Assembly: GCA_949372755.1 (NCBI GenBank)
Contig: CASIBO010000008.1
Location: 33,162 to 97,161, forward strand
Length of the DNA: 64,000 nt
Source: an uncultured Pseudomonadales bacterium
GTDB lineage: Bacteria > Pseudomonadota > Gammaproteobacteria > Pseudomonadales > Azotimanducaceae
Direction: 5' to 3'
Positions 1 to 64,000 of the stretch are shown here, piece by piece (within the stretch, counting starts at the first letter, position 1; the number at the start of each line of letters is the position of its first letter). The position numbers were made by a program, and so were the translations under genes. The notes beneath the pieces were generated by a model, which worked only from the letters and a program-made list of their open reading frames with translations, was not told where the DNA came from and ran no database searches.

Positions 1-58
1 TGAAGGGAAGCGCCGGCGTGGCCTAAACAAGTAGCGGGCCGGCGTTCGTAATGGTTGG

Positions 59-379
59 CTAGTACTGGAACTCAGGAAGATTAATGACGATGCCCGTGAG
101 CTCATCGCTCATATCGATCTGACAGCTGAGTCGTGAATTGGGCTCTCGGTCTGGGTTGAGATCGAGCATTGATTCTTCTGTTTCAGAAATGGCGCCGAGT
201 TTTGATAACCAATCACCGTCAACGAGCACGTGGCAGGTTGCGCACGAACACTCACCACCGCAGTCAGCATCAATGCCAGGGACCAAGTTGCTGGTCGCGA
301 TGACCATTAAGCTATCGCCGTTGTTGCCTTCAACCACGTGCTCGGTACCATTGTGTTCAATAAACTTAACGCTGGGCAT
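59..379 (-). CDS. [2Fe-2S] ferredoxin, adrenodoxin/putidaredoxin type
   Basis: 106 aa. The Cys pattern CGGECSCATCHV...LSCQ is typical of adrenodoxin-like ferredoxins. It sits directly downstream of a ferredoxin reductase. Confidence 0.9.
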   Translation of the reverse strand: MPSVKFIEHNGTEHVVEGNNGDSLMVIATSNLVPGIDADCGGECSCATCHVLVDGDWLSKLGAISETEESMLDLNPDREPNSRLSCQIDMSDELTGIVINLPEFQY

Positions 380-482
380 GTCACACTCCGTTTCTACAGT
401 TTTAAGATGGGGCTGATTATTCGATAGTTCCGATTAAAAGTATAGTCATCCATAAAGGATTTTAACCCTGCGCCCAGAAGCG

Positions 483-1694
483 TTAGGCGCTGGGCAGCAG
501 TGACTTCAGGTCAATGTCTGGGTTGGCTAAATCATCGGCGGCAACAGAATGCCCAAAGAGCTGCTTTGCAACCATAAACTCTTTCGGGCTGTTGACCGCA
601 TCGACCGCAACCACTTTACCGTCATGCAAATAAAACTGTGCAAATTGTAAGGTCTCTGGGTTACCTCGAAGCACGGAAGCATCGCCGTCGGCCGAAAATC
701 CCAGCATTTGAAGTTTTAGCTCATATTGATCCGACCAAAACCAGGGTACCGCCGCATAGGCTTTGTCGCCGCCGAGCATGTTGGCAGCGGCGGTGCGGGC
801 TTGCTCCATGGCATTCGGTACCGATTCCAGGCGTAACCTTCGGCCAAGTATGGGATTGGGATGATTGGTGCAGTCGCCCGCGGCATAGATGTCCGGGTGA
901 GAGGTTTGGCAGTGATCATTAACCGTAATGCCATTGTCACAGGCTAAACCGGCATCCAAGGCGAGCTGAATGTTCGGCATAATGCCGATGCCGACAATCA
1001 CGAGATCTGCTTCGATTTCGGCATCGCCGCACTGAACGTGGGTAACGCCTTGATCCGTGCCGCGAAAACCACTGCAGCCGGTTTCGGTATGAATCTTCAC
1101 CCCACGGCCTTCATGCAGTTGATGATAAAATGCGCTCATGAAGGGGGTTGTGACGCGTTGAAGAATGCGCGCTTCCATTTCGAGCACGTCCACAGATAAG
1201 CCAGCAGAGACAGCGACCGAGGCCACTTCGAGTCCAATATAGCCGCCGCCAACAATGCACAACCGTTTGGCATTTGCCATTTGGGCGCGGATTGCGTCGA
1301 CATCCGCCACGGTGCGCAGGTAGTGAATCCCGTTTAAGTCGCTACCTGGAATCGACAGTTTTCGGGGTGTACTGCCGGTTGCGATCAGTAGTTTGTCAAA
1401 ATCAAATGTGCTGTCCGCGGTGGTCACCGTTTTTTGGTCAGGATCAATCGCCGTCACGCTTGTGCCAAGATGAACTTCGACGTCTCGGTCGGCATAAAAC
1501 TTTTCAGGCCGAACCAGGAGTTTCTCTGCTGTCACGGCGCCGGAGAGATACGCTTTCGACAGAGGCGGGCGCTGATAGGGCAGGGTGGATTCCTCGCCAA
1601 TGAGTACGATTTTCCCGTCAAAGCCTTCTTGACGTAAGCTCGCGACGGCTTGGCCGGCCGCTTGGCCACCGCCAATAATTACCATTTGAGTCAT
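483..1694 (-). CDS. FAD-dependent ferredoxin-NAD(P)+ reductase (putidaredoxin-reductase-like)
   Basis: Rossmann motifs MVIIGGGQAAGQ and CIVGGGYIGLE, plus AAGDC. I placed the start at the ATG at 1694 (MTQMVIIGGG) rather than the ORF-track start at 1862, whose Arg/Pro-rich extension looks non-coding. Confidence 0.88.
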   Translation of the reverse strand: MTQMVIIGGGQAAGQAVASLRQEGFDGKIVLIGEESTLPYQRPPLSKAYLSGAVTAEKLLVRPEKFYADRDVEVHLGTSVTAIDPDQKTVTTADSTFDFDKLLIATGSTPRKLSIPGSDLNGIHYLRTVADVDAIRAQMANAKRLCIVGGGYIGLEVASVAVSAGLSVDVLEMEARILQRVTTPFMSAFYHQLHEGRGVKIHTETGCSGFRGTDQGVTHVQCGDAEIEADLVIVGIGIMPNIQLALDAGLACDNGITVNDHCQTSHPDIYAAGDCTNHPNPILGRRLRLESVPNAMEQARTAAANMLGGDKAYAAVPWFWSDQYELKLQMLGFSADGDASVLRGNPETLQFAQFYLHDGKVVAVDAVNSPKEFMVAKQLFGHSVAADDLANPDIDLKSLLPSA

Positions 1695-1926
1695 GTAATC
1701 CGCTCCTGGACAGTTTCTGCAATCGCGAAGGATAACACGCCCTGAAGGCCTGTGTCGGGGGGCAAGAGCCAGGCTTAAACCCGCCGCGGCGTAATAGGGT
1801 CTTTCACCAGATATTTGGCGAAGGTAAGGCAACGATTGGGGCGCGCCTGTCCTTACAGTCATCGATTTGACTGCCCGAGACGCCTTGCGCGCGTTATGAT
1901 TCAGCCTTGAGCAAGGCCAGGCCTGT

Positions 1927-2979
1927 ATGAATATTCTCTTGTTATCGCCCTATGATGCGGTGAGTCACCAGTACTGGCGCCGACAACTCACCGCGGGGTT
2001 TCCGGCGCACCACTTTGAGGTTGTGACACTACCAGCCCGGTACTTTGGCTGGCGTGTTCGCGGCAACGCAATGACCTTAGCCGATCGCTTAACGGTAGAT
2101 CAGGTTGCGCAGGCGGATCTTGTGCTCGCGACTTCGATGACAGACCTTGCAACCTTAAAAGGGCTGGTGCCAGCAATTGCAGGGGTGCCCTGCATTTTAT
2201 ATTTTCATGAAAACCAGTTTGCATTTCCCAGCCGTCAGGCGAGTGACCGGGACGTGGCCGCGCAATTGACGAGTATTTACAGCGCGCTTGCCGCGACCCA
2301 GCTGGTCTTTAATTCGGTTTTTAATCGAGATACTTTTTTTGCGGGTGCAAAAGCCTTGCTGAGAAAAATGCCGGATGGTGTCCCCGCTGGAGTGCTTGAG
2401 CTGCAGGAGTTGAATGCCCTCGTCCTGCCAGTGCCACTGCCCGACCCGCTCTTCACTAGGACGCCGAGCGTGAGGCGTCCGGACATTGTTTGGAATCATC
2501 GTTGGGAACACGATAAGGGTCCAGAGCGGCTCTTGGAAATTGTCCAGGCCTATGTTGCGTCCGGACTGCCCGGTAAATTCCACCTGGTGGGTCAGCAGTT
2601 TCGGACGGTACCACCGGCGATCAGTGAAGCGATCGCGCTGCTGACGGCGCACCAATTGCTGGGAGCGCTAGGATACATCGAAAGCCTTGCGGAGTATCAC
2701 GCGCTCTTAGCCCAAAGCGAGTTTGTCTTATCAACGGCGGATCATGAGTTTCAAGGTTTGGCTGTGATGGAGGCGATGGCGCTGGGCTGTCTGCCGGTGG
2801 TCCCTGACGCCTTGGTTTATCCTGAATATGTCCCGGCAGAAAGTCGCTATACAACGGCTGCCGAGGCTGTGCAGCGCTTTTCGCACCCAGCTCGCTACGC
2901 GCCCAGCGATTGCGTGGCCCCAATGGCGCTTCAGGCTCAGACCGAATCTTGGCGGGATTTGTTTTTAAGATCGGTGTAA
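1927..2979 (+). CDS. DUF3524-type glycosyltransferase (family of tRNA-queuosine mannosyltransferase-like GT4 enzymes)
   Basis: The N-terminus MNILLLSPYDAVSHQYWRRQL...FHENQFAFP...NHRWEHDKGPE matches my recollection of DUF3524 fused to a GT1/GT4 C-terminal domain. Confidence 0.7.
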   Translation: MNILLLSPYDAVSHQYWRRQLTAGFPAHHFEVVTLPARYFGWRVRGNAMTLADRLTVDQVAQADLVLATSMTDLATLKGLVPAIAGVPCILYFHENQFAFPSRQASDRDVAAQLTSIYSALAATQLVFNSVFNRDTFFAGAKALLRKMPDGVPAGVLELQELNALVLPVPLPDPLFTRTPSVRRPDIVWNHRWEHDKGPERLLEIVQAYVASGLPGKFHLVGQQFRTVPPAISEAIALLTAHQLLGALGYIESLAEYHALLAQSEFVLSTADHEFQGLAVMEAMALGCLPVVPDALVYPEYVPAESRYTTAAEAVQRFSHPARYAPSDCVAPMALQAQTESWRDLFLRSV

Positions 2980-3073
2980 GCCCGCGCCGCGCAACCCCCT
3001 TATGCCAGTAAGGCATGCCGCAAAAACCTTTGTTGCACAATCTTGTCTAGCAGGTGCCTGATGAGCCGGCGGG

Positions 3074-6010
3074 CTAAGCGGTAATGATGACCCGAATGGC
3101 ATCCAGGCGCGGCGAGACCTGATCTAAAAAAGATAAACCGGCCGCGCGTTTTTCTAGGGTCTGATCGACCTCTTCTTGTGACACTGCCGGATTATGTCGG
3201 GCTAAATGAGCAAGCCGATCATGGGCCGCCTCCTGACGCGCGTTGAAGGTTTTGCCCGCCGCTTGTATCTCAATCATGGTTTGCGCCTCAGCCAAGGTAC
3301 CGGCGAACTGCAGCATGGATTCGATCTGAGCGCGCTGCAATCCAATGAGCTTTGCTAAGGGCTCGGGTTTAGCAGGTAGCGCATCAAGCAGGGGGTCAAA
3401 GTCAAAGCGAGGCGTCAGATCAATTGGACCTGGCGCAATGATAAAGCGTAAGAACGGTTGTTCGAGATGCTGCTGGAGCTCCAAGCTAGGGGGCGCGGCG
3501 CAGTCTAGGCGGTATAGACATTCAACCAATAGGGTGCCGGCGGGTAGCGCGGGTCGTTTAATGAGGCTGACACACGCATTCCCGATTTGATCGGATAACA
3601 TTCGGTCGAGCGCTTGGTTTACGAGGGGATGCTCCCAAGTTAGAAACTGTACATCTTCTCTGGCCAGTGCGGTTGCACGATCGAGTGTGTAGGCAATCCC
3701 TTCTTCGGCTATTTCCGGGTATTGCAGGTGACCTTGAGACTCCGCGCTCACGGTGCTGCGGGTTTGAAGCAGGGCCGTTGGCTTGACCAGCTGAACCTGA
3801 CTCGACAAAGGCTCGAGTTCGAGTCCAAAGAAGCTGAAGGAATCACTCAGGTAATTCGACAGGGGTTTTTGCGCCTCTGCGTCAGATAGCGCTTGGGTAA
3901 TTCGGTCGCCATCCAAAGCGTCAAAGCTTGCGAACTCGAGTAATAAATCCCGTCCTTGCTCAAGTTTGGTTTGCAGGGTGGTCACCAATTGTTGGGTTTC
4001 GCTGATCAGTTTTTCCAGCGCCGTTTGATCGGTTGCTAGGGGAAATTGGTGCCGGAGTTGTTGATGCGCCTCGGCGCCGGCGGGATTCGGCGCGCGAAAC
4101 AAATCCAAACCGCGATGAAACCAGGCGAACCGGCGGGCAAGTTCAGAGTCTTGAGGGCAAGGAATGTGAATGGTCACGGGCTCGATCTGACCAATTCGGT
4201 CCAATCGTCCGATCCGTTGTTCGATCAGATCGGCTTGATCTGGCAGGTCAAACATGACGAGCTGGTGGGCGAATTGAAAATTACGGCCCTCTGAGCCTAT
4301 CTCTGAACAGACGAGCACTTGAGCCCCTTGATCGGGATCCGCGAAATACGCCGCTGAACGATCTCGCGCAATCAGGTCAAGGCCTTCATGAAAACAGCTG
4401 CTCTTGAGGCCAAGGCCAAGTCTTAGGTGTTTTTCAACCATCAGGGCTGACGCGGCGGTATGACAAATCACCAAGAACTTATCCGAGCTGCTGCCAATCA
4501 ATTGACCGAGCCAGTTCAGTCTCGGGTCAGTTGCCGTAATCCCGCTCGAATCAAAGCCGTCGCTGCCGGCAGGCAAGCTGGGTAGTTCAGCCGGTCGGAC
4601 CCGACGCTCGGTCAGACCCAAAACCTGGGCCCGACGGTTGCGAAACATCGCTTGGGCAGGACCATAGTGATCGAGTAATTGATGCAGTAAGGCGGCATCG
4701 CTGAGGGTGTTGGGGGCATTAAGGCGTCCGGCCAGAGCATCCCGTGCTGCCGGTGAGGCGGCAGTATCGGCCTGCCAAGTTTGAATCAAGTCGGCAAGTT
4801 CTGTGTAACGGGCTTGTTCGAGGAGAAAGTCGTCGAAGCGGTTGAAGCGAATTGGGTCGAGTAATTGCAGTCGACCAAAATGACCCTCAAGACCAAATTG
4901 CTCGGGTGTGGCGGACAGCAATAAAAGGCCGCGGGCCTGTTGGGCTAATTCGCTGGCCGCAAGGTAGGCGTCGCTCGGGGCCGCTTGCGTCCACTGCAGG
5001 TGATGTGCTTCATCGATAATGATCAGGTCCCAGGGGCAGGCTAGGGCTTGCTCAAGCCGCGAAGGATGATCCAAAAAGAGATCCAAGGTGCTGATGACCA
5101 GCTGTTGGGCCTCGAAGGGATTGAGCGCCGATGCGTTGATCGGCGCGTCTTCCGGTTTTGCCTCAGGCTGCTGCCTGGATTGTGTCGCCGGCGGTAAGCC
5201 GTGCTCAGCTGATAACGGATCGTCTGCTGTCGTATCTTCATTGATCGGTCCAAAGGCATCCTCTGCCGCTGGATCGTCGCTCCTGGATCGATTTTGGTCC
5301 TCAATTGCCGCACAACGAGCATCGTCGAGCACCGTAAATTCAAGATTAAATCGCCGGATCATCTCAACCAGCCATTGCACCTTCAAGGGTTCGGGCACCA
5401 GGATCATGACCCGTGATCCGCGTCCGGTTTGGAGCATTTGGGTCAGCACCAAACCGGCTTCAATGGTTTTGCCTAAACCCACTTCGTCGGCTAGCAGCGC
5501 CCGGGGCGTTTCCCGCTGGGCCAGTTGGTGGGCGATATAGAGCTGGTGTGGCAAAAGCGCGGTTCTAGGGCCAAGTAAGCCTCGAAAGGGTTGCTGGGCG
5601 AGTCTTGCCGCCTGTTTGAGGCTCTGATGTCGCAAATTAAAGGCCTCATTCGGATCGATTTGATTGAGAAATAATCGATCTTGGGGCTTACTAAATTGTA
5701 GCGTGGCGTCCAGTTCTGTTTCAGGAAGGTCTACCGGCCCGCTTGGGGCGTGATAACGATAAAAGAGCAAGCCATCGACCTCAAAACTGGCCTGAACCTC
5801 GAAGCGAGCGCCAGCACGGGTTCTAAGGGTATCGCCTTCATGGAACCGGGCGCGCACAAGAGGCGCATCCGCTTTGGCGTATTGCCGATTGGTTTCAGCG
5901 GCTGCAAAGGCGCACGTGACGGTTCGATGGTCGGTTTCCAATATTAGACCAAGGCCCAATTCGGGCTCGCTGCGACTGACCCAACGCTGCCCTGGTTTAA
6001 ATTCTTCCAT
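3074..6010 (-). CDS. rapA: RNA polymerase-associated SNF2-family ATPase RapA (HepA)
   Basis: 978 aa. RapA-like N-terminus (FKPGQRWVS..EPELGLG) and helicase motifs LLADEVGLGKT, DEAHHL and QRIGRLDRIGQ. Confidence 0.9.
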   Translation of the reverse strand: MEEFKPGQRWVSRSEPELGLGLILETDHRTVTCAFAAAETNRQYAKADAPLVRARFHEGDTLRTRAGARFEVQASFEVDGLLFYRYHAPSGPVDLPETELDATLQFSKPQDRLFLNQIDPNEAFNLRHQSLKQAARLAQQPFRGLLGPRTALLPHQLYIAHQLAQRETPRALLADEVGLGKTIEAGLVLTQMLQTGRGSRVMILVPEPLKVQWLVEMIRRFNLEFTVLDDARCAAIEDQNRSRSDDPAAEDAFGPINEDTTADDPLSAEHGLPPATQSRQQPEAKPEDAPINASALNPFEAQQLVISTLDLFLDHPSRLEQALACPWDLIIIDEAHHLQWTQAAPSDAYLAASELAQQARGLLLLSATPEQFGLEGHFGRLQLLDPIRFNRFDDFLLEQARYTELADLIQTWQADTAASPAARDALAGRLNAPNTLSDAALLHQLLDHYGPAQAMFRNRRAQVLGLTERRVRPAELPSLPAGSDGFDSSGITATDPRLNWLGQLIGSSSDKFLVICHTAASALMVEKHLRLGLGLKSSCFHEGLDLIARDRSAAYFADPDQGAQVLVCSEIGSEGRNFQFAHQLVMFDLPDQADLIEQRIGRLDRIGQIEPVTIHIPCPQDSELARRFAWFHRGLDLFRAPNPAGAEAHQQLRHQFPLATDQTALEKLISETQQLVTTLQTKLEQGRDLLLEFASFDALDGDRITQALSDAEAQKPLSNYLSDSFSFFGLELEPLSSQVQLVKPTALLQTRSTVSAESQGHLQYPEIAEEGIAYTLDRATALAREDVQFLTWEHPLVNQALDRMLSDQIGNACVSLIKRPALPAGTLLVECLYRLDCAAPPSLELQQHLEQPFLRFIIAPGPIDLTPRFDFDPLLDALPAKPEPLAKLIGLQRAQIESMLQFAGTLAEAQTMIEIQAAGKTFNARQEAAHDRLAHLARHNPAVSQEEVDQTLEKRAAGLSFLDQVSPRLDAIRVIITA

Positions 6011-6047
6011 GCTTCGGTAATACTCCGGGAGTTAAAAAAGATCGAGG

Positions 6048-6353
6048 ATGACTATGAACGACCAAACTCAAGTTGAGATCGAAGCGCAAGCGTTTAGACG
6101 GTTACTTGCGCATTTAGACGAGCACAAAGCGGTTCAAAATATCGATTTGATGAACCTGGCGGGGTTCTGTCGAAACTGTTTGAGCAAGTGGTATCGCACA
6201 GCGGCTGAGGATAAAGGAATCGCTTTGGATTATGAAGCGGCGCGTGAGCGAATTTATGGCATGCCCTATGCCGATTGGAAGGCGTTGTACCAGACGCCGG
6301 CAAGCGGGGAACAAAGCGCTGCGTTTGATGCGAAAACCAGTGATCCGACCTAA
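6048..6353 (+). CDS. DUF1244 domain protein
   Basis: 101 aa with the FRRLLAHL....NIDLMNLAGFCRNCLSKWY signature. Its 3' end overlaps the convergent thyA by 4 nt. Confidence 0.75.
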   Translation: MTMNDQTQVEIEAQAFRRLLAHLDEHKAVQNIDLMNLAGFCRNCLSKWYRTAAEDKGIALDYEAARERIYGMPYADWKALYQTPASGEQSAAFDAKTSDPT

Positions 6354-7189
6354 ACTGCCATTTTGGCCTTGATGGCGGCGTGGCTTTCATAGTGCGCAAG
6401 CGTGAGGTCTGCCAGTTCAAAATCATCGATTGTGGTCTGCCCCCGGTCTTTAATGACAAGAGTCGGGCTGGGCAGCGGCGCACGTTGGAGTTGCGCCTTC
6501 ACCTGCTCGACGGCATCGAGATAGATGTGTGCATTGCCAATGGTGTGAATGAACTCGCCGGCGACGAGTCCCGTTACCTTCGCAACCAAATGTAATAGCA
6601 GCGCATAGGAGGCAATGTTGAACGGCACACCCAGGAACATATCCGCCGAGCGCTGATACATCTGTAATGACAGGGTGTTGCCGGCGACAAAAAACTGGAA
6701 AAAGTTATGGCAGGGCGGTAACGCGACCTGATCAGGATCAATCTCGGCAGGATTCCAAGCATTCACAATAATACGCCGGGAATTCGGGTTGTGTCGGATC
6801 AGTTCAATAGCATCGGCGAGTTGGTCGATTACGCGGCCAGAAGGCGATTGCCAAGCCCGCCATTGAACGCCGTAGACGCGCCCCATGTCGCCATCGTTCT
6901 CGGTCAACCCGAGACGCGCTAAATAGTCCGCATAGTTTGCGTCCCAAATTTTATTTTGGGGATATACTTTTTTGAGGTCATCGATCTTGCTTGAGCCCGA
7001 AATAAACCACAAAAGCTCGGAGGCCATCACCTTCCAGGCTAATTTCTTTGTGGTCACAGCGGGGAACCCATCTCGCAGGTCATAGCGCGCGTGCAGCCCA
7101 AAATAGCTGAGTGTCCCAACACCGGTGCGGTCATCGCACTGGGTGCCATGCTCTAGTACTTGCTTGAGCTGTTGAAGATAAGTCTGCAT
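6350..7189 (-). CDS. thyA: thymidylate synthase
   Basis: 279 aa with DRTGVGT, LPPCH..FQFFV and a conserved C-terminus. This is the long ThyA form. Confidence 0.95.
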   Translation of the reverse strand: MQTYLQQLKQVLEHGTQCDDRTGVGTLSYFGLHARYDLRDGFPAVTTKKLAWKVMASELLWFISGSSKIDDLKKVYPQNKIWDANYADYLARLGLTENDGDMGRVYGVQWRAWQSPSGRVIDQLADAIELIRHNPNSRRIIVNAWNPAEIDPDQVALPPCHNFFQFFVAGNTLSLQMYQRSADMFLGVPFNIASYALLLHLVAKVTGLVAGEFIHTIGNAHIYLDAVEQVKAQLQRAPLPSPTLVIKDRGQTTIDDFELADLTLAHYESHAAIKAKMAV

Positions 7190-7212
7190 GAGTTTGCGTT
7201 ACGGTGGGGCGC

Positions 7213-7881
7213 TTAGCCGCACTTAGAATCTCCGCAGTTGAGGCAGGTCATGCAGCCATCCATCATGACCATCGCGGTCGTCAGGCATTTCTGGCAAAGC
7301 TGTGCGCCTGGCGGGAATGCGTTTGACTCAGTTTCGGCTGGCTCAACGCCTTCGGCTTGCGCGCGCTTTTCATTCATCATCGCGACGTGCTCACTCGACA
7401 ACGCTTGGTCCTTGATAAGGCCAATCCTGCGCATATGACGATCCAACACTTCTCCGATCTCGGCGACAAGTGACGGCATAAACCGGCCGCCTTTTTTGAA
7501 ATACCCGCCCTGTGGATCAAAGACCTGCTTAAGCTCCTCAACCATAAAGGTCGCATCGCCCCCCTTTCGGAAAACCGCTGAGATCACCCGCGTCAGCGCA
7601 AGGATCCATTGGAACTGATCCATGTTCTTGGAATTGATAAAGATCTCGAACGGCACTTCTTGCTCGTGTTCTGTACCGCTATTGAGCACCATATTGTTAA
7701 TCGTGATGTACATCGCGTGATCAGACAGCGGTGTTTTGATCTTATAGGTATAGCCTTTGAGCTCGTCCGGTCGCTGCACTTCTTCGTGCATGGTTTCTCG
7801 GGTGGGAGCAACTTTCGCGATCGGCTCATCTTTCTTTTTAATCGAAAAGCCGATGATATTCTTAGAGATTTTAACAGCCAT
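7213..7881 (-). CDS. nrdJ: class II (adenosylcobalamin-dependent) ribonucleotide reductase, small C-terminal fragment NrdJb
   Basis: 222 aa that continues the RNR sequence after NrdJa. The Cys-rich tail is CQKCLTTAMVMMDGCMTCLNCGDSKCG. The split resembles the NrdJa/NrdJb arrangement known in Pseudomonas. Confidence 0.85.
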   Translation of the reverse strand: MAVKISKNIIGFSIKKKDEPIAKVAPTRETMHEEVQRPDELKGYTYKIKTPLSDHAMYITINNMVLNSGTEHEQEVPFEIFINSKNMDQFQWILALTRVISAVFRKGGDATFMVEELKQVFDPQGGYFKKGGRFMPSLVAEIGEVLDRHMRRIGLIKDQALSSEHVAMMNEKRAQAEGVEPAETESNAFPPGAQLCQKCLTTAMVMMDGCMTCLNCGDSKCG

Positions 7882-8011
7882 TTTCGTCCTCTACAGTCAT
7901 TGAGTGGCTCTGATTTGGGCGCCACTGTGGTGATCCTATGCCAATTGTCCACGTGCACCTACGGCAAGGGTTTATGCCATTAAACCCAGGCCTTCAGCGC
8001 ATGCCGTTATC

Positions 8012-10174
8012 TTAAAATTTCCCGTAGTAACCTTCTTTCATTGCGTCAAAAAGGTTTGCGGCAGAATGGAGTTCACCGTCGTATTCGATTTCCTCGTTGC
8101 CCTTGAGTTCAACCACTTCGCCATCATCGAGCTCGAATTGATAGGTTGTGTTTTCAAGGTCTTGCTCTTTCACCAAGACGCCTTGAAACGCTTCGGGGTT
8201 AAACCGAAAGGTCGTGCAACCCTTAAGGCCCTGCTCGTACGCGTACAGGTAGATGTGCTTAAAGTCCTCATAAGGGTACTCGGTCGGCACATTCGCTGTT
8301 TTCGAAATGCTGGAGTCGATCCACTTTTGCGCAGCAGCCTGAATATCCACATGCTGAATCGGGGAGATGTCGTCGGCCGTAATAAAGTAGTCAGGCAGTT
8401 GGTGGTCCGGATTATCGGTGTAGGGCGCCGCATCCGGATTGACCATTGCGTTATAGGCCAATAACTCGAAAGAGAAGACGTCGACTTTTTCTTTCGACTT
8501 CTTCCCTTCGCGAATAACGTTGCGCGCGTAGTGATGGGCAAAGCTGGGCTCAATGCCATTACTGGCGTTGTTGGCTAGCGATAGGCTGATGGTCCCGGTT
8601 GGGGCAATTGAGCTGTGGTGCGTGAAACGACAACCGTGCTCGGTGAGCGCCTCAATCAAGCCAGTGTCCTCAGTGGCAATTTTTTGCATGTAACGAGAAT
8701 ACTTCGCGTGGAGCACGCGCCCAGGCAATTTATCGCCAAGCTTGATGCCGTCTTCGACCATCTCGGGTCGCAATCGCAGCATTTCGCCGGTGACCTCGAA
8801 GATCTCATCCATAATTGGGGCGGCGCCTTTTTCCTTCGCCAATTCGAGCCCGGTTTGCCAGCCCACGAGAGCGAGTTCCTTGGTTACGCGCTCGGTGAAG
8901 GCAACCGATGCGGGATCCCCATAGCTCATGCCCATCATGGTGATGGCAGAACCAAGCCCTAAGTAACCCATGCCATGCCGACGTTTACGTTCAATTTCAT
9001 GGCGCTGTTCCGGCAGCGGAAGACCATTTATTTCAACCACGTTATCCAGCATACGGGTAAAAATAGCGACGGCTTCACGGAAGGTCTCCCAATCGAAGTC
9101 AGCGTCTCCGTTAAAGGGTCGTTCAACAAAGCGGGTCAGGTTGACCGAGCCAAGCAGGCAACTGCCGTAAGGCGGCAGTGGTTGCTCACCGCAAGGATTG
9201 GTTGCACGAATATTTTCGCAAAACCAGTTGTTGTTCATCTCATTGACCTTGTCGATCAATATAAAACCCGGTTCCGCAAAATCATAGGTCGAGGCCATGA
9301 TCATGTCCCAGAGGCGCTGGGCTTTTACGGTCTTGCTGACTTTACAGGCAACAAGGCCCGCATCATTGGTGACGTACTTTGCTTTTGCTGGAAACTCGCG
9401 CCAGAGTACTTGCGAGGGATCATCCAAATCCAATTGATCTGATTCAAGTTCGCTTTGCGTGATCGGGAACGATAAGGCCCAATCGGTATCGTTTTTAACC
9501 GCTTCCATAAATTCAGCGGTGATCAGCAGGGATAAATTAAATTGACGGAGTCTTCCGTCTTCGCGTTTGGCTTTGATGAAGTCCATTACATCGGGGTGAC
9601 CGATTTCGAAGGTTGCCATTTGCGCGCCTCGTCGCCCCCCAGCGGACGAGACGGTAAAGCAGGTCTTGTCATAAATATCCATGAAAGACAGAGGCCCTGA
9701 CGTGTAGGCGCCGGCGCCCGACACGTAGGCGCCTTTGGGGCGCAAGGTCGAAAATTCATAGCCAATGCCGCAGCCCGCTTTTAAAGTGAGTCCCGCTTCA
9801 AGATTCTTTTGCAGAATATCTTCCATGGAATCAGAAATAATGCCGGAGACCGTGCAGTTAATCGTTGATGTGGCTGGTTTGTGCGCCTGGGCACCGGCGT
9901 TTGAGGTGATCCTACCTGCAGGGATGACACCATGACGCAGCGCCCACAGGAATTTCTCATACCAGTCTTGGCGGATGTCTTTCGCTTCGACTTCAACCAA
10001 GGCTTTTGCCACCCGTTGATAGGTTTGATCGATATTTTCATCGATGCGCTCGCCTTGTTTACTCTTTAAACAGTATTTGTTCTCCCAGATGTCGAGTGAG
10101 GTTGGCTGAAGCTTGATTTCGTTCACGTTAGCGGGAATGGCTTTGAGATCAGTTTTTTGGGCTGTGGAATCCAT
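8012..10174 (-). CDS. nrdJ: class II ribonucleotide reductase, large fragment NrdJa
   Basis: 720 aa with RNR active-site motifs (NPCGEQPL, STINCTV, SIAPTGT). Confidence 0.92.
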   Translation of the reverse strand: MDSTAQKTDLKAIPANVNEIKLQPTSLDIWENKYCLKSKQGERIDENIDQTYQRVAKALVEVEAKDIRQDWYEKFLWALRHGVIPAGRITSNAGAQAHKPATSTINCTVSGIISDSMEDILQKNLEAGLTLKAGCGIGYEFSTLRPKGAYVSGAGAYTSGPLSFMDIYDKTCFTVSSAGGRRGAQMATFEIGHPDVMDFIKAKREDGRLRQFNLSLLITAEFMEAVKNDTDWALSFPITQSELESDQLDLDDPSQVLWREFPAKAKYVTNDAGLVACKVSKTVKAQRLWDMIMASTYDFAEPGFILIDKVNEMNNNWFCENIRATNPCGEQPLPPYGSCLLGSVNLTRFVERPFNGDADFDWETFREAVAIFTRMLDNVVEINGLPLPEQRHEIERKRRHGMGYLGLGSAITMMGMSYGDPASVAFTERVTKELALVGWQTGLELAKEKGAAPIMDEIFEVTGEMLRLRPEMVEDGIKLGDKLPGRVLHAKYSRYMQKIATEDTGLIEALTEHGCRFTHHSSIAPTGTISLSLANNASNGIEPSFAHHYARNVIREGKKSKEKVDVFSFELLAYNAMVNPDAAPYTDNPDHQLPDYFITADDISPIQHVDIQAAAQKWIDSSISKTANVPTEYPYEDFKHIYLYAYEQGLKGCTTFRFNPEAFQGVLVKEQDLENTTYQFELDDGEVVELKGNEEIEYDGELHSAANLFDAMKEGYYGKF

Positions 10175-10316
10175 ATGTCAATATTGCCTCTCATCAGTTG
10201 ATGGTAATGGGTCGTTGTTCTGTCTAAGGCCTGTCGCAGGCCGGTCTTCAATTTGTTTGACCAAAGCGGTTTGCCTGCCGCGATGGGATCGCTCATAAAA
10301 TCGAGCGTCCTTTACT

Positions 10317-10367
10317 TCAATGCTCTGTGTACCAAAAGTGCTCTGTGTCCAAAAGTGCTCTGTGTCA
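10317..10367 (-). repeat. three tandem 17-bp direct repeats in the nrdJ 5' leader
   Basis: The minus strand reads ACACAGAGCACTTTTGG twice, followed by a degenerate third copy. Read directly from the sequence. Confidence 0.8.
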
Positions 10368-10563
10368 GATCGGTCTGTAAGCGCTTTTGAGGCCGCTTAT
10401 GAGCACCGCAAATCCTGACGGTATCGTGTGAGGTCATGCCAGCAAAGATTAGCCTAACCTGTGGACGCCCATCAACGGGGTGTGTTGCGCTCAGATTGCT
10501 GACTTGACCCTCTTTTGAAGGGTACGGCAGATGCCCTGAGTCGATGGCTTGGAGTCCTAAAAG

Positions 10564-10610
10564 CCCAGATATTGTGCTACACGACCTTTCTGAGCACAAG
10601 ATATAGTTGC
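10564..10610 (-). promoter_or_regulatory. putative pair of NrdR boxes upstream of nrdJab
   Basis: Two imperfect palindromes, CCCAGATATTGTGCTA and GCACAAGATATAGTTGC, resemble the NrdR consensus acaCwAtATaTwGtgt. Their centres are about 31 bp apart. An AT-rich stretch lies just upstream on the minus strand. Confidence 0.5.
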
Positions 10611-10752
10611 CCTGAAAATACATAAAATGCTAAAAAAAATCAAAAATAAGGGTCAGGTCTAGCGTAATTTAACCATAATCGACTGTTTACAGCGTGCCAT
10701 CTTTCGCGGGACACTCAATCAGAGCATCAATACAACCTTGGGATAAAACGCG

Positions 10753-11535
10753 ATGAATCAGTTGAAGACGAAAGTGGCTATTATTACCGGCGGCGGCAGT
10801 GGCATTGGCGCGGCAACTGCGGAACGTATTGCGGAACAAGGCGCCTCGGTGATGGTCACCGATATCAATGGTGATGCCGCGGAACAAACGGCGCGGGTAA
10901 TACAGCAGCGTGGGCAGTCTGCAAAAGCATTGGCCCAGGATGTGGCCGACCCTGCTGCTTGGGCGGCGGTGTTTACCAAGACCGCCAAAGCCTTCGGCCC
11001 AGTCAATGTCTTGGTCAATAATGCCGGCGTCAGCGGGGCCGGTCGGGATCGCTTTGAAGAGCCGGAAGGGCTTGATGCATGGCGGCAAATTATGAGTATC
11101 AATCTGGATGCTGTGAATTTGGGTTGCAGAATGGCGATTCAAGAGATGAAGGTGATGGGCGGCTCGATCGTCAATATTTCATCTGTCATGGGGTTGGTGG
11201 GGGGCGCGGGCCCAGCCTATAACGCCAGTAAAGGCGGCGTTCGGCTGCTGACTAAGTCGATTGCGAGCTATTGTGGACGGATGGGTTATCCGATTCGGTG
11301 CAACTCGGTGCATCCCGGTTATATTTGGACGCCAATGGTCCGTCAGATTGCTGAGGTTCATGAAGAGGTCGAAACCGAAGAGGCGTTACAGGAAATGTTA
11401 CTACTGCAGCACCCTATCGGCCGTTTGGGGGAGCCCGATGATATTGCCAACGGTATCCGGTTTTTAATCTCAGATGAGTCCAGCTTCATGACCGGTAGTG
11501 AGTTGGTCATCGATGGCGGCTATACCTGCGTTTAA
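10753..11535 (+). CDS. SDR family oxidoreductase
   Basis: TGGGSGIG cofactor motif, NNAG, and a YxxxK catalytic motif (YNASK). Confidence 0.85.
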   Translation: MNQLKTKVAIITGGGSGIGAATAERIAEQGASVMVTDINGDAAEQTARVIQQRGQSAKALAQDVADPAAWAAVFTKTAKAFGPVNVLVNNAGVSGAGRDRFEEPEGLDAWRQIMSINLDAVNLGCRMAIQEMKVMGGSIVNISSVMGLVGGAGPAYNASKGGVRLLTKSIASYCGRMGYPIRCNSVHPGYIWTPMVRQIAEVHEEVETEEALQEMLLLQHPIGRLGEPDDIANGIRFLISDESSFMTGSELVIDGGYTCV

Positions 11536-11710
11536 GCGACCTGCGTTTAGGCGGCGCCGTTTGACGAAGCGATAGCCTTTTAGCAAGCAGTATGGTTTCA
11601 TCCGAAGAAATCTTGGCGACGGCGATGCCGTAATGGCCTTAAGTCCTGCCTTGTCCAAGACAAAGGAGGGCTTTAAATCATAATCTTGAAAATGTGAATG
11701 GAGTTCGCGC

Positions 11711-13246
11711 ATGCACCTATCCCAGATAGCCTCACAAAACCCCGATAAGCCGGCCTATATTATGGCGGGCAGCGGCCAAACGGTGACCTATGAAGGGCTT
11801 GAGGCCGGATCAAACCAATTGGCGCAGCTGTTTCGGTCGTTAGGGCTCATGCGCGGTGATCACATTGCCATTCTCCTCGAGAATCATGCCTTGTTCCTGC
11901 AAATCTGTGTTGCTGCGCAACGTGCTGGAATCTATTACACCGCGATCAGCTACCGACTGCAGTCCGATGAAGTGGAATACATCGTGAATGATTGTGGCGC
12001 ACGGGTGTTCATTACCTCGATTGATCGTCGAGCAGTGGTTGAGCCTTTAATTGGCCGCCTAGAAAATTTGGATCAGTTTTTTATGCTCGATGGCGTGATT
12101 GCTGGGTTCGAGTCGTTAGAAGCAGCGATGCAGAACCAGTCCACTCAGATGATTGAGGACGAAAGTATCGGCACGTCTATGCTGTATTCTTCGGGAACAA
12201 CCGGGCGGCCCAAAGGGGTCTACCGCCAGTTACCTGAAGGCGTCTGGGGCGAAGAAGATGCCGGCGCGATGTTTCGAGCCCTGTACCAGGCCCAAGAAGA
12301 CAGCATCTATCTCACCCCGGCGCCGCTTTATCATGCGGCGCCTCTCACCTTTACCATGGCGTTCCTATTAGGGGGCATGACTTGTGTCGTGATGGAGCAT
12401 TTTGAAGCAAGTGCCGCTCTAGCAGCCATCGAAACCTACCGCGTGACACATTCCCAGTGGGTGCCGACCATGTTCATCCGGATGTTGAAGCTCGATGATG
12501 CTGAGCGCTTGAAATACGATGTGTCGAGTTTGGTGTGCGCAATCCATGCGGCAGCGCCGTGCCCGGTTCCAATAAAAGAACAAATGATCGAATGGTGGGG
12601 GCCGATTATCTACGAGTACTACGCCGGCTCAGAGGGCAATGGCTTTGTTGCCATCAATTCCGAAGAATGGTTGGCACATAAGGGTTCCGTTGGGCGCGGC
12701 CTGACGGCGGTTTTGCACATTTGCGATGATGCGGGCGATGAAGTGCCTGTTGGTCAGTCTGGCACCATTTACTTCGAAGGCGGTGGGGATTTTGAGTATC
12801 ACAATGATGCTGAGAAAACCGCTGAGTCCAGGCACCCGCAGGGTTGGTCAACCTTGGGAGACGTCGGGTATCTCGACGAAGAAGGCTTTCTGTATTTGAC
12901 CGACCGTAAAAGCTTCATGATCATCTCTGGCGGCGTCAATATTTACCCTCAGGAAACAGAAAACCTGTTGGTTACCCATCCGAAAGTAATGGATGTCGCG
13001 GTTTTTGGCGTGCCGAATGAGGAGTTTGGCGAAGAAGTGAAGGCCGTCGTTCAGCCTAAATCTTGGTCGGATGTAGGCCCTGAACTCGCCGCGGAGCTGA
13101 TGGAATTTTGCCGCGAGAATATCTCGCACATTAAATGCCCTCGATCCGTAGACTTTGAGCAAGAGCTGCCGCGTCATCCCACGGGCAAGCTCTATAAGCG
13201 CTTACTCAAAGATCGGTATTGGGCCGAGCACGGGAAAGCAATCTAA
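11711..13246 (+). CDS. AMP-dependent acyl-CoA synthetase/ligase
   Basis: AMP-binding motif YSSGTTGRPKGV, plus GDVGYLDEEGFLYLTDR and a C-terminal PRHPTGKL. Confidence 0.85.
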   Translation: MHLSQIASQNPDKPAYIMAGSGQTVTYEGLEAGSNQLAQLFRSLGLMRGDHIAILLENHALFLQICVAAQRAGIYYTAISYRLQSDEVEYIVNDCGARVFITSIDRRAVVEPLIGRLENLDQFFMLDGVIAGFESLEAAMQNQSTQMIEDESIGTSMLYSSGTTGRPKGVYRQLPEGVWGEEDAGAMFRALYQAQEDSIYLTPAPLYHAAPLTFTMAFLLGGMTCVVMEHFEASAALAAIETYRVTHSQWVPTMFIRMLKLDDAERLKYDVSSLVCAIHAAAPCPVPIKEQMIEWWGPIIYEYYAGSEGNGFVAINSEEWLAHKGSVGRGLTAVLHICDDAGDEVPVGQSGTIYFEGGGDFEYHNDAEKTAESRHPQGWSTLGDVGYLDEEGFLYLTDRKSFMIISGGVNIYPQETENLLVTHPKVMDVAVFGVPNEEFGEEVKAVVQPKSWSDVGPELAAELMEFCRENISHIKCPRSVDFEQELPRHPTGKLYKRLLKDRYWAEHGKAI

Positions 13247-13267
13247 GGCCAGGCAGGCGCCATCGCC

Positions 13268-14152
13268 TCAGCGGTTTTTGAGTAAGTTGGCCGGAGAGAA
13301 TTGGTCTGTCAGGATGGGGGCTGTCTGGTCCCAGTCTGCGCGCCTATTGAGGTATTTCGGAAAGCTCTCGATGGCAATACCGAACCGTGTCAGCGCCGGC
13401 GCTAAAGCGCGCGCATTGGTCTCGAGGGTTTCGCGGTCTGGCAGTCCTGCAGGCCGGGCAATGATGACCCGATTGCCACTAGCAGGCAGTTTAAAGTTAA
13501 AAAAATCTTTAAACACTGCTTTGTAAGTCTGTGATTCATAATCATAAAGTTGGGAAGAAGAGAAGGTGTTGGCTACCACGACGCCGCCCTCAGATAAGAG
13601 GGCGCGCGTTTCCGCCAGGAATTCTCGGGTCATCAGATGCTCAGGAATATACTCTCCGGTAAACGCATCCAGAATCACCAAATCGTACTTCGAGCCTAGT
13701 CGCGCCGCGCGCTTAATGAAGACCCGCGCATCTTGCACGGCAACATTAAGCTGATCGTTTGCTTTAAAATTGAAGAAGCCCTCAGCAACCCGAACAACGG
13801 CGGCATCGATTTCAACCACGTCGATTTGGGCCGTGGGATACAGCGCATTGAGCGCAGTCGGTAAAGTGCCTCCGCCTAAGCCAACGATGAGAATCGAGCT
13901 GGGATTGGGTTGCAGCAGCAGCCCGCCAAAGGTCATTCGGACATAGGAAAACACCACGCGATCCGGGTTCTCGGTATCAAAACAGGACTGTCGCCGATCG
14001 TCCCGGCGGACGGCGAACACCAAGCAGCGGTCATCGCCTTTTTGCTGGATTTCGATGTTTTGGTAGAGGGACTTCTCTCGATGAATAACCTCGCCCGTTG
14101 CGTTGCCCATACACAGCAGGCAGACAAGCGCGAAAACCCCGACGCGGCTCAT
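13268..14152 (-). CDS. spermidine-synthase-like methyltransferase-fold protein with signal peptide
   Basis: Starting at MSRVGVFALVCLLCMGNATG gives a signal peptide. SAM-fold motif ILIVGLGGG..VVEID..ILDAF. The start overlaps the upstream stop in an ATGA. Confidence 0.7.
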   Translation of the reverse strand: MSRVGVFALVCLLCMGNATGEVIHREKSLYQNIEIQQKGDDRCLVFAVRRDDRRQSCFDTENPDRVVFSYVRMTFGGLLLQPNPSSILIVGLGGGTLPTALNALYPTAQIDVVEIDAAVVRVAEGFFNFKANDQLNVAVQDARVFIKRAARLGSKYDLVILDAFTGEYIPEHLMTREFLAETRALLSEGGVVVANTFSSSQLYDYESQTYKAVFKDFFNFKLPASGNRVIIARPAGLPDRETLETNARALAPALTRFGIAIESFPKYLNRRADWDQTAPILTDQFSPANLLKNR

Positions 14153-14775
14153 GGGCGCCTTCGGTTGAAAGCGATGGCAAGGCTTCCTGCGAGCAACAAA
14201 ACCCCGACCATCGTGATCAAGATAGTATTCATGTCGAACCAAAGCACCAAGTAGAATGACGTCAGCAGAGTCCCTAGGGCGCTGCCGAGAGTCGATACGA
14301 AATACAAACCGCCCGCCACTTGCCCGCTGTGCCGGGTGTTATCGACCATCAATCGAACCGAATAGGGTGCGATCATGCCCAATAGCGCGGTTGGAATGAA
14401 AAACAAAAGGGTGGATGCCAGTAGCGAGCCATAGCGAGGGTCGTCAATCGCGGAAAAGACCGCATCCATGGCATTGTCAGCGAAAAAGACGATCGGCAAT
14501 AGGCCAATGGCCGCAAGTAAAAAAAACAAACCATACAGGCCAAGATTGGGTTGATTGATCGATAAGCGTCCGCCAATAAGGTATCCCATAGCCAGCGCCA
14601 CCATAAAGATGCTGATAATACTGCCCCAGACGTAAATGCTGCTGCCAAAGTAGGGCGCCAGGATACGACCGCCGAGTAGTTCCACCGACATAATGATAAA
14701 GCCACTGGTGAAGGCAAGCAGTAACACCAGCCAGCCAATGCGCTCTAGTTTTGTTTCTACCTGTTCGTCGGACAT
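14149..14775 (-). CDS. polytopic membrane protein (N-terminal module of the fused-MFS/spermidine-synthase family)
   Basis: About 208 aa counting from MSDEQVETKLERIGWLVLLL. It has multiple hydrophobic helices and is translationally coupled to the downstream synthase-like gene. Confidence 0.6.
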   Translation of the reverse strand: MSDEQVETKLERIGWLVLLLAFTSGFIIMSVELLGGRILAPYFGSSIYVWGSIISIFMVALAMGYLIGGRLSINQPNLGLYGLFFLLAAIGLLPIVFFADNAMDAVFSAIDDPRYGSLLASTLLFFIPTALLGMIAPYSVRLMVDNTRHSGQVAGGLYFVSTLGSALGTLLTSFYLVLWFDMNTILITMVGVLLLAGSLAIAFNRRRP

Positions 14776-14857
14776 ACCGCATACCACCTTGTCTTTTCCA
14801 CAGTATAACCGCTCGGCAAAATGGCGCCAGCAAGCCGACGCACCGCGCGGGCAATCT

Positions 14858-16669
14858 ATGGCATACTGGCGCGGCAAAACCCTAGGACAATCCGCTTTGA
14901 AAGCTCTGCTACGCCTCGTACCCTACGTTGCCCGATATCGATGGCAGGTTGTGGTTGGGTTCGTGGGGTTCTTTTTAGCGCGCTTTTTCGAAGTGAGCAC
15001 CTATTACGGGGTGGCGCTCGGGATCGATGCCATTGGCGCCCTTGTTCAAGAAGAGTCGCTACCGTTTGGTCTTGAAATATGGGAAATCGTTGTCGGCATT
15101 GTCAGCGCGGTTGTCCTGCGATTTATCTTTGTCTCGCGGGCGAGGCGGGCCTTCCGGCTCGTGGGGCAGAAGGTGTCCTTTGATCTGCGTGAGCAACTCT
15201 TCGCCAGCGTTTTGGTTCAAGGGCCTGCGTTTTTTGGGCGTATTGGGGTCGGAGATTTGATGACCCGTGCGATCCAAGATATTTCGCTAGTCCAACGCCT
15301 AATTGCCTTCGGTTTAATCCAAGTCGTCATCATGGTGTATGCGCCGCTGTTTGGTATGACGGCGATGCTGTTCAAGTCAGTGAGCCTGACGGTACTGATC
15401 TTGCCGCTTCTACCGATACTATATTTCTACGCGCAGTACGTCGCGACGCAAATGGCCGAGTCTTCCCAGCAAGTGCAGGAATCCTTGTCCATGCTCGCAG
15501 CCCACACCCAAGAAAACCTGAGCGGTATTCGGACGGTCCAGGCTCAAGCCCAAGAAGAAAACGAAATCAAACGATTCTTTAAAACCAACAATCAATACGC
15601 GTCGGCATTTTATGAGCAAGCCCGAATCAATTCGCTGATGACGGCCTGGACACCTTGGCTCACGGCGCTAGCGCAGCTGGCGATCATTGTTTACGGCGGC
15701 AATCTCGTGCTGACCGGAGCCCTGAGTGTGGGCGACCTGATCTTTTTCCTCGCCTGCTTGAACATGTTGTTACAGCCGATTCGAATGGCCGGGTTTTTTA
15801 TCACGATGGTGGCTCGCGCAAAGGTTGGCGTCGAACGCCTGTGTGAGGTCTTCGATGCGCCGCCCGAGATCATTGACCGCCCAACGGGGGAGGCGCCGGC
15901 TTTGATCCGCGGTGCATTTGTGTTTAAGCAGGCGTCTTTTACCTATCCTGGCGCTGTTGTGCCGGCCCTGAGCGATTTGAACTTCAGTATTGAGCGCGGC
16001 GAGTCCATTGGCATTGTAGGGCGGGTGGGCTCGGGTAAATCGACGCTGCTCAAACTGTGTACTCGGTTGCTTGAGCTCAATGAGGGCTCGGTTGAGCTGG
16101 ATGGCGTTCCGATTGATAGTTATGCACTGGCGCAACTGCGATCTCAGATTGCCCAGGTCCTGCAGGACCCTTTTCTGTTTGGCGAAGCCCTGGCGGCAAA
16201 TATCAGCTACGACGACCCAGAGCGGGCCCTAGACTTGATTTGGGATGCCGCCGATGCTGCCGCCTTGCGAGAGACCGTCCTGACCTTCCCGGAGCAAATG
16301 AGCACTTTGGTGGGTGAGCGGGGGGTTACGCTCAGCGGCGGCCAAAAACAACGCACGACGCTGGCCCGCGGGTTGATTCGTAATGCCCCGGTCCTGATTT
16401 TGGACGATTGCTTTAGCGCGGTGGATACCGAAACAGAAGAACATATCTTGAGTCGGTTAAAGCGTTTGCGCGCGGGTAAGACCACCATTTTAGTCAGTCA
16501 TCGGGTCTCAACACTGCGGCATACCGATCGCATTTTGGTGCTGGAAGGCGGTTGTCTGATGGAATCGGGCTCGCATGATGCCTTACTGGCCAAGGGCGGG
16601 CTGTACGCCGAACTCGAGCGGCTGCAGACCCAAGGTCAGCGGGCAGATTATGAGCCGGAGCTGGTTTGA
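14858..16669 (+). CDS. ABC transporter permease/ATPase (exporter half-transporter)
   Basis: Six-TM region followed by Walker A GRVGSGKST, the LSGGQKQR signature, and Walker B ILDD. I chose the MAYWRGK start to avoid overlapping the divergent gene. Confidence 0.85.
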   Translation: MAYWRGKTLGQSALKALLRLVPYVARYRWQVVVGFVGFFLARFFEVSTYYGVALGIDAIGALVQEESLPFGLEIWEIVVGIVSAVVLRFIFVSRARRAFRLVGQKVSFDLREQLFASVLVQGPAFFGRIGVGDLMTRAIQDISLVQRLIAFGLIQVVIMVYAPLFGMTAMLFKSVSLTVLILPLLPILYFYAQYVATQMAESSQQVQESLSMLAAHTQENLSGIRTVQAQAQEENEIKRFFKTNNQYASAFYEQARINSLMTAWTPWLTALAQLAIIVYGGNLVLTGALSVGDLIFFLACLNMLLQPIRMAGFFITMVARAKVGVERLCEVFDAPPEIIDRPTGEAPALIRGAFVFKQASFTYPGAVVPALSDLNFSIERGESIGIVGRVGSGKSTLLKLCTRLLELNEGSVELDGVPIDSYALAQLRSQIAQVLQDPFLFGEALAANISYDDPERALDLIWDAADAAALRETVLTFPEQMSTLVGERGVTLSGGQKQRTTLARGLIRNAPVLILDDCFSAVDTETEEHILSRLKRLRAGKTTILVSHRVSTLRHTDRILVLEGGCLMESGSHDALLAKGGLYAELERLQTQGQRADYEPELV

Positions 16670-18597
16670 TGAATCAAGCGAGCCCGCCGAATACGGATCC
16701 CAAAAAAGGCGACAAGCCCGACCGCGATCACGCCATGTTCGATGCCGAACTTTCGGGCAATGTACTGAACTTTCAGTTACTAAAGCGTGTGCTCACCTGG
16801 CTTGTGCCCTACCGGTTAAGCCTTTGGGTGAGCGGCGCATTGGTTTTGGTGGCGAGCTTTGCGGCTGTTTTGATGGAGGTCGTGATCAGCCGGGTGCTGG
16901 TGGATTACATCATCGTCGGCGACGCAGACAGCCCCATGCCGGACCTTGGCCTTATTGCCTTAACCCAACAATTGGAGGCAACCTTTGGCTTGCCTGCACT
17001 GTACGTGGCCGGTGGTTTGTTCTTCGCTTTGATGTCAATTGTTGCCCTGCTGGGGCACTGGCACCGGTTAACGCTCATCGACGCCATCGTGAAAGCGCTT
17101 CGGGATCTGCGGCAGGATCTGTTCGCGCACTTGGAGTCTCGGCCCAGTTCGTTTTTCGATCGGGTGCCTGTCGGGCGGATCATGACCCGGGTGACCAATG
17201 ATGTTGAGGCGCTCTACGAAATGCTCCGGGGTCTTGGCAGCTTGGTCGGTGAGTTTGTGCCGTTCTTTGTGGCACTCACAATCATGTTGTCGACCAGTGT
17301 CGAGCTGACGCTTATTTTGTTGTTATTGGTGCCCGTTGTGGGCTCGGCCACCTACTTTTTTCGCCAAGCCTCGCGCGAGATTTTTCGACAAGTTCGAAAC
17401 AGCGTCAGCGGGCTCAACCAATTTCTGCAAGAAAACCTTTCGGGGATGCAGGTGGTGCAACTCAGTCAGCGTCAGGACCAGAATCGAGCGGCTTATACCA
17501 AAATTAATCGCCTCAATTTAGAGCAAGAAAATCGCTCGATTAATTTAACCACCTACTATGGCGCGTTCAACGACTCGCTGGCTTCCATAGGCCTCGGCAT
17601 CATCATCTACTATGGCGGCGGGTCGGTAGTGCAATCGGAAATGTCTCTTGGTGGCGTGATTTTGTTCACGCGGTTTATGAACATGTTGTTCACACCGGTG
17701 GTTTTATTGGGTGAGCAGCTGAACGTCTTGTTTCGCGCAATGGCCAGTGGCGAGCGCATTTTTCAAGCTTTGGATTGGGATGAACAAATCCGCGAACCCA
17801 GTCAGCCAGCGACGTTGCCCGAGCGTCTCGAGGGACGGGTCGAGTTTAAAGGACTATCTTTTGGTTACACGAAAGACACGCAGGTATTAGACAATGTGAG
17901 TGTGTTAATTGAGCCGGGTAAAAAATTGGCCATTGTGGGGCCGACGGGTTCAGGCAAAAGCACGATGATTCGATTGCTGGGCCGTTTTTATGATTTCCCG
18001 GATGGCATGATTTTTCTCGATGGAATTGACTTGCAACACATCCCATCAAGGTTAGTCCGGCGCAGGATTGGCGTCGTGCTGCAAGATTTTCACATCTTCT
18101 CCGGCACGATTTTAGACAACATTACGTTGTCCGATCCCTTGATCACGCGAGCGCGGGCAATAGAGGCCGCCAAGACGGTTAATGCCCATCATTTTATAGA
18201 GGCGCTGCCGCAAGGTTATGACGCGCCCTTGGTTGAACGCGGCGCCAATCTGTCGCAAGGTCAGCGCCAGTTATTGGCGTTTGCGCGGGTGCTCGCAGCC
18301 GATCCGGAAATTTTGATTTTGGATGAAGCCACCGCCAGTATCGATACCGAGACCGAGCAGTTGATTCAAGAGGGCTTGCAGCGCTTGATGCAAGGCCGAA
18401 CCAGCATTTTAATCGCCCATCGCCTACAGACCATCCAAGAGGCCGATCATGTGATGGTGCTCGAGCTTGGAAAAGTTCGAGAATACGGCACGCATCAAGC
18501 CTTAATCGCGCAGGGTGGTCTGTATAAGACACTGCATGATCTCCAGTTTCAGGAACTCTCAACCGACGCTACAGCCCCCGTTCTTGCGCCTGAGTAA
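16666..18597 (+). CDS. ABC transporter permease/ATPase (second half-transporter of a heterodimer)
   Basis: Walker A GPTGSGKST, LSQGQRQL and ILDEATAS. ATGA overlap with the upstream ABC gene. Confidence 0.88.
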   Translation: MMNQASPPNTDPKKGDKPDRDHAMFDAELSGNVLNFQLLKRVLTWLVPYRLSLWVSGALVLVASFAAVLMEVVISRVLVDYIIVGDADSPMPDLGLIALTQQLEATFGLPALYVAGGLFFALMSIVALLGHWHRLTLIDAIVKALRDLRQDLFAHLESRPSSFFDRVPVGRIMTRVTNDVEALYEMLRGLGSLVGEFVPFFVALTIMLSTSVELTLILLLLVPVVGSATYFFRQASREIFRQVRNSVSGLNQFLQENLSGMQVVQLSQRQDQNRAAYTKINRLNLEQENRSINLTTYYGAFNDSLASIGLGIIIYYGGGSVVQSEMSLGGVILFTRFMNMLFTPVVLLGEQLNVLFRAMASGERIFQALDWDEQIREPSQPATLPERLEGRVEFKGLSFGYTKDTQVLDNVSVLIEPGKKLAIVGPTGSGKSTMIRLLGRFYDFPDGMIFLDGIDLQHIPSRLVRRRIGVVLQDFHIFSGTILDNITLSDPLITRARAIEAAKTVNAHHFIEALPQGYDAPLVERGANLSQGQRQLLAFARVLAADPEILILDEATASIDTETEQLIQEGLQRLMQGRTSILIAHRLQTIQEADHVMVLELGKVREYGTHQALIAQGGLYKTLHDLQFQELSTDATAPVLAPE

Positions 18598-19525
18598 TTG
18601 CCAGCCACGGCGCCATCACCACAAAGCCTCGAGACGTCTCAACGCCATTGTCGTCCAGCATCGCGATGTGATGCGCGTACTGCTCCCGGCTAGTCGATAG
18701 GGCCGCCATGCAATCGGTGGCGGTTAACCGCTGATCGACCGGGACCGGTTGCAGTACGCTCAACCAGTCTCGTTTGCTCAGCGGCCGAAACCACTGGGGG
18801 CCATCTTCAAACCGTTCGATAAAGTCTGCGTCCGTTAACCACCAACCTCGAAGATGATCGGCAGTGATGGCCTCTGGGTAACGCCAGTGCGCATCCAGCC
18901 AAGCCGTGAAAGGATGAAAAAGCCGGCCCTTTACGACCCCTTTGACCTCAGCATTTGATGTCCCAAATTGGGTTTTGAGCAAACTTTGGCCTGCGGGTGT
19001 CGTGGTCAAAGCCATTTGATGACTGAGCAATCGTTGCAGCTTAAGATCCAGTCGGTCGGTTGGATTGGGGCCGAACCAAGCGCTTTCTCGGGTGGTATCC
19101 CCAGTGCCAAGATAAAACTTTACCGCCAGTTCCCAATGCTCGAGGGTGTTTTCATGGCGAACAATGAGGTCAAATTCTCCGAGGGTCGTGGCCGGCCCCT
19201 GGACTTGGAGGTTACTGGCAAGCAACTCATATCCCTTTAAATGCGCGAGCGCGCATTGCCAGAGTCGTTCGAACTGAATCCCCAGCCGGAAACGTTGCCA
19301 GTCGGTTGGCGCCGGCCAGGCCAGCGGTGCTTTTTCAAAGACAAGCGCTGTGAAAAAATGTTGTTCTGGAAAGCCCTGGTTGGGCAACGCGATCAGTGGT
19401 GGACTATAAACACACCAATGGCCATCCCGCTGGAGCGGGTGGTGGTCGGGATTTTCCATTGAAGGGATTGTCATATTTAACCGTGCACTGGGGGCGTTGA
19501 AGGCAAGCTGTGTATTATACTGCAC
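18569..19525 (-). CDS. DUF1853 family protein
   Basis: GEFDLIV....EHWELAVKFYLG motif. The start is ambiguous: GTG at 19525 or ATG at 19474. Confidence 0.65.
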   Translation of the reverse strand: MQYNTQLAFNAPSARLNMTIPSMENPDHHPLQRDGHWCVYSPPLIALPNQGFPEQHFFTALVFEKAPLAWPAPTDWQRFRLGIQFERLWQCALAHLKGYELLASNLQVQGPATTLGEFDLIVRHENTLEHWELAVKFYLGTGDTTRESAWFGPNPTDRLDLKLQRLLSHQMALTTTPAGQSLLKTQFGTSNAEVKGVVKGRLFHPFTAWLDAHWRYPEAITADHLRGWWLTDADFIERFEDGPQWFRPLSKRDWLSVLQPVPVDQRLTATDCMAALSTSREQYAHHIAMLDDNGVETSRGFVVMAPWLAITQAQERGL

Positions 19526-19552
19526 AACCTCCTGCAGTTTTATTGATAGAGA

Positions 19553-20470
19553 GTGACTATGAGCTTTAGAGCGACGTTGATCAATTTTCTCCTCCGCCGA
19601 ACCCTAAAAAAAATGCTGATCCAGCAGGGGGCGGACATTCCGGTCTTGCGTCACCGCCTTGGCGCCAGTGAGCGCGCCACCGGCAAGCCCCGTGTCGGGG
19701 TTCAGGTCGAGATGATTGACCTCGACGGACTGTGCCTTCAAAAAGTCGTTCATGATGCCTGCACCTCGCAGCAGGCGGTATTGTATTTTCATGGCGGGGG
19801 TTACGTGCTGGCGGGTTCAGCCGGGCACATTGCACTTGCGGGACGATTGTCAGAGCTTGCTGGCGTTGCCGTTTACTTGGTCGATTATCGGTTGGCCCCG
19901 GAGCATCCTTTCCCAGCCGCTGTTGACGATGCGCTTAAGGCGTATCAAGGATTACTGGATCGGGGTTATGAGGCCAGCAACCTGATCGTCGCGGGCGACT
20001 CCGCGGGCGGAGGTTTGGCAGCAGCAACCTTGTTGAACCTCAAGAACCTAGGGTACGCCCAGCCTGCTGCGGCACTTCTGCTATCACCTTGGCTCGACCT
20101 GTCGCTCAGTGGCGACAGCATGACCCGCAACGACGATAAAGATGTGATGCTATCGACGGCGGTACTGACAGCATGGGCCAACGCTTATTTAGACGGCCGG
20201 GATTCACTGGCGCCCTTAGCATCACCGATCTATGGTGATCTGGCAGGGCTGGCGCCCATCCTCGTACACGTTGGGAGTACCGAAGTCCTGCGGTCCGATT
20301 CTGAGGATTTTGTGGATCGAGTGATTGAGCAGGGCGGTTCTGCCGTCTTAAAGGTCTGGGATGACTTGCCGCACGTGTTCCAAGTCCTGCTCGGACGGGT
20401 CCCGGAAGCAGAGGAATCTGTTGCGTTGCTTGCCCAATATTGTGTTCAGCAGCTCAAGCCCAAAACGTGA
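19553..20470 (+). CDS. alpha/beta hydrolase, HSL-type esterase/lipase
   Basis: Oxyanion-hole motif HGGGY and nucleophile elbow GDSAGG. Confidence 0.85.
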   Translation: MTMSFRATLINFLLRRTLKKMLIQQGADIPVLRHRLGASERATGKPRVGVQVEMIDLDGLCLQKVVHDACTSQQAVLYFHGGGYVLAGSAGHIALAGRLSELAGVAVYLVDYRLAPEHPFPAAVDDALKAYQGLLDRGYEASNLIVAGDSAGGGLAAATLLNLKNLGYAQPAAALLLSPWLDLSLSGDSMTRNDDKDVMLSTAVLTAWANAYLDGRDSLAPLASPIYGDLAGLAPILVHVGSTEVLRSDSEDFVDRVIEQGGSAVLKVWDDLPHVFQVLLGRVPEAEESVALLAQYCVQQLKPKT

Positions 20471-22662
20471 ATTCGTCCGCGGTCAAATTAAAACATTTGG
20501 TCTTGCTCGGGGGTGGGCATGCCCATATTGGCGTCCTGCGGATGCTCGGAATGCACCCTGAGCCTGATTTGAAAGTAACCTTGGTGAGCCCGAGCCGAGA
20601 AACACCCTATTCTGGGCTCCTGCCCGGCGTGGTTGGCGGACATTTTCCAGAGCAAGATTTATACATCGATTTAGGCCGTTTATGTCAATTTGCGGGTGCC
20701 GATTTGGTTTTAGCAACCGCAACCGCCATTGACCCAGATGGCTCCGAAATTGAACTTAAGAATCGCCCTAATTTAGCCTACGACTATCTGTCAATTGACG
20801 TGGGCATTGAGCCGGCGCTCACGGATCTCGCAGAATTTGATGCGGCCCTCGTACCCGTAAAGCCTATTTCCGGATTTATGGCCCGGTTTAATCTGGTATA
20901 TGAGCAGTATCGCGGTGGGGGCGCCTTTGCGATTGTTGGGGCTGGGGCGGCGGGCCTTGAATTGGCTTTCGCGCTGAATCACCGCTTTGGCGACAAGGCC
21001 GAAAAAAATGGTCTGCCAAAACCCCTTTTTTATCTGTGCCAGGCTGCGGCGGAAATTTTACCCGAGGCGCCGCCTCGACTGCGAGCAAACGTTCAAAAAG
21101 CATTGGCCGCGCAAGGCATCCAATTTCAGCCCCAGTTTCGTGCGGTGCGTCAAGGCGCAGGCCAGCTGGTGTCGGCAATTGGCGCTGTCTTAGAAGTCGA
21201 TCAGGTATTTTGGGCAACGGGTGCCGCGCCTCAGGCGTTTCTGCAGAACAGTGATTTAGCGTGTACCCCATCCGGGTTTATTGCGGTGAACGCACAGTTA
21301 CAATCGGTTAGCCATCCCAATGTCTTCGCGGTGGGTGATGCTGCCGATATGGTCGAGCAATCGCGGCCAAAAGCAGGCGTTTATGCTGTCCGGCAGGCCC
21401 CAGTTTTGTTTCAAAATCTAACGAGAATGCATCGCGGCCAGGCCTTGAAGCGCTTCAAGGCGCAGCAACGGGTTCTGTCGCTGATTTCGCTGGGCGAGCA
21501 AACGGCGCTGGGCTACAAAGGCCCTTTTTGGGGTTGGGGACGCAGCCTTTGGCGGCTTAAGCGCAGCATTGATTACAAGTTTTTGGATTCGTTTAAAAAC
21601 CTGCCGCTGATGGCGCCGCCGAGCCTATCGAGCGAGCAGGCGCTCGACCCCAGCATGCAGTGCCGAGGGTGTGGCGCGAAGGTGGCCTCGAGCATCTTGA
21701 GCGATGTGTTGGCTCAGTTGGATCCGGATGGCGGGCGGGTACTGGATGACTCAGCGGTTCTGACGCCACCGGCCGGTGAACTCATGATTCAATCGGTTGA
21801 TGCGTTTCGACCCATCATTGATGATCCGTATGTGCTGGCGAAAATTGCGGTCGTGCATGCCGTGAGCGATATTTACGCCATGGGCGGGCGCGTGGGGCCG
21901 ATCATGGTCAATCTCACGTTGCCCTACGGCAGTGAGTCCATTACTCGGTCGCTGCTGCAGCAGGTCATGGCGGGCGTGCTCAGCCAGACCAAGGCTGAAG
22001 GTGGACAGTTGGTCGGGGGGCACACGGCTGAAGGCCTTGAGCTCAATATCACGGTCAGTGTGACGGGTTGGGCGCCGTCGGATCACCTCAAAACCAGTCG
22101 TGGGGCACAGTTGGATGATCACTTAGTCCTGACTAAAGCGCTCGGGACGGGCACATTATTTGCAGCGTCAATGCGTGGCCAAGCGGCGCCTTCCTGGATC
22201 AATCACGCCGTTGCGATGATGTTGCAATCTAACCGAGCGGCAGGCGCGCTCGTTGCAGCGCCTTCGGTCCATGCGGTCACGGATGTGACCGGTTTTGGTC
22301 TAGCGGGTCATCTGCAGAATATGCTGGCGGTAGACCAAGGCGTCGACTTGATGTTGCCGCAACTGCCAGCGCTCAATGGGGCGTTAGCCAGTTTTTCAGA
22401 ACTGGGCGTTTACAGCACCGCCCATGAAAAGAACCAGCGCGCCGCGACTTTAGTGCGCACGCAGGACTTTTCGGATCCTGAACTGTTGGCTCGGCAGTCA
22501 CTGTTGTTTGACCCCCAGACTTCTGGTGGTTTGTTAATCAGCGTTGCTCCGGACGCCTCCCAGGATCTTGTTGCTCGATTACAGGCGTTGGGCTTTGATC
22601 AGGCGGCCGTCATCGGCAGGATAACGGATCAAAGGGGCATTGCTGTTAGCACTGGCGGGTAA
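20467..22662 (+). CDS. selD: FAD/NAD(P)-dependent oxidoreductase fused to selenide, water dikinase (SelD)
   Basis: The N-terminus has VLLGGGHAHIG and GAGAAGLE Rossmann motifs and GDAAD. The C-terminal half has SelD features (CRGCGAKV N-terminal loop, AIR-synthase-like fold motifs). The start is either GTG at 20467 (GTGA overlap with the esterase stop) or ATG at 20440. Confidence 0.8.
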   Translation: MNSSAVKLKHLVLLGGGHAHIGVLRMLGMHPEPDLKVTLVSPSRETPYSGLLPGVVGGHFPEQDLYIDLGRLCQFAGADLVLATATAIDPDGSEIELKNRPNLAYDYLSIDVGIEPALTDLAEFDAALVPVKPISGFMARFNLVYEQYRGGGAFAIVGAGAAGLELAFALNHRFGDKAEKNGLPKPLFYLCQAAAEILPEAPPRLRANVQKALAAQGIQFQPQFRAVRQGAGQLVSAIGAVLEVDQVFWATGAAPQAFLQNSDLACTPSGFIAVNAQLQSVSHPNVFAVGDAADMVEQSRPKAGVYAVRQAPVLFQNLTRMHRGQALKRFKAQQRVLSLISLGEQTALGYKGPFWGWGRSLWRLKRSIDYKFLDSFKNLPLMAPPSLSSEQALDPSMQCRGCGAKVASSILSDVLAQLDPDGGRVLDDSAVLTPPAGELMIQSVDAFRPIIDDPYVLAKIAVVHAVSDIYAMGGRVGPIMVNLTLPYGSESITRSLLQQVMAGVLSQTKAEGGQLVGGHTAEGLELNITVSVTGWAPSDHLKTSRGAQLDDHLVLTKALGTGTLFAASMRGQAAPSWINHAVAMMLQSNRAAGALVAAPSVHAVTDVTGFGLAGHLQNMLAVDQGVDLMLPQLPALNGALASFSELGVYSTAHEKNQRAATLVRTQDFSDPELLARQSLLFDPQTSGGLLISVAPDASQDLVARLQALGFDQAAVIGRITDQRGIAVSTGG

Positions 22663-22701
22663 GGTCCGCCGCGTCGGTTAGCTTGCGCAACCAGGGGTTA
22701 A

Positions 22702-23808
22702 TTGTATGATGCAATGAATGCAGATAAGGGTAGGCCGCGCATGAGTGCAGAATACAATCCAGAGTTTGACCCGACCGGGATAGAAGGCGGCGTCGATACC
22801 AATCAATTACCGTGGATCCAGTTGGCCTGCGCACCAGGCTGGCAATTTAAGCCGCTGCGGGCCAGTCGCGAAAGCGGCATGTTCTCAGCGATTGTGAAAC
22901 TGAATCAAGGTGTCAGCACGACGAATTTGTTGCACCTTGGCGCTATGGATCTGCTCATCCTCTCGGGCGAACTCAGCTTTATTGACGGCCCGCTGGCCGG
23001 CAGTATCGGCCCCGGCATTTGGGGTTACGTGCCGGCCAATGCCTGCGTGGCTGGATTGCAGGCGGTGCAGGACACCGAATTTCTCGCAAATTTCTATGGG
23101 CCGGTTGCGTTCTTGTCAGAGCAGCGCGCTGTGTTGAGTCTATTAACGGCGATGGACCTGCAACAGGGCGCGGACGCGCATGGCATGACGTTAGTGCCCA
23201 ATACCTTGGCCGAATGCATGCAGCCCCGAGCGCAACCGGCGCACAGCGCGGCCATGCCACTTGCCATTGCAGGCTCTAGCGCTGGTGAATTGGTGAATGC
23301 GCAAGCGGCGACAGCTGATTTTGTGCATCCGCACTTCGTCGATACCCGCGCCATTGCCTGGATTGTTGACCCAACTTTGCCAGACATCGGCTTAAAAGTG
23401 TTGCGGGTGAGTGAAGAAACGGGCGTCAGTTCCCTGATTGTTCGGCATAACGGCGTGGCTGGCCCGCATTACCATTTGGGGGCAGCCGATTTTCTAGTGC
23501 TCAACGGTCATATTGGTTACCGAGCGGGCCCGCCAGAAGGCTACGGGCCAGGCGTTTGGTTTTATGAGCCTGCTGGGGCTCGCCATGAAGCCACCCAGCG
23601 GGTCGGTGATCAGGAGGATCTCATTTACACGGCCAATGTTTATGGTCCGATTCAGTTCGATGAGGGGCCCGGCACGCCGATCAGTGCCGTGCAGTCTTGG
23701 ATGCAATACAAGCAAGCCGCGACAGCCTTTGGCCTTAAACTTGTGGCCAATCAATTTGAATCTGATTCGTCGCTACTTGCCTGGGCGCCGGTAGGTTCTA
23801 CAGGATAA
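22702..23808 (+). CDS. double cupin-domain protein (ChrR-like cupins)
   Basis: Two similar halves, each ending in a G.W.YVPA / GVWFYEPAGARH-type cupin motif. The family call is tentative. Confidence 0.5.
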   Translation: MYDAMNADKGRPRMSAEYNPEFDPTGIEGGVDTNQLPWIQLACAPGWQFKPLRASRESGMFSAIVKLNQGVSTTNLLHLGAMDLLILSGELSFIDGPLAGSIGPGIWGYVPANACVAGLQAVQDTEFLANFYGPVAFLSEQRAVLSLLTAMDLQQGADAHGMTLVPNTLAECMQPRAQPAHSAAMPLAIAGSSAGELVNAQAATADFVHPHFVDTRAIAWIVDPTLPDIGLKVLRVSEETGVSSLIVRHNGVAGPHYHLGAADFLVLNGHIGYRAGPPEGYGPGVWFYEPAGARHEATQRVGDQEDLIYTANVYGPIQFDEGPGTPISAVQSWMQYKQAATAFGLKLVANQFESDSSLLAWAPVGSTG

Positions 23809-23867
23809 GTCGAGTGCTGATACCGAAAGGTTCAGCGCAATAACAGAGCGTGAAGGAGACGCATTCA

Positions 23868-24101
23868 ATGGAATGGCGCATCCGAACAGAAAAAAGGATG
23901 AACGCAGCGGAGGATAAGACCACGCTATCCGGCGCATACAAGCTCGAGCGGCATCTTCCTGAGGGCATGCGCCGAAGGATGAGCGCACTGGGTGACAACC
24001 CGTTTAATGGCGCGAGCACCAATACGGGGGGACGGCGTCTCGAGGTTCACGGGGGTCGTGTACTGAATTTTTCCGCCCAAGACGACGGGCAATCAACGTG
24101 A
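23868..24101 (+). CDS. possible small basic protein (77 aa), unknown function
   Basis: An AAGGAG Shine-Dalgarno lies 9 nt upstream of the ATG, in an otherwise empty 310-bp gap. I recognise no family. Confidence 0.3.
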   Translation: MEWRIRTEKRMNAAEDKTTLSGAYKLERHLPEGMRRRMSALGDNPFNGASTNTGGRRLEVHGGRVLNFSAQDDGQST

Positions 24102-24119
24102 TCTCTAAGGAGCGCAGCC

Positions 24120-25115
24120 ATGACGCTTGAAACCGCTGAAACCATCGATGTCCACGCCCATGCCGTGCTAGAAGCCACGATGGGCGCCGCTGGCGCGCAC
24201 GGACCTACCTTAAGTTTTGAGGAACGACCCAAGTTTACCGTGGCCAATTATGAGCTTACCGGTGTCAGGTATCGCGGCAGTCCGTTTATGGATCCTGATC
24301 TTCGAATCCACTCAATGGATCAGGCGGGTATCGATTTTCAAATCCTGTCGCCGAACCCGTTAACTTATTTTCACTTTATTGAGGCTGATCAGGGTCAGGC
24401 GTTTTGTCGCACTCACAATGACGCTTTGGCAGATCTCGTTCAACATTACCCCGAGCGGCTAGCCGCTTTTGCTAGCGTGCCAATGCAGGATATTGGCTTT
24501 GCGGTTGAAGAGTTAGAGCGGTCGGTGCGGGAGCTTGGGTTTCTGGGCGCATACATCGGCACGGACTTTGGGATGCCGCTGAATGATGTGCGGCTTAATC
24601 CGTTTTATGAAAAGCTGGTGGATCTGAATGTCCCGCTCTTTATCCATCCGGCCCCAGCGGGCATTGACGGGCCTTTGGGCGATGCCAATCTTAAGCAATT
24701 TGACTTGGATATTATTGTTGGGTTTGCCGCTCAGGAGACCATTGCGGTGTGCACCTTGATTTATGGCGGCGTTTTACAACGCTACCCGGACTTGGATATT
24801 TGTCTGAGTCACGGTGGCGGGGCAACCGGTTACGCCTATGGGCGGATGCGCATGGCGGCTCAAAAGCGGCCCTGGGCAAGTGCGGAATTGCAAGCTGATG
24901 GCGCCTTTGATGCGCTCCTGCACCGGCTTTGGTTCGATACCCATGTTCATGATGCGGCATCGCTTGCGCTGCTCACCCAGCATGTTAACGAGGCGCGGTT
25001 GGTGTTTGGCACCAACTTTTCCGGTTGGGATCAACAAGACTATAATGTTCGGCAGGAAGCAAAGCCCTATACCCATAATGCCAAAAGATTGCTACGAGCG
25101 GGAGTAATAACGTGA
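24120..25115 (+). CDS. amidohydrolase-2 family protein (ACMSD-like decarboxylase/hydratase)
   Basis: Metal-ligand motif IDVHAHAV, later HP and SHGGG motifs, and an AGGAG RBS. Confidence 0.8.
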   Translation: MTLETAETIDVHAHAVLEATMGAAGAHGPTLSFEERPKFTVANYELTGVRYRGSPFMDPDLRIHSMDQAGIDFQILSPNPLTYFHFIEADQGQAFCRTHNDALADLVQHYPERLAAFASVPMQDIGFAVEELERSVRELGFLGAYIGTDFGMPLNDVRLNPFYEKLVDLNVPLFIHPAPAGIDGPLGDANLKQFDLDIIVGFAAQETIAVCTLIYGGVLQRYPDLDICLSHGGGATGYAYGRMRMAAQKRPWASAELQADGAFDALLHRLWFDTHVHDAASLALLTQHVNEARLVFGTNFSGWDQQDYNVRQEAKPYTHNAKRLLRAGVIT

Positions 25116-25699
25116 CGAATACCTCTGTAACCCTTGCGTCGTTGGCCGCGCGTTTAGATCGGCTTGAGTCGAAAGATGCCATTCGGGATATCGCGACGGC
25201 CTATGCGATTGCCTGCGATGAGCACGATATGCCGCGCCTCATGGATTTGTTCACGGTGGATGCTTGTTTCGATGCCCCTAATGGTTCTATGGTGGCAAAG
25301 GGGAAAGCGGCTATTCAAACTTTGTTTGAAAAAACCTTCAAAATTCGTGGTCCGGCCTATCATTGGACCCATGATATCACCATTGAAATTGATGCCGCGG
25401 ATCCCGATCGCGGGACAGGATTGGTTTTGAGTCATGCTGAAACCACGCCCAATGGCGTCGTCTCGATCGCCGCGATGCGCTACCAAGATGATTACCGCCG
25501 CGAATCGGACGGCCAATGGCGCTTTGCCAAGCGCGTCATCTCTTTTTTGTATTATGTCCCGGCGGGCGACTATTCCCAGGGCTTAAACCATCCGGATCGG
25601 GTGGTGATGGGTGGTCATCGGCTAAAAGCCGATTATCCAGAAGCGCTGCCAGCCTGGCAGGCCTTTATCAAGACGCATGGCCCGCTAGACTTGGATTAA
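25112..25699 (+). CDS. SnoaL-like / NTF2-fold protein
   Basis: 195 aa. N-terminal LE.RL..LE.KDAIRDI..YA...D pattern typical of SnoaL_4/NTF2-like proteins. GTGA overlap with the upstream gene. Confidence 0.65.
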   Translation: MTNTSVTLASLAARLDRLESKDAIRDIATAYAIACDEHDMPRLMDLFTVDACFDAPNGSMVAKGKAAIQTLFEKTFKIRGPAYHWTHDITIEIDAADPDRGTGLVLSHAETTPNGVVSIAAMRYQDDYRRESDGQWRFAKRVISFLYYVPAGDYSQGLNHPDRVVMGGHRLKADYPEALPAWQAFIKTHGPLDLD

Positions 25700-25705
25700 G
25701 ATCGT

Positions 25706-26881
25706 ATGAAAACCCAATCAAGACATGATGAGATGATGAGCCTCGCAGCACGGGCTCTACAGCACTTTGAACATCAGACAACGGATCTTGCGCCTGACAT
25801 TATGTCGCAACCGGTCGCCGCCTATATTGATCTCGCGCGCTATCAGGCGGAACGCGAGGGCATTTTTAAACAGTTGCCCTTAGCGCTTGCCCTGACGCTG
25901 GAACTACCCAGTCCCGGCGATTACAAAGCCATGACGGTGCTTGAAACCCCGATTATCATTGCGCGGAATCAAACCGGGGAGGTGAAGTGCTTTTTAAACG
26001 CCTGCCGTCATCGCGGGTCTCGGTTATGCGACGATGGTTGCGGTGCGGCCCGCGTGTTCTCCTGCCCATACCATGCCTGGACCTATGATGCAGAGGGTGC
26101 GCTGATTGGGCGGTATGGGGCTGAGACCTTTGGCGAGGTTGACCCAGCTGATTTTCATTTAACGGAACTGCCCTGCGCCGAACGTTGCGGGCTGATCTGG
26201 GTGACGCTCACGCCATCTCAGGCCATGGATATCGACGCCTGGTTGGGAGATTTTGCGGTGGAACTGGACACCCTCGCGCTGAGCGATTGGCACCTGCACG
26301 AGGTTCGGGTGATTGATGGGCCAGGCTGGAAGGTCACCCTTGACGGCTATTTGGAAGCCTATCACCACAACCTGGTGCATGGTGCGACAGTGGGGCAGCA
26401 TACGGTGGGGAATCTCTTGGTGCTCGACACCTATGGGCCCCATCAACGGCTGACTTTCGGTCGTAAAACCTTAGGGGCCTTGAGTGACCAAGCGCCAGCG
26501 GATTGGGCGCCTGCTGACCACATCAGGCTCATCCATTCTTGCTTTCCGAACTTATCAATCTCCGGGATCCTAGGGGATCACTGTTTGGTGAGTCAGATTT
26601 TTCCAGGGCCCAGCATCGATAGCACCCAGACCATTCAGTTTGTTCTTTCGGCGCGCGCGCCAGCCACGGAAAGTGACCAGCAAGCCACAGAGAATTTCAG
26701 TGCGATGGTCTTGCAAGCGGTCCAAGATGAAGATTACCGAATTGGCTTTGGCATTCAGGAATCAATCCTGACTGGCGCCAATGAGGCTTTTGTCTTTGGT
26801 CGGAACGAGCCGGCGGTTCAAAATTACCATCGATCGGTCGCGCGCTTTATGGCAGACCTTGGCAGGGCTGGCGCAGAATAG
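25706..26881 (+). CDS. Rieske [2Fe-2S] oxygenase alpha subunit
   Basis: Rieske motif CRHRGSRL...CPYHAW, and a mononuclear-iron EAYHHNLVH region. Confidence 0.85.
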   Translation: MKTQSRHDEMMSLAARALQHFEHQTTDLAPDIMSQPVAAYIDLARYQAEREGIFKQLPLALALTLELPSPGDYKAMTVLETPIIIARNQTGEVKCFLNACRHRGSRLCDDGCGAARVFSCPYHAWTYDAEGALIGRYGAETFGEVDPADFHLTELPCAERCGLIWVTLTPSQAMDIDAWLGDFAVELDTLALSDWHLHEVRVIDGPGWKVTLDGYLEAYHHNLVHGATVGQHTVGNLLVLDTYGPHQRLTFGRKTLGALSDQAPADWAPADHIRLIHSCFPNLSISGILGDHCLVSQIFPGPSIDSTQTIQFVLSARAPATESDQQATENFSAMVLQAVQDEDYRIGFGIQESILTGANEAFVFGRNEPAVQNYHRSVARFMADLGRAGAE

Positions 26882-27130
26882 TTGGGTTGCACGATGGTGG
26901 TTAGGCTGTTTGCTTGTGGGGCAGTTATAAGGTTTTAGATTCATCGTGTAAGCGACAGCAAGCGTCTGCGCAGGCCGTAATCTCACAGAATCAGTTGTGT
27001 ATCAGCACGCTTTTTAAAGACCCTGAGCAACGACTCATTGTAAGGGCTTTTATTAAATGCTCGTGTAAAAGGCTGTGACTAAAGGCGCTTGTTAAAGACT
27101 CGCATCGTGCGCGGTATTGAGGGAGAGGAT

Positions 27131-27709
27131 ATGCAAAAGCACCGTTGCCAGTGGTGCGGGGAGGATCCGCTGTATGTTAGTTACCACGATGAGGAGTGGG
27201 GCCTGCCCACGTATGATGATGCAACCTTGTTTGAGTTTTTAATCTTAGAAGGCGCGCAAGCGGGCTTGGCCTGGATCACCGTTTTGAGAAAGCGTGAAGG
27301 CTACCGGGCTCTATTTGACCAATTTGATCCGAACAAAGTCGCACACTTCAGCGATGCCAAGCTGGCCGCGCTGAGACTAGATGAGCGAATCATCCGTAAC
27401 CGCTTAAAGATTAACAGCGCGCGGCAAAATGCGCGTGCGTTCCTATCAGTACAAGCTGAGTGGGGCAGTTTTAGCCAGTATCTTTGGCATTTTGTCGACG
27501 GCAAGCCCGTTATCAATCAGGTGAGATCTTTGGCTGATGTGCCGGCCAAAACACCCTTGTCAGACCAAATCAGTAAGGATTTAAAGGCGCGCGGCTTTAA
27601 CTTTGTTGGCTCGACCATTGTCTATGCCTATCTGCAAGCAATGGGGGTCGTGAATGACCACACGGTTGATTGTTTTCGGTATCAGGAATGTCGCCGCCTG
27701 AGCCCTTAA
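27131..27709 (+). CDS. tag: DNA-3-methyladenine glycosylase I
   Basis: RCQWCGEDPLYVSYHDEEWG...FLILEGAQAGLAW is characteristic of Tag. Confidence 0.9.
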   Translation: MQKHRCQWCGEDPLYVSYHDEEWGLPTYDDATLFEFLILEGAQAGLAWITVLRKREGYRALFDQFDPNKVAHFSDAKLAALRLDERIIRNRLKINSARQNARAFLSVQAEWGSFSQYLWHFVDGKPVINQVRSLADVPAKTPLSDQISKDLKARGFNFVGSTIVYAYLQAMGVVNDHTVDCFRYQECRRLSP

Positions 27710-27913
27710 AAGACTCTGGTCGTGGTGGCAATGCGGCCTAAAAAACAATATAACTGAGTCAGTTGCAGCCGAATGTGAGATTCAACGTTTAGGAACGTGA
27801 TTGTATCAATATTTGATCCTGCCTTGGTTTCGAAGGTCGTTGCCAGAGGCCAGCCGCCCATCCTCGACCGGGATGCGAAGCACTTGCTCAAGGCTTGTTT
27901 TGAGTCTTTTAGA

Positions 27914-28033
27914 AAAGCGCCGTTAATGGTTTTTTTTAAAGCGCCGCTAATGGCTTTTTTCAAAGCGCCGCCAATGGCTTTTTTTAAAACGCCGCTCACG
28001 GCTTTTTTTAAAACGCCGCTAATGGCTTCAAAC
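27914..28033. repeat. five tandem copies of a 24-bp repeat (AAAGCGCCGCTAATGGCTTTTTTT-like)
   Basis: Read directly. The units start at 27914, 27938, 27962, 27986 and 28010. The array ends 83 bp upstream of the P450 start. Confidence 0.9.
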
Positions 28034-28116
28034 GCTTCGCAACCAGCGCAGCTCAATAGCAAGGGGCTTGAGGCGAATTCATCACCACAGTCTCCCAAAA
28101 AAAGGTTCTCAGAATC

Positions 28117-29310
28117 ATGAAGATCAATCTACTAGATGTTGCGTCGTTCGACGGCGGTCACCCCATTGCGCAGTACGATCACCTGCTGGCCGCAGCGCCG
28201 GTTTATTGGCATGAGGAACCGGGCGGTCGCGGCTTCTGGGCCGTCACTCGATATCAGGATGTTTATGATATTGGGCGCAACGCGGCGGTTTTTTCCTCCT
28301 CGCCGACGATCATGATTCAAGATCCGATGACCGATGCGAGCGGCGCGAGTGCGAGCAGCAAGATGATGCTCATGATGGATCCGCCGGAACATACCGGTTA
28401 TCGCAAGCTGATCAGTCGAGCCTTCACCCAGGGTCCGGCGCGGGACTATGAACCTCGAATCAAAGCCTTGGCGACGAGCATTATTGATGCCGTTGCGCAA
28501 AAGGGAGAGTGCGAGTTTATGTCGGAGGTGGCCGGCGAGATGCCCAGTTTTGTGATTGCGGACCTCATGGGCTTGCCCTTGAGCGATGGCCGGGAACTCT
28601 ACCGATTAACCGAGATTATTCATACTGATCCTGCGAGCCTGCCAAAAGGCGCGAGTGCCGAGGCGGTCCAGTCGATGTTTCATTATGCGATGACGGTTAT
28701 CAAAGAAAAGCGGGCGCAACCTGGCGAGGATCTCGCGAGCCAGTTATTGCAGGCGGAGCTAGATGGTCGGCGCCTGACCGACGAAGAATTCTTGTTGTTC
28801 TTTATGCTCTTGGTGGATGCAGGCGGGGACACGACCCGTAACTTAGTGGGTACTGGGACCTATGAGTTGATCCGCTCAGCGGGTGCCTGGGAACAACTGG
28901 CCGAGGATCCTACGGGGCGATTACCCTTAGCGGCAGAGGAACTCTTGCGACTGACCTCTCCTGTGATTTATATGCGCAGAACGCTGACGCAGGACTATGT
29001 GTTGAATGGGCAAGCGATGCAAAAAGGGGACAAGGTGGTGATGTACTATGGCGCGGCCAATCGTGATTCAAGGATGTTTACCGAACCCCACCGGTTAGAT
29101 TTAACGCGACAACAAGCGCGGCATCTCGCATTTGGTGGTGGCCATCATGTTTGCTTAGGTCAATGGTATGCGCGTCTCGAGATCGATGCGATTTTTACTG
29201 AAATGCTCACGCGCATGAAGCGCTTGCGAGTTTTAGAGCCGCCTCAGTGGCTGAACTCTACTTTTATTTCAGGGATGACGCATATGCCGATCGGATTTGA
29301 ATTACGGTGA
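28117..29310 (+). CDS. cytochrome P450
   Basis: Heme-ligand loop FGGGHHVCLG, I-helix LLVDAGGDTT, and EELLR (ExxR). Confidence 0.9.
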   Translation: MKINLLDVASFDGGHPIAQYDHLLAAAPVYWHEEPGGRGFWAVTRYQDVYDIGRNAAVFSSSPTIMIQDPMTDASGASASSKMMLMMDPPEHTGYRKLISRAFTQGPARDYEPRIKALATSIIDAVAQKGECEFMSEVAGEMPSFVIADLMGLPLSDGRELYRLTEIIHTDPASLPKGASAEAVQSMFHYAMTVIKEKRAQPGEDLASQLLQAELDGRRLTDEEFLLFFMLLVDAGGDTTRNLVGTGTYELIRSAGAWEQLAEDPTGRLPLAAEELLRLTSPVIYMRRTLTQDYVLNGQAMQKGDKVVMYYGAANRDSRMFTEPHRLDLTRQQARHLAFGGGHHVCLGQWYARLEIDAIFTEMLTRMKRLRVLEPPQWLNSTFISGMTHMPIGFELR

Positions 29311-29552
29311 GCGCGTCGCAACACAGCGTGGGTTTCTTTTTGGTTGCAGTGGTTTACCCGTTGCAAAGTTTGGTAGCATGTCGGGTGGTGGCGTCAGCGC
29401 GGTGGTCTGCGTCCTGCTCTTCAAAAGCAGTGAGGTCTCGTTAAGAGCGCCTTTCGTTCGACTCGGAGCGCCACTGCCACATTATTTGTATCCGCTTGCG
29501 TTGCTCTGCGCTACATGTTCGGGTCGGCGCGACCCTGTTCAAGATGCCTAAA

Positions 29553-29584
29553 GCCTCGAAAGCACTCGAGGTACTTTCGAGGGC
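29553..29584 (-). terminator. possible intrinsic terminator hairpin between convergent genes
   Basis: A roughly 10-bp stem (GCCTCGAAAG / CTTTCGAGGGC) with an 11-nt loop. On the minus strand it is followed by TTTAGG, which is only a weak U-tract. Confidence 0.35.
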
Positions 29585-29597
29585 TTACCGGGCCCGC

Positions 29598-30524
29598 TCA
29601 GTCGTTCTGATCGGGTTCAGGGAGCGGGTAGTGAATGCCCGGAATTCCGCCTTCGAGTGCTTGGTACCAGTCGGGTCTCGGCTGAACGGGGACATAAGGG
29701 GTCGGCACCATCGGTCGATCTGTGTTCCACTCGTGATGAATGGGGGGCATTTGGAAGGTGCCATGACTGGCATTGGTGCCACCATCGACCAATAAATCAA
29801 CACCAGTGATGTAGCTGGCAAGATCCGAGGCAAGGAACATCACGGCATTGGTAACTTCTTGCACTTCACCCAGGCGCCGCATTGGCGTACGGCTAGAGAT
29901 CCACTTGTCCATGCCCATGGCTTCGAGCATTGGGCGGGTCATCTCGGTCACGACAAAACCAGGCGATACGGCGTTGACCCGAACCCCGCGGTCCGCCCAC
30001 TCGGTGCCCATTTGGTAGGTCATATTCACCAAGCCGCCCTTGGCCGCGGCATAGCCGATTACGTTATTCTCATTACCGCCGCTCGCCATAATGGAGCAGA
30101 TGTTGACAATCGAGCCGCTGCCGCGTTCCAGCATGTGGCGTCCGCATTCTCGGGCATACATAAACGCGCCGGTTAAATCGACTGAGATAATGCGATTAAA
30201 GGTTTCAGTATCAAATTGTTCAGCCGAAACACCTCGGGGGTCAGCGATGCCCGCGTTGTTAATCAGAACATCAATTTTGCCTAATTGTTGCATCCCGGCT
30301 TGGATTACCGCATTCACATCGGCTTCATTTGAGACATCTCCCGCCACAACACAAACGCTCGCGCCTTTTAGTTCACAGGCTTTGCCGACTTGGGTCAGCG
30401 CGTCTTCGCTGCGCGCGGTCAAAATTAAACTGGCGCCAGCTTCTGCAAAGGCATAAGCGAACTGCTCGCCAAACCCATAACTTGCACCGGTAATAAGGAC
30501 GACCTTGTTGCTGAAATCAAACAC
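29598..30524 (-). CDS. SDR family oxidoreductase with C-terminal extension
   Basis: TGASYGFG, NNAG, and a YAAAK catalytic motif. There is a Pro-rich C-terminal tail of about 50 aa. Confidence 0.85.
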   Translation of the reverse strand: MFDFSNKVVLITGASYGFGEQFAYAFAEAGASLILTARSEDALTQVGKACELKGASVCVVAGDVSNEADVNAVIQAGMQQLGKIDVLINNAGIADPRGVSAEQFDTETFNRIISVDLTGAFMYARECGRHMLERGSGSIVNICSIMASGGNENNVIGYAAAKGGLVNMTYQMGTEWADRGVRVNAVSPGFVVTEMTRPMLEAMGMDKWISSRTPMRRLGEVQEVTNAVMFLASDLASYITGVDLLVDGGTNASHGTFQMPPIHHEWNTDRPMVPTPYVPVQPRPDWYQALEGGIPGIHYPLPEPDQND

Positions 30525-30840
30525 GTTGCGCTCCTGTTGGTTGTAGCGTTATGTCCCGCTGATTCGCTGAGTTTAAAGTGAAACGATCCGCAAATAAATT
30601 GCGCAAGCGATAAATCAGGCAGCGGTTTAGAACCTGACCCAAAAGGCGCCGAATTAAAATTGGGTGGCCTGGTCGCCCGCGGTCGAGCCATGTCACGCCA
30701 AAGCAGTTACTAAAAGCCCTTCGCGTCGTGTCGGGCTTCGCTGGCAAAGCATCCTGCACTAAAAGTGAGCCCGGGTCTCGACAGGGCAAGCCCTTATGCG
30801 ACATGCTAGACGCCTTTAATGATCGGCGTGACAAGGAGAC

Positions 30841-31932
30841 GTGAGCATGATTCCCAAGACTATTGATGAGGTGACGGTAGATTGGCTGAGCGCGGTGCTT
30901 AACGACACAATTGAAAGCGTTGAGATCGCGCAAATTGGTCAGGGCGTTGGCCTGATGGGTGATATTTTTCGAGTGACCTTACAACGCGCCAACTCGGAAT
31001 CGGCAGGTCCAGATAGTGTTGTCGTCAAGCTACCGTCGTCATTTGAAGACAATCGAGCCCAAGGCGTGGCGCTCGGAATGTTCGAAGCAGAAGTTCGTTT
31101 TTATAAGAGTCTTGCCGAGCAGGTGTCGGTTGGGTTACCGGTCGTTTATTTGGCTGAAATCATTGAAGGCACGGCAGATTTTGTCATCGTGATGGAGGAC
31201 CTCAGTCGCTTGACACTGGTGTCGCAAACCGACGGTATGACACTCGATCAAACCTTCGCGGCAGTGCGCGTACTTGCGACGATCCACGCAGTGTGGTGGG
31301 ACCGTGCCAAAGCGCCAGAATATGAGTGGATACTTGCCATGACCGGGCCGAGAATTGAATATGTGGATCAGCTGCTGGTCCAAATTTTACCGGCCTTTTT
31401 AGAAGGCTTTGGCCATTGCCTGCCAGAAGGTGGCGATGCGTTATACACCTTGTTTGCTGGAAACTACCTCAAATTTAACGCAACGCTTGCGGCAAGAAGC
31501 CCTTGGACCATTGCGCACCAGGACTATCGGGTCGAAAACCTGATGTTTGGCCCTGAGGGTTCGGGCGAGGTGATGGTGATTGATTGGCAAGGGATCGGCC
31601 GAGGCCCGGGGGCCTACGACTTGGCCTATCTGATGGGCGGGTCAATGGACGTGCAGTTGCGACGGGATAACGAGCACGATTTGGTGAAGGCCTACCATGA
31701 TCAGCTCGAGCTGAGCGGCATCACCGACTATAGTTTTGAGCAAGCATTCGAGGATTACGGCTTTGCCCATTTGATGGGCGGGCTCGCAACGGCAATGGTG
31801 ACCGGCGGCACCATGGATTTGAGCAATGATCGTGGCAAGCAACTGGTTGAAACCATGGCGCGTCGTCATGTCACCGCTGCACTCGATCACGATGGACTCG
31901 CTCGAGCGAAAGCGGTCCTACAACAAAATTAA
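30841..31932 (+). CDS. APH/choline-kinase-like phosphotransferase family protein
   Basis: Brenner motif HQDYRVENLMF followed by VIDWQ. Confidence 0.75.
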   Translation: MSMIPKTIDEVTVDWLSAVLNDTIESVEIAQIGQGVGLMGDIFRVTLQRANSESAGPDSVVVKLPSSFEDNRAQGVALGMFEAEVRFYKSLAEQVSVGLPVVYLAEIIEGTADFVIVMEDLSRLTLVSQTDGMTLDQTFAAVRVLATIHAVWWDRAKAPEYEWILAMTGPRIEYVDQLLVQILPAFLEGFGHCLPEGGDALYTLFAGNYLKFNATLAARSPWTIAHQDYRVENLMFGPEGSGEVMVIDWQGIGRGPGAYDLAYLMGGSMDVQLRRDNEHDLVKAYHDQLELSGITDYSFEQAFEDYGFAHLMGGLATAMVTGGTMDLSNDRGKQLVETMARRHVTAALDHDGLARAKAVLQQN

Positions 31933-31981
31933 CTTAGCGCAGGATTAGACGCTTTTAGCGCGTCGCGAGGACAATCGCATT

Positions 31982-32671
31982 ATGGTGATAAGACAAACTG
32001 AAAAAATGAATGTTTTGAGCTTGCTCTGGAGCGCGCAGGGGCGGCCCTGGCGGGGTGCTGTCTGCCAATCCTGGTTCAATCGCAGAAAACGGGCTTTTCA
32101 TGGCCTGCAAAAAAATGTGGGCGGCAAAGGGTGGGTTGGGTATCTTAGTAGTGCGCGGTCTCTCATGCTTAGTCTGACATTGATTTGTTTTGGGGTTGGT
32201 GGGCCTGCCTTAGCACGCGCCGACGGTGAGCTCTCACCCGGCATGGCAGCACCGGAATTTGAGTTGGCGAATCTAATGGACGACACACAAAGGCGCGGTC
32301 TGAAGGACTATTCTGGGCAGGTCGTGTACTTGGATTTTTGGGCCTCCTGGTGCGGACCTTGCCTGGTTGCGATGCCCAAGATCGAAACACTCCGGCAAAC
32401 CATTGATTCAGATGAGTTTGTTGTGCTGGCCGTTAATGTTGATCGCAATCTTAAAAAGGCCCGAAAGTTTTTAACCAAGATCGGCGTGGGCTATGACAGT
32501 TTAGTGGACGAGCAAGGGCGGGTATCGGCATCCTATGGCTTAAACGCCATGCCAAGCTCCTATGTGATTAACCGGGCAGGCGTTGTTACCAAAGTTCACG
32601 AAGGGTTTCGCGATGGTGATGAGGATGAATTACGAGCGCATATTAAGGCGGTGATCGACAGTGGTGCATAA
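31982..32671 (+). CDS. TlpA/ResA-like thiol:disulfide oxidoreductase (redoxin)
   Basis: WASWCGPC active site and a hydrophobic anchor LMLSLTLICFGVGGPALA. The start is ambiguous (31982, 32006 or 32165). Confidence 0.8.
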   Translation: MVIRQTEKMNVLSLLWSAQGRPWRGAVCQSWFNRRKRAFHGLQKNVGGKGWVGYLSSARSLMLSLTLICFGVGGPALARADGELSPGMAAPEFELANLMDDTQRRGLKDYSGQVVYLDFWASWCGPCLVAMPKIETLRQTIDSDEFVVLAVNVDRNLKKARKFLTKIGVGYDSLVDEQGRVSASYGLNAMPSSYVINRAGVVTKVHEGFRDGDEDELRAHIKAVIDSGA

Positions 32672-32879
32672 GGCTTTCAGAATGGTCACTGGGCTTTTGC
32701 TCGTATTGCTAGCAAGTTGTCAAACGGTTGAGCCTTGGGAGCGCGACCGACTGGCTCAGCAAGAAATGCAGTTGACGCCGAACGTTTTGGACGCGCGGCT
32801 CTCTGATCAGGTCTTTTTCAGCAAAGAAGCCGCGAGTGGGGGTGGGGCAACCGCCGGTGGCGGTTGTGGGTGCAATTAA
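32661..32879 (+). CDS. DUF4266 lipoprotein
   Basis: 72 aa with lipobox LLASC, the motif VEPWERDRLA, and a Gly/Cys C-terminus GGGCGCN. Confidence 0.8.
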   Translation: MVHKAFRMVTGLLLVLLASCQTVEPWERDRLAQQEMQLTPNVLDARLSDQVFFSKEAASGGGATAGGGCGCN

Positions 32880-34030
32880 TGACCTCTAAAACCCAAATTG
32901 GCCCCTTGGCCCTATTATCCGCCGCGGCGCTTGCTCTGCCCGCATTCTCGGCGAGCCAGCCCACGGAGCGTGTGGTATCGGTGAATACGTCGGTTTACCA
33001 AGAGGGCGATGCCAACGCCGCAGAGGTTGTGTTTGGCGATCTACAGCGGTTTCGGGTTAAAACCAACCAGTTTAATTTGAGCGCGCCAATAGGGCGGGAT
33101 TGGTCGATGTCTTTGGGGTACGACAATGAAGCGATGAGTGGCGCCTCGCCTTGGGGTACGGTGGCCGCGAGCGATGGTAGCGGTGATTTAATTATGTCTG
33201 GGGCCAGCATCGATGATTCACGCAATGGGGTGGATGTGAGCCTGACGCGACATTGGCGTGGTCAGTCACTTGGGGTCTCGGTCGGTTATTCTGGCGAGCA
33301 CGATTACCATTCCCGCTCGGTGGGGCTGAACTACGAGCGAGATTTCTTTAAGCAAAATACGACCCTTGCACTATCGGCCAGTTATGCAAGCGATGAACTA
33401 ACGCCCACAGACGCACAACTCTTTCAGCGGTTGGAAAAAGGCTCGAAGCACACACGATCATTTTACGCCTCGGTGAATCAGCTCTTGAGCCCGGTTTCGA
33501 TGCTCAATCTGGGATTTGGCATCACCAAGCGGGTTGGCGAGTTATCAGACCCTTATAAATTGCGCGATATTCGGCCGGGCAAACGCCTTGAGCGGACTTT
33601 AACAGCGAATTACCGGCGTTATTTCGACTGGCAGACCAGTAGCCTTGCCGTCAACTATCGCTACTTTTGGGATTCCTATTCGGTTGGGGCGCACACCCTT
33701 GCGATGAGCTGGATGCTCGGTGAGGAGACGGCCCTGCAGTGGGGACCGATGTTGCGGTATTACAGTCAAAGCGAAGCGGCGTTTTATAACCCCTTTGACC
33801 GCTATGATCAGCCCGAGAATGTGGCGCAATCCAGTGATTTCAGGCTGTCAACATTTGGTGCTGTCAGTTATGGGCTGAAGGCGCGGTATCGTATGAGCGA
33901 CGTGCAAGTCTCAATGCAGTACGAGCGCTACGACAGCGGCTCGGATTACGCGTTATCCAGCACTAAAACAGCGCATCCGGGATTGGTCGACTTTGACGTG
34001 GTATCCCTCGGCGCGGAGTACCGATTCTGA
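32879..34030 (+). CDS. DUF3570-like outer-membrane beta-barrel protein
   Basis: Signal peptide ending ALPAFSA, alternating beta-strand pattern, and a terminal aromatic residue (YRF). The start overlaps the upstream stop (TAATG). Confidence 0.7.
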   Translation: MTSKTQIGPLALLSAAALALPAFSASQPTERVVSVNTSVYQEGDANAAEVVFGDLQRFRVKTNQFNLSAPIGRDWSMSLGYDNEAMSGASPWGTVAASDGSGDLIMSGASIDDSRNGVDVSLTRHWRGQSLGVSVGYSGEHDYHSRSVGLNYERDFFKQNTTLALSASYASDELTPTDAQLFQRLEKGSKHTRSFYASVNQLLSPVSMLNLGFGITKRVGELSDPYKLRDIRPGKRLERTLTANYRRYFDWQTSSLAVNYRYFWDSYSVGAHTLAMSWMLGEETALQWGPMLRYYSQSEAAFYNPFDRYDQPENVAQSSDFRLSTFGAVSYGLKARYRMSDVQVSMQYERYDSGSDYALSSTKTAHPGLVDFDVVSLGAEYRF

Positions 34031-34059
34031 CGAGTCTGCAGGTCTTTCGGTTTACCGCC

Positions 34060-35004
34060 ATGGGCAGTCCCTGTGAGTTGAAACTATCCGGCGACTCCGC
34101 ACTCTGCCGACGGGTCGCGGCGGATTGCCAGCGCGAGGCAGAGCGCTTTGAGACGCGCTATTCACGATTCACCACCGACAGTATTACGGCGCAAATCAAC
34201 GCGGCGGCCGGCGGCGCAGTCGTGCCGATCGATGCCGAATGCCGCGCCATTTTAGAATACGCGGGGGTGTGTTGGTCGCTCAGTGATGGGTTATTCGATA
34301 TTACCTCGGGCGTTCTGCGTAGGGTTTGGACAAAAGACCGATTGCAACTGCCGGCGCCTGATGAACTGCGCCCGATCTTGGCCTTAATTGATTGGCAAAA
34401 GGTGGAGCTCAGTGAGGCCGGCGTTCGGCTTGGTATGTCGGGCATGGAAATTGACTTGGGTGGTGTCGTAAAAGAGTACGCCGCCGATGCTTTGGCGCAG
34501 CGCATCGGCTTGGCAGGCATTGATTCTGGCGTGGTCAATTTAGGCGGCGATATTTTCTGCGTTGGCTCCAATCCGGAAGGACTGCCTTGGCGCATTGGGA
34601 TTAAAAATCCGGACGGCCCGGGCGCCATTGCGCAGGTGGGCATAGCCAATGCTGGATTAGCAACCAGTGGCGGTTATGAACGTTACTTCGAAATTGGCGG
34701 CAAACGCGTCAGCCACTTGCTCAACCCGACGACGGGAATGCCGGTTGAAAGTCTTGCGAGTGTGAGTGTGATTGCCGATCAAAGTGTTGTTGCGGGCTCG
34801 ATTGCAACCATCGCATTGCTGAAGGGGCAGGCCGACGGGCTAGACTGGCTTAGAGCACTGGCATGTGACTTTTTGGCAATTGATGCCAGCGGACAGTGTT
34901 TTACACGTCCAGGTCAGGGCCTTGACGGAATAGCAGCAAGTGGCCCGGATCAAAAATTTACACGTTTAACGGATAATCGATCAATTCAGGACGCATTCCA
35001 ATGA
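34060..35004 (+). CDS. apbE: FAD:protein FMN transferase (ApbE family)
   Basis: AMGSPCELKL start motif, then GGVVKEYAAD, ATSGGYERYF and HLLNPTTG. No signal peptide is visible from the first ATG. Confidence 0.85.
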   Translation: MGSPCELKLSGDSALCRRVAADCQREAERFETRYSRFTTDSITAQINAAAGGAVVPIDAECRAILEYAGVCWSLSDGLFDITSGVLRRVWTKDRLQLPAPDELRPILALIDWQKVELSEAGVRLGMSGMEIDLGGVVKEYAADALAQRIGLAGIDSGVVNLGGDIFCVGSNPEGLPWRIGIKNPDGPGAIAQVGIANAGLATSGGYERYFEIGGKRVSHLLNPTTGMPVESLASVSVIADQSVVAGSIATIALLKGQADGLDWLRALACDFLAIDASGQCFTRPGQGLDGIAASGPDQKFTRLTDNRSIQDAFQ

Positions 35005-36359
35005 GCCGACGCCTGCTACCACTCCTGTTTTTCTTCACCACCCTCAGCGCGGTCGGTGATGACGCGGCACTCTTTACACTTTATAAAAATCGCGTGGCGC
35101 CGATCATTCAAGGTTCGTGTATTGGGTGTCATGTTAGCGGGGGCCGGGCCAGTTCAACCAGACTTGTTTATGCTTCTGGCTCGTCAACCTCGGTTCAGGA
35201 GGCAAACTTCGACCGGGTGCGGTCGTACATTGAAGGTAATATCAAAACGGGTTCGCAGTACACGTTTGTAAACAAAGGGCAGGGGCAGGGTCACGGTGGC
35301 GGTAACCGACTGTCTCGAGCGGAAGATGTCCAAGCGGTCACGGATTTTATCGACGCCATTGCGCTGTCGTTAAGCGACGGGGATGAGGATGGCGTCACCA
35401 ACGATCTGGATAACTGCCAAGACGTGGCCAATGCGGATCAAGCAGATCTCGACCAGGATGGCGAAGGCGATGCCTGTGACGCGGATATCGATGGGGACGC
35501 GGTCTCTAACGCGGATGAAACGGCGCAAGGCACATCGCCAGATGAGGCCGATTCCGATGGCGACGGGGTTTTAGATGGCGAGGACGCCTTGCCCTTGGAC
35601 GCAAGTGAAAGCAGCGATCGTGATGGCGATGGCACCGGAGACAATGCCGATGCTTTTCCGGATGATTCCGCCGAGACCCAGGACAGCGATAACGATGGTG
35701 TGGGCGATGTTCGTGATGCCTTTGATGAGGATCCCACTGAATTTGAAGATACGGATGGCGATGGGGTGGGCGATAATACGGATGTCTTCCCGGATGATCC
35801 CACTGAGTTCCAGGACAGCGATAATGATGGCGTCGGCGATGTTCGAGATGCTTTTGATAAGGACCCCTTTGAGTTTGAGGATACGGATGGCAATGGGGTT
35901 GGCGATGCGGCGGACCCCGATGATGACGGCGATGGGTACAGCGATGCCGAAGAACTTGCTGAGGGGACCGACCCCAAGAATCGTTTTTCTTGCAAATCAG
36001 GATGTTTCAGCTTTGACGTCGATGAAAGCCAAGCCGCGCAACCCTTGACCGATGGTCTATTGGTCATTCGTCACTTGTTCGGGTTCAGCGGCGATGCCCT
36101 GACGTCGGGCGCCATTGCGGGTTTGGCCGGCAGAGGGTCCTCAGAGCTGATTTCGGGCTATTTAACGGGCGCTGATGCGGAGCTGGACATTGATGGCGAT
36201 GGCAAGTCTGAACCGCTGACGGATGGTCTATTGCTGATCCGGTATTTGTTCGGGTTCTCGGGTGAGGCCCTGATTTCTGGCGCCATTGGTTCTGGCGCGG
36301 AGCGGGATACGGCGGAGGCCGTCGAGGCGTATATCAAGGCGCGTGTGCCTGGGCAGTAG
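35001..36359 (+). CDS. secreted CxxCH (PSCyt1-like) / thrombospondin type 3 repeat protein with C-terminal dockerin-like repeat pair
   Basis: Signal peptide, then VAPIIQGSCIGCHVSGG (CxxCH at 35118-35132). Many DxDxDGxGD repeats follow, then two LTDGLL(V/L)IR(H/Y)LFGFSG segments. ATGA overlap with apbE. Confidence 0.75.
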   Translation: MSRRLLPLLFFFTTLSAVGDDAALFTLYKNRVAPIIQGSCIGCHVSGGRASSTRLVYASGSSTSVQEANFDRVRSYIEGNIKTGSQYTFVNKGQGQGHGGGNRLSRAEDVQAVTDFIDAIALSLSDGDEDGVTNDLDNCQDVANADQADLDQDGEGDACDADIDGDAVSNADETAQGTSPDEADSDGDGVLDGEDALPLDASESSDRDGDGTGDNADAFPDDSAETQDSDNDGVGDVRDAFDEDPTEFEDTDGDGVGDNTDVFPDDPTEFQDSDNDGVGDVRDAFDKDPFEFEDTDGNGVGDAADPDDDGDGYSDAEELAEGTDPKNRFSCKSGCFSFDVDESQAAQPLTDGLLVIRHLFGFSGDALTSGAIAGLAGRGSSELISGYLTGADAELDIDGDGKSEPLTDGLLLIRYLFGFSGEALISGAIGSGAERDTAEAVEAYIKARVPGQ

Positions 36360-36804
36360 GTTGGTCTTGTGGGCAACGGCCTAAGCCATGCGGTGATGGC
36401 GAACGCGGCCCCAGACCAGCGATCTAGAAGACCGAAAAACGAGACAGTAGACAATCAAATCTTATTTGGTTGGAGAACCGTGGTAAAAGGTTAAAGCACG
36501 GTAGACCAAGGCGCTGCCTTGTTACGTTTATCGAGCGTCATCAATCCTTTCCAAACGGTCAGTAATCTTAGCTAATCGGGTATCTGGGTTGTAAACCCGT
36601 GCGGGACCGTTTCACCCCCCTAAACGCCAACCAGCCATCAACGAGCCCGGCCGGCGGATGCGGTCTTGATTGGTGGCGGGCGCGGCGCTCGTGTCGAGTG
36701 CGATCTAAAAGGGAGGCGTATTTAAAACGGTTTGCGGGCGGCACTTACCTCGAATGATTCGAAGATGGCGCCTATTTAGAAAGGCCGCCCATAATTTTGA
36801 GCGG

Positions 36805-37674
36805 TTAGGGCGCTTTAATGTGAACCGAGCCTTGGTCAGGAATGACGTTGCTAAGGCCTTCATAGATATCATCGGTCCAGCGCGTGTGCCCAACGCCCGC
36901 TGAATATCCGCCATCGACGGGGAGGGTGATGCCCGTGAGGTAGCTACCCGCATCCGATGCCAGCATTAACAGCGGTGCAGCCAGCTCTTCGAGCGTCCCC
37001 AGTCGGCCCAAGGGCGTTTTGTTATTGATATAGGTCTCGTATCCCGGCACAGCGAGGTACGGGCCCGTCATTTCGCTTGGGAAGTAGGCAGGTGCAAGGG
37101 CGTTAACTCGAATCCCCCGGTCTGCCCAACTGCAGGCGAGATTGCGTGTTAAATTGATCACGCCGGCCTTGGAGGTTTGATACGCCAAGGGGTGATCGCC
37201 ACTACCGCCCATTCCGAGTACCGACGTTAAATTAATAATCGAGCCACCTTTGCCGTCGGCCAACATTCGTTTGCCGGCTTCTTGGCAGCAATACCAAAGG
37301 CCGCTTAAGTTGGTCTTCAAGGTGGCCTCAAACAGTTCATGGGGGAGCTTTTCTGGGACAAAACCGCCATCGCCGACTTGGCCTGCATTATTAACCACGA
37401 TATCGATGCGCCCACATTCGGCCCAGGCTTGTTCGATCATGGCCGCAACCGCCGCGGGTTGATCCACATCGCAAGCAATGGCGATGGCCTTACCGCCAGT
37501 ATTATTAATGTGCGCCGATAAGGCTTCTAGCCGATCAAGCCGTCGAGCGGTGATCACGACCGTTGCGCCTTGGTTGGCTAAAATCTCAGCGAAGTAAGCG
37601 CCAAGGCCTGACGAGGCGCCGGTCACAACGGCGGTTTTGCCTGTTAAATCAAATAGCTTGTTTACGAGGTCCAT
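36805..37674 (-). CDS. SDR family oxidoreductase
   Basis: TGASSGLG, NNAG and YQTSK. I chose the start MDLVNKLFDL, which has GGAG upstream. Confidence 0.85.
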   Translation of the reverse strand: MDLVNKLFDLTGKTAVVTGASSGLGAYFAEILANQGATVVITARRLDRLEALSAHINNTGGKAIAIACDVDQPAAVAAMIEQAWAECGRIDIVVNNAGQVGDGGFVPEKLPHELFEATLKTNLSGLWYCCQEAGKRMLADGKGGSIINLTSVLGMGGSGDHPLAYQTSKAGVINLTRNLACSWADRGIRVNALAPAYFPSEMTGPYLAVPGYETYINNKTPLGRLGTLEELAAPLLMLASDAGSYLTGITLPVDGGYSAGVGHTRWTDDIYEGLSNVIPDQGSVHIKAP

Positions 37675-37967
37675 GGCCATCTCCAATGAGTAATGGGTTC
37701 GATTCAGCCCTATAGTTTCTCGAATTGCCCGTGAGTGCAAGACCTATCCTTGCGTTGGCAGTTGCTTGCTTCTCACTCGGGTCAGATCGCACATCCCGCC
37801 GATTGCATTAGGAGCCTTTAAAGGGGCATAAACTCGATTGCCTTACCCAAACAACGACTGTCACGCGGGTGCGGTGCAACCTATTAAAGCACTTGACAGA
37901 AAACCGTCAGCCGTGCTTTTTTAGAACCAGAGACCGTCACGTCAGTTTTATTACACGAGGATTTGAT

Positions 37968-39548
37968 ATGAACACACCAACGAAGGGTTCCGTTCGAACG
38001 ATGGATGCCGCGTTTCAAAAGCTGCTCGATGCCGATACCCATCCTGAAAATATTTCTGACGCTTTGAAGCGCAATGCGCCCATGGCGCCTGGGCCAACCT
38101 TGGTCCCGGTTAAGCGCTATACCTCACGCGTGTACCACGAACTCGAGAAAACCCATTTGTGGAAAAAAAGCTGGCAAATGGCCTGCCACGAAGACGATTT
38201 TAAAAATGTTGGGGACGCTGTGCCCTATGACATCACAACGATGTCTTTTCTGATCGTCAAGGTCAGCGAAGATGAGTACAAAGCGTATTACAACGCCTGC
38301 TTGCACAGAGGCCGTAAATTGCGTGAAAACCCAGGGCGATCGCTTGATGAGTTGCGTTGTCAGTTTCACGGCTGGTCCTGGAATCTTGATGGCTCGATCA
38401 AGCAGATACCCTGCGCGTATGATTTCCCCGGGCTCAAACGCGAAGAAGAGTCGCTCCCGGAGGTGCGACTCGCGCGTTGGGGCCGGTTTATCTTCATTAA
38501 CCCCGACCCCGATGGCGAGTCACTCGAGTCGTTTCTCGGGGATTTAGACAGCCATTTTCCGCTCTTGGCTTATGACAAGCGTTACAAGTCAGCGCACGTG
38601 GCCAAGGTTATTCGTGCCAATTGGAAGGTGGTCCAAGAGGCCTTCATGGAGTCCTATCATGTGCTCATGACCCACCCCCAGATCTTGACGGGCGGGGCCC
38701 ATGACCTGTGCACCAAGTACGATGCGTTTGAGAATTATTCCCGCGCGATTCGGTGCGGGGCGCTTGAAACTGAAGGCATGCCAGCCTGGGAGCCGGTGCA
38801 GCTGGATGGCGTGCACAAAGTGCAGCACCCGCTTAACGGTTGGGTCTATGAGGATCTCGGTGATGGGGTGGTTGAGGTGACAACACCCAAAGGCCTTTCT
38901 GGAAAATTCACAGAGGACGCGGTTTGGCTCGAGGGCGAGCTGACCGACGCCAATCCCCATTTGTGTAATTGGGTGGGCGGCCTACAACTGCCAGCAAAAG
39001 CCACAGCGGCGATGCAGGATCCCAAGGCGGTTGGCCGCATCAAAGACAAGCTTGGCGCGCGTGGCAGCAGTCGTGCGGTTGGCGCTGAGATTCAACGTCA
39101 AGTGCTGAAAGAAATTATCCCATCGATCGCAGACACGATTCCAGATGTCGAACTAACCGCATCAATCTTTTTCACCGTGTTCCCGAATTGGCATCCTTGG
39201 GGCTCGTTTAATCAGATTAATTACCGATTCCGGCCGAACGGCGACAACCATGAGGAATGTATCATGGAGTGCATGTACTTTACCCCGATTCCCGAGGATG
39301 GGGATTACACACCCGTTTCTGAAATTCATTGGCTGGGCGCCGATGATGATTACACCGAGGCGTCTGAGCTGGGGATGTTAACCAAGATTTTTAATCAGGA
39401 CCTGCGGAACCTGCCCTATGTCTATCAAGGCATGAAGGCCACGGCCCGCGAACACTTACGATTCGGCGATTACAATGAGTTGAAGCTTCGGCACTGGCAT
39501 GAGCTGTATGCAAAGCTCATTCAGGACCCCATTACCGAAACAGGTTGA
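37968..39548 (+). CDS. Rieske [2Fe-2S] oxygenase alpha subunit (long form)
   Basis: CLHRGRKL...CQFHGW Rieske motif and an ESYHVLMTHP iron site. The start is at MNTPTKG. Confidence 0.85.
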   Translation: MNTPTKGSVRTMDAAFQKLLDADTHPENISDALKRNAPMAPGPTLVPVKRYTSRVYHELEKTHLWKKSWQMACHEDDFKNVGDAVPYDITTMSFLIVKVSEDEYKAYYNACLHRGRKLRENPGRSLDELRCQFHGWSWNLDGSIKQIPCAYDFPGLKREEESLPEVRLARWGRFIFINPDPDGESLESFLGDLDSHFPLLAYDKRYKSAHVAKVIRANWKVVQEAFMESYHVLMTHPQILTGGAHDLCTKYDAFENYSRAIRCGALETEGMPAWEPVQLDGVHKVQHPLNGWVYEDLGDGVVEVTTPKGLSGKFTEDAVWLEGELTDANPHLCNWVGGLQLPAKATAAMQDPKAVGRIKDKLGARGSSRAVGAEIQRQVLKEIIPSIADTIPDVELTASIFFTVFPNWHPWGSFNQINYRFRPNGDNHEECIMECMYFTPIPEDGDYTPVSEIHWLGADDDYTEASELGMLTKIFNQDLRNLPYVYQGMKATAREHLRFGDYNELKLRHWHELYAKLIQDPITETG

Positions 39549-39817
39549 TGGGCGCCTTGAGCCCTGAGTGTCAGGCTGAAAGCCTTGCGGTTAGAAAGGT
39601 GCATCGCGAAGGTCAACTCGGCTGAGTGAGTTGTCTCTGAGGCTTTTCGGCGTGGGGCATCCGGGTTACAGATGAGGTGCTTTCGGACACTGCGGCGCGC
39701 TGAAGCTAACTATGTACCGGCGCGGCTGCTCGAATCAATTTAGGATAAACAGGCTCGTGCAGGCTTATGGCTGCAGGTTATGGTTTGGCTTAAGCGTTGG
39801 GAAACAGGGGAGCAGCA

Positions 39818-40543
39818 ATGGATTTGATTGATAAACGGGTGGTGCTGACCGGTGGCGCCAGTGGTATTGGGGCGGCGGTTCTGCGGCGCCTTGCCAATGC
39901 AGGCGCGCGCTGCGTACACGTCGCCGATCAAAACCAGGTTGCCCTGACAGCGCTGATCTCGGAGCTACCGCGGCAGTGCGATATCCAGGACGCAACCCTT
40001 GATGTAACCGATCGCGAGGCGCTTACAAACTGGTTTAACGCCGCGGATGCGGCCATGGGTGGCATCGATATTGTGATCAACAATGCGGGCATCATGTCGG
40101 GCCCTGTCGAGTTTCCGGAGACTCCCCTTGCGGCGATGATGAAGGTCATTGACGTGAATCTCATCGCCATGATGCTGGGCACTCGGTTAGCCGTAGAATT
40201 GATGCACGCCCGAGGGATTGCAGGGGTTGTCATCAACACGGCGTCGGTCGCTGCCTTTAACGCGATGCCGGCGGATCCAGCCTATGCTGCGTCCAAAGCC
40301 GGAATTGTTAATTTTACTCAGTCTTGCGCGCCGCTTGCGCAAAGCCATGGGGTTCGGGTGGTCGCAATCTGTCCCGGCGTGACCGATACCGCGATTGTGC
40401 CCCATGATGCGGCGTGGCTGAAACCTGCATTGGCCAGCGTGCAATTTTTAACGCCGGATGACATTGTCGACGCCATGGTACGGGTGATCGGTGAATCTGA
40501 GTTGACGGCCTCTTATGTCCGGGTCGACAATCAGCGGTTGTAA
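39818..40543 (+). CDS. SDR family oxidoreductase
   Basis: TGGASGIG, NNAG and YAASK. Confidence 0.85.
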   Translation: MDLIDKRVVLTGGASGIGAAVLRRLANAGARCVHVADQNQVALTALISELPRQCDIQDATLDVTDREALTNWFNAADAAMGGIDIVINNAGIMSGPVEFPETPLAAMMKVIDVNLIAMMLGTRLAVELMHARGIAGVVINTASVAAFNAMPADPAYAASKAGIVNFTQSCAPLAQSHGVRVVAICPGVTDTAIVPHDAAWLKPALASVQFLTPDDIVDAMVRVIGESELTASYVRVDNQRL

Positions 40544-40584
40544 TAACGTCGCGCATTCAATTTAACGAGCCTACTGGAGGCACT

Positions 40585-41481
40585 ATGACCCGAACTTCGC
40601 CAATCACCTTCGGCGTGATGTGTGCCGCAGATAGAATGACCCACGTCGGTCTGCAGCGTTTCGCGCAGCAGGTTGAAGCGGCGGGCCTAGATCAGATTTG
40701 GGTGCCGGAACTCTTAGGCCGAGATCCTTTTTTGACGGCCTCAGCGCTGCTATCGGCAACGCAAACGGTTCGAGTGGGTACCGCCATTGCCAACGTCTAT
40801 GTGCGCGATGCCCGGGCCACAAAGTCAGCGGCCTATTCATTGGTGGACGCGTTTGGGGATCGATTTGATTTGGGTTTAGGGGTTTCGAATCCGCTTGGCA
40901 ACGAACCCAGAGGACACCCTTGGCTTCCGCCAGTGACCAAAATACGGGATTTCATTGATCGATATGATGGGGCAGATTTATATTTTCAGGCGCCAGGAGG
41001 GCACATCCCTAGATATCTTGCGGCCCATGGTCCAAAACTGATGAAGTTGGCGGGGGAGCGGTTCGACGGCGCGTTTAGCTACCTGCAAACCCTTGCGTAT
41101 TCGAGGATTGCTAAAGGCCTTTTGGGCAAGGGTCGTCTGAATTTAATGCAGCCCACCGTCTTCTTAAAGGATCCAGAGGCAGCCCGGTCCTTGGCCAGAA
41201 AGGCGATTAAAATTTATATGCCGCTTGAGAACTATCATCGTGCTTGGCGGGAACGGGGTTTTGAAGACGCCGATTTTAAAGACGGCGGGTCTGATGCGTT
41301 TATCGACGCACTCATTCCTTGGGGTGACCCGGGGACGCTCACAGCGGCGTATAGCCAGCAAATCACGCAAGGCGTGGGTCACATCATTATGACCCCGCTG
41401 GGTTTGAATCTTGATCATGAACTAGGCTGGCAAGCGATCTCGGACTTAATCCAAGGCGTGAAGGCAGAGGCGGCGGCTTGA
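40585..41481 (+). CDS. LLM-class (luciferase-like) flavin-dependent oxidoreductase
   Basis: Its length and motifs (VPELLGRDPF..., GLGVSN) resemble F420/FMN-dependent LLM proteins. Confidence 0.7.
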   Translation: MTRTSPITFGVMCAADRMTHVGLQRFAQQVEAAGLDQIWVPELLGRDPFLTASALLSATQTVRVGTAIANVYVRDARATKSAAYSLVDAFGDRFDLGLGVSNPLGNEPRGHPWLPPVTKIRDFIDRYDGADLYFQAPGGHIPRYLAAHGPKLMKLAGERFDGAFSYLQTLAYSRIAKGLLGKGRLNLMQPTVFLKDPEAARSLARKAIKIYMPLENYHRAWRERGFEDADFKDGGSDAFIDALIPWGDPGTLTAAYSQQITQGVGHIIMTPLGLNLDHELGWQAISDLIQGVKAEAAA

Positions 41482-41656
41482 TGCTGCCGCGGGGGGCCCT
41501 CCAAATTGGGTTTAGCAGGCCGCCAAAGCGCGGGTGTTTTCGCCGGAGGCATCTTTCAGTCCCCATCACAAAGGCGCGTGTGTTGGGACAATTTAAAGTG
41601 CGTAACGATGACAGGGTGCCGCCTTACAGCGATTTAAATCAATGGCTGTGTCAGCA

Positions 41657-42679
41657 ATGAAAGCGGTTTTGATGCAATCTGGCCGACTTTGGCAGCAAGA
41701 TCTGCCGATGCCGGAGCCGCAACAAGGCGAGGTCTTAGTCCGAACCTGTGCGTGCGGTATCTGCGGCACCGATCTACATGCGGTGAAGCACACCGAAGCC
41801 TTGATCAAGACCTCCCGAGAAGTGGGTGGCGGCTTTAAGTTAACCACCGACCAACCGGTGGTGCTGGGCCATGAGTTCTGCGCTGAAATTATCGATTATG
41901 GGTCTGGCACCAATAGGACCTATGCAACTGGTCAATTGGTGTGTTCGATGCCGGTTTTGCTGCGTCCCCAGACGGTTGGGTTGGGGTACAGTGATCAAGC
42001 GCCTGGCGGCTTCAGTGAATACATGGTGTTGTCGGAGGCGCTGCTCGAGCCAGTCCCCGTCGGCATTTCGGCAGAGCAAGCAGCGCTGACGGAACCCTTG
42101 GCGGTTGGCCGGCATGCCGTCGCCAAAGCGCGGCTCGCAGGGCGGGAAGAGGTCTTGGTCGTCGGGTGTGGCCCGGTTGGTCTTGCCGTGATCGCAAGCC
42201 TCAAAGCGCAGGGCCATGGTCCGGTGTATGCAGCGGACTTTTCACCCGCTAGACGATTGATGGCCGAACGCTTGGGCGCAGATGTCGTGCTGGATCCGCA
42301 AGCCGGAGATCCACTGATGGCGCGGACGTGGCCAAAAGGCGGTCAGACCGTGATATTTGATTGTGTTGGCGTTGCCGGCATGATCGATCAATTATTTACG
42401 GCGGCGCCCCAAGATGCGCGTCTGGTCATTGTTGGGGTTTGCCTGGAAATGGATCATGCCCGCCCGCTAATCGCGGTGAACAAGGAACTGAATGTGCAAT
42501 ATGTTTTGGGGTACTCCCAAGCAGAATTTGCTGACACGCTCAAAGCCATGGCAGATGGCGCGTTCAACGTTGGGGACTGGATTACGGATATTGTCGGCTT
42601 GGACGGGGTAGAGGCGGCCTTTGAACAATTATCCTCCCCCGAAGCCCAAGGCAAGATACTAGTTGACCCCAGGCGGTAG
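41657..42679 (+). CDS. zinc-dependent alcohol dehydrogenase family (MDR) protein
   Basis: CGICGTDLH catalytic-zinc motif, GHEF, and the VVGCGPVG Rossmann motif. An alternative start is at 41642. Confidence 0.85.
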   Translation: MKAVLMQSGRLWQQDLPMPEPQQGEVLVRTCACGICGTDLHAVKHTEALIKTSREVGGGFKLTTDQPVVLGHEFCAEIIDYGSGTNRTYATGQLVCSMPVLLRPQTVGLGYSDQAPGGFSEYMVLSEALLEPVPVGISAEQAALTEPLAVGRHAVAKARLAGREEVLVVGCGPVGLAVIASLKAQGHGPVYAADFSPARRLMAERLGADVVLDPQAGDPLMARTWPKGGQTVIFDCVGVAGMIDQLFTAAPQDARLVIVGVCLEMDHARPLIAVNKELNVQYVLGYSQAEFADTLKAMADGAFNVGDWITDIVGLDGVEAAFEQLSSPEAQGKILVDPRR

Positions 42680-42806
42680 CGGGCTGCGCGTCGTTTTCCT
42701 ACGGCGTTGAGGTTGCCCTGATCCCTTGATCGACTTTAAGCATCGCATCGCTTTGTTTTAGACTTCTGATTCCGATTCGTTGGCGTTATCACCACAAGGT
42801 CGAACT

Positions 42807-43406
42807 ATGCATGACAAACCCGTAAACCCGGCCTGTGTTCGGAATCAGGGGCCGATTGAGGCAGCTCTCTCGAGCCGATTACCCGCTGGCACCAAGGTCC
42901 TCGAGCTGGGATCTGGAACCGGCCAACACGCGGTGTATATTGCTGAGCACCGACCGGACCTTGTATGGCAGGCCTCGGAGCAAGCCGATCACATGGTGGG
43001 GCTGCTGCAATGGATTACAGAGGCGAGCCTGCCGAATTTATTGCCGCCCAAAGTTATCGACCTGCGGTACTGGCCGGAGGGGTTGTCGGGATTTGACGCG
43101 GCGTACACCTCTAACCTGGTGCACTATGTTCCGGCGCAGTTGGTAGCCGCCCTCATGGCTGGCATTGCAGCCGCAGTCGTGCCAGGCGGGCCAGTGTTGT
43201 TTTATGGACCGTTTAATGAAAACGGTTTTACCAGTGGCGGCAATGCGCAGCTGGACGCTTGGCTGAAGGCTTCCGTGAGCCCTGACGCCGGTTTGTGGGA
43301 GCGTGCTGCTTTAGCAGACCTCGCTGCAAACCACGATCTTGCGTTTGAAGAAACGATTACGATGCCCAATAACAATGTGATGCTGGTATTCAAGAAGCAT
43401 CGGTGA
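42807..43406 (+). CDS. DUF938-type SAM-dependent methyltransferase
   Basis: RN..PI n-terminal motif, VLELGSGTGQH SAM motif, and YGPF..NG..TS..N..FD pattern. Confidence 0.7.
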   Translation: MHDKPVNPACVRNQGPIEAALSSRLPAGTKVLELGSGTGQHAVYIAEHRPDLVWQASEQADHMVGLLQWITEASLPNLLPPKVIDLRYWPEGLSGFDAAYTSNLVHYVPAQLVAALMAGIAAAVVPGGPVLFYGPFNENGFTSGGNAQLDAWLKASVSPDAGLWERAALADLAANHDLAFEETITMPNNNVMLVFKKHR

Positions 43407-43415
43407 TGGCGGGCG

Positions 43416-43817
43416 CTAGACGACGTCTTCGATCACCAAAACCTGCCGGTTGTGGAAGTTGCCAGACAAGCGGCTGACAAAATTTAACACCTTTATTTGC
43501 CAGCCGTATTTTGCATGCAGCGCTTGGTAGGCCTCAGCGCATTCATCGGGGTCCGCGGTTAGACGTGCTGTACCCAAGATCGCCTCACCCAAAGGCTTAC
43601 CACTTACCGTGCAAGGCTTGACTTGAATATCTGAAAAATTACGAAGGCGCTTAACCTTGCCAGCGTCGCCCGCTGAAAAGGCAACCAAAGCACCGTTTGC
43701 CACCTGTGCGACCCAAATCGGGGTCCAAACCCAATGCCCATCGCGTTTTTTCGTGGCGAGCGACAAGTAAGCGTGTTGAGCGATGGACGTTGGCATGACA
43801 GCTGGCTTCTTTTCCAA
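43416..43817 (-). CDS. PPOX-class (pyridoxamine 5'-phosphate oxidase-like) FMN/F420-binding protein
   Basis: 133 aa with YLSLATKKRDGHWVWTPIW, typical of PPOX-class probable F420-dependent enzymes. Tentative. Confidence 0.6.
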   Translation of the reverse strand: MEKKPAVMPTSIAQHAYLSLATKKRDGHWVWTPIWVAQVANGALVAFSAGDAGKVKRLRNFSDIQVKPCTVSGKPLGEAILGTARLTADPDECAEAYQALHAKYGWQIKVLNFVSRLSGNFHNRQVLVIEDVV

Positions 43818-44055
43818 TGGTTTCCCAATTTGACCACATCGAAAGCGTAGAGGGTAGATCCAAGGCTGATGCTGACTTCAGGTTGGGAGGGGCTAACGAT
43901 GATGAGCTACTGAACTCGATTTGATTGATTCAGCGTGAAGCTTTAACCTCTTATAACGATTTGAGATTAATAAGCTCTAAGGTTCAACGCCGCGCTTTTC
44001 AGTGCTTTTGGTGCAGCCAACCGTAGCAGTTTATTCCTGGAGAGAAAGCCACCTA

Positions 44056-47000
44056 ATGATCCATTTTTTTATTCCAGCGCTTTTTATGGTGGCGAGTCTC
44101 TTGGCATCTGCAGATTCGCGACCGGGCAGAGCGATCATCGATTTCGAGCCAAACAATTCGATCGACGCGGCGGAATCGATTCAGCTTGGACGTGAGGTCG
44201 ACGGCAGCCTTGCGAGTATGTCTGACGTGGATGTCTACATGGTCACGATTGATAAAACCTCCAAGCTATCGCTAGCCTTTCGAAGTGAGCTTCGAGAAAG
44301 TAACGGCTGGAAGTACGAGTTGCTTAATGAAGAGGGCAGTGTCCTGGGTGCTAGTTTTTGTGATTTTACGGATTGCGAAAATGGCGAGACGCTGTCCGTC
44401 GGCGTTCAAAGTGGTACTTATTATTTGAAGGTGCTTCCAGAATCGGATTCATCAAATGAGAGCTTCCTGCCGGATGGCGCCTACTTTTTTACCCTCACGG
44501 CGGTTGATGAATTTAGTACGGTTGAGTTTGAGCCAAACAATAGTACTGAGGTCTCGCAGGCTGTTAATTTTAATAAGACTTACGAAGGTCAGCTCTCAAG
44601 TATGTCCGATGTCGACTTCTACACGTTCGCGATTGATAACACGGCAAAGCTAGAGATCGCCTTTCAAAGTGAGCTTCGAGAAAGTAACGGCTGGAAGTAC
44701 GAGTTGCTTAATGAAGAGGGCGGTGTCCTGAGTGCTAGTTTTTGTGATTTTACGGATTGCGAAAATGGCGAGACGTTGTCCGTCGGGGTTCAGAGCGGTA
44801 CGTATTATTTGAAAGTGCTGCCAGAATCGGATTCCTCAAGTGAAAGTTTCCTGCCGGATGGCGCCTACTTTTTTACCCTCACGGCGGTTGATGATTTTAG
44901 TACGGTTGAGTTTGAGCCAAACAATAGTACTGAGGTCTCGCAGGCTGTTAATTTTAATGAGACTTACGAAGGTCAACTCTCAAGTATGACCGATGTCGAC
45001 TTCTACACAGTCACTGTTGAGAAAACTAAAAAGCTTGAGATCACCTTTCAAAGTGAGCTTCGCGAAAGTAACGGCTGGAAGTACGAGTTGCTTAATGAAG
45101 AGGGCAGTGTCCTGGGTGCTAGTTTTTGTGATTTTACGGATTGCGAAAATGGCGAGACGCTGTCCGTCGGCGTTCAAAGTGGTACTTATTATTTGAAGGT
45201 GCTGCCAGAATCGGATTCATCAAATGAGAGCTTCCTGCCGGATGGCGCCTACTTTTTTACCCTCACGGCGGGTGATGATTTTAGCACGGTTGAGTTTGAG
45301 CCAAACAATAGTACTGAGGCCTCGCAGGCTGTTAATTTTAATAAGACTTACGAAGGTCAGCTCTCAAGCATGTCCGATGTCGACTTCTACACGTTCGCGA
45401 TTGATAACACGGCAAAGCTAGAGATCGCCTTTCAAAGTGAGCTTCGAGAAAGTAACGGCTGGAAGTACGAGTTGCTCACTGAGGAGGGCAGTGTTCTGGG
45501 CGCTAGTTTTTGTGATTTTACGGATTGCGAAAATGGCGAGACGCTGTCTGTCGGCGTTCAGAGTGGGACGTATTTTCTGAAAGTGCTTCCAGAATCGGAT
45601 TCATCAAGTGAAAGTTTCCTGCCAGATGGCGCCTACTATTTTCTTATTGAATTCGGAGACAAGGATGAAGACGGCATATTTGATGAAGATGATAATTGCC
45701 TAAAAACTGCCAATCCGGATCAGCTCGATACCGACACAGATGGTTTTGGGGACGCCTGTGATGACGATGATGACGATGATGGTACAGCCGATACGAATGA
45801 TGCGTTCCCCCTAAACGCGGATGAAACCGTGGACTCAGATGGTGACGGCATTGGCAATAACGCTGATGCTGATGACGATAACGACGGCGTTGAAGACGGT
45901 AATGACGCATTCCCCTTTGATTCGGCGGAAAACTCAGACGCAGACCTTGATGGCGTAGGCGATAACAGTGACGCGTTCCCGCAGGATGCGAATGAGTCTT
46001 TAGATTCTGATCAGGACGAGGTTGGCGACAATGCTGATAATTGCCCAGAGCTTGGCAACACAGATCAAATCGATACCGATGGCGATGCTGCAGGCGATGC
46101 CTGTGATGCAGATGATGACAATGACGGGGTTTCGGACGAGTTAGATTTTTACCCCCTCGATTCAAGTCGAACGAAATATGGCGGGCAGCGGGCGCTGATC
46201 ATTGCTGGCGGTGGCCCGTACGAAGGTAATTTTCTATGGACGGCAACGCAAAACATGGCCAACGTCGCTTACGACGCGCTGCGGACCCAGGGCTTGAGCG
46301 ATGACAATATTGAGTATCTATCCGAGGAAGTTCGGGCGAGGGTAGATGGCTTGCCAACAGTAGCGAATATTAAAAAATCGATCGAAAGTTTGGCGGACGC
46401 CGATGAAGAAAAGATTACAGATGTGCTGATCTATATGGTCGATCATGGCGATGACGGAGTCTTTAAGATCGACGAATCGACCTTTTTAGGGGCGAGTGAT
46501 CTCAAGGTTTGGTTGGATGATCTGCATGCTAAACACGATATACGATCGACCCTCATTTATGATGCCTGCCAATCTGGATCCTTTATTCCTCTGCTGGGTT
46601 CACAAGACGATACCAACCGGTTAGTCATTACTAGCAGCGCAGCGCTAGAAAATGCATGGTTTGCCAGTGATGGCTATTTATCTTTTTCTTACTACTTCTG
46701 GACTATTTTCAGGAGCGGCGGTGACTTCTCCGAGGCCAGTATCGCCGCGAAAAATGCAATGGGTTTCCAGTTCAGGCAGACCGCTAAGTTTGATGCTAAC
46801 GGGAATGGTGTTAGCGATGAAAAAACAGATAAATTACTGATTAAGGACTTTGCGTTTGGGCTGGGCGCCGTGCAAGCAAGTGAGTTCCCTGTTGTGGGTG
46901 CAATTGAAGTTCAACGCGAACTTAATGGCGAGCTGTCAGTGCCAATCACCGTGGCGTCAGTCGGCGGAGGAACTGCCGTTGAAAAGGTCCTGGTGATACT

Positions 47001-50000
47001 CACGACACCAGACAAACCCATTATAGCGCCGGATGAGCCCTTGGTTAATCTGATCGATACCGAGCTGACACAAAATGAAGACGGAAGCTGGGGTGGGGTA
47101 GTAGCCGGGTTCGAGGCGAAAGGCAGCTATGAATTAAGCGTGATCGCCGAGAGTAAGAGTGGACTGACCTCTTTCCCAACAGAAGAAAACACCAATTCTG
47201 TGACGGTGCAGCAAAATATTGGTAGAGATCCAATTGTGCAGTCAGACACGGATAGAGATGGTGTTGCCGATGCGACCGATCCTGATGACGATAATGATAA
47301 TGTGCTGGACGCTGATGATGCTTTCCCAACCGATGCGGCGGAGTCTAAGGATACGGACGGCGACGGTGTTGGAGATAATGCCGACCTGGATGATGATAAC
47401 GATGCGCTGAGCGATGCGGACGAATTGTTGCTAGGGACAGATTCACTGAATGCGGATTCTGACTCGGACGGATTCAGTGATGGTCTGGATGCGCTCCCGT
47501 TAGATGCAACAGAAAGTATTGACACAGATTCCGATGGTGTCGGGAACAACGCTGATCAAGATGATGATGGCGATGGACTTGACGACATTTCTGAAATCCA
47601 ATCAGGCCTAAATCCGCTGTTAACAGACTCAGACAACGATGGTGTCGATGATGGTATTGATGCGTTTCCCTTAGATGGCAGTGAGACTGTCGATTCAGAC
47701 CTGGATGGAATTGGTGATACCCAAGATGCGTTTCCAACAAACCCAGATGAAACGTTAGACCAGGACGGGGATGGTATTGGTGACAACGCGGATGTGTTCG
47801 ATGATGATCCCTTTGAAGCCTATGACACGGATAGTGATGGTCTTGGCAATAACGCAGATCCAGATGACGACAATGATGGATTCTCGGACGATGAAGAGAT
47901 AGCCGCTGGCACCGATCCACTCGGTGCGTCATCCTGCCCAGGCTGTTTTTCTTTCGACGTTGACAACGACGGTGAGGCCAAAGCGTTAACCGATGGCCTG
48001 CTGGTGATCCGACACCTCTTCGGCTTTAGCGATGAGGCGTTAACCGCTGGTGCCGTCGGTAGCAATGCGAGTCGTACAACGCCTGCAGATATTGCAGCGT
48101 ATCTTACAAACGCGGCGACTGAGCTCGATGTCGATGGCGATGATGAGGCGAAAGCCTTAACCGATGGTTTATTACTCATTCGCCAGCTGTTCGGTTTTAC
48201 AGGTAATGCCTTAACGGCAGGCGCCGTCGGTGAGACCGCAGAGCGCGCCACCGCGAGTGCAATTCAGGCGTACATTACGCAACGCTTGCCTGACTCAAAT
48301 GGTTCGGCCAGTGGCTCGGATGACGGCGTGGGCGCTGACACCGGCGATGCTGGCGGCTCAGATACGGCTGGGTCTGACACTGGTGAAGATACGGGCGGGA
48401 CTACCTCTGGCGGCAGTACCGATGGGGGCACCAGCGACGGCGATACTGATTCGGGCGGCGACACCGGCGGCACTGATGGTGGTTCAGCCGGCACAAAAAC
48501 GATTGAGATAGACGTGGTTTATGACCGAGTGCCTTATCGCGCGCCGGAGTGCACGGCCTCAGGTTGCAGCTATCGGGGGCTGGATTACGCCAACATCGTA
48601 CAAAAGCCTGTGCGGTTTGCTAAAGCTCAGGTTTTGGATGCTGATTCGAAGGCGATCGTCACCGACAATCTTCGAACGGACGCCGCAGGACGATTGTCAT
48701 TCTCGGTTGGAGATGATGACGCTTTTATCGTGCGGGTTTATGCTGAGAGCCCAGGGAATGGCTCCGCCAGCTGGGGACTACGGATCGTTGACAACAATGG
48801 TGCTGATCAGGAAGGCAGCTACCCGGTTTATGTTTTGGAATCCCAAGCCGTGGGCGCGAATGCCGTTGACGAGCCGTTAACGCTACGGGCAGCGTCAGGA
48901 TGGGGGCTCACAAAATATACCCAAACGCGATCGGCCGCGCCGTTTGCGATCCTGGATTCAATGGTTTCGGCGACCCTCTACGCGTTAAGCGGCCGCAGTA
49001 CACTGATTTTTGCACCGGTTGATGTCTATTGGAGCATTGCGAATTCCACAGATACGGTTGGAACCTCGTATTATTCTGGTGCTTATATCATGATCCTTGG
49101 CGATGCCGAGGTAGATACCGATGAATATGATGAATCGGTGATCGTTCATGAGTGGGGCCATTATTTTCAATCAATTTTATCGAAAGACGACAGCCTTGGT
49201 GGCAGCCACGGCGGTGGTGATCTGCTGGATATGCGGGTTGCCTTTAGCGAGGGTTGGGCCAACGCTTATTCGGGTCTTGCGACGGCGCGGGATGCCTATA
49301 TCGATACCTCTGGCAGTCAACAAGCGGGTGGGTTCGGCATCGCACTTGAAATTGAACTAACTGAAAGAGAGGGTGCAGTTAAAGGCTGGTATTCCGAAGA
49401 TAGCGCCCAGTATTTGGTCTATGACTTATTTGATGATGGGGCGTCCGATGACGATAATGTCGCGCTGCCAGTCTCTGTGATGATGTCGTCGCTTATCGAT
49501 TTTATGCCCCAGCAGGCTGCGGCAACATCAATATTCAGCTTCAGTGCTGGGGTAATCGATGCGCAACCGAACCAATCCAGTTTGATCATGGCCTTGTTGG
49601 ATCGCGAAAATATTGGCCGAGGCAGGGTGCAAATTGATTCCCTTGGCTCAGGGGAAACCAATTCGGCAGGCGAATACGCTGCGGTTGAGAATATTGAGGC
49701 GATGACATTGCCGGTTTATACCGTGCTTGATAGCAGTCTGATCTCAGCAGACATGTGCCAAGATGTCTTGCCGGCGTCTGCGCCACGAGTATTCGGTATC
49801 GATAATAAACTGGGGGCTTATCGCTTTGCTCAGTTTGAAATATCTCAGGCAGGCAACTATACCGTCCGACTCACTACGACAGCGAAACCCTTGGGCGCTG
49901 CTAGCGATCCTGATTTTGGCGTTTACAATGCACAGGGCTTGATCGGCCCTCAGCTTAACGAGCTAACGGGAGCCGTGGATCTAGAGTCCCACATCTTGCA

Positions 50001-50106
50001 GTTGGCGAAAGGTCAATATTGGGCTTGGGCACACGATTACAACAATTATCAGCGAGGCAGTAATTCCGGTCGGTATTGCCAGCGTTTGGAGGTCGTGCCG
50101 CAATGA
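44056..50106 (+). CDS. giant secreted multidomain protein: 4x PPC-like repeats, TSP3 repeats, clan-CD C13-like peptidase, TSP3 repeats, dockerin-like pair, Gly/Ser/Thr/Asp linker, HExxH metallopeptidase, C-terminal PPC-like domain
   Basis: Signal peptide MIHFFIPALFMVASLLASA. FEPNNS...SDVD.Y repeats. Clan-CD dyad VDHGDDG (His codon 46444-46446) and YDACQSGSF (Cys codon 46567-46569). HEWGH at 49147-49161 with a downstream EGWANAY. Confidence 0.85.
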   Translation: MIHFFIPALFMVASLLASADSRPGRAIIDFEPNNSIDAAESIQLGREVDGSLASMSDVDVYMVTIDKTSKLSLAFRSELRESNGWKYELLNEEGSVLGASFCDFTDCENGETLSVGVQSGTYYLKVLPESDSSNESFLPDGAYFFTLTAVDEFSTVEFEPNNSTEVSQAVNFNKTYEGQLSSMSDVDFYTFAIDNTAKLEIAFQSELRESNGWKYELLNEEGGVLSASFCDFTDCENGETLSVGVQSGTYYLKVLPESDSSSESFLPDGAYFFTLTAVDDFSTVEFEPNNSTEVSQAVNFNETYEGQLSSMTDVDFYTVTVEKTKKLEITFQSELRESNGWKYELLNEEGSVLGASFCDFTDCENGETLSVGVQSGTYYLKVLPESDSSNESFLPDGAYFFTLTAGDDFSTVEFEPNNSTEASQAVNFNKTYEGQLSSMSDVDFYTFAIDNTAKLEIAFQSELRESNGWKYELLTEEGSVLGASFCDFTDCENGETLSVGVQSGTYFLKVLPESDSSSESFLPDGAYYFLIEFGDKDEDGIFDEDDNCLKTANPDQLDTDTDGFGDACDDDDDDDGTADTNDAFPLNADETVDSDGDGIGNNADADDDNDGVEDGNDAFPFDSAENSDADLDGVGDNSDAFPQDANESLDSDQDEVGDNADNCPELGNTDQIDTDGDAAGDACDADDDNDGVSDELDFYPLDSSRTKYGGQRALIIAGGGPYEGNFLWTATQNMANVAYDALRTQGLSDDNIEYLSEEVRARVDGLPTVANIKKSIESLADADEEKITDVLIYMVDHGDDGVFKIDESTFLGASDLKVWLDDLHAKHDIRSTLIYDACQSGSFIPLLGSQDDTNRLVITSSAALENAWFASDGYLSFSYYFWTIFRSGGDFSEASIAAKNAMGFQFRQTAKFDANGNGVSDEKTDKLLIKDFAFGLGAVQASEFPVVGAIEVQRELNGELSVPITVASVGGGTAVEKVLVILTTPDKPIIAPDEPLVNLIDTELTQNEDGSWGGVVAGFEAKGSYELSVIAESKSGLTSFPTEENTNSVTVQQNIGRDPIVQSDTDRDGVADATDPDDDNDNVLDADDAFPTDAAESKDTDGDGVGDNADLDDDNDALSDADELLLGTDSLNADSDSDGFSDGLDALPLDATESIDTDSDGVGNNADQDDDGDGLDDISEIQSGLNPLLTDSDNDGVDDGIDAFPLDGSETVDSDLDGIGDTQDAFPTNPDETLDQDGDGIGDNADVFDDDPFEAYDTDSDGLGNNADPDDDNDGFSDDEEIAAGTDPLGASSCPGCFSFDVDNDGEAKALTDGLLVIRHLFGFSDEALTAGAVGSNASRTTPADIAAYLTNAATELDVDGDDEAKALTDGLLLIRQLFGFTGNALTAGAVGETAERATASAIQAYITQRLPDSNGSASGSDDGVGADTGDAGGSDTAGSDTGEDTGGTTSGGSTDGGTSDGDTDSGGDTGGTDGGSAGTKTIEIDVVYDRVPYRAPECTASGCSYRGLDYANIVQKPVRFAKAQVLDADSKAIVTDNLRTDAAGRLSFSVGDDDAFIVRVYAESPGNGSASWGLRIVDNNGADQEGSYPVYVLESQAVGANAVDEPLTLRAASGWGLTKYTQTRSAAPFAILDSMVSATLYALSGRSTLIFAPVDVYWSIANSTDTVGTSYYSGAYIMILGDAEVDTDEYDESVIVHEWGHYFQSILSKDDSLGGSHGGGDLLDMRVAFSEGWANAYSGLATARDAYIDTSGSQQAGGFGIALEIELTEREGAVKGWYSEDSAQYLVYDLFDDGASDDDNVALPVSVMMSSLIDFMPQQAAATSIFSFSAGVIDAQPNQSSLIMALLDRENIGRGRVQIDSLGSGETNSAGEYAAVENIEAMTLPVYTVLDSSLISADMCQDVLPASAPRVFGIDNKLGAYRFAQFEISQAGNYTVRLTTTAKPLGAASDPDFGVYNAQGLIGPQLNELTGAVDLESHILQLAKGQYWAWAHDYNNYQRGSNSGRYCQRLEVVPQ
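44143..45655 (+). repeat. four tandem 384-bp (128-aa) near-identical coding repeats
   Basis: The FEPNN start recurs at 44143, 44527, 44911 and 45295. Off-frame ORFs 44456-44653 and 45224-45421 are almost identical, which indicates a 768-bp higher-order periodicity. Confidence 0.9.
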
Positions 50107-50771
50107 AAAACCTATTGATGATGCTCTCGGTTCTGGCATTGCTCGGTTGCAAGGCTCTTGATTCAACGGTGAGTGCGAACCCTGAGGGCCCAGTTGGGGC
50201 GGAGGTCATTCCCGGAACCGACACTACAACCTCTAAGGCGACTAGCCCGTTGACCAACCCGCTGCCGGTCAGCGATGGTGAGGTTAGCAGGCGTGCTAAC
50301 GGCAATGGTCCGTTGTGGACGATCCGCTCTGAGCAAATTGCGGCGCGATCGCAAGGTCACAGCGTAAAAACCCAATCACGAACCGCCAAGCCGCAAGGCC
50401 CCTTTACGGTGCGGTATGTCTTAGAGAGCTGGACCCCTGATGACCACCGTTTGGTGGTAGAAGTGCAAAGTAATCAAGTCATTAGTGATTGGTGGCTTGA
50501 TTTGCCGCAAATATCTGAAAAGCTCGAAACAGCTCAGTTTGCTAAGAAACATAATGCGACAGAGCCGGGCGCGGCGGAGTCGAGGACTTTTAGGTTGGGT
50601 ACACTGCCCCGGGCCAACCGATTGTTGTTGACCGTCCGAGCATTGGTTTCGGGTGTAACGACCTCAAAAACGGTTGTGATACCCCTAAGGTCGCGCTTAA
50701 ACCAAGGCGTTCGAACCTGTGATGAGGCTAGGACTGATTGCGTCGTGGCGTTGCCGGGAACGCTTCGATGA
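50103..50771 (+). CDS. lipoprotein of unknown function
   Basis: MKNLLMMLSVLALLGC lipobox. The ATG overlaps the stop of the giant gene (ATGA). Confidence 0.6.
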   Translation: MKNLLMMLSVLALLGCKALDSTVSANPEGPVGAEVIPGTDTTTSKATSPLTNPLPVSDGEVSRRANGNGPLWTIRSEQIAARSQGHSVKTQSRTAKPQGPFTVRYVLESWTPDDHRLVVEVQSNQVISDWWLDLPQISEKLETAQFAKKHNATEPGAAESRTFRLGTLPRANRLLLTVRALVSGVTTSKTVVIPLRSRLNQGVRTCDEARTDCVVALPGTLR

Positions 50772-50849
50772 GAATTTTCTTCGATGCTTAAAGCGGACGT
50801 TGCTTAATGGGCGCCAAGCTATTTCAGGATCATTTTGATATATTTAGGC

Positions 50850-50877
50850 TTGCAACCGGAGCGCTCCATGGTAGAAT
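50850..50877 (+). promoter_or_regulatory. candidate sigma70 promoter
   Basis: TTGCAA, a 16-nt spacer, then TAGAAT with TGn immediately upstream (extended -10). It lies about 75 bp upstream of the 50953 start. Confidence 0.45.
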
Positions 50878-50952
50878 CGGAAAAGGATTTGTGTCCATTT
50901 ACGACCGATTGATAGGTATGTTTAGCCAATATAATTGAAGCTTAGAGGAACT

Positions 50953-53900
50953 GAGATGAAGAACCTGAAACATTCATTGTTGCTTTTAATGAAAGCGGCA
51001 TTAGCGAGCGTGGTGTTAATGGCCTCTGCTGCGGTTGCAGACAACCAGATTATTACGGTGTCCCCTGCAGAACCAGCGTTCGGAGAGAGTGATGAGTCGG
51101 TTACTTTTTCGGTGGTCTATGCAACCGACCCGGAAAATACGGGGGTTCCTGGCTTCGGGCTAAAGATGTACTTTAATAGTGCCGTTTTAGAAGGCAAGGC
51201 ACTCAATGTGAATCCTGATATCGGTGGTCAGCAGACGGGTCCTTCTGTTCAAGCCGATAGTGCGGACGGCGATAATGATGCAAATACCGATAAAGTCGTT
51301 GTTGTAGCCTGGATCGAAAATACCAAGCAAGAAGGTTTTGGTGATACGGTGAGTGTTCCTTGGCCGGAAGTTGAAGATTTTACCGGTGGTGTATCGATAA
51401 TCGATGTCACCTTTGGTCGAGCCGACACAACTTTTACAGGAAAGAGTCAGGTTAATTTTATACTCAGTACAGCGGCAGGGTTTGACGCCAAGGCTGATTC
51501 GTTTGATGTTATTTTCAAAGACGATGAAACTGCGCCCGTAGTCACACTGGGCGAGTCTAGCGTCACAATTGAAGCCGTTGGGCCGCTAACCTCGGAAGAT
51601 AACGCTACAGCCCTTGCCGATTTTATTAAAACCATAACGGTTGAAGATAACAAGGATACTCTGACCACTGAGAATCTAGACGCATTTGTCACCCAAGATG
51701 GCGCGTTGGTTGCAGCCCCCGAAGGCTTTGCACCAGGCACTTACGAAATCACATTTATTGCATCGGATAGTTCCGGCAATAAGTCAGAAGGTGTCGTGGT
51801 GACCCTGACGGTTGCTGATACGACCCAGCCGGTCCTAAGCGGTGTATCCAATGTCGCATTATCCGCCGCAGATAAGAATGGTGCTCCATCTGCTGGCGTA
51901 CTTGCCGCCGTCGCGCTTGATAGCGTTGATGGTGAAGTTGTGGTCGCTTATTCCGTTGGTGGGGCTGATGTGGGAGATAATTTCCCACTAGGCGAGACAA
52001 CCGTTACGGTAAAAGCAGCCGACTCAGCTGGCAACATGGCGGAAGGCACCTTAGTCGTTACCGTTAGTGATACCACCAGTCCAGTCATTGTTTCTGCTGC
52101 CGGGGTAGCCTTGGAAGCCGATGGCGAGCTGGGGTATGGTGGTAGTACAGCAAGTATTATTGCCGCAATCGGTGTGTCGGATAATGTTGATGATGCGCCG
52201 GCGGTCACGCTAGGCGCGTCTGTGCCGGAAGTCTTGCCGTTTGGGGTTACCCAAGTTGCTGTAGTGGTGACGGATGCCGCGGGTAACGCAACAGAGGGTA
52301 CTGTGCCCGTTACCGTTGCCGATACTACGAAACCAGAATTCTCGGGCGCTAACTTACTGGTGCTAACCGTTGATGCGGCTGATGAAGTGGTTGCTAGTGA
52401 TGATGCCCGGGTCACGACCTGGTTGGCCGGCGTCACCGCAACGGATATTGTCGATGGCGCAACGGATGTTACCAACAGCGCGTTACCCAGTACTTTTGCA
52501 GTGGGTGAAGCGGTTATTACCTTTACATCCTCCGATTCGCGAGGTAATGAAGCATCAGCCGAGGCCACCATACTCGTGACGGTCGGGCCAGCGGTCACGG
52601 TTGCGGACGCTATAACAGTAGTGTCGCTAGATGGCGCGGCTTTGCCAGCGTCTCAAACGCAAATTGCGGCGTTTATTGCTGCCGCTAGTGCAACGGATTT
52701 CTCGGGCGTGGTCTTGGATGTGACGAACGATGCTCCAGATACTTTCGCTATTGGCGACACCTTAGTGACCTTTAGCGCGGTTGATGCCGATGATCGACAA
52801 GGCCAGAGCAGCTCGACGGTCACGGTTGTCGCAGCATCTGCTGAAAACGACACCGATAATGATGGCATCGATGATCTGTTTGAAGTTGAAAATGGACTCG
52901 ACCCCAATGCAGACGATGCTGAGGCTGATGCCGATGGTGATGGCCGAAGCAATCTAGACGAGTACCTAGAAGGTACAGATCCTAATGTAGATGATGTGAA
53001 ACCGATTGTTACCGCACCGGCCGATGTGGCGACGGGTGCAACTGGCGCGCTCACGAAGGCTGATCTAGGCGAAGCAACAGCGAGCGATACCTTAGATGGC
53101 GATCTTACGCCCATTGCCGATAACCCTGGTCCTTATGCACCCGGTAGCTACACGGTCACATGGTCGGCGACGGATGCGGCTGGCAACGTGGGTATTGCGA
53201 CGCAATCCGTCGTGATATCGCCGCAGGCGTCGGTCACGCCAAAAGGTCGGGTAGCGGAAGGCGCAGACTTCCTGGTTGAGGTCACATTAAATGGGCCCGC
53301 GCCAGCGTATCCGGTTGAAATCCCTGTAACGCTTGGCGGCACAGCTGAGCTAGACAGTGATTACACCGTATCCGTATCGTCCATCGTGATCGAGTCGGGT
53401 CGAATCGGTATTATGACAATCTCGGTGCTGTCTGATGAAGTTGAAGAGGGTACAGAAAGCATTGAAGTGACCTTGGGTGCACCTGCTGCCAATGCAGTAT
53501 TGGGCTCAGCCTTAACAAGCCTGATTAGTATTATTGAAACGCAGGAGCCACCTGCTCTGAAGTTGTCCGTTAGTCAGGGCGATCAAAATGGTCGGAAGGT
53601 TGCAGCGGAAGGTGGGTCCGTTATGGTCACGCTCAGTATCAAGGACCCCAATGGCACGCATACAGTGGACTGGAGCGGATCAGACAACAACCTGGTCGCA
53701 ACCTCTGAAGACGGTGCGATGATGTTCGAATTTGATCCAGCCGCATTAGCAGAAGGTGGCTATGAAGTCGCAGCGATTGTCACAGATAGTGGCATTGCAG
53801 AGACAACCTTCGATATTGGCGTCTTGATTCGAGTCGCTGCAGAAGCGGTTGAAGCGGACTCGGATGGTGACGGGGTTCCAGATAGTAAGGATACGTCTGA

Positions 53901-54609
53901 AGAAACGAATGTTATCGCGGTCGACGCCGACGCCGGCACGGCCGCTGTAACGGCGGATGCGGGCGTGAAGCTTGTAATCGGTGATGCGGCTCAAGCGTCT
54001 GGCACATCCGGTATCGCGGTCTCGGAAGAGACTATCGCGGCCAGCGGAGCGGATGGTGGTGAAGCGCCAAGCAATGGTGATGACGAAGACTTCAACTACC
54101 CAGCTGGGGTCTACGACTTCCAAGTTCAAGATCTGCCGGTACCGGGTCAATCTGTTCGATTGAGCATTCCGGTCGCAGCAGGCATTCCGGCTGATGCTGT
54201 CATGCGGAAGTATACGGAAGCTGAAGGCTGGTTTGATTTCGTCATCGATGAAAACAATGGCGTTGCTTCGGCCCCTGGTGACGATGGTGCTTGCCCATCC
54301 GTCGGCTCTGAACTGTATGTTGATGGCTTAACGGAAGGCGACACCTGCCTGCAGCTCACCGTACAAGACGGTGGTCCAAACGATGCAGACGGCTCCGTGA
54401 ACGGTGAATACGATGATCCAAGCGGGATTGCTGAAGCCGCGCCAGTTAAAGTTGTTATCGTTCCTGACACCTCGAGTCGAAAGAAAGTCGGCGGGGGTTG
54501 TAGTGTCTCTGAAGGCGGCCCGGGTGATTTTGGTCTTGTGTTCTTAGCGTTGCTCGGCGCGCTCGGTTTGTTCCGAAAGCGCCTTGCTGCGAGCCTTCTG
54601 AATCGTTGA
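50953..54609 (+). CDS. large cell-surface protein: cohesin-like N-domain, HYR/Ig-like repeats, TSP3/EF-hand-like segment, Calx-beta, choice-of-anchor-like domain, C-terminal Cys-containing TM sorting signal
   Basis: Signal peptide MKNLKHSLLLLMKAALASVVLMASAAVA. Repeated DTT.PV...G...V...A.D..GN units. The Calx-beta-like segment is AEGADFLVEV...LDSDYTV...EGTESIEVTL. The C-terminus reads DGGPNDADGSVNGEYDDPSG, then GGGCSVSEGG, a hydrophobic helix, and RKR. Confidence 0.8.
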   Translation, partial: EMKNLKHSLLLLMKAALASVVLMASAAVADNQIITVSPAEPAFGESDESVTFSVVYATDPENTGVPGFGLKMYFNSAVLEGKALNVNPDIGGQQTGPSVQADSADGDNDANTDKVVVVAWIENTKQEGFGDTVSVPWPEVEDFTGGVSIIDVTFGRADTTFTGKSQVNFILSTAAGFDAKADSFDVIFKDDETAPVVTLGESSVTIEAVGPLTSEDNATALADFIKTITVEDNKDTLTTENLDAFVTQDGALVAAPEGFAPGTYEITFIASDSSGNKSEGVVVTLTVADTTQPVLSGVSNVALSAADKNGAPSAGVLAAVALDSVDGEVVVAYSVGGADVGDNFPLGETTVTVKAADSAGNMAEGTLVVTVSDTTSPVIVSAAGVALEADGELGYGGSTASIIAAIGVSDNVDDAPAVTLGASVPEVLPFGVTQVAVVVTDAAGNATEGTVPVTVADTTKPEFSGANLLVLTVDAADEVVASDDARVTTWLAGVTATDIVDGATDVTNSALPSTFAVGEAVITFTSSDSRGNEASAEATILVTVGPAVTVADAITVVSLDGAALPASQTQIAAFIAAASATDFSGVVLDVTNDAPDTFAIGDTLVTFSAVDADDRQGQSSSTVTVVAASAENDTDNDGIDDLFEVENGLDPNADDAEADADGDGRSNLDEYLEGTDPNVDDVKPIVTAPADVATGATGALTKADLGEATASDTLDGDLTPIADNPGPYAPGSYTVTWSATDAAGNVGIATQSVVISPQASVTPKGRVAEGADFLVEVTLNGPAPAYPVEIPVTLGGTAELDSDYTVSVSSIVIESGRIGIMTISVLSDEVEEGTESIEVTLGAPAANAVLGSALTSLISIIETQEPPALKLSVSQGDQNGRKVAAEGGSVMVTLSIKDPNGTHTVDWSGSDNNLVATSEDGAMMFEFDPAALAEGGYEVAAIVTDSGIAETTFDIGVLIRVAAEAVEADSDGDGVPDSKDTSEETNVIAVDADAGTAAVTADAGVKLVIGDAAQASGTSGIAVSEETIAASGADGGEAPSNGDDEDFNYPAGVYDFQVQDLPVPGQSVRLSIPVAAGIPADAVMRKYTEAEGWFDFVIDENNGVASAPGDDGACPSVGSELYVDGLTEGDTCLQLTVQDGGPNDADGSVNGEYDDPSGIAEAAPVKVVIVPDTSSRKKVGGGCSVSEGGPGDFGLVFLALLGALGLFRKRLAASLLNR

Positions 54610-54613
54610 TTTG

Positions 54614-55063
54614 ATGACGCGTTCGCGTAATTTACACGAGTTGATTTGGGGCGCCTTGATAGGCGCCCTTTTTCTTTGGGGTGGCGCTTCCTGGTATTGG
54701 GCTCTGACGCCTAGCTTTAGTTGGGTCATGTTGCAGTGGCCAATGTTTTTTGCAGTGTGTGTGGCCAGCCCTGTTCTAGAGGAATATGTGTTTAGGGGGC
54801 TTCTTTATGAAGCGGTTGATGCACGCTGGCCTCGGGTCTGGCCGGCGGGTGCACGCTTATCGATCAGCTTCGCAAATGCCATGACGACCTGGCTGTTTGT
54901 GATAGCGCACATGATCGCGCGGGATCCAATCGCGGGCGCTTTAGTGCTTCTACCCTCGATCTATTTAGGGTTGTTACGGGCGCGTTATGGTGGAATAGGC
55001 GTCTGCATGCTCGTCCATGCGGCCTGGAACATTGGGTGGTTCAGTTTGTTTCCGCCGGCGTAG
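54614..55063 (+). CDS. CPBP-family (CAAX-like) glutamic-type intramembrane protease, small form
   Basis: All three CPBP motifs are present: EEYVFRG, FVIAHM and HAAWN. There are four predicted TM helices. The gene starts 5 nt after the stop of the surface-protein gene. Confidence 0.8.
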   Translation: MTRSRNLHELIWGALIGALFLWGGASWYWALTPSFSWVMLQWPMFFAVCVASPVLEEYVFRGLLYEAVDARWPRVWPAGARLSISFANAMTTWLFVIAHMIARDPIAGALVLLPSIYLGLLRARYGGIGVCMLVHAAWNIGWFSLFPPA

Positions 55064-55155
55064 AATTTGGAAGTCCCAGATTCTACGCTATAGTCAGTTA
55101 GCCAAGAATTTGTCACAATGACGGCGTCGCGTCTGTCACTAAAAAGGAATCTCTT

Positions 55156-55455
55156 ATGCCATTTTTTATGAGACTCGGTCTGCTCTGGTTGCTGAGCGCC
55201 TTTTGCTCAGCGTCGTTCGCCAGTATCCCGGCTGGGCGAATCAATGCGATCAATGCGCAGTTAGCGGCAGGGCAGTATCAAGCAGCAGAAAAAGCAACTT
55301 TAGTTCTACTCGAATCCCAGCAACTCTCAACCGATGATGTGAACACCTTAGAGGCTCTGGCGAGTGGTTTCACGGCTGCAGGACTTCGTGACCAAGCCGG
55401 GACGCTGTTATCCAAAGGCTGCAGAACTGTTAGGTGCACCGCAAACCAGCAGTGA
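55156..55455 (+). CDS. signal peptide plus helical-repeat fragment, probably the displaced N-terminus of the CHAT protein
   Basis: MPFFMRLGLLWLLSAFCSASFA signal peptide. The ORF overlaps the next ORF by 92 nt in a different frame, and the repeat-like sequence continues across the junction. Confidence 0.45.
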   Translation: MPFFMRLGLLWLLSAFCSASFASIPAGRINAINAQLAAGQYQAAEKATLVLLESQQLSTDDVNTLEALASGFTAAGLRDQAGTLLSKGCRTVRCTANQQ

Positions 55456-57379
55456 TCGAGCAACGTTGCTGCGTATTGGTGCGAGCTTGCAAGCTTTAAA
55501 CCTACGAAGTCAGGCCGCGGGAATTCTGACTCGGGGCATTCGAATTACAGGTAAAGATGCAGCCGATAGTTTAAATGCCGCTGGGTTTCAGTCGCTGGGT
55601 GATCTTGCCTTTGAAACCGGTGATCTAGAGGCTGCAGATTCCGCTTATACCAATTCTGAAACGGCCCTGGAGGCTGATGACCTTCAAGCGCGTGCGGCTT
55701 TATTGGTGCGGCAAATTAAGCTCGCAGTCGCCAGCACGGATGCCGTTCAAACCCGAGACTACTATAAAGCCTATCAAGGCCTACTCTTACAATTAACGGG
55801 TGATACAAGTCTTGCCCGAATGAACTTAAACGTTGCGGCAAGCCTGATGGCATCTGGCGAGTCAACCTGGGCGCCCGATGTTACGCTGCTCATCGAACAG
55901 TCAGCGATGATTGGTTCGGCGGACGCGCAGCTGATGTCCGAGGTGGAACAAATGCGCGGTCAGGTGGCCGCGCTCTCGGGTCAGCCGGATGCGGCGCTGA
56001 AGATGCTCAGGCGCGCACTCGCGGGACTGGGCTCGGACGCAACGCCTGCTCAAACCTATCGTCTGTATTGGCAGATCGGTAAGCTTCAGGCTGAGGCCGG
56101 TGAAATCGATGCGGCATTAAAAAATTACGAGCGCGCCATCGCAAATCTAGACCGGATTCGCGGAGAGTTGTTGCAGGGCAGCACCTTGGTGTTTACCGAA
56201 AGGGTGCTACCGGTTTATCAAGGCTACATCGAGTTGTTATTAGAGAAAGCCAAGGTGCCTGGTCAGGAGGGCAAGTGGTTAGGGCAAGTGCAACAAACCC
56301 TAGAAGGCCTTAATGCAGCAGAAATTTTAGATTATTTTGACGACAACTGCGTGCTACCTCGCGATGTGATGAGTCTTAGCAACACGGCGGCCGGGACGGC
56401 GGTGTTGTACCCGATTACGCTAGGCACGCGTCCCGTACTGCTCGTGCGAACTGCGAACGGCATCTTCCGATTTGATCTGGCGGTGGGTAACGCCGAACTA
56501 AAATCGATGGCGCTGGCTTTTCGCGAGGCCATCACAAATCCCGAAACATCCCTGAGCGCTTATCAAGCCCAAGCGAGCGCACTCTTCACGGCGCTTTTAG
56601 GGCCTGCTCAGGGCTTGATCGAGCGATCTTCGATTACGACGCTGGTCACGGTGCCAAGTGCGTATTTACGGCTTGTGCCCATGGCGGCGCTGCACGATGG
56701 CGAAGACTTCCTAGTCAACCGGTATCAGTTAGCCACCACTCTTGGGCTGCAATTGACGGAAAATGCGAGCGTTGACAATGTCAACAGCTCGGCTTTTATC
56801 GGCGGCGTGTCGGACGCGGTACAAGGGTTTGTTTCCCTGCCGGGTGTTGAAACCGAACTGGCAGAACTGAAAGGCGCGTTATCTGCAACGCCGCTGCTGA
56901 ATCGAAATTTTTCAGTCGCCAATGTCTCAAGACGCTTAAGTTCTGGCAATGACAGCATTGTTCATCTAGCGACGCATGGTTATTTCGATGGTGATCATGC
57001 CAATTCATTTCTGTTAGCGCATGATGACAAAATCACGCTCGATCGGTTGCAAAGCACAGTGGGGGCTCGGCGTTTCACGGGTAATCCCTTAGACCTTTTA
57101 GTGCTCAGTGCGTGCGAAACCGCGAAGGGAGACGAGCGGGCGGCGCTGGGGTTGGCCGGGGTGTCTCTCAAGGCTGGTGCGCGCAGCACGGTGGCATCCC
57201 TCTGGCCCATTGCGGACGCGGCAACTGCCATGCTGATGAAGCGCTTCTATGAAGAATTGCGCGCCGGAAAAAGCAAAGCGGCGGCGCTTCAGTCGGCCCA
57301 GCAGATGCTGTTGTCCGACCCCGAATGGGCGCATCCAAATTATTGGAGCCCCTACCTACTCATCGGCAATTGGCTCTAG
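55364..57379 (+). CDS. TPR-like repeat / CHAT domain protein (caspase-fold clan CD peptidase)
   Basis: The C-terminal CHAT signature is HLATHGYF...LLVLSACETAKG...ASLWPI.D. The N-terminal region is helical-repeat. Confidence 0.8.
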   Translation: MVSRLQDFVTKPGRCYPKAAELLGAPQTSSDRATLLRIGASLQALNLRSQAAGILTRGIRITGKDAADSLNAAGFQSLGDLAFETGDLEAADSAYTNSETALEADDLQARAALLVRQIKLAVASTDAVQTRDYYKAYQGLLLQLTGDTSLARMNLNVAASLMASGESTWAPDVTLLIEQSAMIGSADAQLMSEVEQMRGQVAALSGQPDAALKMLRRALAGLGSDATPAQTYRLYWQIGKLQAEAGEIDAALKNYERAIANLDRIRGELLQGSTLVFTERVLPVYQGYIELLLEKAKVPGQEGKWLGQVQQTLEGLNAAEILDYFDDNCVLPRDVMSLSNTAAGTAVLYPITLGTRPVLLVRTANGIFRFDLAVGNAELKSMALAFREAITNPETSLSAYQAQASALFTALLGPAQGLIERSSITTLVTVPSAYLRLVPMAALHDGEDFLVNRYQLATTLGLQLTENASVDNVNSSAFIGGVSDAVQGFVSLPGVETELAELKGALSATPLLNRNFSVANVSRRLSSGNDSIVHLATHGYFDGDHANSFLLAHDDKITLDRLQSTVGARRFTGNPLDLLVLSACETAKGDERAALGLAGVSLKAGARSTVASLWPIADAATAMLMKRFYEELRAGKSKAAALQSAQQMLLSDPEWAHPNYWSPYLLIGNWL

Positions 57380-57391
57380 GAGGGGACACGC

Positions 57392-58972
57392 ATGAAACGC
57401 ATACAAACGATATTAACCACCTGTCTTCTGGCGCTGTCTTTAATCACCAGCAGTCAGGTTGCAGCTGATAATCAAGATCTTGCTAGTGGTATTGTTCTAA
57501 AAGCAGTGACGGTGACCGATGCCACAGTCTTTAGCGAGACCGACCTAAACACTGCAATGGCACCTGCGATCGGTAAAACCGTCTATATTGAAGACATCCT
57601 AGGGATGGTCGACGCCGTTACCGCGCTTTACGTCGAGGCCGGCTACATCACCTCTGGCGCTATTCTGCCTAATCAAGATGTTGCTGATGGCCGTATTACG
57701 ATTGCGGTCGTTGAAGGGCAGCTAAATGGCGTGATCATCAATAGCGCAGGGCGTTTAAAAACGGCTTTCATTGAGTCTAAGATTAAGGCCACCGCCAGCG
57801 GCCCGCTCAATCTTGCGGATTTGCAGAGGGCGATCTCTCGACTTGAGGCGGAACCAACAATTTCCCATGTGCGGGGCGATTTAAAGCCGGGCGACACGCG
57901 GGGCACGTCGATTTTGGATCTTGAAGTCGTCGAAGCCGATGCGTTTAAAATTTTGGTTGGCGCCGACAATTACAAAAGCCCCAGTGTGGGTGAGGGCCAA
58001 GCCGTTGTCTCGCTTGCACATTTAAACCTGCTGGGCTTCAACGATCAGCTGAATGTTAGTGCTCAGCGGAGTGATGGCGTGGATGCCATATCGGTTCGCT
58101 ACGATGTACCCATTTCGATCTTACGATCTCGCCTGGCGGTCTATCATAGCCAAGGTGACACCTTGGTGGTTGAAGAGCCTTTTGATGAAATTTTTCTCGA
58201 AAGCGAGACCGACACGTCCGGGATTCAACTTTCCTCAACTTGGCGAGAAGACAATGGGCGGTCTTGGCGAACGAATCTGTCTTGGGAAACCAAGGAGAGC
58301 CTCACGACGTTGCTCGGTTTGCCCTTTGACTTTTCGCCCGGGTCTCGCCTGGGTGTGACCGAAGCCAGTGTGCTCGGCTTCAATGTTGAATATAGCCAGC
58401 GCGGCGATGGTATGGGATTCATGCTTCGTGCTGGCTTGCGTTCAGGCAGCGATGACAAGGGCCAGGGCAATGCAGCCGATGAGGGTGATTTCAGTCTCTA
58501 TCAGGTGCAAACCCAGTGGATTAAGCGTTTAAACCAAGATCCGCTGCAACCCGCGTGGCTGCTCAACTTTAATCTCAATTATCAGGAAACGAGCGACACG
58601 TTACCGGCATTTGAACGCATGGGCTTGGGCGGTCATGGCACGGTGCGGGGTTTTCGGGAAAATCGTTGGCTAAAAGACTCGGGGCTGACCGCATCGCTGA
58701 TGCTCAGTGCGCCGCTGCTGGAAGCGGGTAGTCAAAACGGTATCGCCGTGCGTGCGATGCTGTTTTACGACTACGGTCGAGGGGAGAACTCGGTGGCAGC
58801 GCTTAATGTTGATACCGAGGTTTCGCTTAGAAGCGCAGGCTTTGGGTTAACCGCCGACTATCAAAAATTGAAGTTTCGAATTGAACGCGCGCTGCGCCTG
58901 AACAAGAAAGACAAACTCGGCAATGCCTTACAAGACAGCGGTATCCATGTGGGAGTGACGTATGAACTCTAA
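57392..58972 (+). CDS. ShlB/FhaC/HecB-family two-partner secretion outer-membrane transporter (TpsB)
   Basis: Signal peptide, POTRA-like N-terminus, a beta-barrel with the GLGGHGTVRGF motif, and a terminal YEL. Confidence 0.88.
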   Translation: MKRIQTILTTCLLALSLITSSQVAADNQDLASGIVLKAVTVTDATVFSETDLNTAMAPAIGKTVYIEDILGMVDAVTALYVEAGYITSGAILPNQDVADGRITIAVVEGQLNGVIINSAGRLKTAFIESKIKATASGPLNLADLQRAISRLEAEPTISHVRGDLKPGDTRGTSILDLEVVEADAFKILVGADNYKSPSVGEGQAVVSLAHLNLLGFNDQLNVSAQRSDGVDAISVRYDVPISILRSRLAVYHSQGDTLVVEEPFDEIFLESETDTSGIQLSSTWREDNGRSWRTNLSWETKESLTTLLGLPFDFSPGSRLGVTEASVLGFNVEYSQRGDGMGFMLRAGLRSGSDDKGQGNAADEGDFSLYQVQTQWIKRLNQDPLQPAWLLNFNLNYQETSDTLPAFERMGLGGHGTVRGFRENRWLKDSGLTASLMLSAPLLEAGSQNGIAVRAMLFYDYGRGENSVAALNVDTEVSLRSAGFGLTADYQKLKFRIERALRLNKKDKLGNALQDSGIHVGVTYEL

Positions 58973-61358
58973 AATGACTTTTCGATCGATCGCCTATTCG
59001 GCAACGTGTTCTGCTTGGTTGCTTGCCAGTTCAGCGGTTATCGCCGATATCACGCTTCAGGAAACGGGCGAAACCTTAACCGGGGACATGACCATCAGCC
59101 AAGAGATGGGGCTGACCCAAGGTACAAACTTGTTGCACACCTTTTTAGCTTTTAACGTTGATCCGGGTGAATCAGCGACCTTTACGGGTAGCAATGCCAT
59201 TACTAATATTGTTGCGCGGGTAAGTGGTGATGGGGCCTCCCAAATCGATGGGTTATTACGCTCAACCATTACCGATGCGAACTTGTTCCTGATTAATCCC
59301 AACGGGGTTGCGTTTGGGGCGGGCGCCAGTATTGATATTAACGGCAGCCTGCACATCTCAACAGCGGACAGCATTGTCTTCGGGGATGATTCCAGGCTGT
59401 TGGTGTCGGACACCGGTGCCAGTGGCTTTACCGCTGCGGCGCCATCGGCCTTTGGTTTTTCAGGGGTTGGGGCTGGCATCACCTTCGACGGCACGATGAT
59501 TTCAACCCTCAACACGGATCGCGCGGCAGGCCTTTCCCTAGTGGGCGGTGATATTACGTTGTCTGAGAGCTCGATTACGTTTGCCGGTGGCACCATTGAC
59601 CTGATTGCGACCCAGGGCGAGCAGGATGTGGCCATCACGATGGCAGATCGCAGCTTTGACAACACGGCCCTAGGCGCGATTACGATTACCAATGCAGAAT
59701 TCGTGGCCGGCAAGGTTGATCTGGACGTCAGTGGCGATGCGGCAGGGCAGTTATCGCTTGCCGGCGCCAACGTGACCTTAGAGCGCGCGTTCGTGTTTTC
59801 CGATACCGAAGGCACCGGCACCGGTGGCGCCATTAATGTGCTTGCGACCGAGGCGTTAACGTTAATCGAGGGTGCGCGGATTACCACCGATACCACAGGT
59901 GGCGGCGCGGGCGGTGACCTGGTCATCCTGGCTGGCGATGTGTCGCTATCGGGCACCAACACAGCACTTGCCGCAAGTACGATTTCGGCTGGAGGCATTG
60001 CCGGCAGCATTGACGTGACAGCCAATAGTATTGACATCCTTGACGGCGCTCAGGTGAGCTCGGTAACCAGTACGGCCAGTCCGGGCGGTGATATTACCCT
60101 CAACACCGGTGATTTAACGATGGCGTCTGGTGGCCAAATCTCGGGGCAAGCAACCTCGCGCGGGCAAGGCGCTGATGTGGTCATTAACGCAACCGAATCA
60201 ATTGTCATTGATGCCACCGGTACCAACCCAGGCGAAGAGACTGGGATCCGGGTCGACAGCATTAATTTCTTACCGTTCTTCGTGGGCGGGGATGCGGGCG
60301 ATATTGTCATTACAGCCCCCAGCTTAACGCTAAAGGGCAGTGCGGTGATTGCAGCGCAAGCGTCCTTGCCCAGTTCAGGCGCACCTGGCGCCATCACGTT
60401 GAATGTCGAGCAACTGGCAATTGAAGGCGGTAGCTCTGTTTCAACCTTATCGAGCGCAAGTGCCGATGCGGGCGCAATCTCCGTTAATGCGAGCACCGTA
60501 TCCCTTATCGGCGCGGGTTCTGGGTTTAACTCAACCACGCGGCGAAGCGGTGGGGGCGGCAGCATTGTCGTTATGGCCGATAATTTCACGATGAGCGGCG
60601 GCGCAACGGCAGATACCTCGACAGAAGGCGCTGGGGCTGCCGGTAATATCAGTATTGATGTCACGGGTTCGGTCAACTTGACGGATGCGAGCTCTGAACT
60701 TGCCAGTCGGTCAAGCGGTGAAGGCAGGGGAGGTAATATCAGTGTCTCGGGTGAATCCTTAACGTTTAGTAACAACGGCGTGCTGTCGGTCACCGCAAGT
60801 GGCGCCGGAGACGCCGGTAACATCAGCCTTATGGCCCTGAACCGGCTGGAAGTATTGGATGGCGCGCAGGTTCAAACCAATGCTGAAAACTCGGGTGGGG
60901 GTAATATTGATGTTGCGGTCATCGATACCATCTATTTGCGCAACGGTACCCTGACGGCTTCCGCTGGTGGCGCTGAGGGCAGTAGCAACGGCGGTAATAT
61001 CAACATCGACCCCAGATTCCTGATTTTAGACAACGCAAGCATTGTGGCCCAGGCGGTTGCAGGCAATGGCGGTGTGATCGAATTGGTCGCAGACAACTAT
61101 ATCGCCGACATTAACAGCTTCTTGGATGCCTCTAGCGAGCTTGGGAATGATGGCGAGGTGCGCATTACAACACCTTATAACTCCATCTCTGGCGTTTTAG
61201 GCACGCTCAACGCGAACTTCGATGCGGTGGCGCAGATCGCAACCGATGCGTGCTCCGCGCGTAATTTAGAGCAGCGTAGCAGCCTGATCGTTGAGCAGAA
61301 ACGCGGCAACCTTAATGCGCCGGGTGATTTAAGGCCGATTCAGGGCGAAGAGTGCTAG
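58962..61358 (+). CDS. filamentous-hemagglutinin N-terminal (TPS) domain protein, beta-helical TpsA exoprotein
   Basis: The TPS domain reads GTNLLHTFLAFNV..GESATF....IVARVSG...SQIDG......NLFLINPNGVAFG. A Gly/Ala/Ser/Thr-rich beta-helix repeat region follows. It overlaps tpsB by 11 nt. Confidence 0.85.
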   Translation: MNSKMTFRSIAYSATCSAWLLASSAVIADITLQETGETLTGDMTISQEMGLTQGTNLLHTFLAFNVDPGESATFTGSNAITNIVARVSGDGASQIDGLLRSTITDANLFLINPNGVAFGAGASIDINGSLHISTADSIVFGDDSRLLVSDTGASGFTAAAPSAFGFSGVGAGITFDGTMISTLNTDRAAGLSLVGGDITLSESSITFAGGTIDLIATQGEQDVAITMADRSFDNTALGAITITNAEFVAGKVDLDVSGDAAGQLSLAGANVTLERAFVFSDTEGTGTGGAINVLATEALTLIEGARITTDTTGGGAGGDLVILAGDVSLSGTNTALAASTISAGGIAGSIDVTANSIDILDGAQVSSVTSTASPGGDITLNTGDLTMASGGQISGQATSRGQGADVVINATESIVIDATGTNPGEETGIRVDSINFLPFFVGGDAGDIVITAPSLTLKGSAVIAAQASLPSSGAPGAITLNVEQLAIEGGSSVSTLSSASADAGAISVNASTVSLIGAGSGFNSTTRRSGGGGSIVVMADNFTMSGGATADTSTEGAGAAGNISIDVTGSVNLTDASSELASRSSGEGRGGNISVSGESLTFSNNGVLSVTASGAGDAGNISLMALNRLEVLDGAQVQTNAENSGGGNIDVAVIDTIYLRNGTLTASAGGAEGSSNGGNINIDPRFLILDNASIVAQAVAGNGGVIELVADNYIADINSFLDASSELGNDGEVRITTPYNSISGVLGTLNANFDAVAQIATDACSARNLEQRSSLIVEQKRGNLNAPGDLRPIQGEEC

Positions 61359-61592
61359 CTGGATAGACCTTGCTCTCAAAGGGTGGTTAAAAGCTGCGAA
61401 GCCTCTTAGCAGTGAACGAAAAAAGATCTATAGGCTTCAATTGCGCGTGATCAGTGTCTTCATGGCTTAATTTAAAGCGAGCGGTGGTGGTCGCTAAGCC
61501 GCCAAGCCCTTCCGAGCACAGTTCCTAGAGTGCATTAACACCTAAGGACTTTTATTCTATGCCAGCCTACCCGATCAGATTGAGACATTGGA

Positions 61593-64000
61593 GTGAACGC
61601 TATCAACAAGCCGACTAAGCCGATTGGGATTAAAAGCCAACTAAAGGTCTTATTGGGATTAACGGTATTAATTGGCAGTTTTTTTTCCTCAGCTGTCTCC
61701 GCGGCCGATGCTTTCGAGCCAAACGATGCGCTGAGTCAAGCCACGCTATTGGTGGTTGGTAACCCTAATCCGCAGCCACATACTTTAGATCCTGACAAGG
61801 ACGTTGACTGGTTCAGGTTTAATGCACAGTTTTTCGAAGTCTATGACATCAGGACACTTGGGCTCGGCGCAACAGTTGACCTTGCTATTGAGGTTTTCGA
61901 TGAGAATGGTGATCGCGTTGGTGAAGTTGAAGACTCCGGTTTTAAAGGCGAGGCAGAGGCGTTTTCTTTTCGTGCACCGTCAACTGGTACATTTTACCTC
62001 AAGGTATATGACTATTATTGTATTAATGGTGGTGATGGCTGCGCCGCGCCAAGAGGCGATGAAGCAGCCTATAGCATTCTGATCTTTATACCTATCGGCG
62101 CAGTGGGTGGCGCTGATTTGGCGATCGTTCATGAATCTGCGACGGAGGGTGTTGTAGGGACCCCATTCTCACTTGGTATTGAAGTGACAAATAATGGCGG
62201 CCAAGAAGAAGACGACACAGCGGACAACCTCTTAATCCTTACCTATTCTGAGCCGCAATTGCCAAAGCCTGCAAGCCTGCCTGAAGGATGCGAGGGCGAG
62301 GTAGGGCTCGTGATGTGTACTAAAGACCAGTTGGTCGCCGAGGATCGTTTTGGTTACACCCTCAATTTTGAATTTTCGGATGTTGGCAAAGTTCGGTTCA
62401 CCAGCACCGTGGCCGCCTTCGAAAATCCAGATTACACCCTGCAGCAAGCGGATGATCAGTGGTCAAATAATGTCGTTGACGAGGTCGTGACTATTAGCGA
62501 GGGCTCGGGCGGCGGCATTACGGATAGCGATAATGATGGTGAACCCGATAGCACTGATAACTGTCCCAATACCGCTAATGCAAACCAAACAGACACCGAT
62601 AACGATGACGAGGGCGATGCCTGCGATAAGGACGATGATGGGGATGACATTGCGGATAGCGCCGACAATTGTCCCCTGATCAAAAACACAAACCAAACCA
62701 ATACGGATGATGACAGCAAGGGTGATGCCTGCGACACCGACGATGATGACGACGCGTTGCTCGACGGCGCGGACAATTGTCCCCTGATTGCTAACGCTGG
62801 CCAAGCTAACAACGATGATGATGCGAACGGCGACGCGTGTGATGCCGACGATGATAACGACGCAATACTGGATGAGGTGGACAATTGCACCTTGATTGCG
62901 AATGCGGAACAGGCGGATGCGGATCTTGATGGAGATGGGAATGCGTGTGACACAGACATTGATGGCGACCAGGTGCTCAACAATGTCGACAATTGCCCGC
63001 TGATTGAAAACCAAAATCAAGCCGATGAGGACCTTGATGGGGATGGCGATGCGTGTGATGCCGATATTGACGATGACCAGGTGTTCAACGACGCCGACAA
63101 TTGCCCCTTTGACCCGAATACCGATCAAGCTGATTTAGATAAAGACAATACGGGCGACGCGTGTGATGCCGATATCGACGGCGATGCTGTGCTCAATGGG
63201 GATGACAACTGCAAGCTGATCGTGAATGCGGATCAAGCCGATGAAGATGAGGATGGGCTCGGGGATGCGTGTGATGAGAATAGCGCCCTCGACAGTGACG
63301 AGGACGGAATAAACGACGATCTGGACAATTGCCCGAATGATGCCAATGCCGATCAAGCGGATGCGGATAATGATGGTGTGGGCGATATTTGTGATACCAG
63401 TCCAAATGATTCCGATGATGACGGCATTGATGATGATGTAGACAACTGCCCATTAGTTGATAACAGCGATCAGTTTGATTTTGATGATGATGCGGTGGGG
63501 GATGCCTGTGATGCTGATGCCGATGGTGACTCGATTGGTGATGCGGAGGATTTGTTTCCCTTTGACGCGAGAGGGGGGCTGGACGCGGACAATGATGGTA
63601 TGGCCGATGAATGGGAGGCGCTCAACGGTTTAGATAGTGTGGATGCCGCTGATGCGAGCTCGGATGCGGACGGTGATGGGTTAACAGCGCTCGAGGAGTT
63701 TGAGGGCGAAACCGACCCCAACCAGTCGGATCTGCTGGCCCAGAGTCTTACGTTTGAGGCGCCGAAATTCTTGGTGATCGGTCAAGCCGCAACGATCAAG
63801 CTTTTTTACGTCGCGGCAGATGGTCAAAGCACCACGGGACTTGCATTTAGAGTGCATTACGATAAAGCGGTCCTAAACGGCTTGATTGGTGATTATTTCT
63901 CAGTGTTTCAAGAGGGTGGGATCCGCCTTGGCGGGGTGGCATTCGACGATATCGAAGATCTCGACAATGACCCGCTTACCGACACCTATGAGGTGTTCGC
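61593..64000 (+). CDS. secreted PPC-domain / canonical TSP3-repeat / cohesin-like protein (3' end outside the window)
   Basis: This ORF is not in the supplied track because it has no stop in the window, so I translated it by eye. It has a signal-like VLLGLTVLIGSFFSSAVSAADA, a PPC motif FEPND...DVDWFRF, about 10 repeats of DNCP...N..Q.D.D.DG.GDACD, and then a FRVHYDKAVL cohesin-like segment. The start codon is uncertain: GTG at 61593, with an in-frame TGA at 61581. Confidence 0.75.
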   Translation, partial: MNAINKPTKPIGIKSQLKVLLGLTVLIGSFFSSAVSAADAFEPNDALSQATLLVVGNPNPQPHTLDPDKDVDWFRFNAQFFEVYDIRTLGLGATVDLAIEVFDENGDRVGEVEDSGFKGEAEAFSFRAPSTGTFYLKVYDYYCINGGDGCAAPRGDEAAYSILIFIPIGAVGGADLAIVHESATEGVVGTPFSLGIEVTNNGGQEEDDTADNLLILTYSEPQLPKPASLPEGCEGEVGLVMCTKDQLVAEDRFGYTLNFEFSDVGKVRFTSTVAAFENPDYTLQQADDQWSNNVVDEVVTISEGSGGGITDSDNDGEPDSTDNCPNTANANQTDTDNDDEGDACDKDDDGDDIADSADNCPLIKNTNQTNTDDDSKGDACDTDDDDDALLDGADNCPLIANAGQANNDDDANGDACDADDDNDAILDEVDNCTLIANAEQADADLDGDGNACDTDIDGDQVLNNVDNCPLIENQNQADEDLDGDGDACDADIDDDQVFNDADNCPFDPNTDQADLDKDNTGDACDADIDGDAVLNGDDNCKLIVNADQADEDEDGLGDACDENSALDSDEDGINDDLDNCPNDANADQADADNDGVGDICDTSPNDSDDDGIDDDVDNCPLVDNSDQFDFDDDAVGDACDADADGDSIGDAEDLFPFDARGGLDADNDGMADEWEALNGLDSVDAADASSDADGDGLTALEEFEGETDPNQSDLLAQSLTFEAPKFLVIGQAATIKLFYVAADGQSTTGLAFRVHYDKAVLNGLIGDYFSVFQEGGIRLGGVAFDDIEDLDNDPLTDTYEVF

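What the first reader, a model, noticed from the sequence alone, without database searches (positions are those of the whole stretch)
47929..48290. Dockerin-like paired repeat module shared by two proteins 12 kb apart
The giant protein and the CxxCH/TSP3 protein (at 36000-36356) both end a TSP3 array with the same module of about 115 aa. It begins EGTDP....SC..GCFSFDVD. Two segments of the form D.D.DG.....LTDGLL(V/L)IR(H/Q/Y)LFGF.G.AL(T/I).GA follow, separated by about 35 residues.

Each segment is a Ca-loop followed by a helix, duplicated, which is how a dockerin is organised. The loop appears one residue longer than in classical type I dockerins. The module could tether both proteins to a common partner.
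Basis: partly seen in the sequence, partly recalled or inferred. Interest (0 to 1): 0.65.

Follow-up and report, generated by a model that had tools for sequence, protein, structure and literature searches.

The report
Dockerin-like calcium module with cohesin-like partners
Two secreted proteins of a marine bacterium share a 115-residue, duplicated calcium-loop/helix module that distantly resembles the dockerin plugs of cellulosomes, and cohesin-shaped domains encoded next to it are its likely sockets, though binding is untested.

Summary
Window 47929-48291 (internal in the giant protein) and 35988-36350 (C-terminus of the CxxCH/TSP3 protein) encode the same module, with 60% identity over 126 aa (E 4e-50).

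- **Anatomy:** each module is two 57-aa units. A unit has a 13-residue D-x-D-x-(D/N)-G…T-D loop, a helix (GLLxIRxLFGF) and a roughly 30-aa helical extension. The loop is one residue longer than a dockerin loop.
- **Family:** the module is absent from Pfam and NCBIfam. A profile finds at least 4,400 cluster representatives. It is usually C-terminal, on secreted TSP3, Ig, LRR, protease and glycosidase proteins, with at least 6-8 loci per marine Pseudomonadales genome.
- **Dockerin similarity:** this is consistent but sub-threshold. Foldseek finds no PDB match for a confident model.
- **Cohesin-like partner:** It heads a surface protein sorted by a JDVT-CTERM tail and the MrtJ protease. Elsewhere this domain family is fused directly to the module or encoded in adjacent genes, alongside true Pfam cohesins.

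Best reading (about 0.5): a divergent dockerin-like docking module that tethers secreted proteins to cohesin-like receptors. This is a new variant of a known kind, and binding is untested.

The parts
47929..48291 (+). Module copy A (internal in the giant protein). It has a Cys pair (SSCPGCF), then unit A1 (47950-48120) and unit A2 (48121-48291). Each unit is a 13-residue Ca-type loop, a helix and a helical extension.
   Evidence: Translation. 60% identity to copy B, E 4e-50. Unit coordinates and shuffle test. AF2 model pLDDT 90.5 with six helices.
35988..36350 (+). Module copy B, at the C-terminus of the CxxCH/TSP3 protein. Unit B1 is 36009-36179 and its first loop is degenerate (DVDESQAAQPLTD). 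Unit B2 is 36180-36350.
   Evidence: All 17 complete orthologues recovered from metagenomes end in the same module.
47863..47922 (+). Bacterial TSP3 repeat directly upstream of copy A. The equivalent repeat upstream of copy B is at 35919-35981.
   Evidence: Pfam TSP3_bac at aa 1288-1307 of the giant ORF and aa 307-327 of ORF 35001.
44056..50106 (+). Giant secreted protein (2016 aa as called in public assemblies). Order of parts: signal peptide, four near-identical repeats of about 117 aa, TSP3 arrays, Peptidase_C13 domain, TSP3 array, module A, G/S/D/T linker, HEWGH region.
35001..36359 (+). 452-aa secreted protein. Order of parts: signal peptide, CxxCH motif (CIGCH), TSP3 array, module B.
51037..51519 (+). 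Cohesin-like beta domain (c1). It is the N-terminal domain of the surface protein and the candidate receptor for the module.
   Evidence: AF2 pLDDT 77.9, all-beta. Foldseek: about 40 of the 46 matches at E <= 1e-3 are cohesins, including 9 of the top 10 (best E 6.7e-7, probability 1.0, TM 0.55-0.63). Three of 14 family members hit Pfam Cohesin, best E 5.8e-6.
50956..54609 (+). 1217-aa surface protein. Order of parts: signal peptide, cohesin-like domain, HYR/Ig-like stalk, choice-of-anchor U domain, JDVT-CTERM-like tail (54490-54582: GGGCS…hydrophobic helix…RKR).
54614..55063 (+). MrtJ, the CPBP/Rce1-type intramembrane protease of the JDVT-CTERM sorting system. It starts 4 nt after the surface-protein gene ends.
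   Evidence: NCBIfam NF033192 at 81.5 bits (cutoff 75). Pfam Rce1-like.
63726..64000 (+). Second cohesin-like domain (c2), cut by the window end. It lies in the PPC + TSP3 protein that starts at 61593. In the source contig this protein is 922 aa and ends with the cohesin-like domain followed directly by one 57-aa module unit.

Best explanation
The region encodes a Ca2+-binding, all-helical docking module built from two 57-residue units.

Each unit has three parts:
- a dockerin/EF-hand-type loop that is one residue longer than usual (D1-x-D3-x-D/N5-G…T12-D13);
- an amphipathic helix (GLLxIRxLFGF);
- a helical extension of about 30 residues with an invariant Arg.

The module is a portable tag placed mostly at the C-terminus of Sec-exported enzymes and adhesins. 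Proposed mechanism:
1. After export and Ca2+ loading, the module plugs into a divergent cohesin-fold domain.
2. In this locus that domain sits at the distal tip of an Ig-like stalk protein.
3. The stalk protein is held on the cell surface by a JDVT-CTERM tail processed by the adjacent MrtJ protease.
4. The giant C13/HEWGH protease and the CxxCH/TSP3 protein are thereby tethered to the cell surface, or to each other.

Shown here: the sequence anatomy, the size of the family, the cohesin fold of the neighbouring domain, and the genomic association of the two. Inferred: Ca2+ binding, the module-cohesin contact, and surface display.
For: 1. **F-hand anatomy.** D1, D3 and G14 are invariant and D13 is 99% conserved. 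Position 5 is D/N in 90% and R19 is 98% conserved, over 109 units. AF2 places each helix start at loop position 10.
2. **Dockerin and EF-hand similarity.** These are the only Pfam families hit repeatedly. hhalign to the CelS and CelD dockerins (verified against PDB 2MTE and 1CLC) aligns both segments colinearly (E 0.0012).
3. **Dockerin-like deployment.** The profile finds 6,324 representatives (4,409 at E <= 1e-10). The module is at the extreme C-terminus in 121 of 146, internal in 19 and N-terminal in 6. Carriers are varied: TSP3, Ig, cadherin, LRR, peptidases C13/M12/M4, GH81. There are at least 6-8 loci per genome assembled from a metagenome (MAG).
4. **Cohesin fold of the neighbouring domain**.
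5. **Domain fusions.** The cohesin-like domain directly precedes the module in one polypeptide in L052, L064, L086, L045 and the window's own 922-aa protein. In L015 the two share a polypeptide about 155 residues apart. The L052, L064 and L086 proteins also carry a Pfam Cohesin domain above threshold in L052/L064 (36-45 bits against 24.1), and adjacent genes encode further cohesin-like proteins.
6. **Anchoring of the cohesin-like protein.** It has a JDVT-CTERM-like tail and an adjacent MrtJ. Myxosortase-type systems attach proteins to the cell surface (PMC11980579; bioRxiv 10.1101/2023.06.07.544157).
7. **Precedent for single units.** Functional single-repeat dockerins are known (PMC12270676).
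Against: - The window copies score only about 13 bits on Dockerin_1 (cutoff 22.9).
- hhalign probabilities are low (4-19%).
- Foldseek finds no significant PDB match for the pLDDT-90 model. Dockerins appear at E 5-8 with TM <= 0.42.
- A single unit matches only the first F-hand of the dockerin model.
- The unit count varies (1, 2, 3, 10), unlike classical dockerins.
- The cohesin-like family found here is far rarer than the module: 8 against 719 hits with the same tool. It occurs in only 6 of 79 module-selected loci, so it cannot be the receptor for most modules.
- Where the two are fused there is no linker. The beta domain could therefore be an X-module-like support rather than a receptor.
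- No binding or Ca2+ data exist.
Confidence: 0.5

Rival explanations
1. The module is a Ca2+-dependent interaction domain whose ligand is not the cohesin-like domain. The ligand could be another copy of the module (self-association into networks), or a cell-envelope or polysaccharide component. Where the cohesin-like domain is fused directly upstream, it would act as a structural support, like the X-module of type II/III dockerins.
For: - The fusions have no linker between the beta domain and the module.
- Arrays of 3-10 units exist, and some proteins carry modules at both ends.
- The detected cohesin-like family is about 100 times rarer than the module.
- Most module loci have no cohesin-like gene within 6 kb.
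Against: - The cohesin-like domain also occurs without any module in the same protein: at the tip of the JDVT-anchored protein, and as stand-alone secreted proteins of 176-205 aa next to module genes. That fits a receptor better than a support.
- True Pfam cohesins occur in the same proteins.
Confidence: 0.22
2. The module is only a Ca2+-stabilised structural cap or folding nucleus that terminates TSP3 repeat arrays, with no specific partner.
For: - In both window proteins, and in 34 of 59 sampled carriers, a TSP3_bac repeat sits immediately upstream. The family consensus reads …DDDNDGFSDxxExxDGTDPLxxxSCxxGCF….
- A conserved Cys pair bridges the junction.
Against: - 25 of 59 carriers have no TSP3 hit.
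- Some modules follow a signal peptide directly (P0115, P0117). Others follow a cohesin-like domain.
- Arrays of five tandem modules occur without intervening TSP3 (P0121).
Confidence: 0.15
3. The module is a C-terminal secretion or sorting signal recognised by an export or sorting machine.
For: 121 of 146 representatives carry it within 10 residues of the C-terminus.
Against: - It is internal in the giant protein of this window, N-terminal in 6 representatives and internal in 19.
- It has no transmembrane segment or basic tail. It is a 115-aa folded helical domain.
- The carriers have Sec signal peptides.
- No sortase-like gene is consistently adjacent. MrtJ sits next to the cohesin-like protein, which has its own JDVT-like tail.
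Confidence: 0.05

Closest known systems
Type I dockerin (Pfam PF00404), e.g. the C. thermocellum CelS and CelD dockerins (PDB 2MTE/1DAQ, 1CLC)
   Same: - Duplicated Ca-loop plus helix (F-hand) segments with the D-x-D/N-x-D-G…D pattern, followed by LLxxxRYLxG.
- Mostly C-terminal, on diverse secreted enzymes.
- Several carriers per genome.
- Cohesin-fold domains encoded alongside.
   Different: - The loop is 13 residues, not 12.
- Each segment carries an extra helical extension of about 33 residues, so the module is about 115 aa rather than 60-70 aa.
- Six helices are predicted, not three.
- Units occur singly or in arrays of 3-10.
- The window copies score below the Pfam threshold, and Foldseek gives no significant structural match.
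- The host is an aerobic marine Gram-negative bacterium, and the carriers are proteases and adhesins rather than cellulases.
Non-cellulosomal cohesin- and dockerin-like modules (survey by Peer et al. 2009, cited in PMC3821032; Saccharophagus degradans has two dockerin-like and six cohesin-like ORFs, PMC2386152)
   Same: Cohesin-like and dockerin-like modules occur in non-cellulolytic or Gram-negative organisms, often one or a few per protein, with unknown partners. TSP3-rich secreted proteins of marine Gammaproteobacteria are among the carriers.
   Different: Those modules were found with standard dockerin and cohesin profiles. The present family escapes Pfam and NCBIfam and has a doubled unit length. 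No paper in the searched library describes it.
Single-repeat (group 2) dockerins of Ruminococcus flavefaciens (PMC12270676)
   Same: They show that one Ca-loop/helix unit can be a functional cohesin ligand. This parallels the single 57-aa unit that ends the 922-aa protein.
   Different: Those are truncated classical dockerins of Firmicutes. Here the single unit keeps the long helical extension and sits directly after a cohesin-like domain.
EF-hand (Pfam PF00036/PF13202/PF13405)
   Same: A D-x-D-x-D/N-G loop with an acidic residue in the first turn of the exiting helix. In a tandem, the last helix of one unit followed by the next loop and helix gives a helix-loop-helix.
   Different: The loop is 13 residues. 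Only sub-threshold hits were found (7/32, best E 0.006). The context is extracellular, and the LTDGLLxIRxLFGF signature is not an EF-hand feature.
JDVT-CTERM/MrtJ and MYXO-CTERM/myxosortase surface sorting (bioRxiv 10.1101/2023.06.07.544157; PMC11980579)
   Same: The cohesin-like protein has the tripartite Cys motif, hydrophobic helix and Arg/Lys tail. The MrtJ gene is directly adjacent, as in 16 of 17 cases reported for JDVT-CTERM.
   Different: This concerns the candidate receptor protein, not the module itself. The tail scores just under the JDVT-CTERM cutoff (26.5 against 27 bits) and has DF rather than the near-invariant DP.

Membership tests
Dockerin type I (Pfam PF00404) | Score at or above the Dockerin_1 gathering threshold (22.9 bits) | tested here: not met
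   The window copies score 12.8-13.0 bits (E 0.12-0.14). Among relatives 11/25 and 8/32 give sub-threshold hits (best E 5.6e-5 and 5.4e-4).
Dockerin type I (Pfam PF00404) | Two tandem F-hand segments (Ca-binding loop followed by a helix) in one module | tested here: met
   There are two segments per module, with D1, D3 and G14 invariant and D13 99% conserved. hhalign aligns both colinearly to the CelS and CelD dockerins. In the AF2 model each helix starts at loop position 10.
Dockerin type I (Pfam PF00404) | 12-residue loop, segments of about 22 residues joined by a short linker, total 60-70 aa | tested here: not met
   The loop is 13 residues (one-residue gap). Units are 57 aa and the module about 115 aa. 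Unit number varies from 1 to 10.
Dockerin type I (Pfam PF00404) | Three-helix dockerin fold | tested here: inconclusive
   The AF2 model (pLDDT 90.5) has six helices. Foldseek against the PDB gives no match at E < 1. Dockerins 6kgf and 6kge appear at E 5-8 with target-normalised TM 0.36-0.42.
Dockerin type I (Pfam PF00404) | Ca2+-dependent high-affinity binding to a cohesin | not testable with these tools
   This needs ITC, pull-down or a multimer prediction. Only single-chain prediction was available.
Dockerin type I (Pfam PF00404) | Co-occurrence with cohesin-bearing proteins in the same genome or locus | tested here: met
   Cohesin-fold domains lie at 51037-51519 and 63726 onward. Fusions and neighbouring genes occur in L001, L008, L015, L045, L052, L064 and L086, with Pfam Cohesin above threshold in L052 and L064 and on record for L086.
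EF-hand (Pfam PF00036 and relatives) | Match to EF-hand profiles; 12-residue loop flanked by two helices | tested here: inconclusive
   EF-hand_1 hits 7/32 members (best E 0.0061), with EF-hand_5 and EF-hand_6 at E about 0.004, all sub-threshold. The loop is one residue longer. The first loop of each module has no entering helix.
Cohesin (Pfam PF00963), for the neighbouring domain 51037-51519 | Match to the Cohesin profile | tested here: not met
   The window domain has no hit at E <= 10. Three of 14 members of its family do hit Cohesin (best E 5.8e-6). hhalign to validated cohesins is weak (E 0.0075, probability 5%).
Cohesin (Pfam PF00963), for the neighbouring domain 51037-51519 | Nine-stranded beta jelly-roll cohesin fold | tested here: met
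   The AF2 model is all-beta (pLDDT 77.9, pTM 0.73). Foldseek gives 46 matches at E <= 1e-3, of which about 40 are cohesins, including 9 of the top 10. The best is 2vn5 at E 6.7e-7, with TM 0.55-0.63.
JDVT-CTERM / MrtJ sorting system, for the cohesin-like protein | MrtJ-family CPBP protease encoded next to a protein with a Cys motif, a transmembrane helix and a basic tail | tested here: met
   NF033192 MrtJ scores 81.5 bits (cutoff 75). The tail scores 26.5 bits on JDVT-CTERM (cutoff 27) and 22.2 on MYXO-CTERM (cutoff 20). The two genes are 4 nt apart.
C-terminal sorting or secretion tags (PEP-CTERM, GlyGly-CTERM, MYXO/JDVT-CTERM, T9SS CTD), for the module | Obligatory C-terminal position. For the -CTERM tags: a signature motif, a transmembrane helix and a basic cluster | tested here: not met
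   The module is internal in the giant protein, and N-terminal or internal in 25 of 146 representatives. It has no hydrophobic helix or basic tail. NCBIfam gives no hit.

The most novel reading that the evidence does not exclude
Abundant marine Pseudomonadales (the HTCC2089/Azotimanducaceae, K189A and SAR92 groups), and some Desulfobacterota and other Pseudomonadota, may run a Gram-negative counterpart of the cohesin-dockerin system. It would be built from a previously uncatalogued dockerin class with 57-residue units that work singly, in pairs or in arrays. Its receptors would be divergent cohesins displayed on the outer surface by myxosortase-type (MrtJ) anchoring. The system would assemble giant proteases, adhesins and redox proteins into a cell-surface complex that has nothing to do with cellulose.
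Probability: 0.35. Interest if true: 0.75.

Novelty: new variant of a known kind. Interest (0 to 1): 0.6.

Why it matters
Cohesin-dockerin pairing is the textbook way in which Gram-positive anaerobes build extracellular multi-enzyme machines. It is also a widely used protein-engineering tool. Stray cohesin-like and dockerin-like modules outside cellulosomes have been listed for years, mostly without partners.

This locus offers three things:
- a very large module family (thousands of sequence clusters) that current domain libraries miss;
- a concrete, testable receptor encoded about 2.7 kb downstream;
- a plausible anchoring route through JDVT-CTERM and MrtJ.

If binding is confirmed, it would explain how abundant marine heterotrophs keep giant proteases and adhesins on their surface. 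It would add a new, longer dockerin architecture with a variable unit number. It would also supply orthogonal Ca-dependent binding pairs for synthetic scaffolds. If binding fails, the family is still worth a Pfam/NCBIfam entry as an extracellular Ca-loop repeat.

Tried and rejected
- **PDB sequence searches.** Searches with the module and with its profile found no dockerin. The only hit was the phage 186 CI repressor (E 0.0024, over a linker-like stretch), which I regard as chance.
- **NCBIfam on the module.** Nothing was found.
- **Foldseek of the module model against the PDB.** Nothing was significant. The top hits (DCN1 PONY domain and others) have TM about 0.2.
- **One 57-aa unit as a whole dockerin with a degenerate second loop.** Rejected. 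A single unit matches Dockerin_1 only over model positions 3-23.
- **PDB sequence search with the cohesin-like profile.** Nothing was found.
- **Reverse test by scanning metagenomes with the cohesin-like alignment.** It was replaced by looking up P0270, whose neighbour carries the module.
- **Walking beyond the window.** Several exact-product look-ups failed. The look-up of the 1217-aa protein succeeded.
- **Swap of a JDVT-CTERM tail for the module.** I tested whether homologues of the CxxCH/TSP3 protein in other taxa carry a JDVT-CTERM tail in place of the module. The metagenome scan found only close orthologues (72-99% identity), and all 17 complete ones end in the module. The idea remains untested.
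- **Recent duplication or gene conversion between the two copies.** Not supported. The script's blastn comparison of the two copies listed no alignment.
Full report
**1. The observation**

The full ORFs are 44002/44056-50106 (the giant protein) and 35001-36359 (CxxCH + TSP3, 452 aa).

The two modules share 75/126 identities (60%, BLASTP E 4e-50). tblastn finds no further copy in the window. Each module follows a Pfam TSP3_bac repeat. It opens with a Cys pair (SC-x1-2-GCF) and contains two 57-aa units: A1 47950-48120, A2 48121-48291, B1 36009-36179 and B2 36180-36350. Units are 47-63% identical to one another. For A1 against A2 (35/57), none of 20,000 shuffles reaches the observed identity.

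One correction is needed. In the giant protein the module is internal (aa about 1310-1430 of 2034). A G/S/D/T-rich linker and a HEWGH-containing region follow it.

**2. Anatomy of a unit**

I tabulated 109 units from the family.
- D1, D3 and G14 are invariant, and D13 is 99% conserved.
- Position 5 is N or D in 90% of units.
- G6 is present in 74%, L11 in 88%, and T/S12 in 93%.
- R19 is conserved in 98%, within GLLxIRxLFGF.

Copy B's first loop (DVDESQAAQPLTD) is degenerate at positions 5 and 6.

An AlphaFold2 model of copy A, built with 53 sequences, is confident (pLDDT 90.5, pTM 0.83). It has six helices: 29-40, 45-49, 62-71, 86-97, 102-106 and 119-127. The long helix after each loop begins at loop position 10, as in EF-hands and dockerin F-hands. 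The last helix of unit 1, loop 2 and the next helix together form a helix-loop-helix.

**3. The family**

Pfam and NCBIfam have no model that covers the module. A word-indexed search found 719 relatives, named only as hypothetical proteins of marine Pseudomonadales, Azotimanducaceae and Gammaproteobacteria genomes assembled from metagenomes (MAGs). A profile search of 1.84 billion cluster representatives found 6,324 at E <= 1e-3, 4,409 at E <= 1e-10 and 948 at E <= 1e-30.

Among 146 listed representatives, the module is within 10 residues of the C-terminus in 121, internal in 19 and N-terminal in 6. Some proteins have modules at both ends. Others have three units, or five tandem modules (P0121).

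Carriers are heterogeneous. Pfam domains found on them include TSP3 (34/59), Ig-like, cadherin-like, LRR, RCC1, FG-GAP, Calx-beta, peptidases C13/M12/M4 and GH81.

In species-representative genomes the module occurs at least 6-8 times per MAG (LRMED-315, SI034_bin123, UWMA-0291, DEBay_Spr30G08_9, S1_Bin_MAXBIN_076). Stray hits occur in Syntrophaceae, a betaproteobacterium, a Rhodospirillaceae MAG and a cyanobacterial bin.

The window matches NCBI assembly GCA_943788205.1, contig CALSPJ010000006.1, with small differences.

**4. Is it a dockerin?**

*Sequence.*
- The window copies score 12.8-13.0 bits on Dockerin_1, against a cutoff of 22.9.
- Dockerin_1 is still the family matched by most members: 11/25 (best E 5.6e-5) and 8/32 diverse members (best 5.4e-4). 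EF-hand_1 follows at 7/32, with EF-hand_5 and EF-hand_6 behind it.
- I confirmed that my CelS and CelD dockerin sequences are those of PDB 2MTE/1DAQ and 1CLC.
- hhalign of the family against them aligns one segment with a one-residue gap in the dockerin loop (E 0.01).
- With the diverse alignment, both segments align colinearly with an insertion of about 26 residues (55 columns, E 0.0012, probability 19%).
- A single unit matches Dockerin_1 only over model positions 3-23. A unit is therefore one F-hand plus an extension, not a whole dockerin.

*Structure.* Foldseek against the PDB finds nothing at E < 1. Dockerins 6kgf and 6kge appear at ranks 7, 15 and 20 (E 5-8, TM <= 0.42).

*Verdict.* The module has dockerin/EF-type Ca loops and a dockerin-like duplication and deployment. 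It is not a member of PF00404 as defined. Its fold has no significant match among solved PDB structures in the Foldseek search.

**5. The candidate partner**

It has no Pfam or PDB sequence hit.

An AF2 model built with 8 sequences is all-beta (pLDDT 77.9, pTM 0.73). Foldseek returns 46 matches at E <= 1e-3. About 40 of them are cohesins, including 9 of the top 10 (2vn5 E 6.7e-7, 4ums, 1g1k, 6kgf, 1aoh, 1ohz…; TM 0.55-0.63). Three of 14 members of its family hit Pfam Cohesin (best E 5.8e-6), and Cohesin is the only family hit more than once.

The second candidate (63741 onward) belongs to the same family through intermediate sequences (full-length E 2.4e-32).

**6. Association of the two domains**

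In the 79 loci fetched because they encode the module, the cohesin-like HMM finds 10 further domains in six loci.
- **Same polypeptide, directly adjacent.** The cohesin-like domain sits immediately N-terminal to the module in L045 (Gammaproteobacteria; TSP3 + cohesin-like + module), L052 (Syntrophaceae) and L064 (Pseudomonadota).
- **Same polypeptide, separated.** In L015 the two domains are about 155 residues apart.
- **True cohesins alongside.** The 806-aa proteins of L052 and L064 also carry a Pfam Cohesin domain above threshold at their N-terminus (36.3 and 44.9 bits against 24.1).
- **Neighbouring genes.** The two genes downstream of those proteins encode further cohesin-like proteins.
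- **Reverse test.** I started from a stand-alone cohesin-like protein (P0270) and recovered the same three-gene cassette in a JGI metagenome (L086): Pfam Cohesin + cohesin-like + module, then a small cohesin-like protein, then cohesin-like + CLIPPER repeats.
- **Beyond the window.** In the source contig the protein that starts at 61593 is 922 aa. It ends with its cohesin-like domain followed directly by a single unit, SLDIDGNGKAEALTDGLLVIRYLFGFRGESLTAGAVASDAQRRAPEDIEAFISTLIP*.

The locus therefore holds 2.5 modules and two cohesin-like domains. Functional single-repeat dockerins are known in R. flavefaciens (PMC12270676).

**7. Anchoring context**

ORF 50956-54609 continues with HYR/Ig-like repeats and a choice-of-anchor U domain. 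Its tail reads GGGCSVSEGGPGDFGLVFLALLGALGLFRKR, which scores 26.5 bits on JDVT-CTERM (cutoff 27) and 22.2 on MYXO-CTERM (cutoff 20). The next gene, 4 nt downstream, is MrtJ (81.5 bits, cutoff 75).

Haft's analysis links JDVT-CTERM proteins to an adjacent MrtJ in 16 of 17 cases (bioRxiv 10.1101/2023.06.07.544157). Myxosortase has been shown to sort MYXO-CTERM proteins to the cell surface (PMC11980579). The cohesin-like domain is therefore plausibly displayed at the tip of a surface-anchored stalk, about 2.7 kb downstream of module A. Only a lipoprotein gene (50103-50771) and a 43-codon ORF lie between the two genes.

**8. Most likely mechanism and rivals**

*Best reading (about 0.5).* This is a divergent dockerin-like, Ca2+-dependent docking module that tethers Sec-exported proteins to cohesin-fold receptors.

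*Steps shown:*
- the anatomy of the unit;
- the size and deployment of the family;
- the cohesin fold of the neighbouring domain;
- the fusions and adjacency;
- the sorting signal and its protease.

*Steps inferred:*
- Ca2+ binding;
- the physical contact between module and cohesin-like domain;
- surface display.

*Rivals:*
- The ligand is something else, or the module itself, and the fused beta domain is an X-module-like support (0.22).
- The module is a structural cap of TSP3 arrays (0.15).
- The module is a C-terminal sorting signal (0.05). Internal and N-terminal copies, and the lack of any membrane segment, contradict this.

*Main weaknesses of the best reading:*
- The dockerin similarity is sub-threshold.
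- The module has no structural match.
- The detected cohesin-like family is far rarer than the module (8 against 719 hits with the same tool; 6 of 79 loci). It cannot serve most modules unless other cohesin types do.

**9. Novelty**

Non-cellulosomal cohesin-like and dockerin-like modules are known. Examples are the survey by Peer et al. 2009, cited in PMC3821032, and the two dockerin-like and six cohesin-like ORFs of S. degradans (PMC2386152). Four literature searches found no description of this 57-aa-unit family, nor of a cohesin-like protein anchored by JDVT-CTERM.

I rate it a new variant of a known kind. It is of moderate to good interest because it is abundant, uncatalogued and directly testable.

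Noticed in passing
window 50103-50771 (+): A 222-aa ORF overlaps the giant gene's stop codon by 4 nt. It starts with a lipoprotein signal (MKNLLMMLSVLALLGC) and has no Pfam or NCBIfam hit. It sits between the module-bearing giant protein and the cohesin-like surface protein, and may belong to the same system.
   Followed up: partly
window 54490-54582 and 54614-55063 (+): A JDVT-CTERM-like sorting tail (single Cys, hydrophobic helix, RKR) lies on the cohesin-like protein. The adjacent gene encodes an MrtJ intramembrane protease above the NCBIfam cutoff. The tail has DF where JDVT-CTERM has a near-invariant DP, and scores 0.5 bit under the cutoff.
   Followed up: yes
window 31982-36359 (+): The CxxCH/TSP3/module protein follows a TlpA-like redoxin, DUF4266, DUF3570 and ApbE. 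Haft's preprint reports that some JDVT-CTERM proteins lie in a TlpA-DUF4266-DUF3570 neighbourhood, so the module may here replace a JDVT-CTERM anchor. Only close orthologues could be fetched, and all of them end in the module.
   Followed up: partly
window about 44120-45600 (+), aa about 40-520 of the giant protein: There are four nearly identical tandem repeats of about 117 aa (EFEPNNS…ELRESNGWKYELLNEEG…GTYYLKVLPESDSS). One public assembly splits the giant gene into two genes (772 and 1115 aa; L084), possibly an assembly problem at these repeats.
   Followed up: no
window about 48700-50103 (+), C-terminal third of the giant protein: The region after the module and its G/S/D/T-rich linker contains an HEWGH zinc-protease-type motif but has no Pfam hit. 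With the Peptidase_C13 domain (aa 807-887), the protein may carry two protease activities.
   Followed up: no
window 55364-61358 (+): A CHAT-domain protease, a ShlB/TpsB outer-membrane transporter and a TPS-domain (two-partner secretion) protein lie between the two cohesin-like proteins. The window differs from the public assembly by a frame change upstream of the CHAT gene (740 aa there, 671 aa here).
   Followed up: partly
L085 20638-23406 and 23545 onward (window about 61593-64361 and beyond): The 922-aa PPC + TSP3 + cohesin-like protein ends in a single 57-aa module unit. The next gene encodes an LRR/TSP3 giant of 2852-4486 aa whose C-terminus could not be read.
   Followed up: partly
L052 3949-12350, L064 3940-12340, L086 7599-17561: A three-gene cassette is conserved in a Syntrophaceae MAG, a Pseudomonadota MAG and a JGI metagenome. 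Gene 1 encodes Pfam Cohesin + cohesin-like + module. Gene 2 encodes a small secreted cohesin-like protein. Gene 3 encodes cohesin-like + CLIPPER/DUF11 repeats (about 1800-2300 aa).
   Followed up: partly
cohesin-like family, alignment A4 columns about 74-86: The cohesin-like domains share a conserved acidic motif, D-[TS]-x-D-x-D-x-D-x-x-T-D, followed by AW. It looks like a further Ca2+-binding site and is not a feature I know from classical cohesins.
   Followed up: no

Follow-up and report, generated by a model that had tools for sequence, protein, structure and literature searches.

We analyzed a window of 64,000 nucleotides from an uncultured Pseudomonadales bacterium, in which the forward strand encodes a 1217-residue surface protein at positions 50956 to 54609. 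Its ATG start codon (50956) is preceded, at a distance of 6 nt, by a ribosome-binding site, AGAGGA, as read from the sequence. A Sec signal peptide is predicted in the same way at residues 1 to 28 (MKNLKHS...AAVA-DN; 50956-51039, forward strand); comparable leaders occur in orthologs P0001 and P0002, and we infer by homology that the protein is exported through it. The signal peptide is followed by a discrete, divergent cohesin-type beta-sandwich domain (residues 30 to 194; 51043-51537) and then by a stalk of about 985 residues (51538-54489), composed of HYR and Ig-like repeats, two bacterial TSP3 repeats (at about nt 52864-52998) and a choice-of-anchor U region. The stalk is matched by the Pfam families HYR (3.5e-17), Big_13, and Bact_surface_Ig-like and by the NCBIfam models choice_anch_U (7.6e-13) and LapB_rpt_80. 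The layout, with a distal N-terminal domain, a long Ig/HYR stalk, and a C-terminal anchor, is of the fibrillar-adhesin type. An initial, sequence-only reading of the window had proposed that this anchored protein starts with a cohesin-like domain at 51040-51519; all the residues that it quoted are present where it placed them, and the span was essentially right, the limits being refined here to those given above.

The C-terminal tail (54490-54609, forward strand) looks like a tripartite sorting signal of the JDVT-CTERM type, consisting of GGGCSVSEGGPGDFG, a hydrophobic helix, and RKR, and it is kept in orthologs P0003, P0005, and P0006. It scored 19.9 bits with the JDVT-CTERM model NF033191, below the cut-off of 27. 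In GGGCSVSEGGPGDFGLVFLALLGALGLFRKRL, there is a single Cys, then the helix and RKR, and Phe (Leu in P0006) comes after the Asp at +9; in contrast, a D-P pair nine residues after the Cys is nearly invariant in the JDVT-CTERM family. Only 2 nt past the stop codon begins mrtJ (54611-55063, forward strand), which encodes a CPBP/Rce1-like glutamic intramembrane protease predicted to be the sorting enzyme of the preceding protein. MrtJ scored 81.5 bits with its model, NF033192, above the cut-off of 75, and matched the Pfam Rce1-like family at 2e-15; a related locus, L001, has an Rce1-like gene in the equivalent position. An exact look-up of MrtJ and of the window protein encoded at 58962-61358 returned no record. 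With the JDVT-CTERM/MrtJ system (Haft, bioRxiv 10.1101/2023.06.07.544157), the locus has in common a tail with a single Cys in one client gene and, immediately behind this gene, a small CPBP protease, here above the MrtJ cut-off; the definition of that system does not include an N-terminal cohesin module. Myxosortase has been shown experimentally for MYXO-CTERM (PMC11980579). The JDVT-CTERM-like tail and the adjacent MrtJ make it plausible that the protein is anchored as first proposed: MrtJ would process the signal formed by the Cys motif, the transmembrane helix, and RKR, in the way proposed for proteins of the JDVT-CTERM family, leaving the protein on the cell surface.

Two other proteins of the window have dockerin-like modules. 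The first, a candidate cargo, is a 2034-residue secreted protein encoded directly upstream (44002-50106, forward strand; its start is uncertain, at GTG 44002 or ATG 44056). From the N to the C terminus, it comprises four repeats of about 113 residues, a TSP3 region, a Peptidase_C13-like domain, a second TSP3 region, the dockerin-like module (47941-48291, forward strand), a linker rich in Gly, Ser, Asp, and Thr, and a domain of about 530 residues with an HEWGH sequence. Pfam recognized Peptidase_C13 (2.4e-10), TSP_3, and TSP3_bac in this protein. The C-terminal domain, which is 53% conserved in L001, had no Pfam match and no PDB sequence match, and it is a putative metalloprotease by virtue of its HEWGH motif. 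The second module (36000-36350, forward strand) forms the C terminus of a 452-residue CxxCH/TSP3 protein (35001-36359). When we looked for orthologs of the latter with a JDVT-CTERM in place of the module, a replacement that would have spoken for anchoring by proxy, only close or fragmentary homologs were retrieved.

The two modules are 61.5% identical to each other and scored 157 bits (47941-48291) and 150 bits (36000-36350) with an HMM of their family, A3. Each consists of two 57-residue F-hand repeats (DVDNDG..ALTDGLLVIRHLFGF in the multi-protease), with the motif D.D.(D/N)G...(A)LTDGLL..RYLFG occurring twice; the duplicated F-hand residues D7, D9, and D19 and D64, D66, and D76 are invariant in A3. 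Canonical dockerins have approximately 60 to 70 residues and repeats of approximately 22 residues. The present modules, of 118 residues with a 57-residue period, fall outside that size, and each of their repeats has an extra conserved segment, GFxGxxLTxGAxxxxAxRTT...YL. With Pfam Dockerin_1 (PF00404), the module at 47941-48291 obtained 13 bits (E 0.12; gathering score, 22.9, which the window modules do not reach) in an alignment spanning positions 2 to 56 of the 57-position profile, and 12 of 20 members of the dockerin-like family were matched, at best with 6e-5; PF00404 is a precomputed annotation of a further relative, P0162. The family profile found weak matches in the PDB to the dockerin 1ohz_B (E 0.026) and to calmodulin EF-hands. 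Thus, the neighboring modules that had been called dockerin-like are recognizable yet weak relatives of dockerins, of twice the usual size. The dockerin-like module is represented by at least 2526 clusters at 90% identity, most of which come from marine metagenomes.

The last ORF of the window (61593-64000, forward strand; GTG start) runs off its end. It encodes a signal peptide, a PPC domain (Pfam, 3.1e-7), 10 TSP3 repeats (TSP_3, 1.1e-63), a TSP3_bac region and a second cohesin-type domain (63711-64000), of which only the N-terminal 95 residues or so lie in the window. Pairwise BLASTP between the two window segments was not significant (E=1.7). However, a family HMM derived from 111 instances of the domain, this second copy excluded, gave its 92-residue fragment 39.8 bits (E 9e-12) and the whole open frame (61584-63998) 33.4 bits (E 8.5e-10), and no further window ORF was detected; an HMM of alignment A2, described below, gave the copy 29.5 bits. 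The second copy posited in the last ORF is therefore a genuine family member that is invisible to BLASTP. The continuation of the ORF is known from one ortholog of 1014 residues (L003:8009-11053), which has 85% identity to the 233 residues that end the window ORF (63300-63998) and in which a complete cohesin-type domain is followed by one dockerin-like repeat and then the stop codon.

An exhaustive HMMER search of 1.84 billion proteins with a three-sequence profile of the cohesin-type domain identified 420 representative proteins with E<=1e-3, 59 of them at <=1e-10 and 5 at <=1e-30, so that the module occurs in at least 420 representatives at 50% identity. Pfam Cohesin (PF00963; gathering score, 24.1 bits) gave no match at E<=10 when each window segment was scanned by itself and none within the whole 50956-54609 protein, and phmmer with the domain and searches with the A2 and P0019 profiles detected no cohesin among PDB sequences. 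As these direct searches were empty, we established homology to cohesins through intermediate sequences and through the fold. Eight of the 42 members of alignment A2 matched Pfam Cohesin, at best with 1e-6, and four family members exceeded the gathering score, with 28.1, 29.4, 49.2 (P0019), and 32.4 (P0028) bits, the first two over profile positions 5 to 126 of 139. All of them are hits of the window-derived profile, which links the window domain to Pfam Cohesin through its family. A Pfam Cohesin match thus exists for some relatives and not for the window copy itself. The A2 alignment also revealed conservation of an acidic loop (DxxxxDxDxxTD) and of a WP motif. Residues D72, D77, D79, and T82 of the loop, which canonical cohesins do not have, are nearly invariant and probably bind Ca2+. 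Some members have the domain in tandem arrays of up to seven copies, and throughout the family it is accompanied by cadherin, Calx-beta, and TSP3 domains, of adhesin type and nonenzymatic. Ten family clusters that we looked up owe their names to other domains or are called “hypothetical protein.” The family is thus large, mostly unannotated, and grades into Pfam Cohesin.

Fold prediction could have contradicted the cohesin assignment; instead, the assignment survived. An AF2 model computed from three sequences only was unusable (pLDDT 38), whereas a 42-sequence alignment yielded a confident model (pLDDT 95.3, pTM 0.88), in which the domain is a compact beta-sandwich whose nearest solved relatives are cohesins. 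In a Foldseek search of the PDB with this model, 38 of the 40 matches with E<=1e-3 were cohesin modules, with a probability of 1.00 and the best at 1.9e-6; superpositions were moderate, with TM scores of 0.5 to 0.68 and rmsd values of 4 to 7 Å. Among the matches are cohesins of type I (2vn5, 1g1k, and 1ohz) and the noncellulosomal cohesins of Archaeoglobus (2xdh) and Clostridium perfringens (2vo8 and 2jh2), with the adhesin domains 9ifr (CLIPPER) and 4igb (Sgo0707) lower in the ranking. A CLIPPER or intramolecular-isopeptide domain was considered and rejected. Such domains are defined by a conserved Lys, an Asn or Asp, and a catalytic acid that form an isopeptide bond; 9ifr ranked only 28th, and the conserved columns of A2 contain no invariant or nearly invariant Lys. 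The window domain is a divergent, unannotated cohesin module and adds a new member to the noncellulosomal cohesins.

The model shares its beta-sandwich with the type I cohesins of the Clostridium cellulolyticum CipC (1g1k and 2vn5) and Clostridium thermocellum CipA (1anu, 1aoh, and 1ohz) scaffoldins, at Foldseek E values of 1.9e-6 to 3e-4. They also have in common the core pattern G..x..(F/Y)(D/N)xxxL and, in some family proteins, a tandem arrangement; like the type I relatives, family members score above the Pfam Cohesin cut-off, unlike the window copies. In contrast, identity is only about 11 to 15%, and the acidic loop and WP motif are additions of the window family. The host belongs to a Gram-negative, marine Pseudomonadales lineage known from metagenome-assembled genomes (MAGs), unlike those of type I cohesins. 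The window and the family members that we examined have HYR, TSP3, cadherin, and Calx-beta as companion domains and not carbohydrate-active modules, and the anchor is JDVT-CTERM-like with MrtJ rather than SLH or a sortase signal as in cellulosomal systems. The cohesins of Archaeoglobus fulgidus (2xdh) and of C. perfringens glycoside hydrolases (2vo8, 2jh2, and 2w1n) have the fold outside a cellulosome and are all significant Foldseek matches. The Archaeoglobus protein combines a cohesin and a dockerin in one chain, and cohesin-dockerin pairs of C. perfringens assemble enzyme and toxin complexes. The window proteins differ from both in lineage, in anchoring, and in the presumptive partner, a 118-residue double F-hand module preceded by TSP3_bac.

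A dockerin-like module is present in the same chain in 55 of the 151 cohesin-like family representatives examined (36%), as in the Archaeoglobus protein, while a set of 78 TSP3-type loci that are unrelated, covering about 1.2 Mb, had neither module. Such fusions, in which 37 of 62 dockerin-like modules directly adjoin a cohesin-like domain, are evidence of the gene-fusion, or “Rosetta stone,” type for a coupling between the two modules. Gene order points in the same direction. In L001, the genes for a dockerin-bearing protease, a small protein, the cohesin-tipped protein, the Rce1-like protease, CHAT, TpsB, TPS, and a PPC/TSP3 protein follow one another, and the succession of dockerin-bearing protease, cohesin anchor, and MrtJ is kept between the two loci, with identities of 43 to 70% in the genes compared. 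The N-terminal catalytic domain of the L001 cargo is M12B reprolysin-like where the window protein has C13. Fusions and a conserved synteny in which the catalytic domain varies are circumstantial evidence that favors a cohesin-dockerin assembly, and none of the results contradicts one. The tip domain and the dockerin-like module are 49 and 70% identical, respectively, between the window and L001, which is not a pattern of tight coevolution. Moreover, no cohesin-like gene was found within 10 kb of the dockerin-like genes in three independent loci, so that the two kinds of gene are not neighbors everywhere.

On these grounds, we tentatively propose that the cohesin module at the N-terminal tip of the anchored protein is a receptor for the dockerin-like modules of its neighbors, a reading that we hold to be a serious contender, if one still short of probable. 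The stalk of about 1000 residues (HYR, Ig-like, and TSP3) would hold the module away from the cell, where it could capture the 118-residue double F-hand module of the 2034-residue multi-protease and, likewise, that of the 452-residue CxxCH protein encoded at 35 kb. In this way, both dockerin-bearing proteins would be held at the cell surface, and their attachment would probably depend on Ca2+. The protein of the last ORF, whose cohesin-type domain is fused to a single dockerin-like repeat, could serve as an adaptor or lengthen the chain. The display of proteases through cohesin-dockerin tethering, as first suggested for this locus, is plausible to the same tentative degree. A more ambitious extension is that the locus encodes a Gram-negative, noncellulosomal analog of the cellulosome devoted to proteolysis, with several levels of assembly. 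The MrtJ-anchored protein with its cohesin tip would be the scaffold, and the giant multi-protease (C13-like and HExxH) and the CxxCH redox protein would be cargo recruited by way of an enlarged kind of dockerin, 118 residues long. The secreted product of the last ORF, with both kinds of module, would be the adaptor. This extension appears doubtful at present.

The strongest competitor retains the cohesin fold and makes the domain a ligand-binding adhesin tip, directed at a polysaccharide, a particle surface, or another cell, while the dockerin-like modules serve separately, for instance in Ca2+-dependent attachment to another receptor. The fibrillar-adhesin architecture of the protein, the adhesin-type companions of the family, and the adhesin domains at lower Foldseek ranks are in keeping with it, as are the 64% of representatives whose own chain lacks a dockerin-like module and the three dockerin-like loci that have no cohesin-like neighbor. 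The tip is also the fastest-evolving part of the protein, as is typical of adhesin tips: its identity is 43% compared with 65 to 80% elsewhere relative to P0005, and 49% compared with 68% for the remainder relative to L001. However, the best structural matches are cohesins rather than CBMs or adhesin tips, and both the strong excess of cohesin-like and dockerin-like fusions and the conserved synteny with a dockerin-bearing protease speak against an adhesin tip, which we regard as possible and rather unlikely.

Another alternative arises from the fusions themselves. In 37 of their 62 dockerin-like modules, the module abuts the cohesin-like domain with no linker, and the ortholog of the last ORF has exactly such a didomain. 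Such adjacency may mean that the two form a unit within one molecule, as an X-module and its dockerin do, instead of a pair that binds in trans. The cohesin-like domain would then be a structural partner or scaffold of the adjacent module, comparable to the X-module in X-dockerin dyads of type II/III, or a spacer stiffened by Ca2+, with no specific trans partner for stand-alone copies. The acidic loop, suggestive of stabilization by Ca2+, and the tandem arrays are compatible with this view, although such arrays are equally a hallmark of scaffoldins. The copy at 51043-51537, in contrast, has no dockerin-like module in its chain and sits at an exposed tip, not inside the stalk, and the domain starts within 60 residues of the N terminus in 95 of 152 proteins (151 family representatives and the window protein), making a purely structural role improbable. 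Lastly, a chance or compositional resemblance between two unrelated segments with no discrete domain, for which one might invoke the BLASTP result, the missing direct Pfam match, and the poor three-sequence model, is refuted by the 420 representatives, by the score of the second copy with an HMM that excluded it, and by the confident model from the deeper alignment with its consistent cohesin matches, and deserves practically no credence.

Cellulosomes are organized by cohesin-dockerin pairing, which also serves as a workhorse in protein engineering; to our knowledge, its biological role outside the Firmicutes is almost unexplored. With a cohesin-tipped anchor, a predicted sorting protease, two dockerin-like neighbors, and a candidate adaptor, the locus is a compact case for testing this role in a marine Pseudomonadales lineage that is uncultured. 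If the modules bind each other, this would explain how such bacteria, living in seawater, retain costly extracellular proteases on their surface; it would also assign a function to thousands of unnamed TSP3-dockerin-like proteins in metagenomes and reveal a widespread, unrecognized way of keeping extracellular enzymes on marine bacterial cells. Even without binding, the domain defines an unannotated family with a cohesin fold. A possible parallel is Saccharophagus degradans 2-40, a marine gammaproteobacterium without a cellulosome: according to the paper on its genome, dockerin-like motifs occur in two of its ORFs and cohesin-like modules of distant relationship in six, and their binding was left to be tested (PMC2386152). 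Unlike the window modules, they have no described link to MrtJ, JDVT-CTERM, or proteases. Separately, a locus from a Saccharophagus MAG, L006, came up in our TSP3-based scan.

The surface protein is encoded by the open reading frame 50935-54609, whose best start is an ATG at 50956 with AGAGGA 6 nt upstream, giving a product of 1217 residues. The first 28 of these resemble a signal peptide that ends in AVA|DN. Profile searches placed a cohesin-type domain at residues 30-194 (nt 51043-51537), so the location proposed by the sequence-only reading, 51040-51519, was essentially right, and all the residues that it quoted were found in place. A word-indexed search with this tip domain retrieved two homologs only; an exhaustive HMMER search with a 3-sequence profile matched 420 representative proteins under an E-value limit of 1e-3, of which 59 reached <=1e-10 and 5 reached <=1e-30. 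Chance resemblance is refuted. Family proteins contain 1 to 7 copies, the first of which begins within 60 residues of the N terminus in 95 of 152 proteins. In a 42-member alignment (A2), columns Y26, G37, D77 and T82 are invariant, and Q2, G39, L49, D72, D79, P108, L119, F124, N138 and G146 are conserved at >=90%.

Pfam Cohesin did not match this domain or the second one in the window, even at E<=10, and no PDB cohesin was found by sequence with the domain, the family profile or a Pfam-positive family member as the query. The Pfam relationship surfaced instead through relatives: 8 of the 42 A2 members matched Pfam Cohesin, and four family members (28.1, 29.4, 49.2 and 32.4 bits) exceeded the gathering score of 24.1 bits, the first two matches covering profile positions 5-126 of 139. 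AlphaFold2 models had a pLDDT of 38 from 3 sequences and of 95.3 (pTM 0.88) from A2, the latter model being an all-beta domain of approximately 10 strands. Foldseek comparison of this model with the PDB yielded 40 matches at E<=1e-3, 38 of them cohesin modules (best E 1.9e-6, probability 1.00, TM 0.5-0.68), including cellulosomal types I, II and III and the solved non-cellulosomal cohesins of Archaeoglobus fulgidus and Clostridium perfringens. Only a CLIPPER adhesin domain (rank 28) and AvmM (rank 34) fell outside this group. The predicted fold therefore does not bear out the refuting condition of the sequence-only reading, a non-cohesin topology, and the domain is very probably a cohesin by fold and through intermediates, though not directly by sequence.

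We class the domain as an unannotated member of the non-cellulosomal cohesins. None of ten family clusters looked up was named for it; four were nameless, and existing names came from other domains ("MYXO-CTERM domain-containing protein," "choice-of-anchor D," "DUF11," "cadherin repeat") or were "hypothetical protein." MDC1102181.1 is named "HYR domain-containing protein"; P0003, which represents that cluster, shares 97% identity with the window protein in the tip. Non-cellulosomal cohesin- and dockerin-like modules have reportedly been surveyed more broadly by Peer et al. in 2009. Such modules are already known, e.g., from the marine gammaproteobacterium Saccharophagus degradans, whose genome paper described distant cohesin-like and dockerin-like modules without a binding test (PMC2386152).

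A GTG at 61593 is the start codon of the last open frame, which continues past the window end. The second cohesin-like copy claimed there holds up: the quoted residues are present, and a family HMM built from 111 domains, with this copy left out, gave 39.8 bits (E 9e-12) for its 92-residue fragment and 33.4 bits for open frame 61584-63998, while no remaining window ORF scored. Pairwise BLASTP between the two window segments was not significant (E 1.7). A genome scan identified orthologous loci in two Pseudomonadales MAGs, L002 and L003, one of them from the Fram Strait series, that match the final 233 residues of the window ORF with 85-86% identity. The L003 ortholog, of 1014 residues, has a complete cohesin-type domain followed at once by one dockerin-like repeat (SLDIDGNGKAEALTDGLLVIRYLFGF...) and a stop codon.

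Dockerin-like modules were located at 47941-48291, inside the 2034-residue multi-protease, and at 36000-36350, at the C terminus of the 452-residue CxxCH protein. They are 61.5% identical, and each comprises two 57-residue repeats of the form D-x-D-x-(D/N)-G-x3-5-(A/P)-LTDGLL-x2-R-(Y/H)-LFGF with a conserved segment behind. The window module reached 13 bits with Pfam Dockerin_1 (E 0.12, positions 2-56 of 57), below the cut-off of 22.9, but 12 of 20 family members matched this model (best 6e-5), and the family profile weakly matched calmodulin EF-hands and, at E 0.026, 1ohz_B, the Xyn dockerin of Clostridium thermocellum. The dockerin-like label given to these neighbors is therefore kept, and Pfam membership is not: judged by sequence, they are dockerin-like F-hand modules of twice the canonical size, outside Dockerin_1 by the Pfam threshold. 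At E<=1e-5, this 118-residue family numbers at least 2526 clusters at 90% identity, mostly of marine metagenome proteins that are almost never named, and a TSP3_bac repeat precedes many copies. Other loci with the module are L082 (14361-15620) and L083 (18550-20451); in L083, it is N-terminal in a GH16 enzyme and C-terminal in a 2103-residue FG-GAP/LRR/TSP3 protein.

Behind the tip, the 1217-residue protein has HYR and Ig-like repeats, two bacterial TSP3 repeats, a choice-of-anchor U domain and the tail ...VGGGCSVSEGGPGDFGLVFLALLGALGLFRKRLAASLLNR, which is kept in the orthologs P0003, P0005 and P0006. The tail scored 19.9 bits with NCBIfam JDVT-CTERM, under the cut-off of 27, and the product of the next gene (54611-55063) 81.5 bits with the model for the intramembrane protease MrtJ, over the cut-off of 75. 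In the JDVT-CTERM/MrtJ system, described in silico, a single-Cys motif is followed by a transmembrane helix and an Arg-rich end, and the helix has a DP, nearly invariant, at nine residues past the Cys; each genome has one client, with MrtJ almost always adjacent (Haft, bioRxiv 10.1101/2023.06.07.544157). The window tail differs in having Asp at +9 followed by Phe (Leu in P0006) instead of Pro, and the signal (54490-54609) reads GD(F/L)G in the window protein and all three orthologs. We read the tail and 54611-55063 as a divergent JDVT-CTERM/MrtJ pair, from which the protein is predicted to be anchored at the cell surface. The P0006 cluster has the JGI name "MYXO-CTERM domain-containing protein"; for MYXO-CTERM, a myxosortase has reportedly been demonstrated experimentally.

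A tentative mechanism, to which we give somewhat less than an even chance as a whole, can be outlined. By homology, the 1217-residue protein would be exported via the Sec pathway, its C-terminal signal would be processed in an MrtJ-dependent manner before surface attachment, and the cohesin module would be presented on a stalk of approximately 1000 residues. This module may capture two proteins through their dockerin-like modules, the giant protease of the neighboring gene and the CxxCH protein, with the cohesin- and dockerin-containing protein of the last ORF as a possible adaptor and Ca2+ probably bound by the conserved acidic loop. We know of no description of a cohesin tip on an MrtJ client beside proteases with an expanded dockerin-like module.

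Gene fusions indirectly suggest that the modules are linked functionally or physically: by HMM, 55 of 151 cohesin-like family representatives have a dockerin-like module in the same chain, and 37 of 62 such modules adjoin the C-terminal end of a cohesin-like domain without a linker, whereas neither module occurs in any of 78 unrelated TSP3-type loci (~1.2 Mb in all). The conserved gene order of the related locus L001 likewise indirectly favors joint working. The genes compared are 43-70% identical to those of the window, and L001 has the same arrangement (dockerin-bearing protease, small protein, cohesin-tipped protein, Rce1-like protease, CHAT, TpsB, TPS and PPC/TSP3 protein). The candidate cargo protease shares with L001 a core of TSP3_bac, the dockerin-like module and a C-terminal HExxH domain (53% identity). 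Variation lies in the N-terminal catalytic part, which is M12B reprolysin-like in L001 and Peptidase_C13-like with four repeats in the window. Three observations count against pairing or are neutral. A cohesin-like gene was found within 10 kb in none of three independent dockerin-like loci; the linker-less fusions could form a cis unit like the X-module-dockerin dyad; and the tip evolves faster than the rest of its protein (43% versus 65-80% elsewhere against P0005; 49% versus 68% against L001), beside 70% identity of the dockerin-like module between L001 and the window. A less likely alternative is a cohesin-fold adhesin tip whose ligand is not a dockerin. Less probable still, the cohesin-like domain might be a cis structural partner or spacer. 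A cohesin-dockerin assembly at this locus is a plausible hypothesis, which these results sharpen.

The CxxCH, TSP3 and dockerin-like protein (35001-36359) ends a gene run (31982-36359) that also encodes a TlpA-like redoxin (31982-32671), DUF3570 (32864-34030) and ApbE (34060-35004). Some JDVT-CTERM proteins have a TlpA/DUF4266/DUF3570 neighborhood (Haft, bioRxiv 10.1101/2023.06.07.544157); in contrast, the last gene of the window run has a dockerin-like module, not JDVT-CTERM, at its end. A search for orthologs of the 452-residue protein ending in JDVT-CTERM found close or fragmentary homologs only.

The C-terminal ~530 residues of the 2034-residue protein (48550-50103) contain HEWGH, are 53% identical to the C terminus of the L001 1426-residue protein and had no sequence match in Pfam or the PDB; they are possibly an undescribed metalloprotease-like domain. 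The N terminus (44002 to ~45700), where window GC is lowest (0.475), holds four nearly identical ~113-residue repeats (EFEPNNS...GAYFFTLTA) that received no name from Pfam and are similar to the PPC-like region with which the last ORF begins. Between the protease and cohesin-tipped genes, 50076-50771 (probable start ATG 50103) encodes a small protein whose leader (MKNLLMMLSVLALLGC) is lipobox-like; it had no family match and is 42% identical to its L001 counterpart in the same position. Three genes lie between MrtJ and the last ORF, in an order kept in L001 and L003: 55364-57379 encodes a TPR-containing CHAT-domain protein, 57392-58972 a TpsB/ShlB-type transporter that includes POTRA_2, and 58962-61358 a 798-residue product bearing a TPS secretion domain. 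In L001 (10001-13685), the cohesin-tipped gene is split by a frameshift or assembly error: P0002, of 229 residues, ends out of frame, and the remainder lies in 11685-13685.

Follow-up and report, generated by a model that had tools for sequence, protein, structure and literature searches.

Accounts of two-partner secretion (TPS) generally present it as a pathway of two components. For most TpsA exoproteins, the protease responsible for maturation or release is unknown (PMC5422565). In Pseudomonas aeruginosa, a C-terminal cysteine hook keeps CdrA in its partner CdrB, and the periplasmic cysteine protease LapG frees it (bioRxiv 10.64898/2026.07.13.738186; PMC5422565). FhaB of Bordetella is exported through FhaC with its N-terminus first, and its C-terminal region is proteolysed in the periplasm (PMC5422565; PMC4542190). 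Caspase-fold peptidases associated with secreted filamentous proteins have also been proposed to carry out processing in polymorphic toxin systems, where they are listed for T2SS, T7SS, PVC and TcdB/TcaC toxins, with only HINT listed for T5SS (Zhang et al. 2012, PMC3482391). Here we describe a locus from an uncultured Pseudomonadales bacterium in which a caspase-fold protease gene of the TPR-CHAT type adjoins a TpsB/TpsA pair. The locus lies in a 64-kb stretch of DNA (64,000 nucleotides, hereafter the window), and all features described below are on its forward (+) strand. We consider the chances about even that the three genes form a single module, consisting of a two-partner secretion system and a dedicated periplasmic caspase-fold protease.

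Domain searches recovered the trio in the order TPR-CHAT, TpsB (POTRA_2 and ShlB) and TpsA (TPS domain), where a preliminary description of this DNA had placed it. The 12-nt gap between the CHAT and TpsB genes and the overlapping 798-aa TpsA reported there were both confirmed, the TpsB/TpsA overlap being 11 nt. Shine-Dalgarno-like sequences lie 6-8 nt 5' of each of the three ATGs (GAGGGG for TpsB, GGGAG for TpsA). Between mrtJ and the CHAT gene, a gap of 93 nt contains a consensus match to a sigma-70-like promoter (TTGGAA-16-TATAGT, 55067..55094), which we do not take as evidence of function because two such sites were found against 5.7 expected in shuffled sequence. Promoter and terminator scans both returned sites no more numerous than in shuffled sequence; the argument for co-transcription of CHAT, TpsB and TpsA therefore rests on gene spacing, from which we infer it. 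A JDVT-CTERM/MrtJ pair is immediately upstream of the trio, and the next ORF, ~370 nt downstream of TpsA, encodes a PPC/TSP3 protein.

The second and third genes encode the secretion pair. TpsB (57392..58972; 526 aa with a signal peptide, identified by Pfam and PDB sequence matches) contains a POTRA_2 domain (57497-57718, E 1.1e-20), an ShlB barrel (57902-58849, E 1.2e-26) and the L6 motif VRGF at residue 418. Its nearest solved relatives are CdiB (6wim) and FhaC (4qky), and the earlier assignment as a FhaC-like transporter is borne out. TpsA (58962..61358; 798 aa with a signal peptide, identified by Pfam, NCBIfam and AlphaFold2) carries a TPS domain (59037-59681, E 9.3e-29) and scores 67 bits with the NCBIfam model adhes_NPXG, whose cutoff is 29; the NPNG motif starts from residue 112. 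The AlphaFold2 model of TpsA (pLDDT 84.9, pTM 0.83) is a continuous beta-helix to about residue 738, with fold matches to HxuA, EtpA, HMW1, FHA and HpmA. By these sequence and model matches, TpsB and TpsA are a two-partner secretion (type Vb) pair, and export of TpsA is predicted.

The first gene (55156..57379) encodes a protein of 740 aa if intact, as judged from its ORFs, Pfam and an intact homolog (P0001) 99% identical to the window protein. It begins with a Sec-type signal peptide (55156..55224; MPFFMRLGLLWLLSAFCSASFAS; MPFFMRLGLLWLLSAFCSASFA followed by S), which the preliminary description had called probable, and an N-terminal hydrophobic segment is present in 94 of 112 CHAT homologs by a crude hydrophobicity test. 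The ORF at 55364-57379 contains the Pfam CHAT domain (PF12770, 56567..57370, E 2.6e-57); matches to TPR families were weak and all fell below Pfam cutoffs. The AlphaFold2 model (pLDDT 86, pTM 0.80) nevertheless has 18 helices in TPR-like repeats over residues 26-394, followed by a CHAT core at 414-740, in agreement with the caspase-fold protein with helical repeats originally described. Alignment places the catalytic residues at His607 (HLATHG, codon 56975-56977) and at Cys653 (57113-57115), the cysteine of the LSACETAKG motif already noted, and this dyad is kept in 202 of 202 aligned sequences. A further cysteine, Cys398 (DYFDDNCVLP, codon 56348..56350), is specific to the TPS-linked subfamily: it is a cysteine in 94 of 95 close homologs and in all 82 locus CHATs, and the position is A, R or G in 25 more distant TPR-CHATs. 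The dyad and architecture thus identify a predicted TPR-CHAT protease (caspase fold, clan CD), and the signal peptide makes the periplasm its most likely location.

The best PDB fold matches of the CHAT model are Csx29, DdvA and separase, those to Csx29 and DdvA spanning the whole chain. As in Csx29 of the type III-E CRISPR Craspase and in separase, helical TPR-like repeats precede a CHAT domain with a His-Cys dyad; the fold match to Csx29 (8eey_B) has an E-value of 1.4e-14, and TM scores to Csx29 and separase are about 0.45-0.5 at a sequence identity of only 11-16%. Csx29 and separase work in the cytoplasm, where RNA-guided Cas7-11 or securin switches them, whereas the CHAT protein described here has a signal peptide and TPS partners. 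Its conserved neighbours are TpsB, TpsA, DUF928 and CHASE2 rather than cas genes or the Craspase partners (Cas7-11/gRAMP, Csx30/RpoE), and PADLOC gave the window CHAT no Csx29 match. An anti-phage defence assignment was also discarded, PADLOC having returned nothing beyond a weak match to BovA, which runs through the CHAT core. DdvA, an anti-sigma factor of Myxococcus xanthus (8rot_A, E 3e-12), is the sole periplasmic TPR-CHAT with a solved structure; it shows that the periplasm can house such a protein and has been proposed to cleave an adjacent flexible linker (PMC11506125). Unlike the protein described here, DdvA is membrane-anchored, is fused to a zinc anti-sigma domain and lacks three active-site helices, and what it controls is an ECF sigma factor rather than a substrate of secretion.

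The gene is interrupted in this assembly. Positions 55156-57379, previously read as a single ORF, hold two, one of 99 aa in frame 1 (55156-55455) and one of 671 aa in frame 2 (55364-57379), split by an extra C at 55412. The window has CC at 55411..55412 where relatives have a single C (TTATCCAAAGG, against TTATCAAAGG in contig L001, which is 99.5% identical to the window and carries an intact 740-aa CHAT gene, P0001). The frameshift cuts off the signal peptide and first helices from the remainder of the protein, so this copy of the module is either disabled or a product of mis-assembly. If the lesion is real, CHAT is not exported and the trio is a decaying remnant that no longer works as a unit, a possibility we regard as doubtful, even though the deposited record itself annotates a truncated 671-aa product without a signal peptide. 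The contig was assembled from a metagenome, and one uncompensated coding indel, the sole one across the 18.8 kb common to the window and L001, could be an assembly error. The CHAT gene differs from that of L001 by ten synonymous to two nonsynonymous changes and has no further lesions, TpsB and TpsA are full length, and nearly all full-length CHAT cluster members read are 740 aa. We also considered a programmed frameshift and found it unsupported: the full protein could be recovered by a +1 shift, yet the site has no recognised slippery motif and relatives lack the extra base.

The TpsA of this locus ends in a feature that had escaped the preliminary description. That account found no toxin or adhesin domain at the C-terminus, and we likewise detected neither, with no domain beyond the beta-helix in the domain search or the AlphaFold2 model. 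There is, however, a recognisable conserved C-terminal module of ~120 aa (60999..61355), formed by the last beta-helix coils and a tail (residues 740-798, 61179..61355) that AlphaFold2 leaves unstructured (pLDDT 26-35) though it is conserved. The module is present in 60 of 61 TPS ORFs of CHAT loci and in all of the 120 best TpsA homologs, and a tail profile search retrieved 9,247 representative clusters (50% identity) at E<=1e-3. Within the tail, Cys764 (61251-61253) is kept in 187 of 187 sequences, 157 of which have a spacer of 25 aa between P738 and C764. A second cysteine near the C-terminus, here the terminal Cys798 (61353-61355), occurs in 78% of tails and is absent from 22%; C764 and C798 are the sole cysteines of mature TpsA. 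No conserved P1 residue was evident in the tails, Arg767 and Arg780 being only 61-65% conserved.

The association between CHAT and TPS genes is real and widespread across about eight phyla. Of 43 CHAT loci flanked by 5 kb or more on each side (from about eight phyla), 36 (84%) have TpsB and/or TpsA within 10 kb and 28 have one within 500 nt; the 29 complete loci show at least 14 different gene orders. The binomial probability is about 3e-40 under a background rate per 20 kb that was assumed (<=5%) rather than measured. Reciprocally, CHAT lies within 8 kb of four of six TpsA homologs on long contigs; two of these four share the window's gene order with unrelated flanking genes, and the two other homologs are solitary, with neither TpsB nor CHAT nearby. 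In RefSeq, TpsA and CHAT genes are annotated side by side in two cyanobacteria, Nostoc sp. PCC 7120 and Nostoc punctiforme PCC 73102. The suggestion that this neighbourhood recurs in other bacteria, including cyanobacteria, is thereby upheld, and where the preliminary description would have counted a lack of enrichment against itself, 84% of well-flanked loci carry TPS genes. None of three more distant TPR-CHAT loci had TPS neighbours. We found no description of the linkage in the open-access full-text literature, where DUF928 comes up in a single, unrelated paper, and the linkage appears uncharacterised.

In three cases (L048, L077 and P0188) the parts are fused in one ORF, in the order TPS, beta-helix, tail module, TPR and CHAT. 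The fused ORFs of L048 and L077 are free of ambiguous bases, and P0188 exceeds 1,200 aa with a CHAT end that looks truncated. An apparent TpsB-TPR-CHAT fusion in L032 was set aside as two adjacent genes because an ambiguous base (X) marks the very junction, with a Met and a signal peptide after it. The long CHAT ORF of L049 was also dismissed as a fusion, since its length comes from read-through of a stop-free stretch of high-GC DNA upstream, the real start and signal peptide lying inside the ORF; a check of the long L080 ORF for ambiguous bases found none.

We propose that TpsB would export the TpsA beta-helix rod with its N-terminus leading, while the conserved, unstructured tail of ~50 residues would remain in or below the TpsB pore. 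A cysteine hook may help retention, formed by Cys764 and Cys798 of the tail itself or, as a mixed disulfide, by Cys764 of the tail and Cys398 of CHAT. The Sec-exported TPR-CHAT would recognise the tail, probably by its helical repeats, and cut it via the His607/Cys653 dyad, and cleavage would release or mature the surface rod. The periplasmic location of the tail, its contact with CHAT, its role as substrate and the outcome of cleavage are all points that we infer, and for the mechanism as a whole we see the balance as level. Of the three roles that the preliminary description had raised, the best fit is that CHAT matures or releases TpsA, because of the conserved, unstructured Cys-hook tail, the CHAT signal peptide and the rod-tail-TPR-CHAT fusions. 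The absence of a TPS domain from CHAT speaks against TPS-mediated export of the protease where the genes are split, though such export may apply to the fused forms. A surface-sensing proteolytic switch is encouraged by DUF928 and CHASE2-cyclase neighbours, both absent from the window.

The proposed arrangement resembles CdrA/CdrB in pairing a TPS system with an exoprotein that has a C-terminal Cys-containing segment, which may serve in retention here as well, and resembles CdrA/CdrB/LapG in that a periplasmic cysteine protease would act on the tail. Unlike LapG, which is of the BTLCP/DUF920 type, the protease here is a caspase-fold TPR-CHAT, the only protease fold found; its gene adjoins the TPS genes, whereas the cdrAB operon lacks lapG, and the window TpsA has no TAAG cleavage motif as found in CdrA. 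As in FhaB/FhaC, N-terminus-first export would leave a periplasmic C-terminal region to be proteolysed (PMC5422565; PMC4542190). The rod-tail-TPR-CHAT fusions resemble the periplasmic prodomain of FhaB, although that prodomain (~1,200 aa) has no protease fold, unlike the fused TPR-CHAT. The FhaB-processing proteases DegP, CtpA and SphB1 are general or unlinked serine proteases, whereas the one proposed here is dedicated, caspase-like and genetically linked. In contrast to polymorphic toxins, there is no C-terminal toxin domain or immunity gene here; unlike CdiB/CdiA/CdiI systems, the locus likewise shows no VENN motif, variable C-terminal toxin or adjacent immunity gene.

Other readings arise from genes that accompany the linkage elsewhere. 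DUF928 occurs in 36 of 81 CHAT loci and CHASE2+Guanylate_cyc in 37, with at least one of them in 46; both are also found at L084 and L086, and P0027 is a DUF928-CHAT fusion. Relatives of the window system are thus linked to a membrane nucleotide-signalling protein, as CdrAB/LapG is to LapD, but LapD responds to c-di-GMP and works inside-out, whereas the receptor in the relatives is a CHASE2-cyclase that probably works outside-in, and the window has none. These neighbours suggest a trans-envelope sensor, in which rod, pore-threaded tail and periplasmic TPR-CHAT form one tethered device and a surface event activates the protease to cut another periplasmic target (DUF928 or the CHASE2 receptor), sending a cAMP/cGMP signal inward. 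The rod-tail-TPR-CHAT fusions have exactly such a topology, the paired subfamily-specific cysteines could form a disulfide tether, and separase, Craspase and DdvA are allosterically switched TPR-CHATs (PMC11506125). We nonetheless think this reading unlikely: HMMs built from the 36 and 37 loci found no DUF928 or CHASE2 homolog in the 64-kb window, which represents the minimal three-gene form of an extended CHAT-TPS-DUF928-CHASE2 neighbourhood, and two close CHAT-TpsB-TpsA loci (L082 and L083) have neither within 8 kb, so the core module works without them. Elsewhere, DUF928 and the CHASE2-cyclase could be real substrates or partners. It is quite improbable, in our estimate, that the rod is joined to CHAT by a fixed-length tail in the TpsB pore, through a Cys764-Cys398 disulfide in split forms or a peptide bond in fused ones, as a trans-outer-membrane device in which surface events switch proteolysis, feeding in most lineages into DUF928 and a CHASE2 adenylate/guanylate cyclase; if that were true, CHASE2 would gain its first known input.

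The fusions also bear on whether the protease is itself cargo, a TPR-CHAT effector sent by the TPS system to the surface or medium to act on external substrates. All three place TPR-CHAT at the TpsA C-terminus, the usual site of TPS cargo or toxins, and TpsAs with a C-terminal peptidase exist, such as the CdiA-like StbD with its cysteine peptidase toxin. In the fused forms, CHAT could equally be exported C-terminal cargo. We give this reading only a slim chance, as the window and most loci have a separate CHAT with a Sec signal and no TPS domain, TpsB pores pass unfolded, TPS-bearing chains (PMC5422565), the tail module just upstream of the fused TPR-CHAT resembles a boundary rather than a cargo linker, and no immunity-like small gene is adjacent, the nearest downstream ORF being the PPC/TSP3 gene. 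The invariant Cys and fixed geometry of the tail would also suit a sorting signal, removed by CHAT acting as a transpeptidase that attaches TpsA covalently to an envelope component (cf. GPI8, PorU). Clan CD includes transpeptidases, and the pairing of a conserved C-terminal signal with a protease of its own alongside is known from sorting systems such as the JDVT-CTERM/MrtJ pair next door. The tail has no transmembrane helix, however, there is no known acceptor, and no CHAT enzyme is known to be a transpeptidase; simple release accounts for the same data, which leaves sortase-like processing highly improbable.

The tail defines a large TpsA subfamily, the 9,247 clusters above, that is genetically tied to a predicted periplasmic caspase-fold protease. 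If CHAT does act on the tail, as in the release mechanism that we favour, it would provide a general means of surface retention and release of rods, and TPR-CHAT enzymes, so far placed in chromosome segregation and CRISPR immunity, would extend to envelope biology. The DUF928/CHASE2-cyclase neighbours would then offer a lead to what CHASE2 sensor domains detect. Both Nostoc strains with adjacent TpsA-CHAT pairs are genetically tractable hosts.

We detected a CHAT domain (Pfam E 2.6e-57) with weak TPR matches in the first of three forward-strand genes, followed by a 526-aa TpsB (57392-58972) with POTRA_2 and ShlB domains and a 798-aa TpsA (58962-61358) that carries a TPS domain as well as the adhesin signature NPNG. 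The CHAT stop lies 12 nt from the TpsB start, with GAGGGG six bases 5' of the TpsB ATG, while TpsA starts 11 nt inside the 3' end of TpsB and is preceded by GGGAG; all three proteins have N-terminal signal peptides. Given these domains, spacings, ribosome-site-like motifs, and signal peptides, the preliminary description of an operon-like CHAT, TpsB, and TpsA arrangement was largely right.

The interval 55156-57379, which had been read as a single ORF, instead holds two in different frames: a 99-aa ORF with the signal peptide that ends at 55455, and a 671-aa CHAT ORF that starts at 55364. A 445-kb metagenome contig that is 99.5% identical over 18.8 kb (L001) encodes an intact 740-aa homolog (P0001), and relative to it the window has one additional C at 55412; no other coding indel in the shared 18.8 kb is uncompensated. 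The deposited record's own gene call is the truncated 671-aa product, whereas among the full-length cluster members read, nearly all have 740 aa. The extra C may be an assembly error or a fresh inactivation, and a module decaying in this genome specifically is one possibility; the CHAT codon differences from L001 (10 synonymous, 2 nonsynonymous) indicate that the gene was under purifying selection until very recently. The corresponding counts were 14:9 for TpsB and 13:14 for TpsA, so that across the trio the surface rod, TpsA, changes fastest. Against L001 (compared over 45156-64000), the upstream genes had an SNP density of 0.2-0.8 per kb, and CHAT, TpsB, and TpsA one of 5-12 per kb. Two further differences were a compensated +1/-1 indel pair at 57449 and 57459, which turns SSQV in the TpsB signal peptide of L001 into AVRS in the window, and an 8-nt intergenic indel at 61616, 3' of TpsA.

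A pattern scan with the CHAT alignment over one genome per species returned at least 595 relatives, of which the best 80 loci were retained and their six-frame ORFs searched with HMMs built iteratively from the window proteins. These best 80 came from Pseudomonadota, Myxococcota, Nitrospirota, Verrucomicrobiota, Desulfobacterota, Campylobacterota, Abditibacteriota, Cyanobacteria, and Entotheonella. Where they offered at least 5 kb on each side, a TpsB and/or TPS-domain ORF lay within 10 kb of CHAT at 36 of 43 loci and within 500 nt at 28 of 43 (binomial P ~3e-40 for 36/43 at a generous 5% background that was assumed rather than measured). The preliminary description had mentioned such neighborhoods in other bacteria, including cyanobacteria, which is borne out by these counts and by RefSeq: in the model cyanobacteria Nostoc punctiforme PCC 73102 and Nostoc sp. 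PCC 7120 (in the latter PCC7120DELTA_RS29545/RS29540), a gene annotated [quoted passage not shown] adjoins one annotated "CHAT domain-containing protein." The 29 loci with all three genes showed at least 14 different gene orders and orientations, so the linkage outlives rearrangement. The reciprocal search, from TpsA homologs on long contigs, found CHAT within 8 kb in four of six, two of these four having the CHAT-TpsB-TpsA order of the window amid unrelated flanking genes; the remaining two homologs were lone, with neither TpsB nor CHAT nearby. No TPS neighbors were found for three more distant TPR-CHAT proteins (0/3). We consider it very probable that the three genes are functionally coupled.

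At several loci, two to three tandem TpsA genes, each with the C-terminal module described below, sit beside one CHAT gene (L074, 1653-9548; L078, 3-8966; L086, 8001-13707). On a Mb-scale contig (L084, 4124-4826 and 12203-12792), MqsR/MqsA and PIN toxin-antitoxin pairs and a transposase lie between the TPS genes and CHAT, indicating that the cluster can loosen.

Two further genes recur as companions. A DUF928 protein was near CHAT in 36 of 81 loci, a fusion of CHASE2 sensor and adenylate/guanylate cyclase in 37 of 81, and at least one of the two in 46 of 81; loci with either companion occur among L002-L081, L084, L086, and L091. One CHAT homolog (P0027) is a DUF928-CHAT fusion. In the open-access full text searched, DUF928 is mentioned in a single paper. 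Neither gene was found anywhere in the 64-kb window or within 8 kb at two close CHAT-TpsB-TpsA loci (L082, L083), so the window holds the minimal three-gene form.

TpsA had been described as having no recognizable toxin or adhesin C-terminal domain, but we found a conserved C-terminal module of about 120 residues, made up of the last beta-helix coils and then a tail (residues 740-798). Of the 61 TPS ORFs at the loci, 60 have it, as do the best TpsA homologs, 120 of 120. Its rough consensus is ASSxxGxDGxVxIxxP, 25 residues, C-A-A-R, about 5 residues, and SSFVVxGRGGLPxxP. Cys764 is kept in 187/187 tails, the spacer between it and P738 in the last coil is 25 residues in 157 (23-26 in 185), and the S774-P787 distance is 12 residues in 180. 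In 78% of tails a second cysteine lies no more than a few residues from the C-terminus (in the window C798, the final residue), cysteine being otherwise nearly absent from tail-bearing TpsA proteins. AlphaFold2 predicted one unbroken beta-helix for residues 30-738 (mean pLDDT 84.9) and gave a pLDDT of 26-35 for residues 740-798. Conservation in sequence and length with no predicted fold is what one expects of a segment that functions in complex with a partner. A tail profile search of 1.84 billion representative clusters matched 9,247 at E<=1e-3 and 3,359 at E<=1e-10, at or near the C-terminus in every case, and neither Pfam nor NCBIfam holds a model of the tail.

For the intact CHAT homolog, AlphaFold2 (pLDDT 86, pTM 0.80) placed 18 helices in residues 26-394 and the CHAT core after them. 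The top PDB fold matches were Csx29, which is the TPR-CHAT protease in the type III-E CRISPR "Craspase" complex; a periplasmic TPR-CHAT domain from the anti-sigma factor DdvA, evidence that this fold can work in that compartment (PMC11506125); and separase. His607 and Cys653 occur in all aligned CHAT sequences. Cys398 (DYFDDNCVLP), which with Cys653 makes up all the cysteines of the mature protein, is shared by 94 of the 95 close homologs and by all 82 locus CHATs; the 25 TPR-CHATs that are more distant have A, R, or G there instead. TpsB has no cysteine. A crude hydrophobicity test found a signal-like N-terminus in 94 of 112 CHAT homologs.

Three single-chain fusions (L048, 1,519 aa; L077, 2,093 aa; P0188) share one layout, running from the TPS domain through the beta-helix, the conserved tail module, and TPR to CHAT. 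An apparent TpsB-CHAT fusion (L032) has an ambiguous base exactly at the junction and was left out of the evidence as an artefact. The data fit a rod-tail-TPR-CHAT topology, the order also found in the natural fusions: the rod would stand outside the cell, the fixed-length tail would lie inside the TpsB pore or beneath it, and TPR-CHAT would sit at the periplasmic end of the tail. The protease may then bind and cut the tail, releasing or maturing the rod. Beyond the fit of this topology, known systems offer parallels. In the closest worked example, a C-terminal cysteine hook anchors CdrA in CdrB until the periplasmic cysteine protease LapG cuts the tail and frees CdrA (PMC5422565; bioRxiv 10.64898/2026.07.13.738186); in the second, FhaB, the protein's own C-terminal prodomain is kept in the periplasm and degraded. 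The trio itself belongs to neither Craspase, nor the Lap system by membership, nor a CDI locus.

From this fit and these parallels, we put the chances that CHAT binds and cleaves the TpsA tail at about even. No strongly conserved P1 residue was evident in the aligned tails. A rival reading is that the trio forms a trans-envelope sensing device whose protease cuts another target. Alternatively, CHAT could be exported protease cargo, or it could act as a sortase-like transpeptidase.

Taken singly, TpsB, TpsA, and TPR-CHAT each belong to a known family and are unremarkable within it. For several secretion routes, a 2012 polymorphic-toxin survey listed caspase-like peptidases and, for type V, HINT only (PMC3482391); a 2017 TPS review named LapG and SphB1 and described the other TpsA-maturing proteases as unidentified (PMC5422565). 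Within open-access full text, we found no paper linking CHAT to TPS, and no other description of the combination turned up. The trio would be a TPS system with a dedicated, predicted periplasmic protease, an unusual enzyme, and a newly defined putative substrate tail.

The trio stands within a series of large secreted or surface protein genes at 44-64 kb. Directly upstream (50935-55063, +), a 1,224-aa HYR/Ig-repeat surface protein has a JDVT-CTERM-like C-terminal signal (E 5e-4, under the cutoff), and one base 3' of its gene is that of MrtJ, the CPBP intramembrane protease of the JDVT-CTERM system (81.5 bits; cutoff 75), forming a second pair of C-terminal signal and dedicated protease that is not conserved beside the trio at L082 or L083. 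Farther upstream, a 2,034-aa protein (44002-50106, +) combines TSP3 repeats with a Peptidase_C13 segment (legumain, also of caspase fold); its gene contains 3.7 copies of a 384-nt tandem repeat (44215-45642), and GC content dips to 0.475 between 44 and 46 kb. Downstream, a gene at 61731-64000 (+) that continues past the window end encodes a PPC domain and ten TSP_3 repeats.
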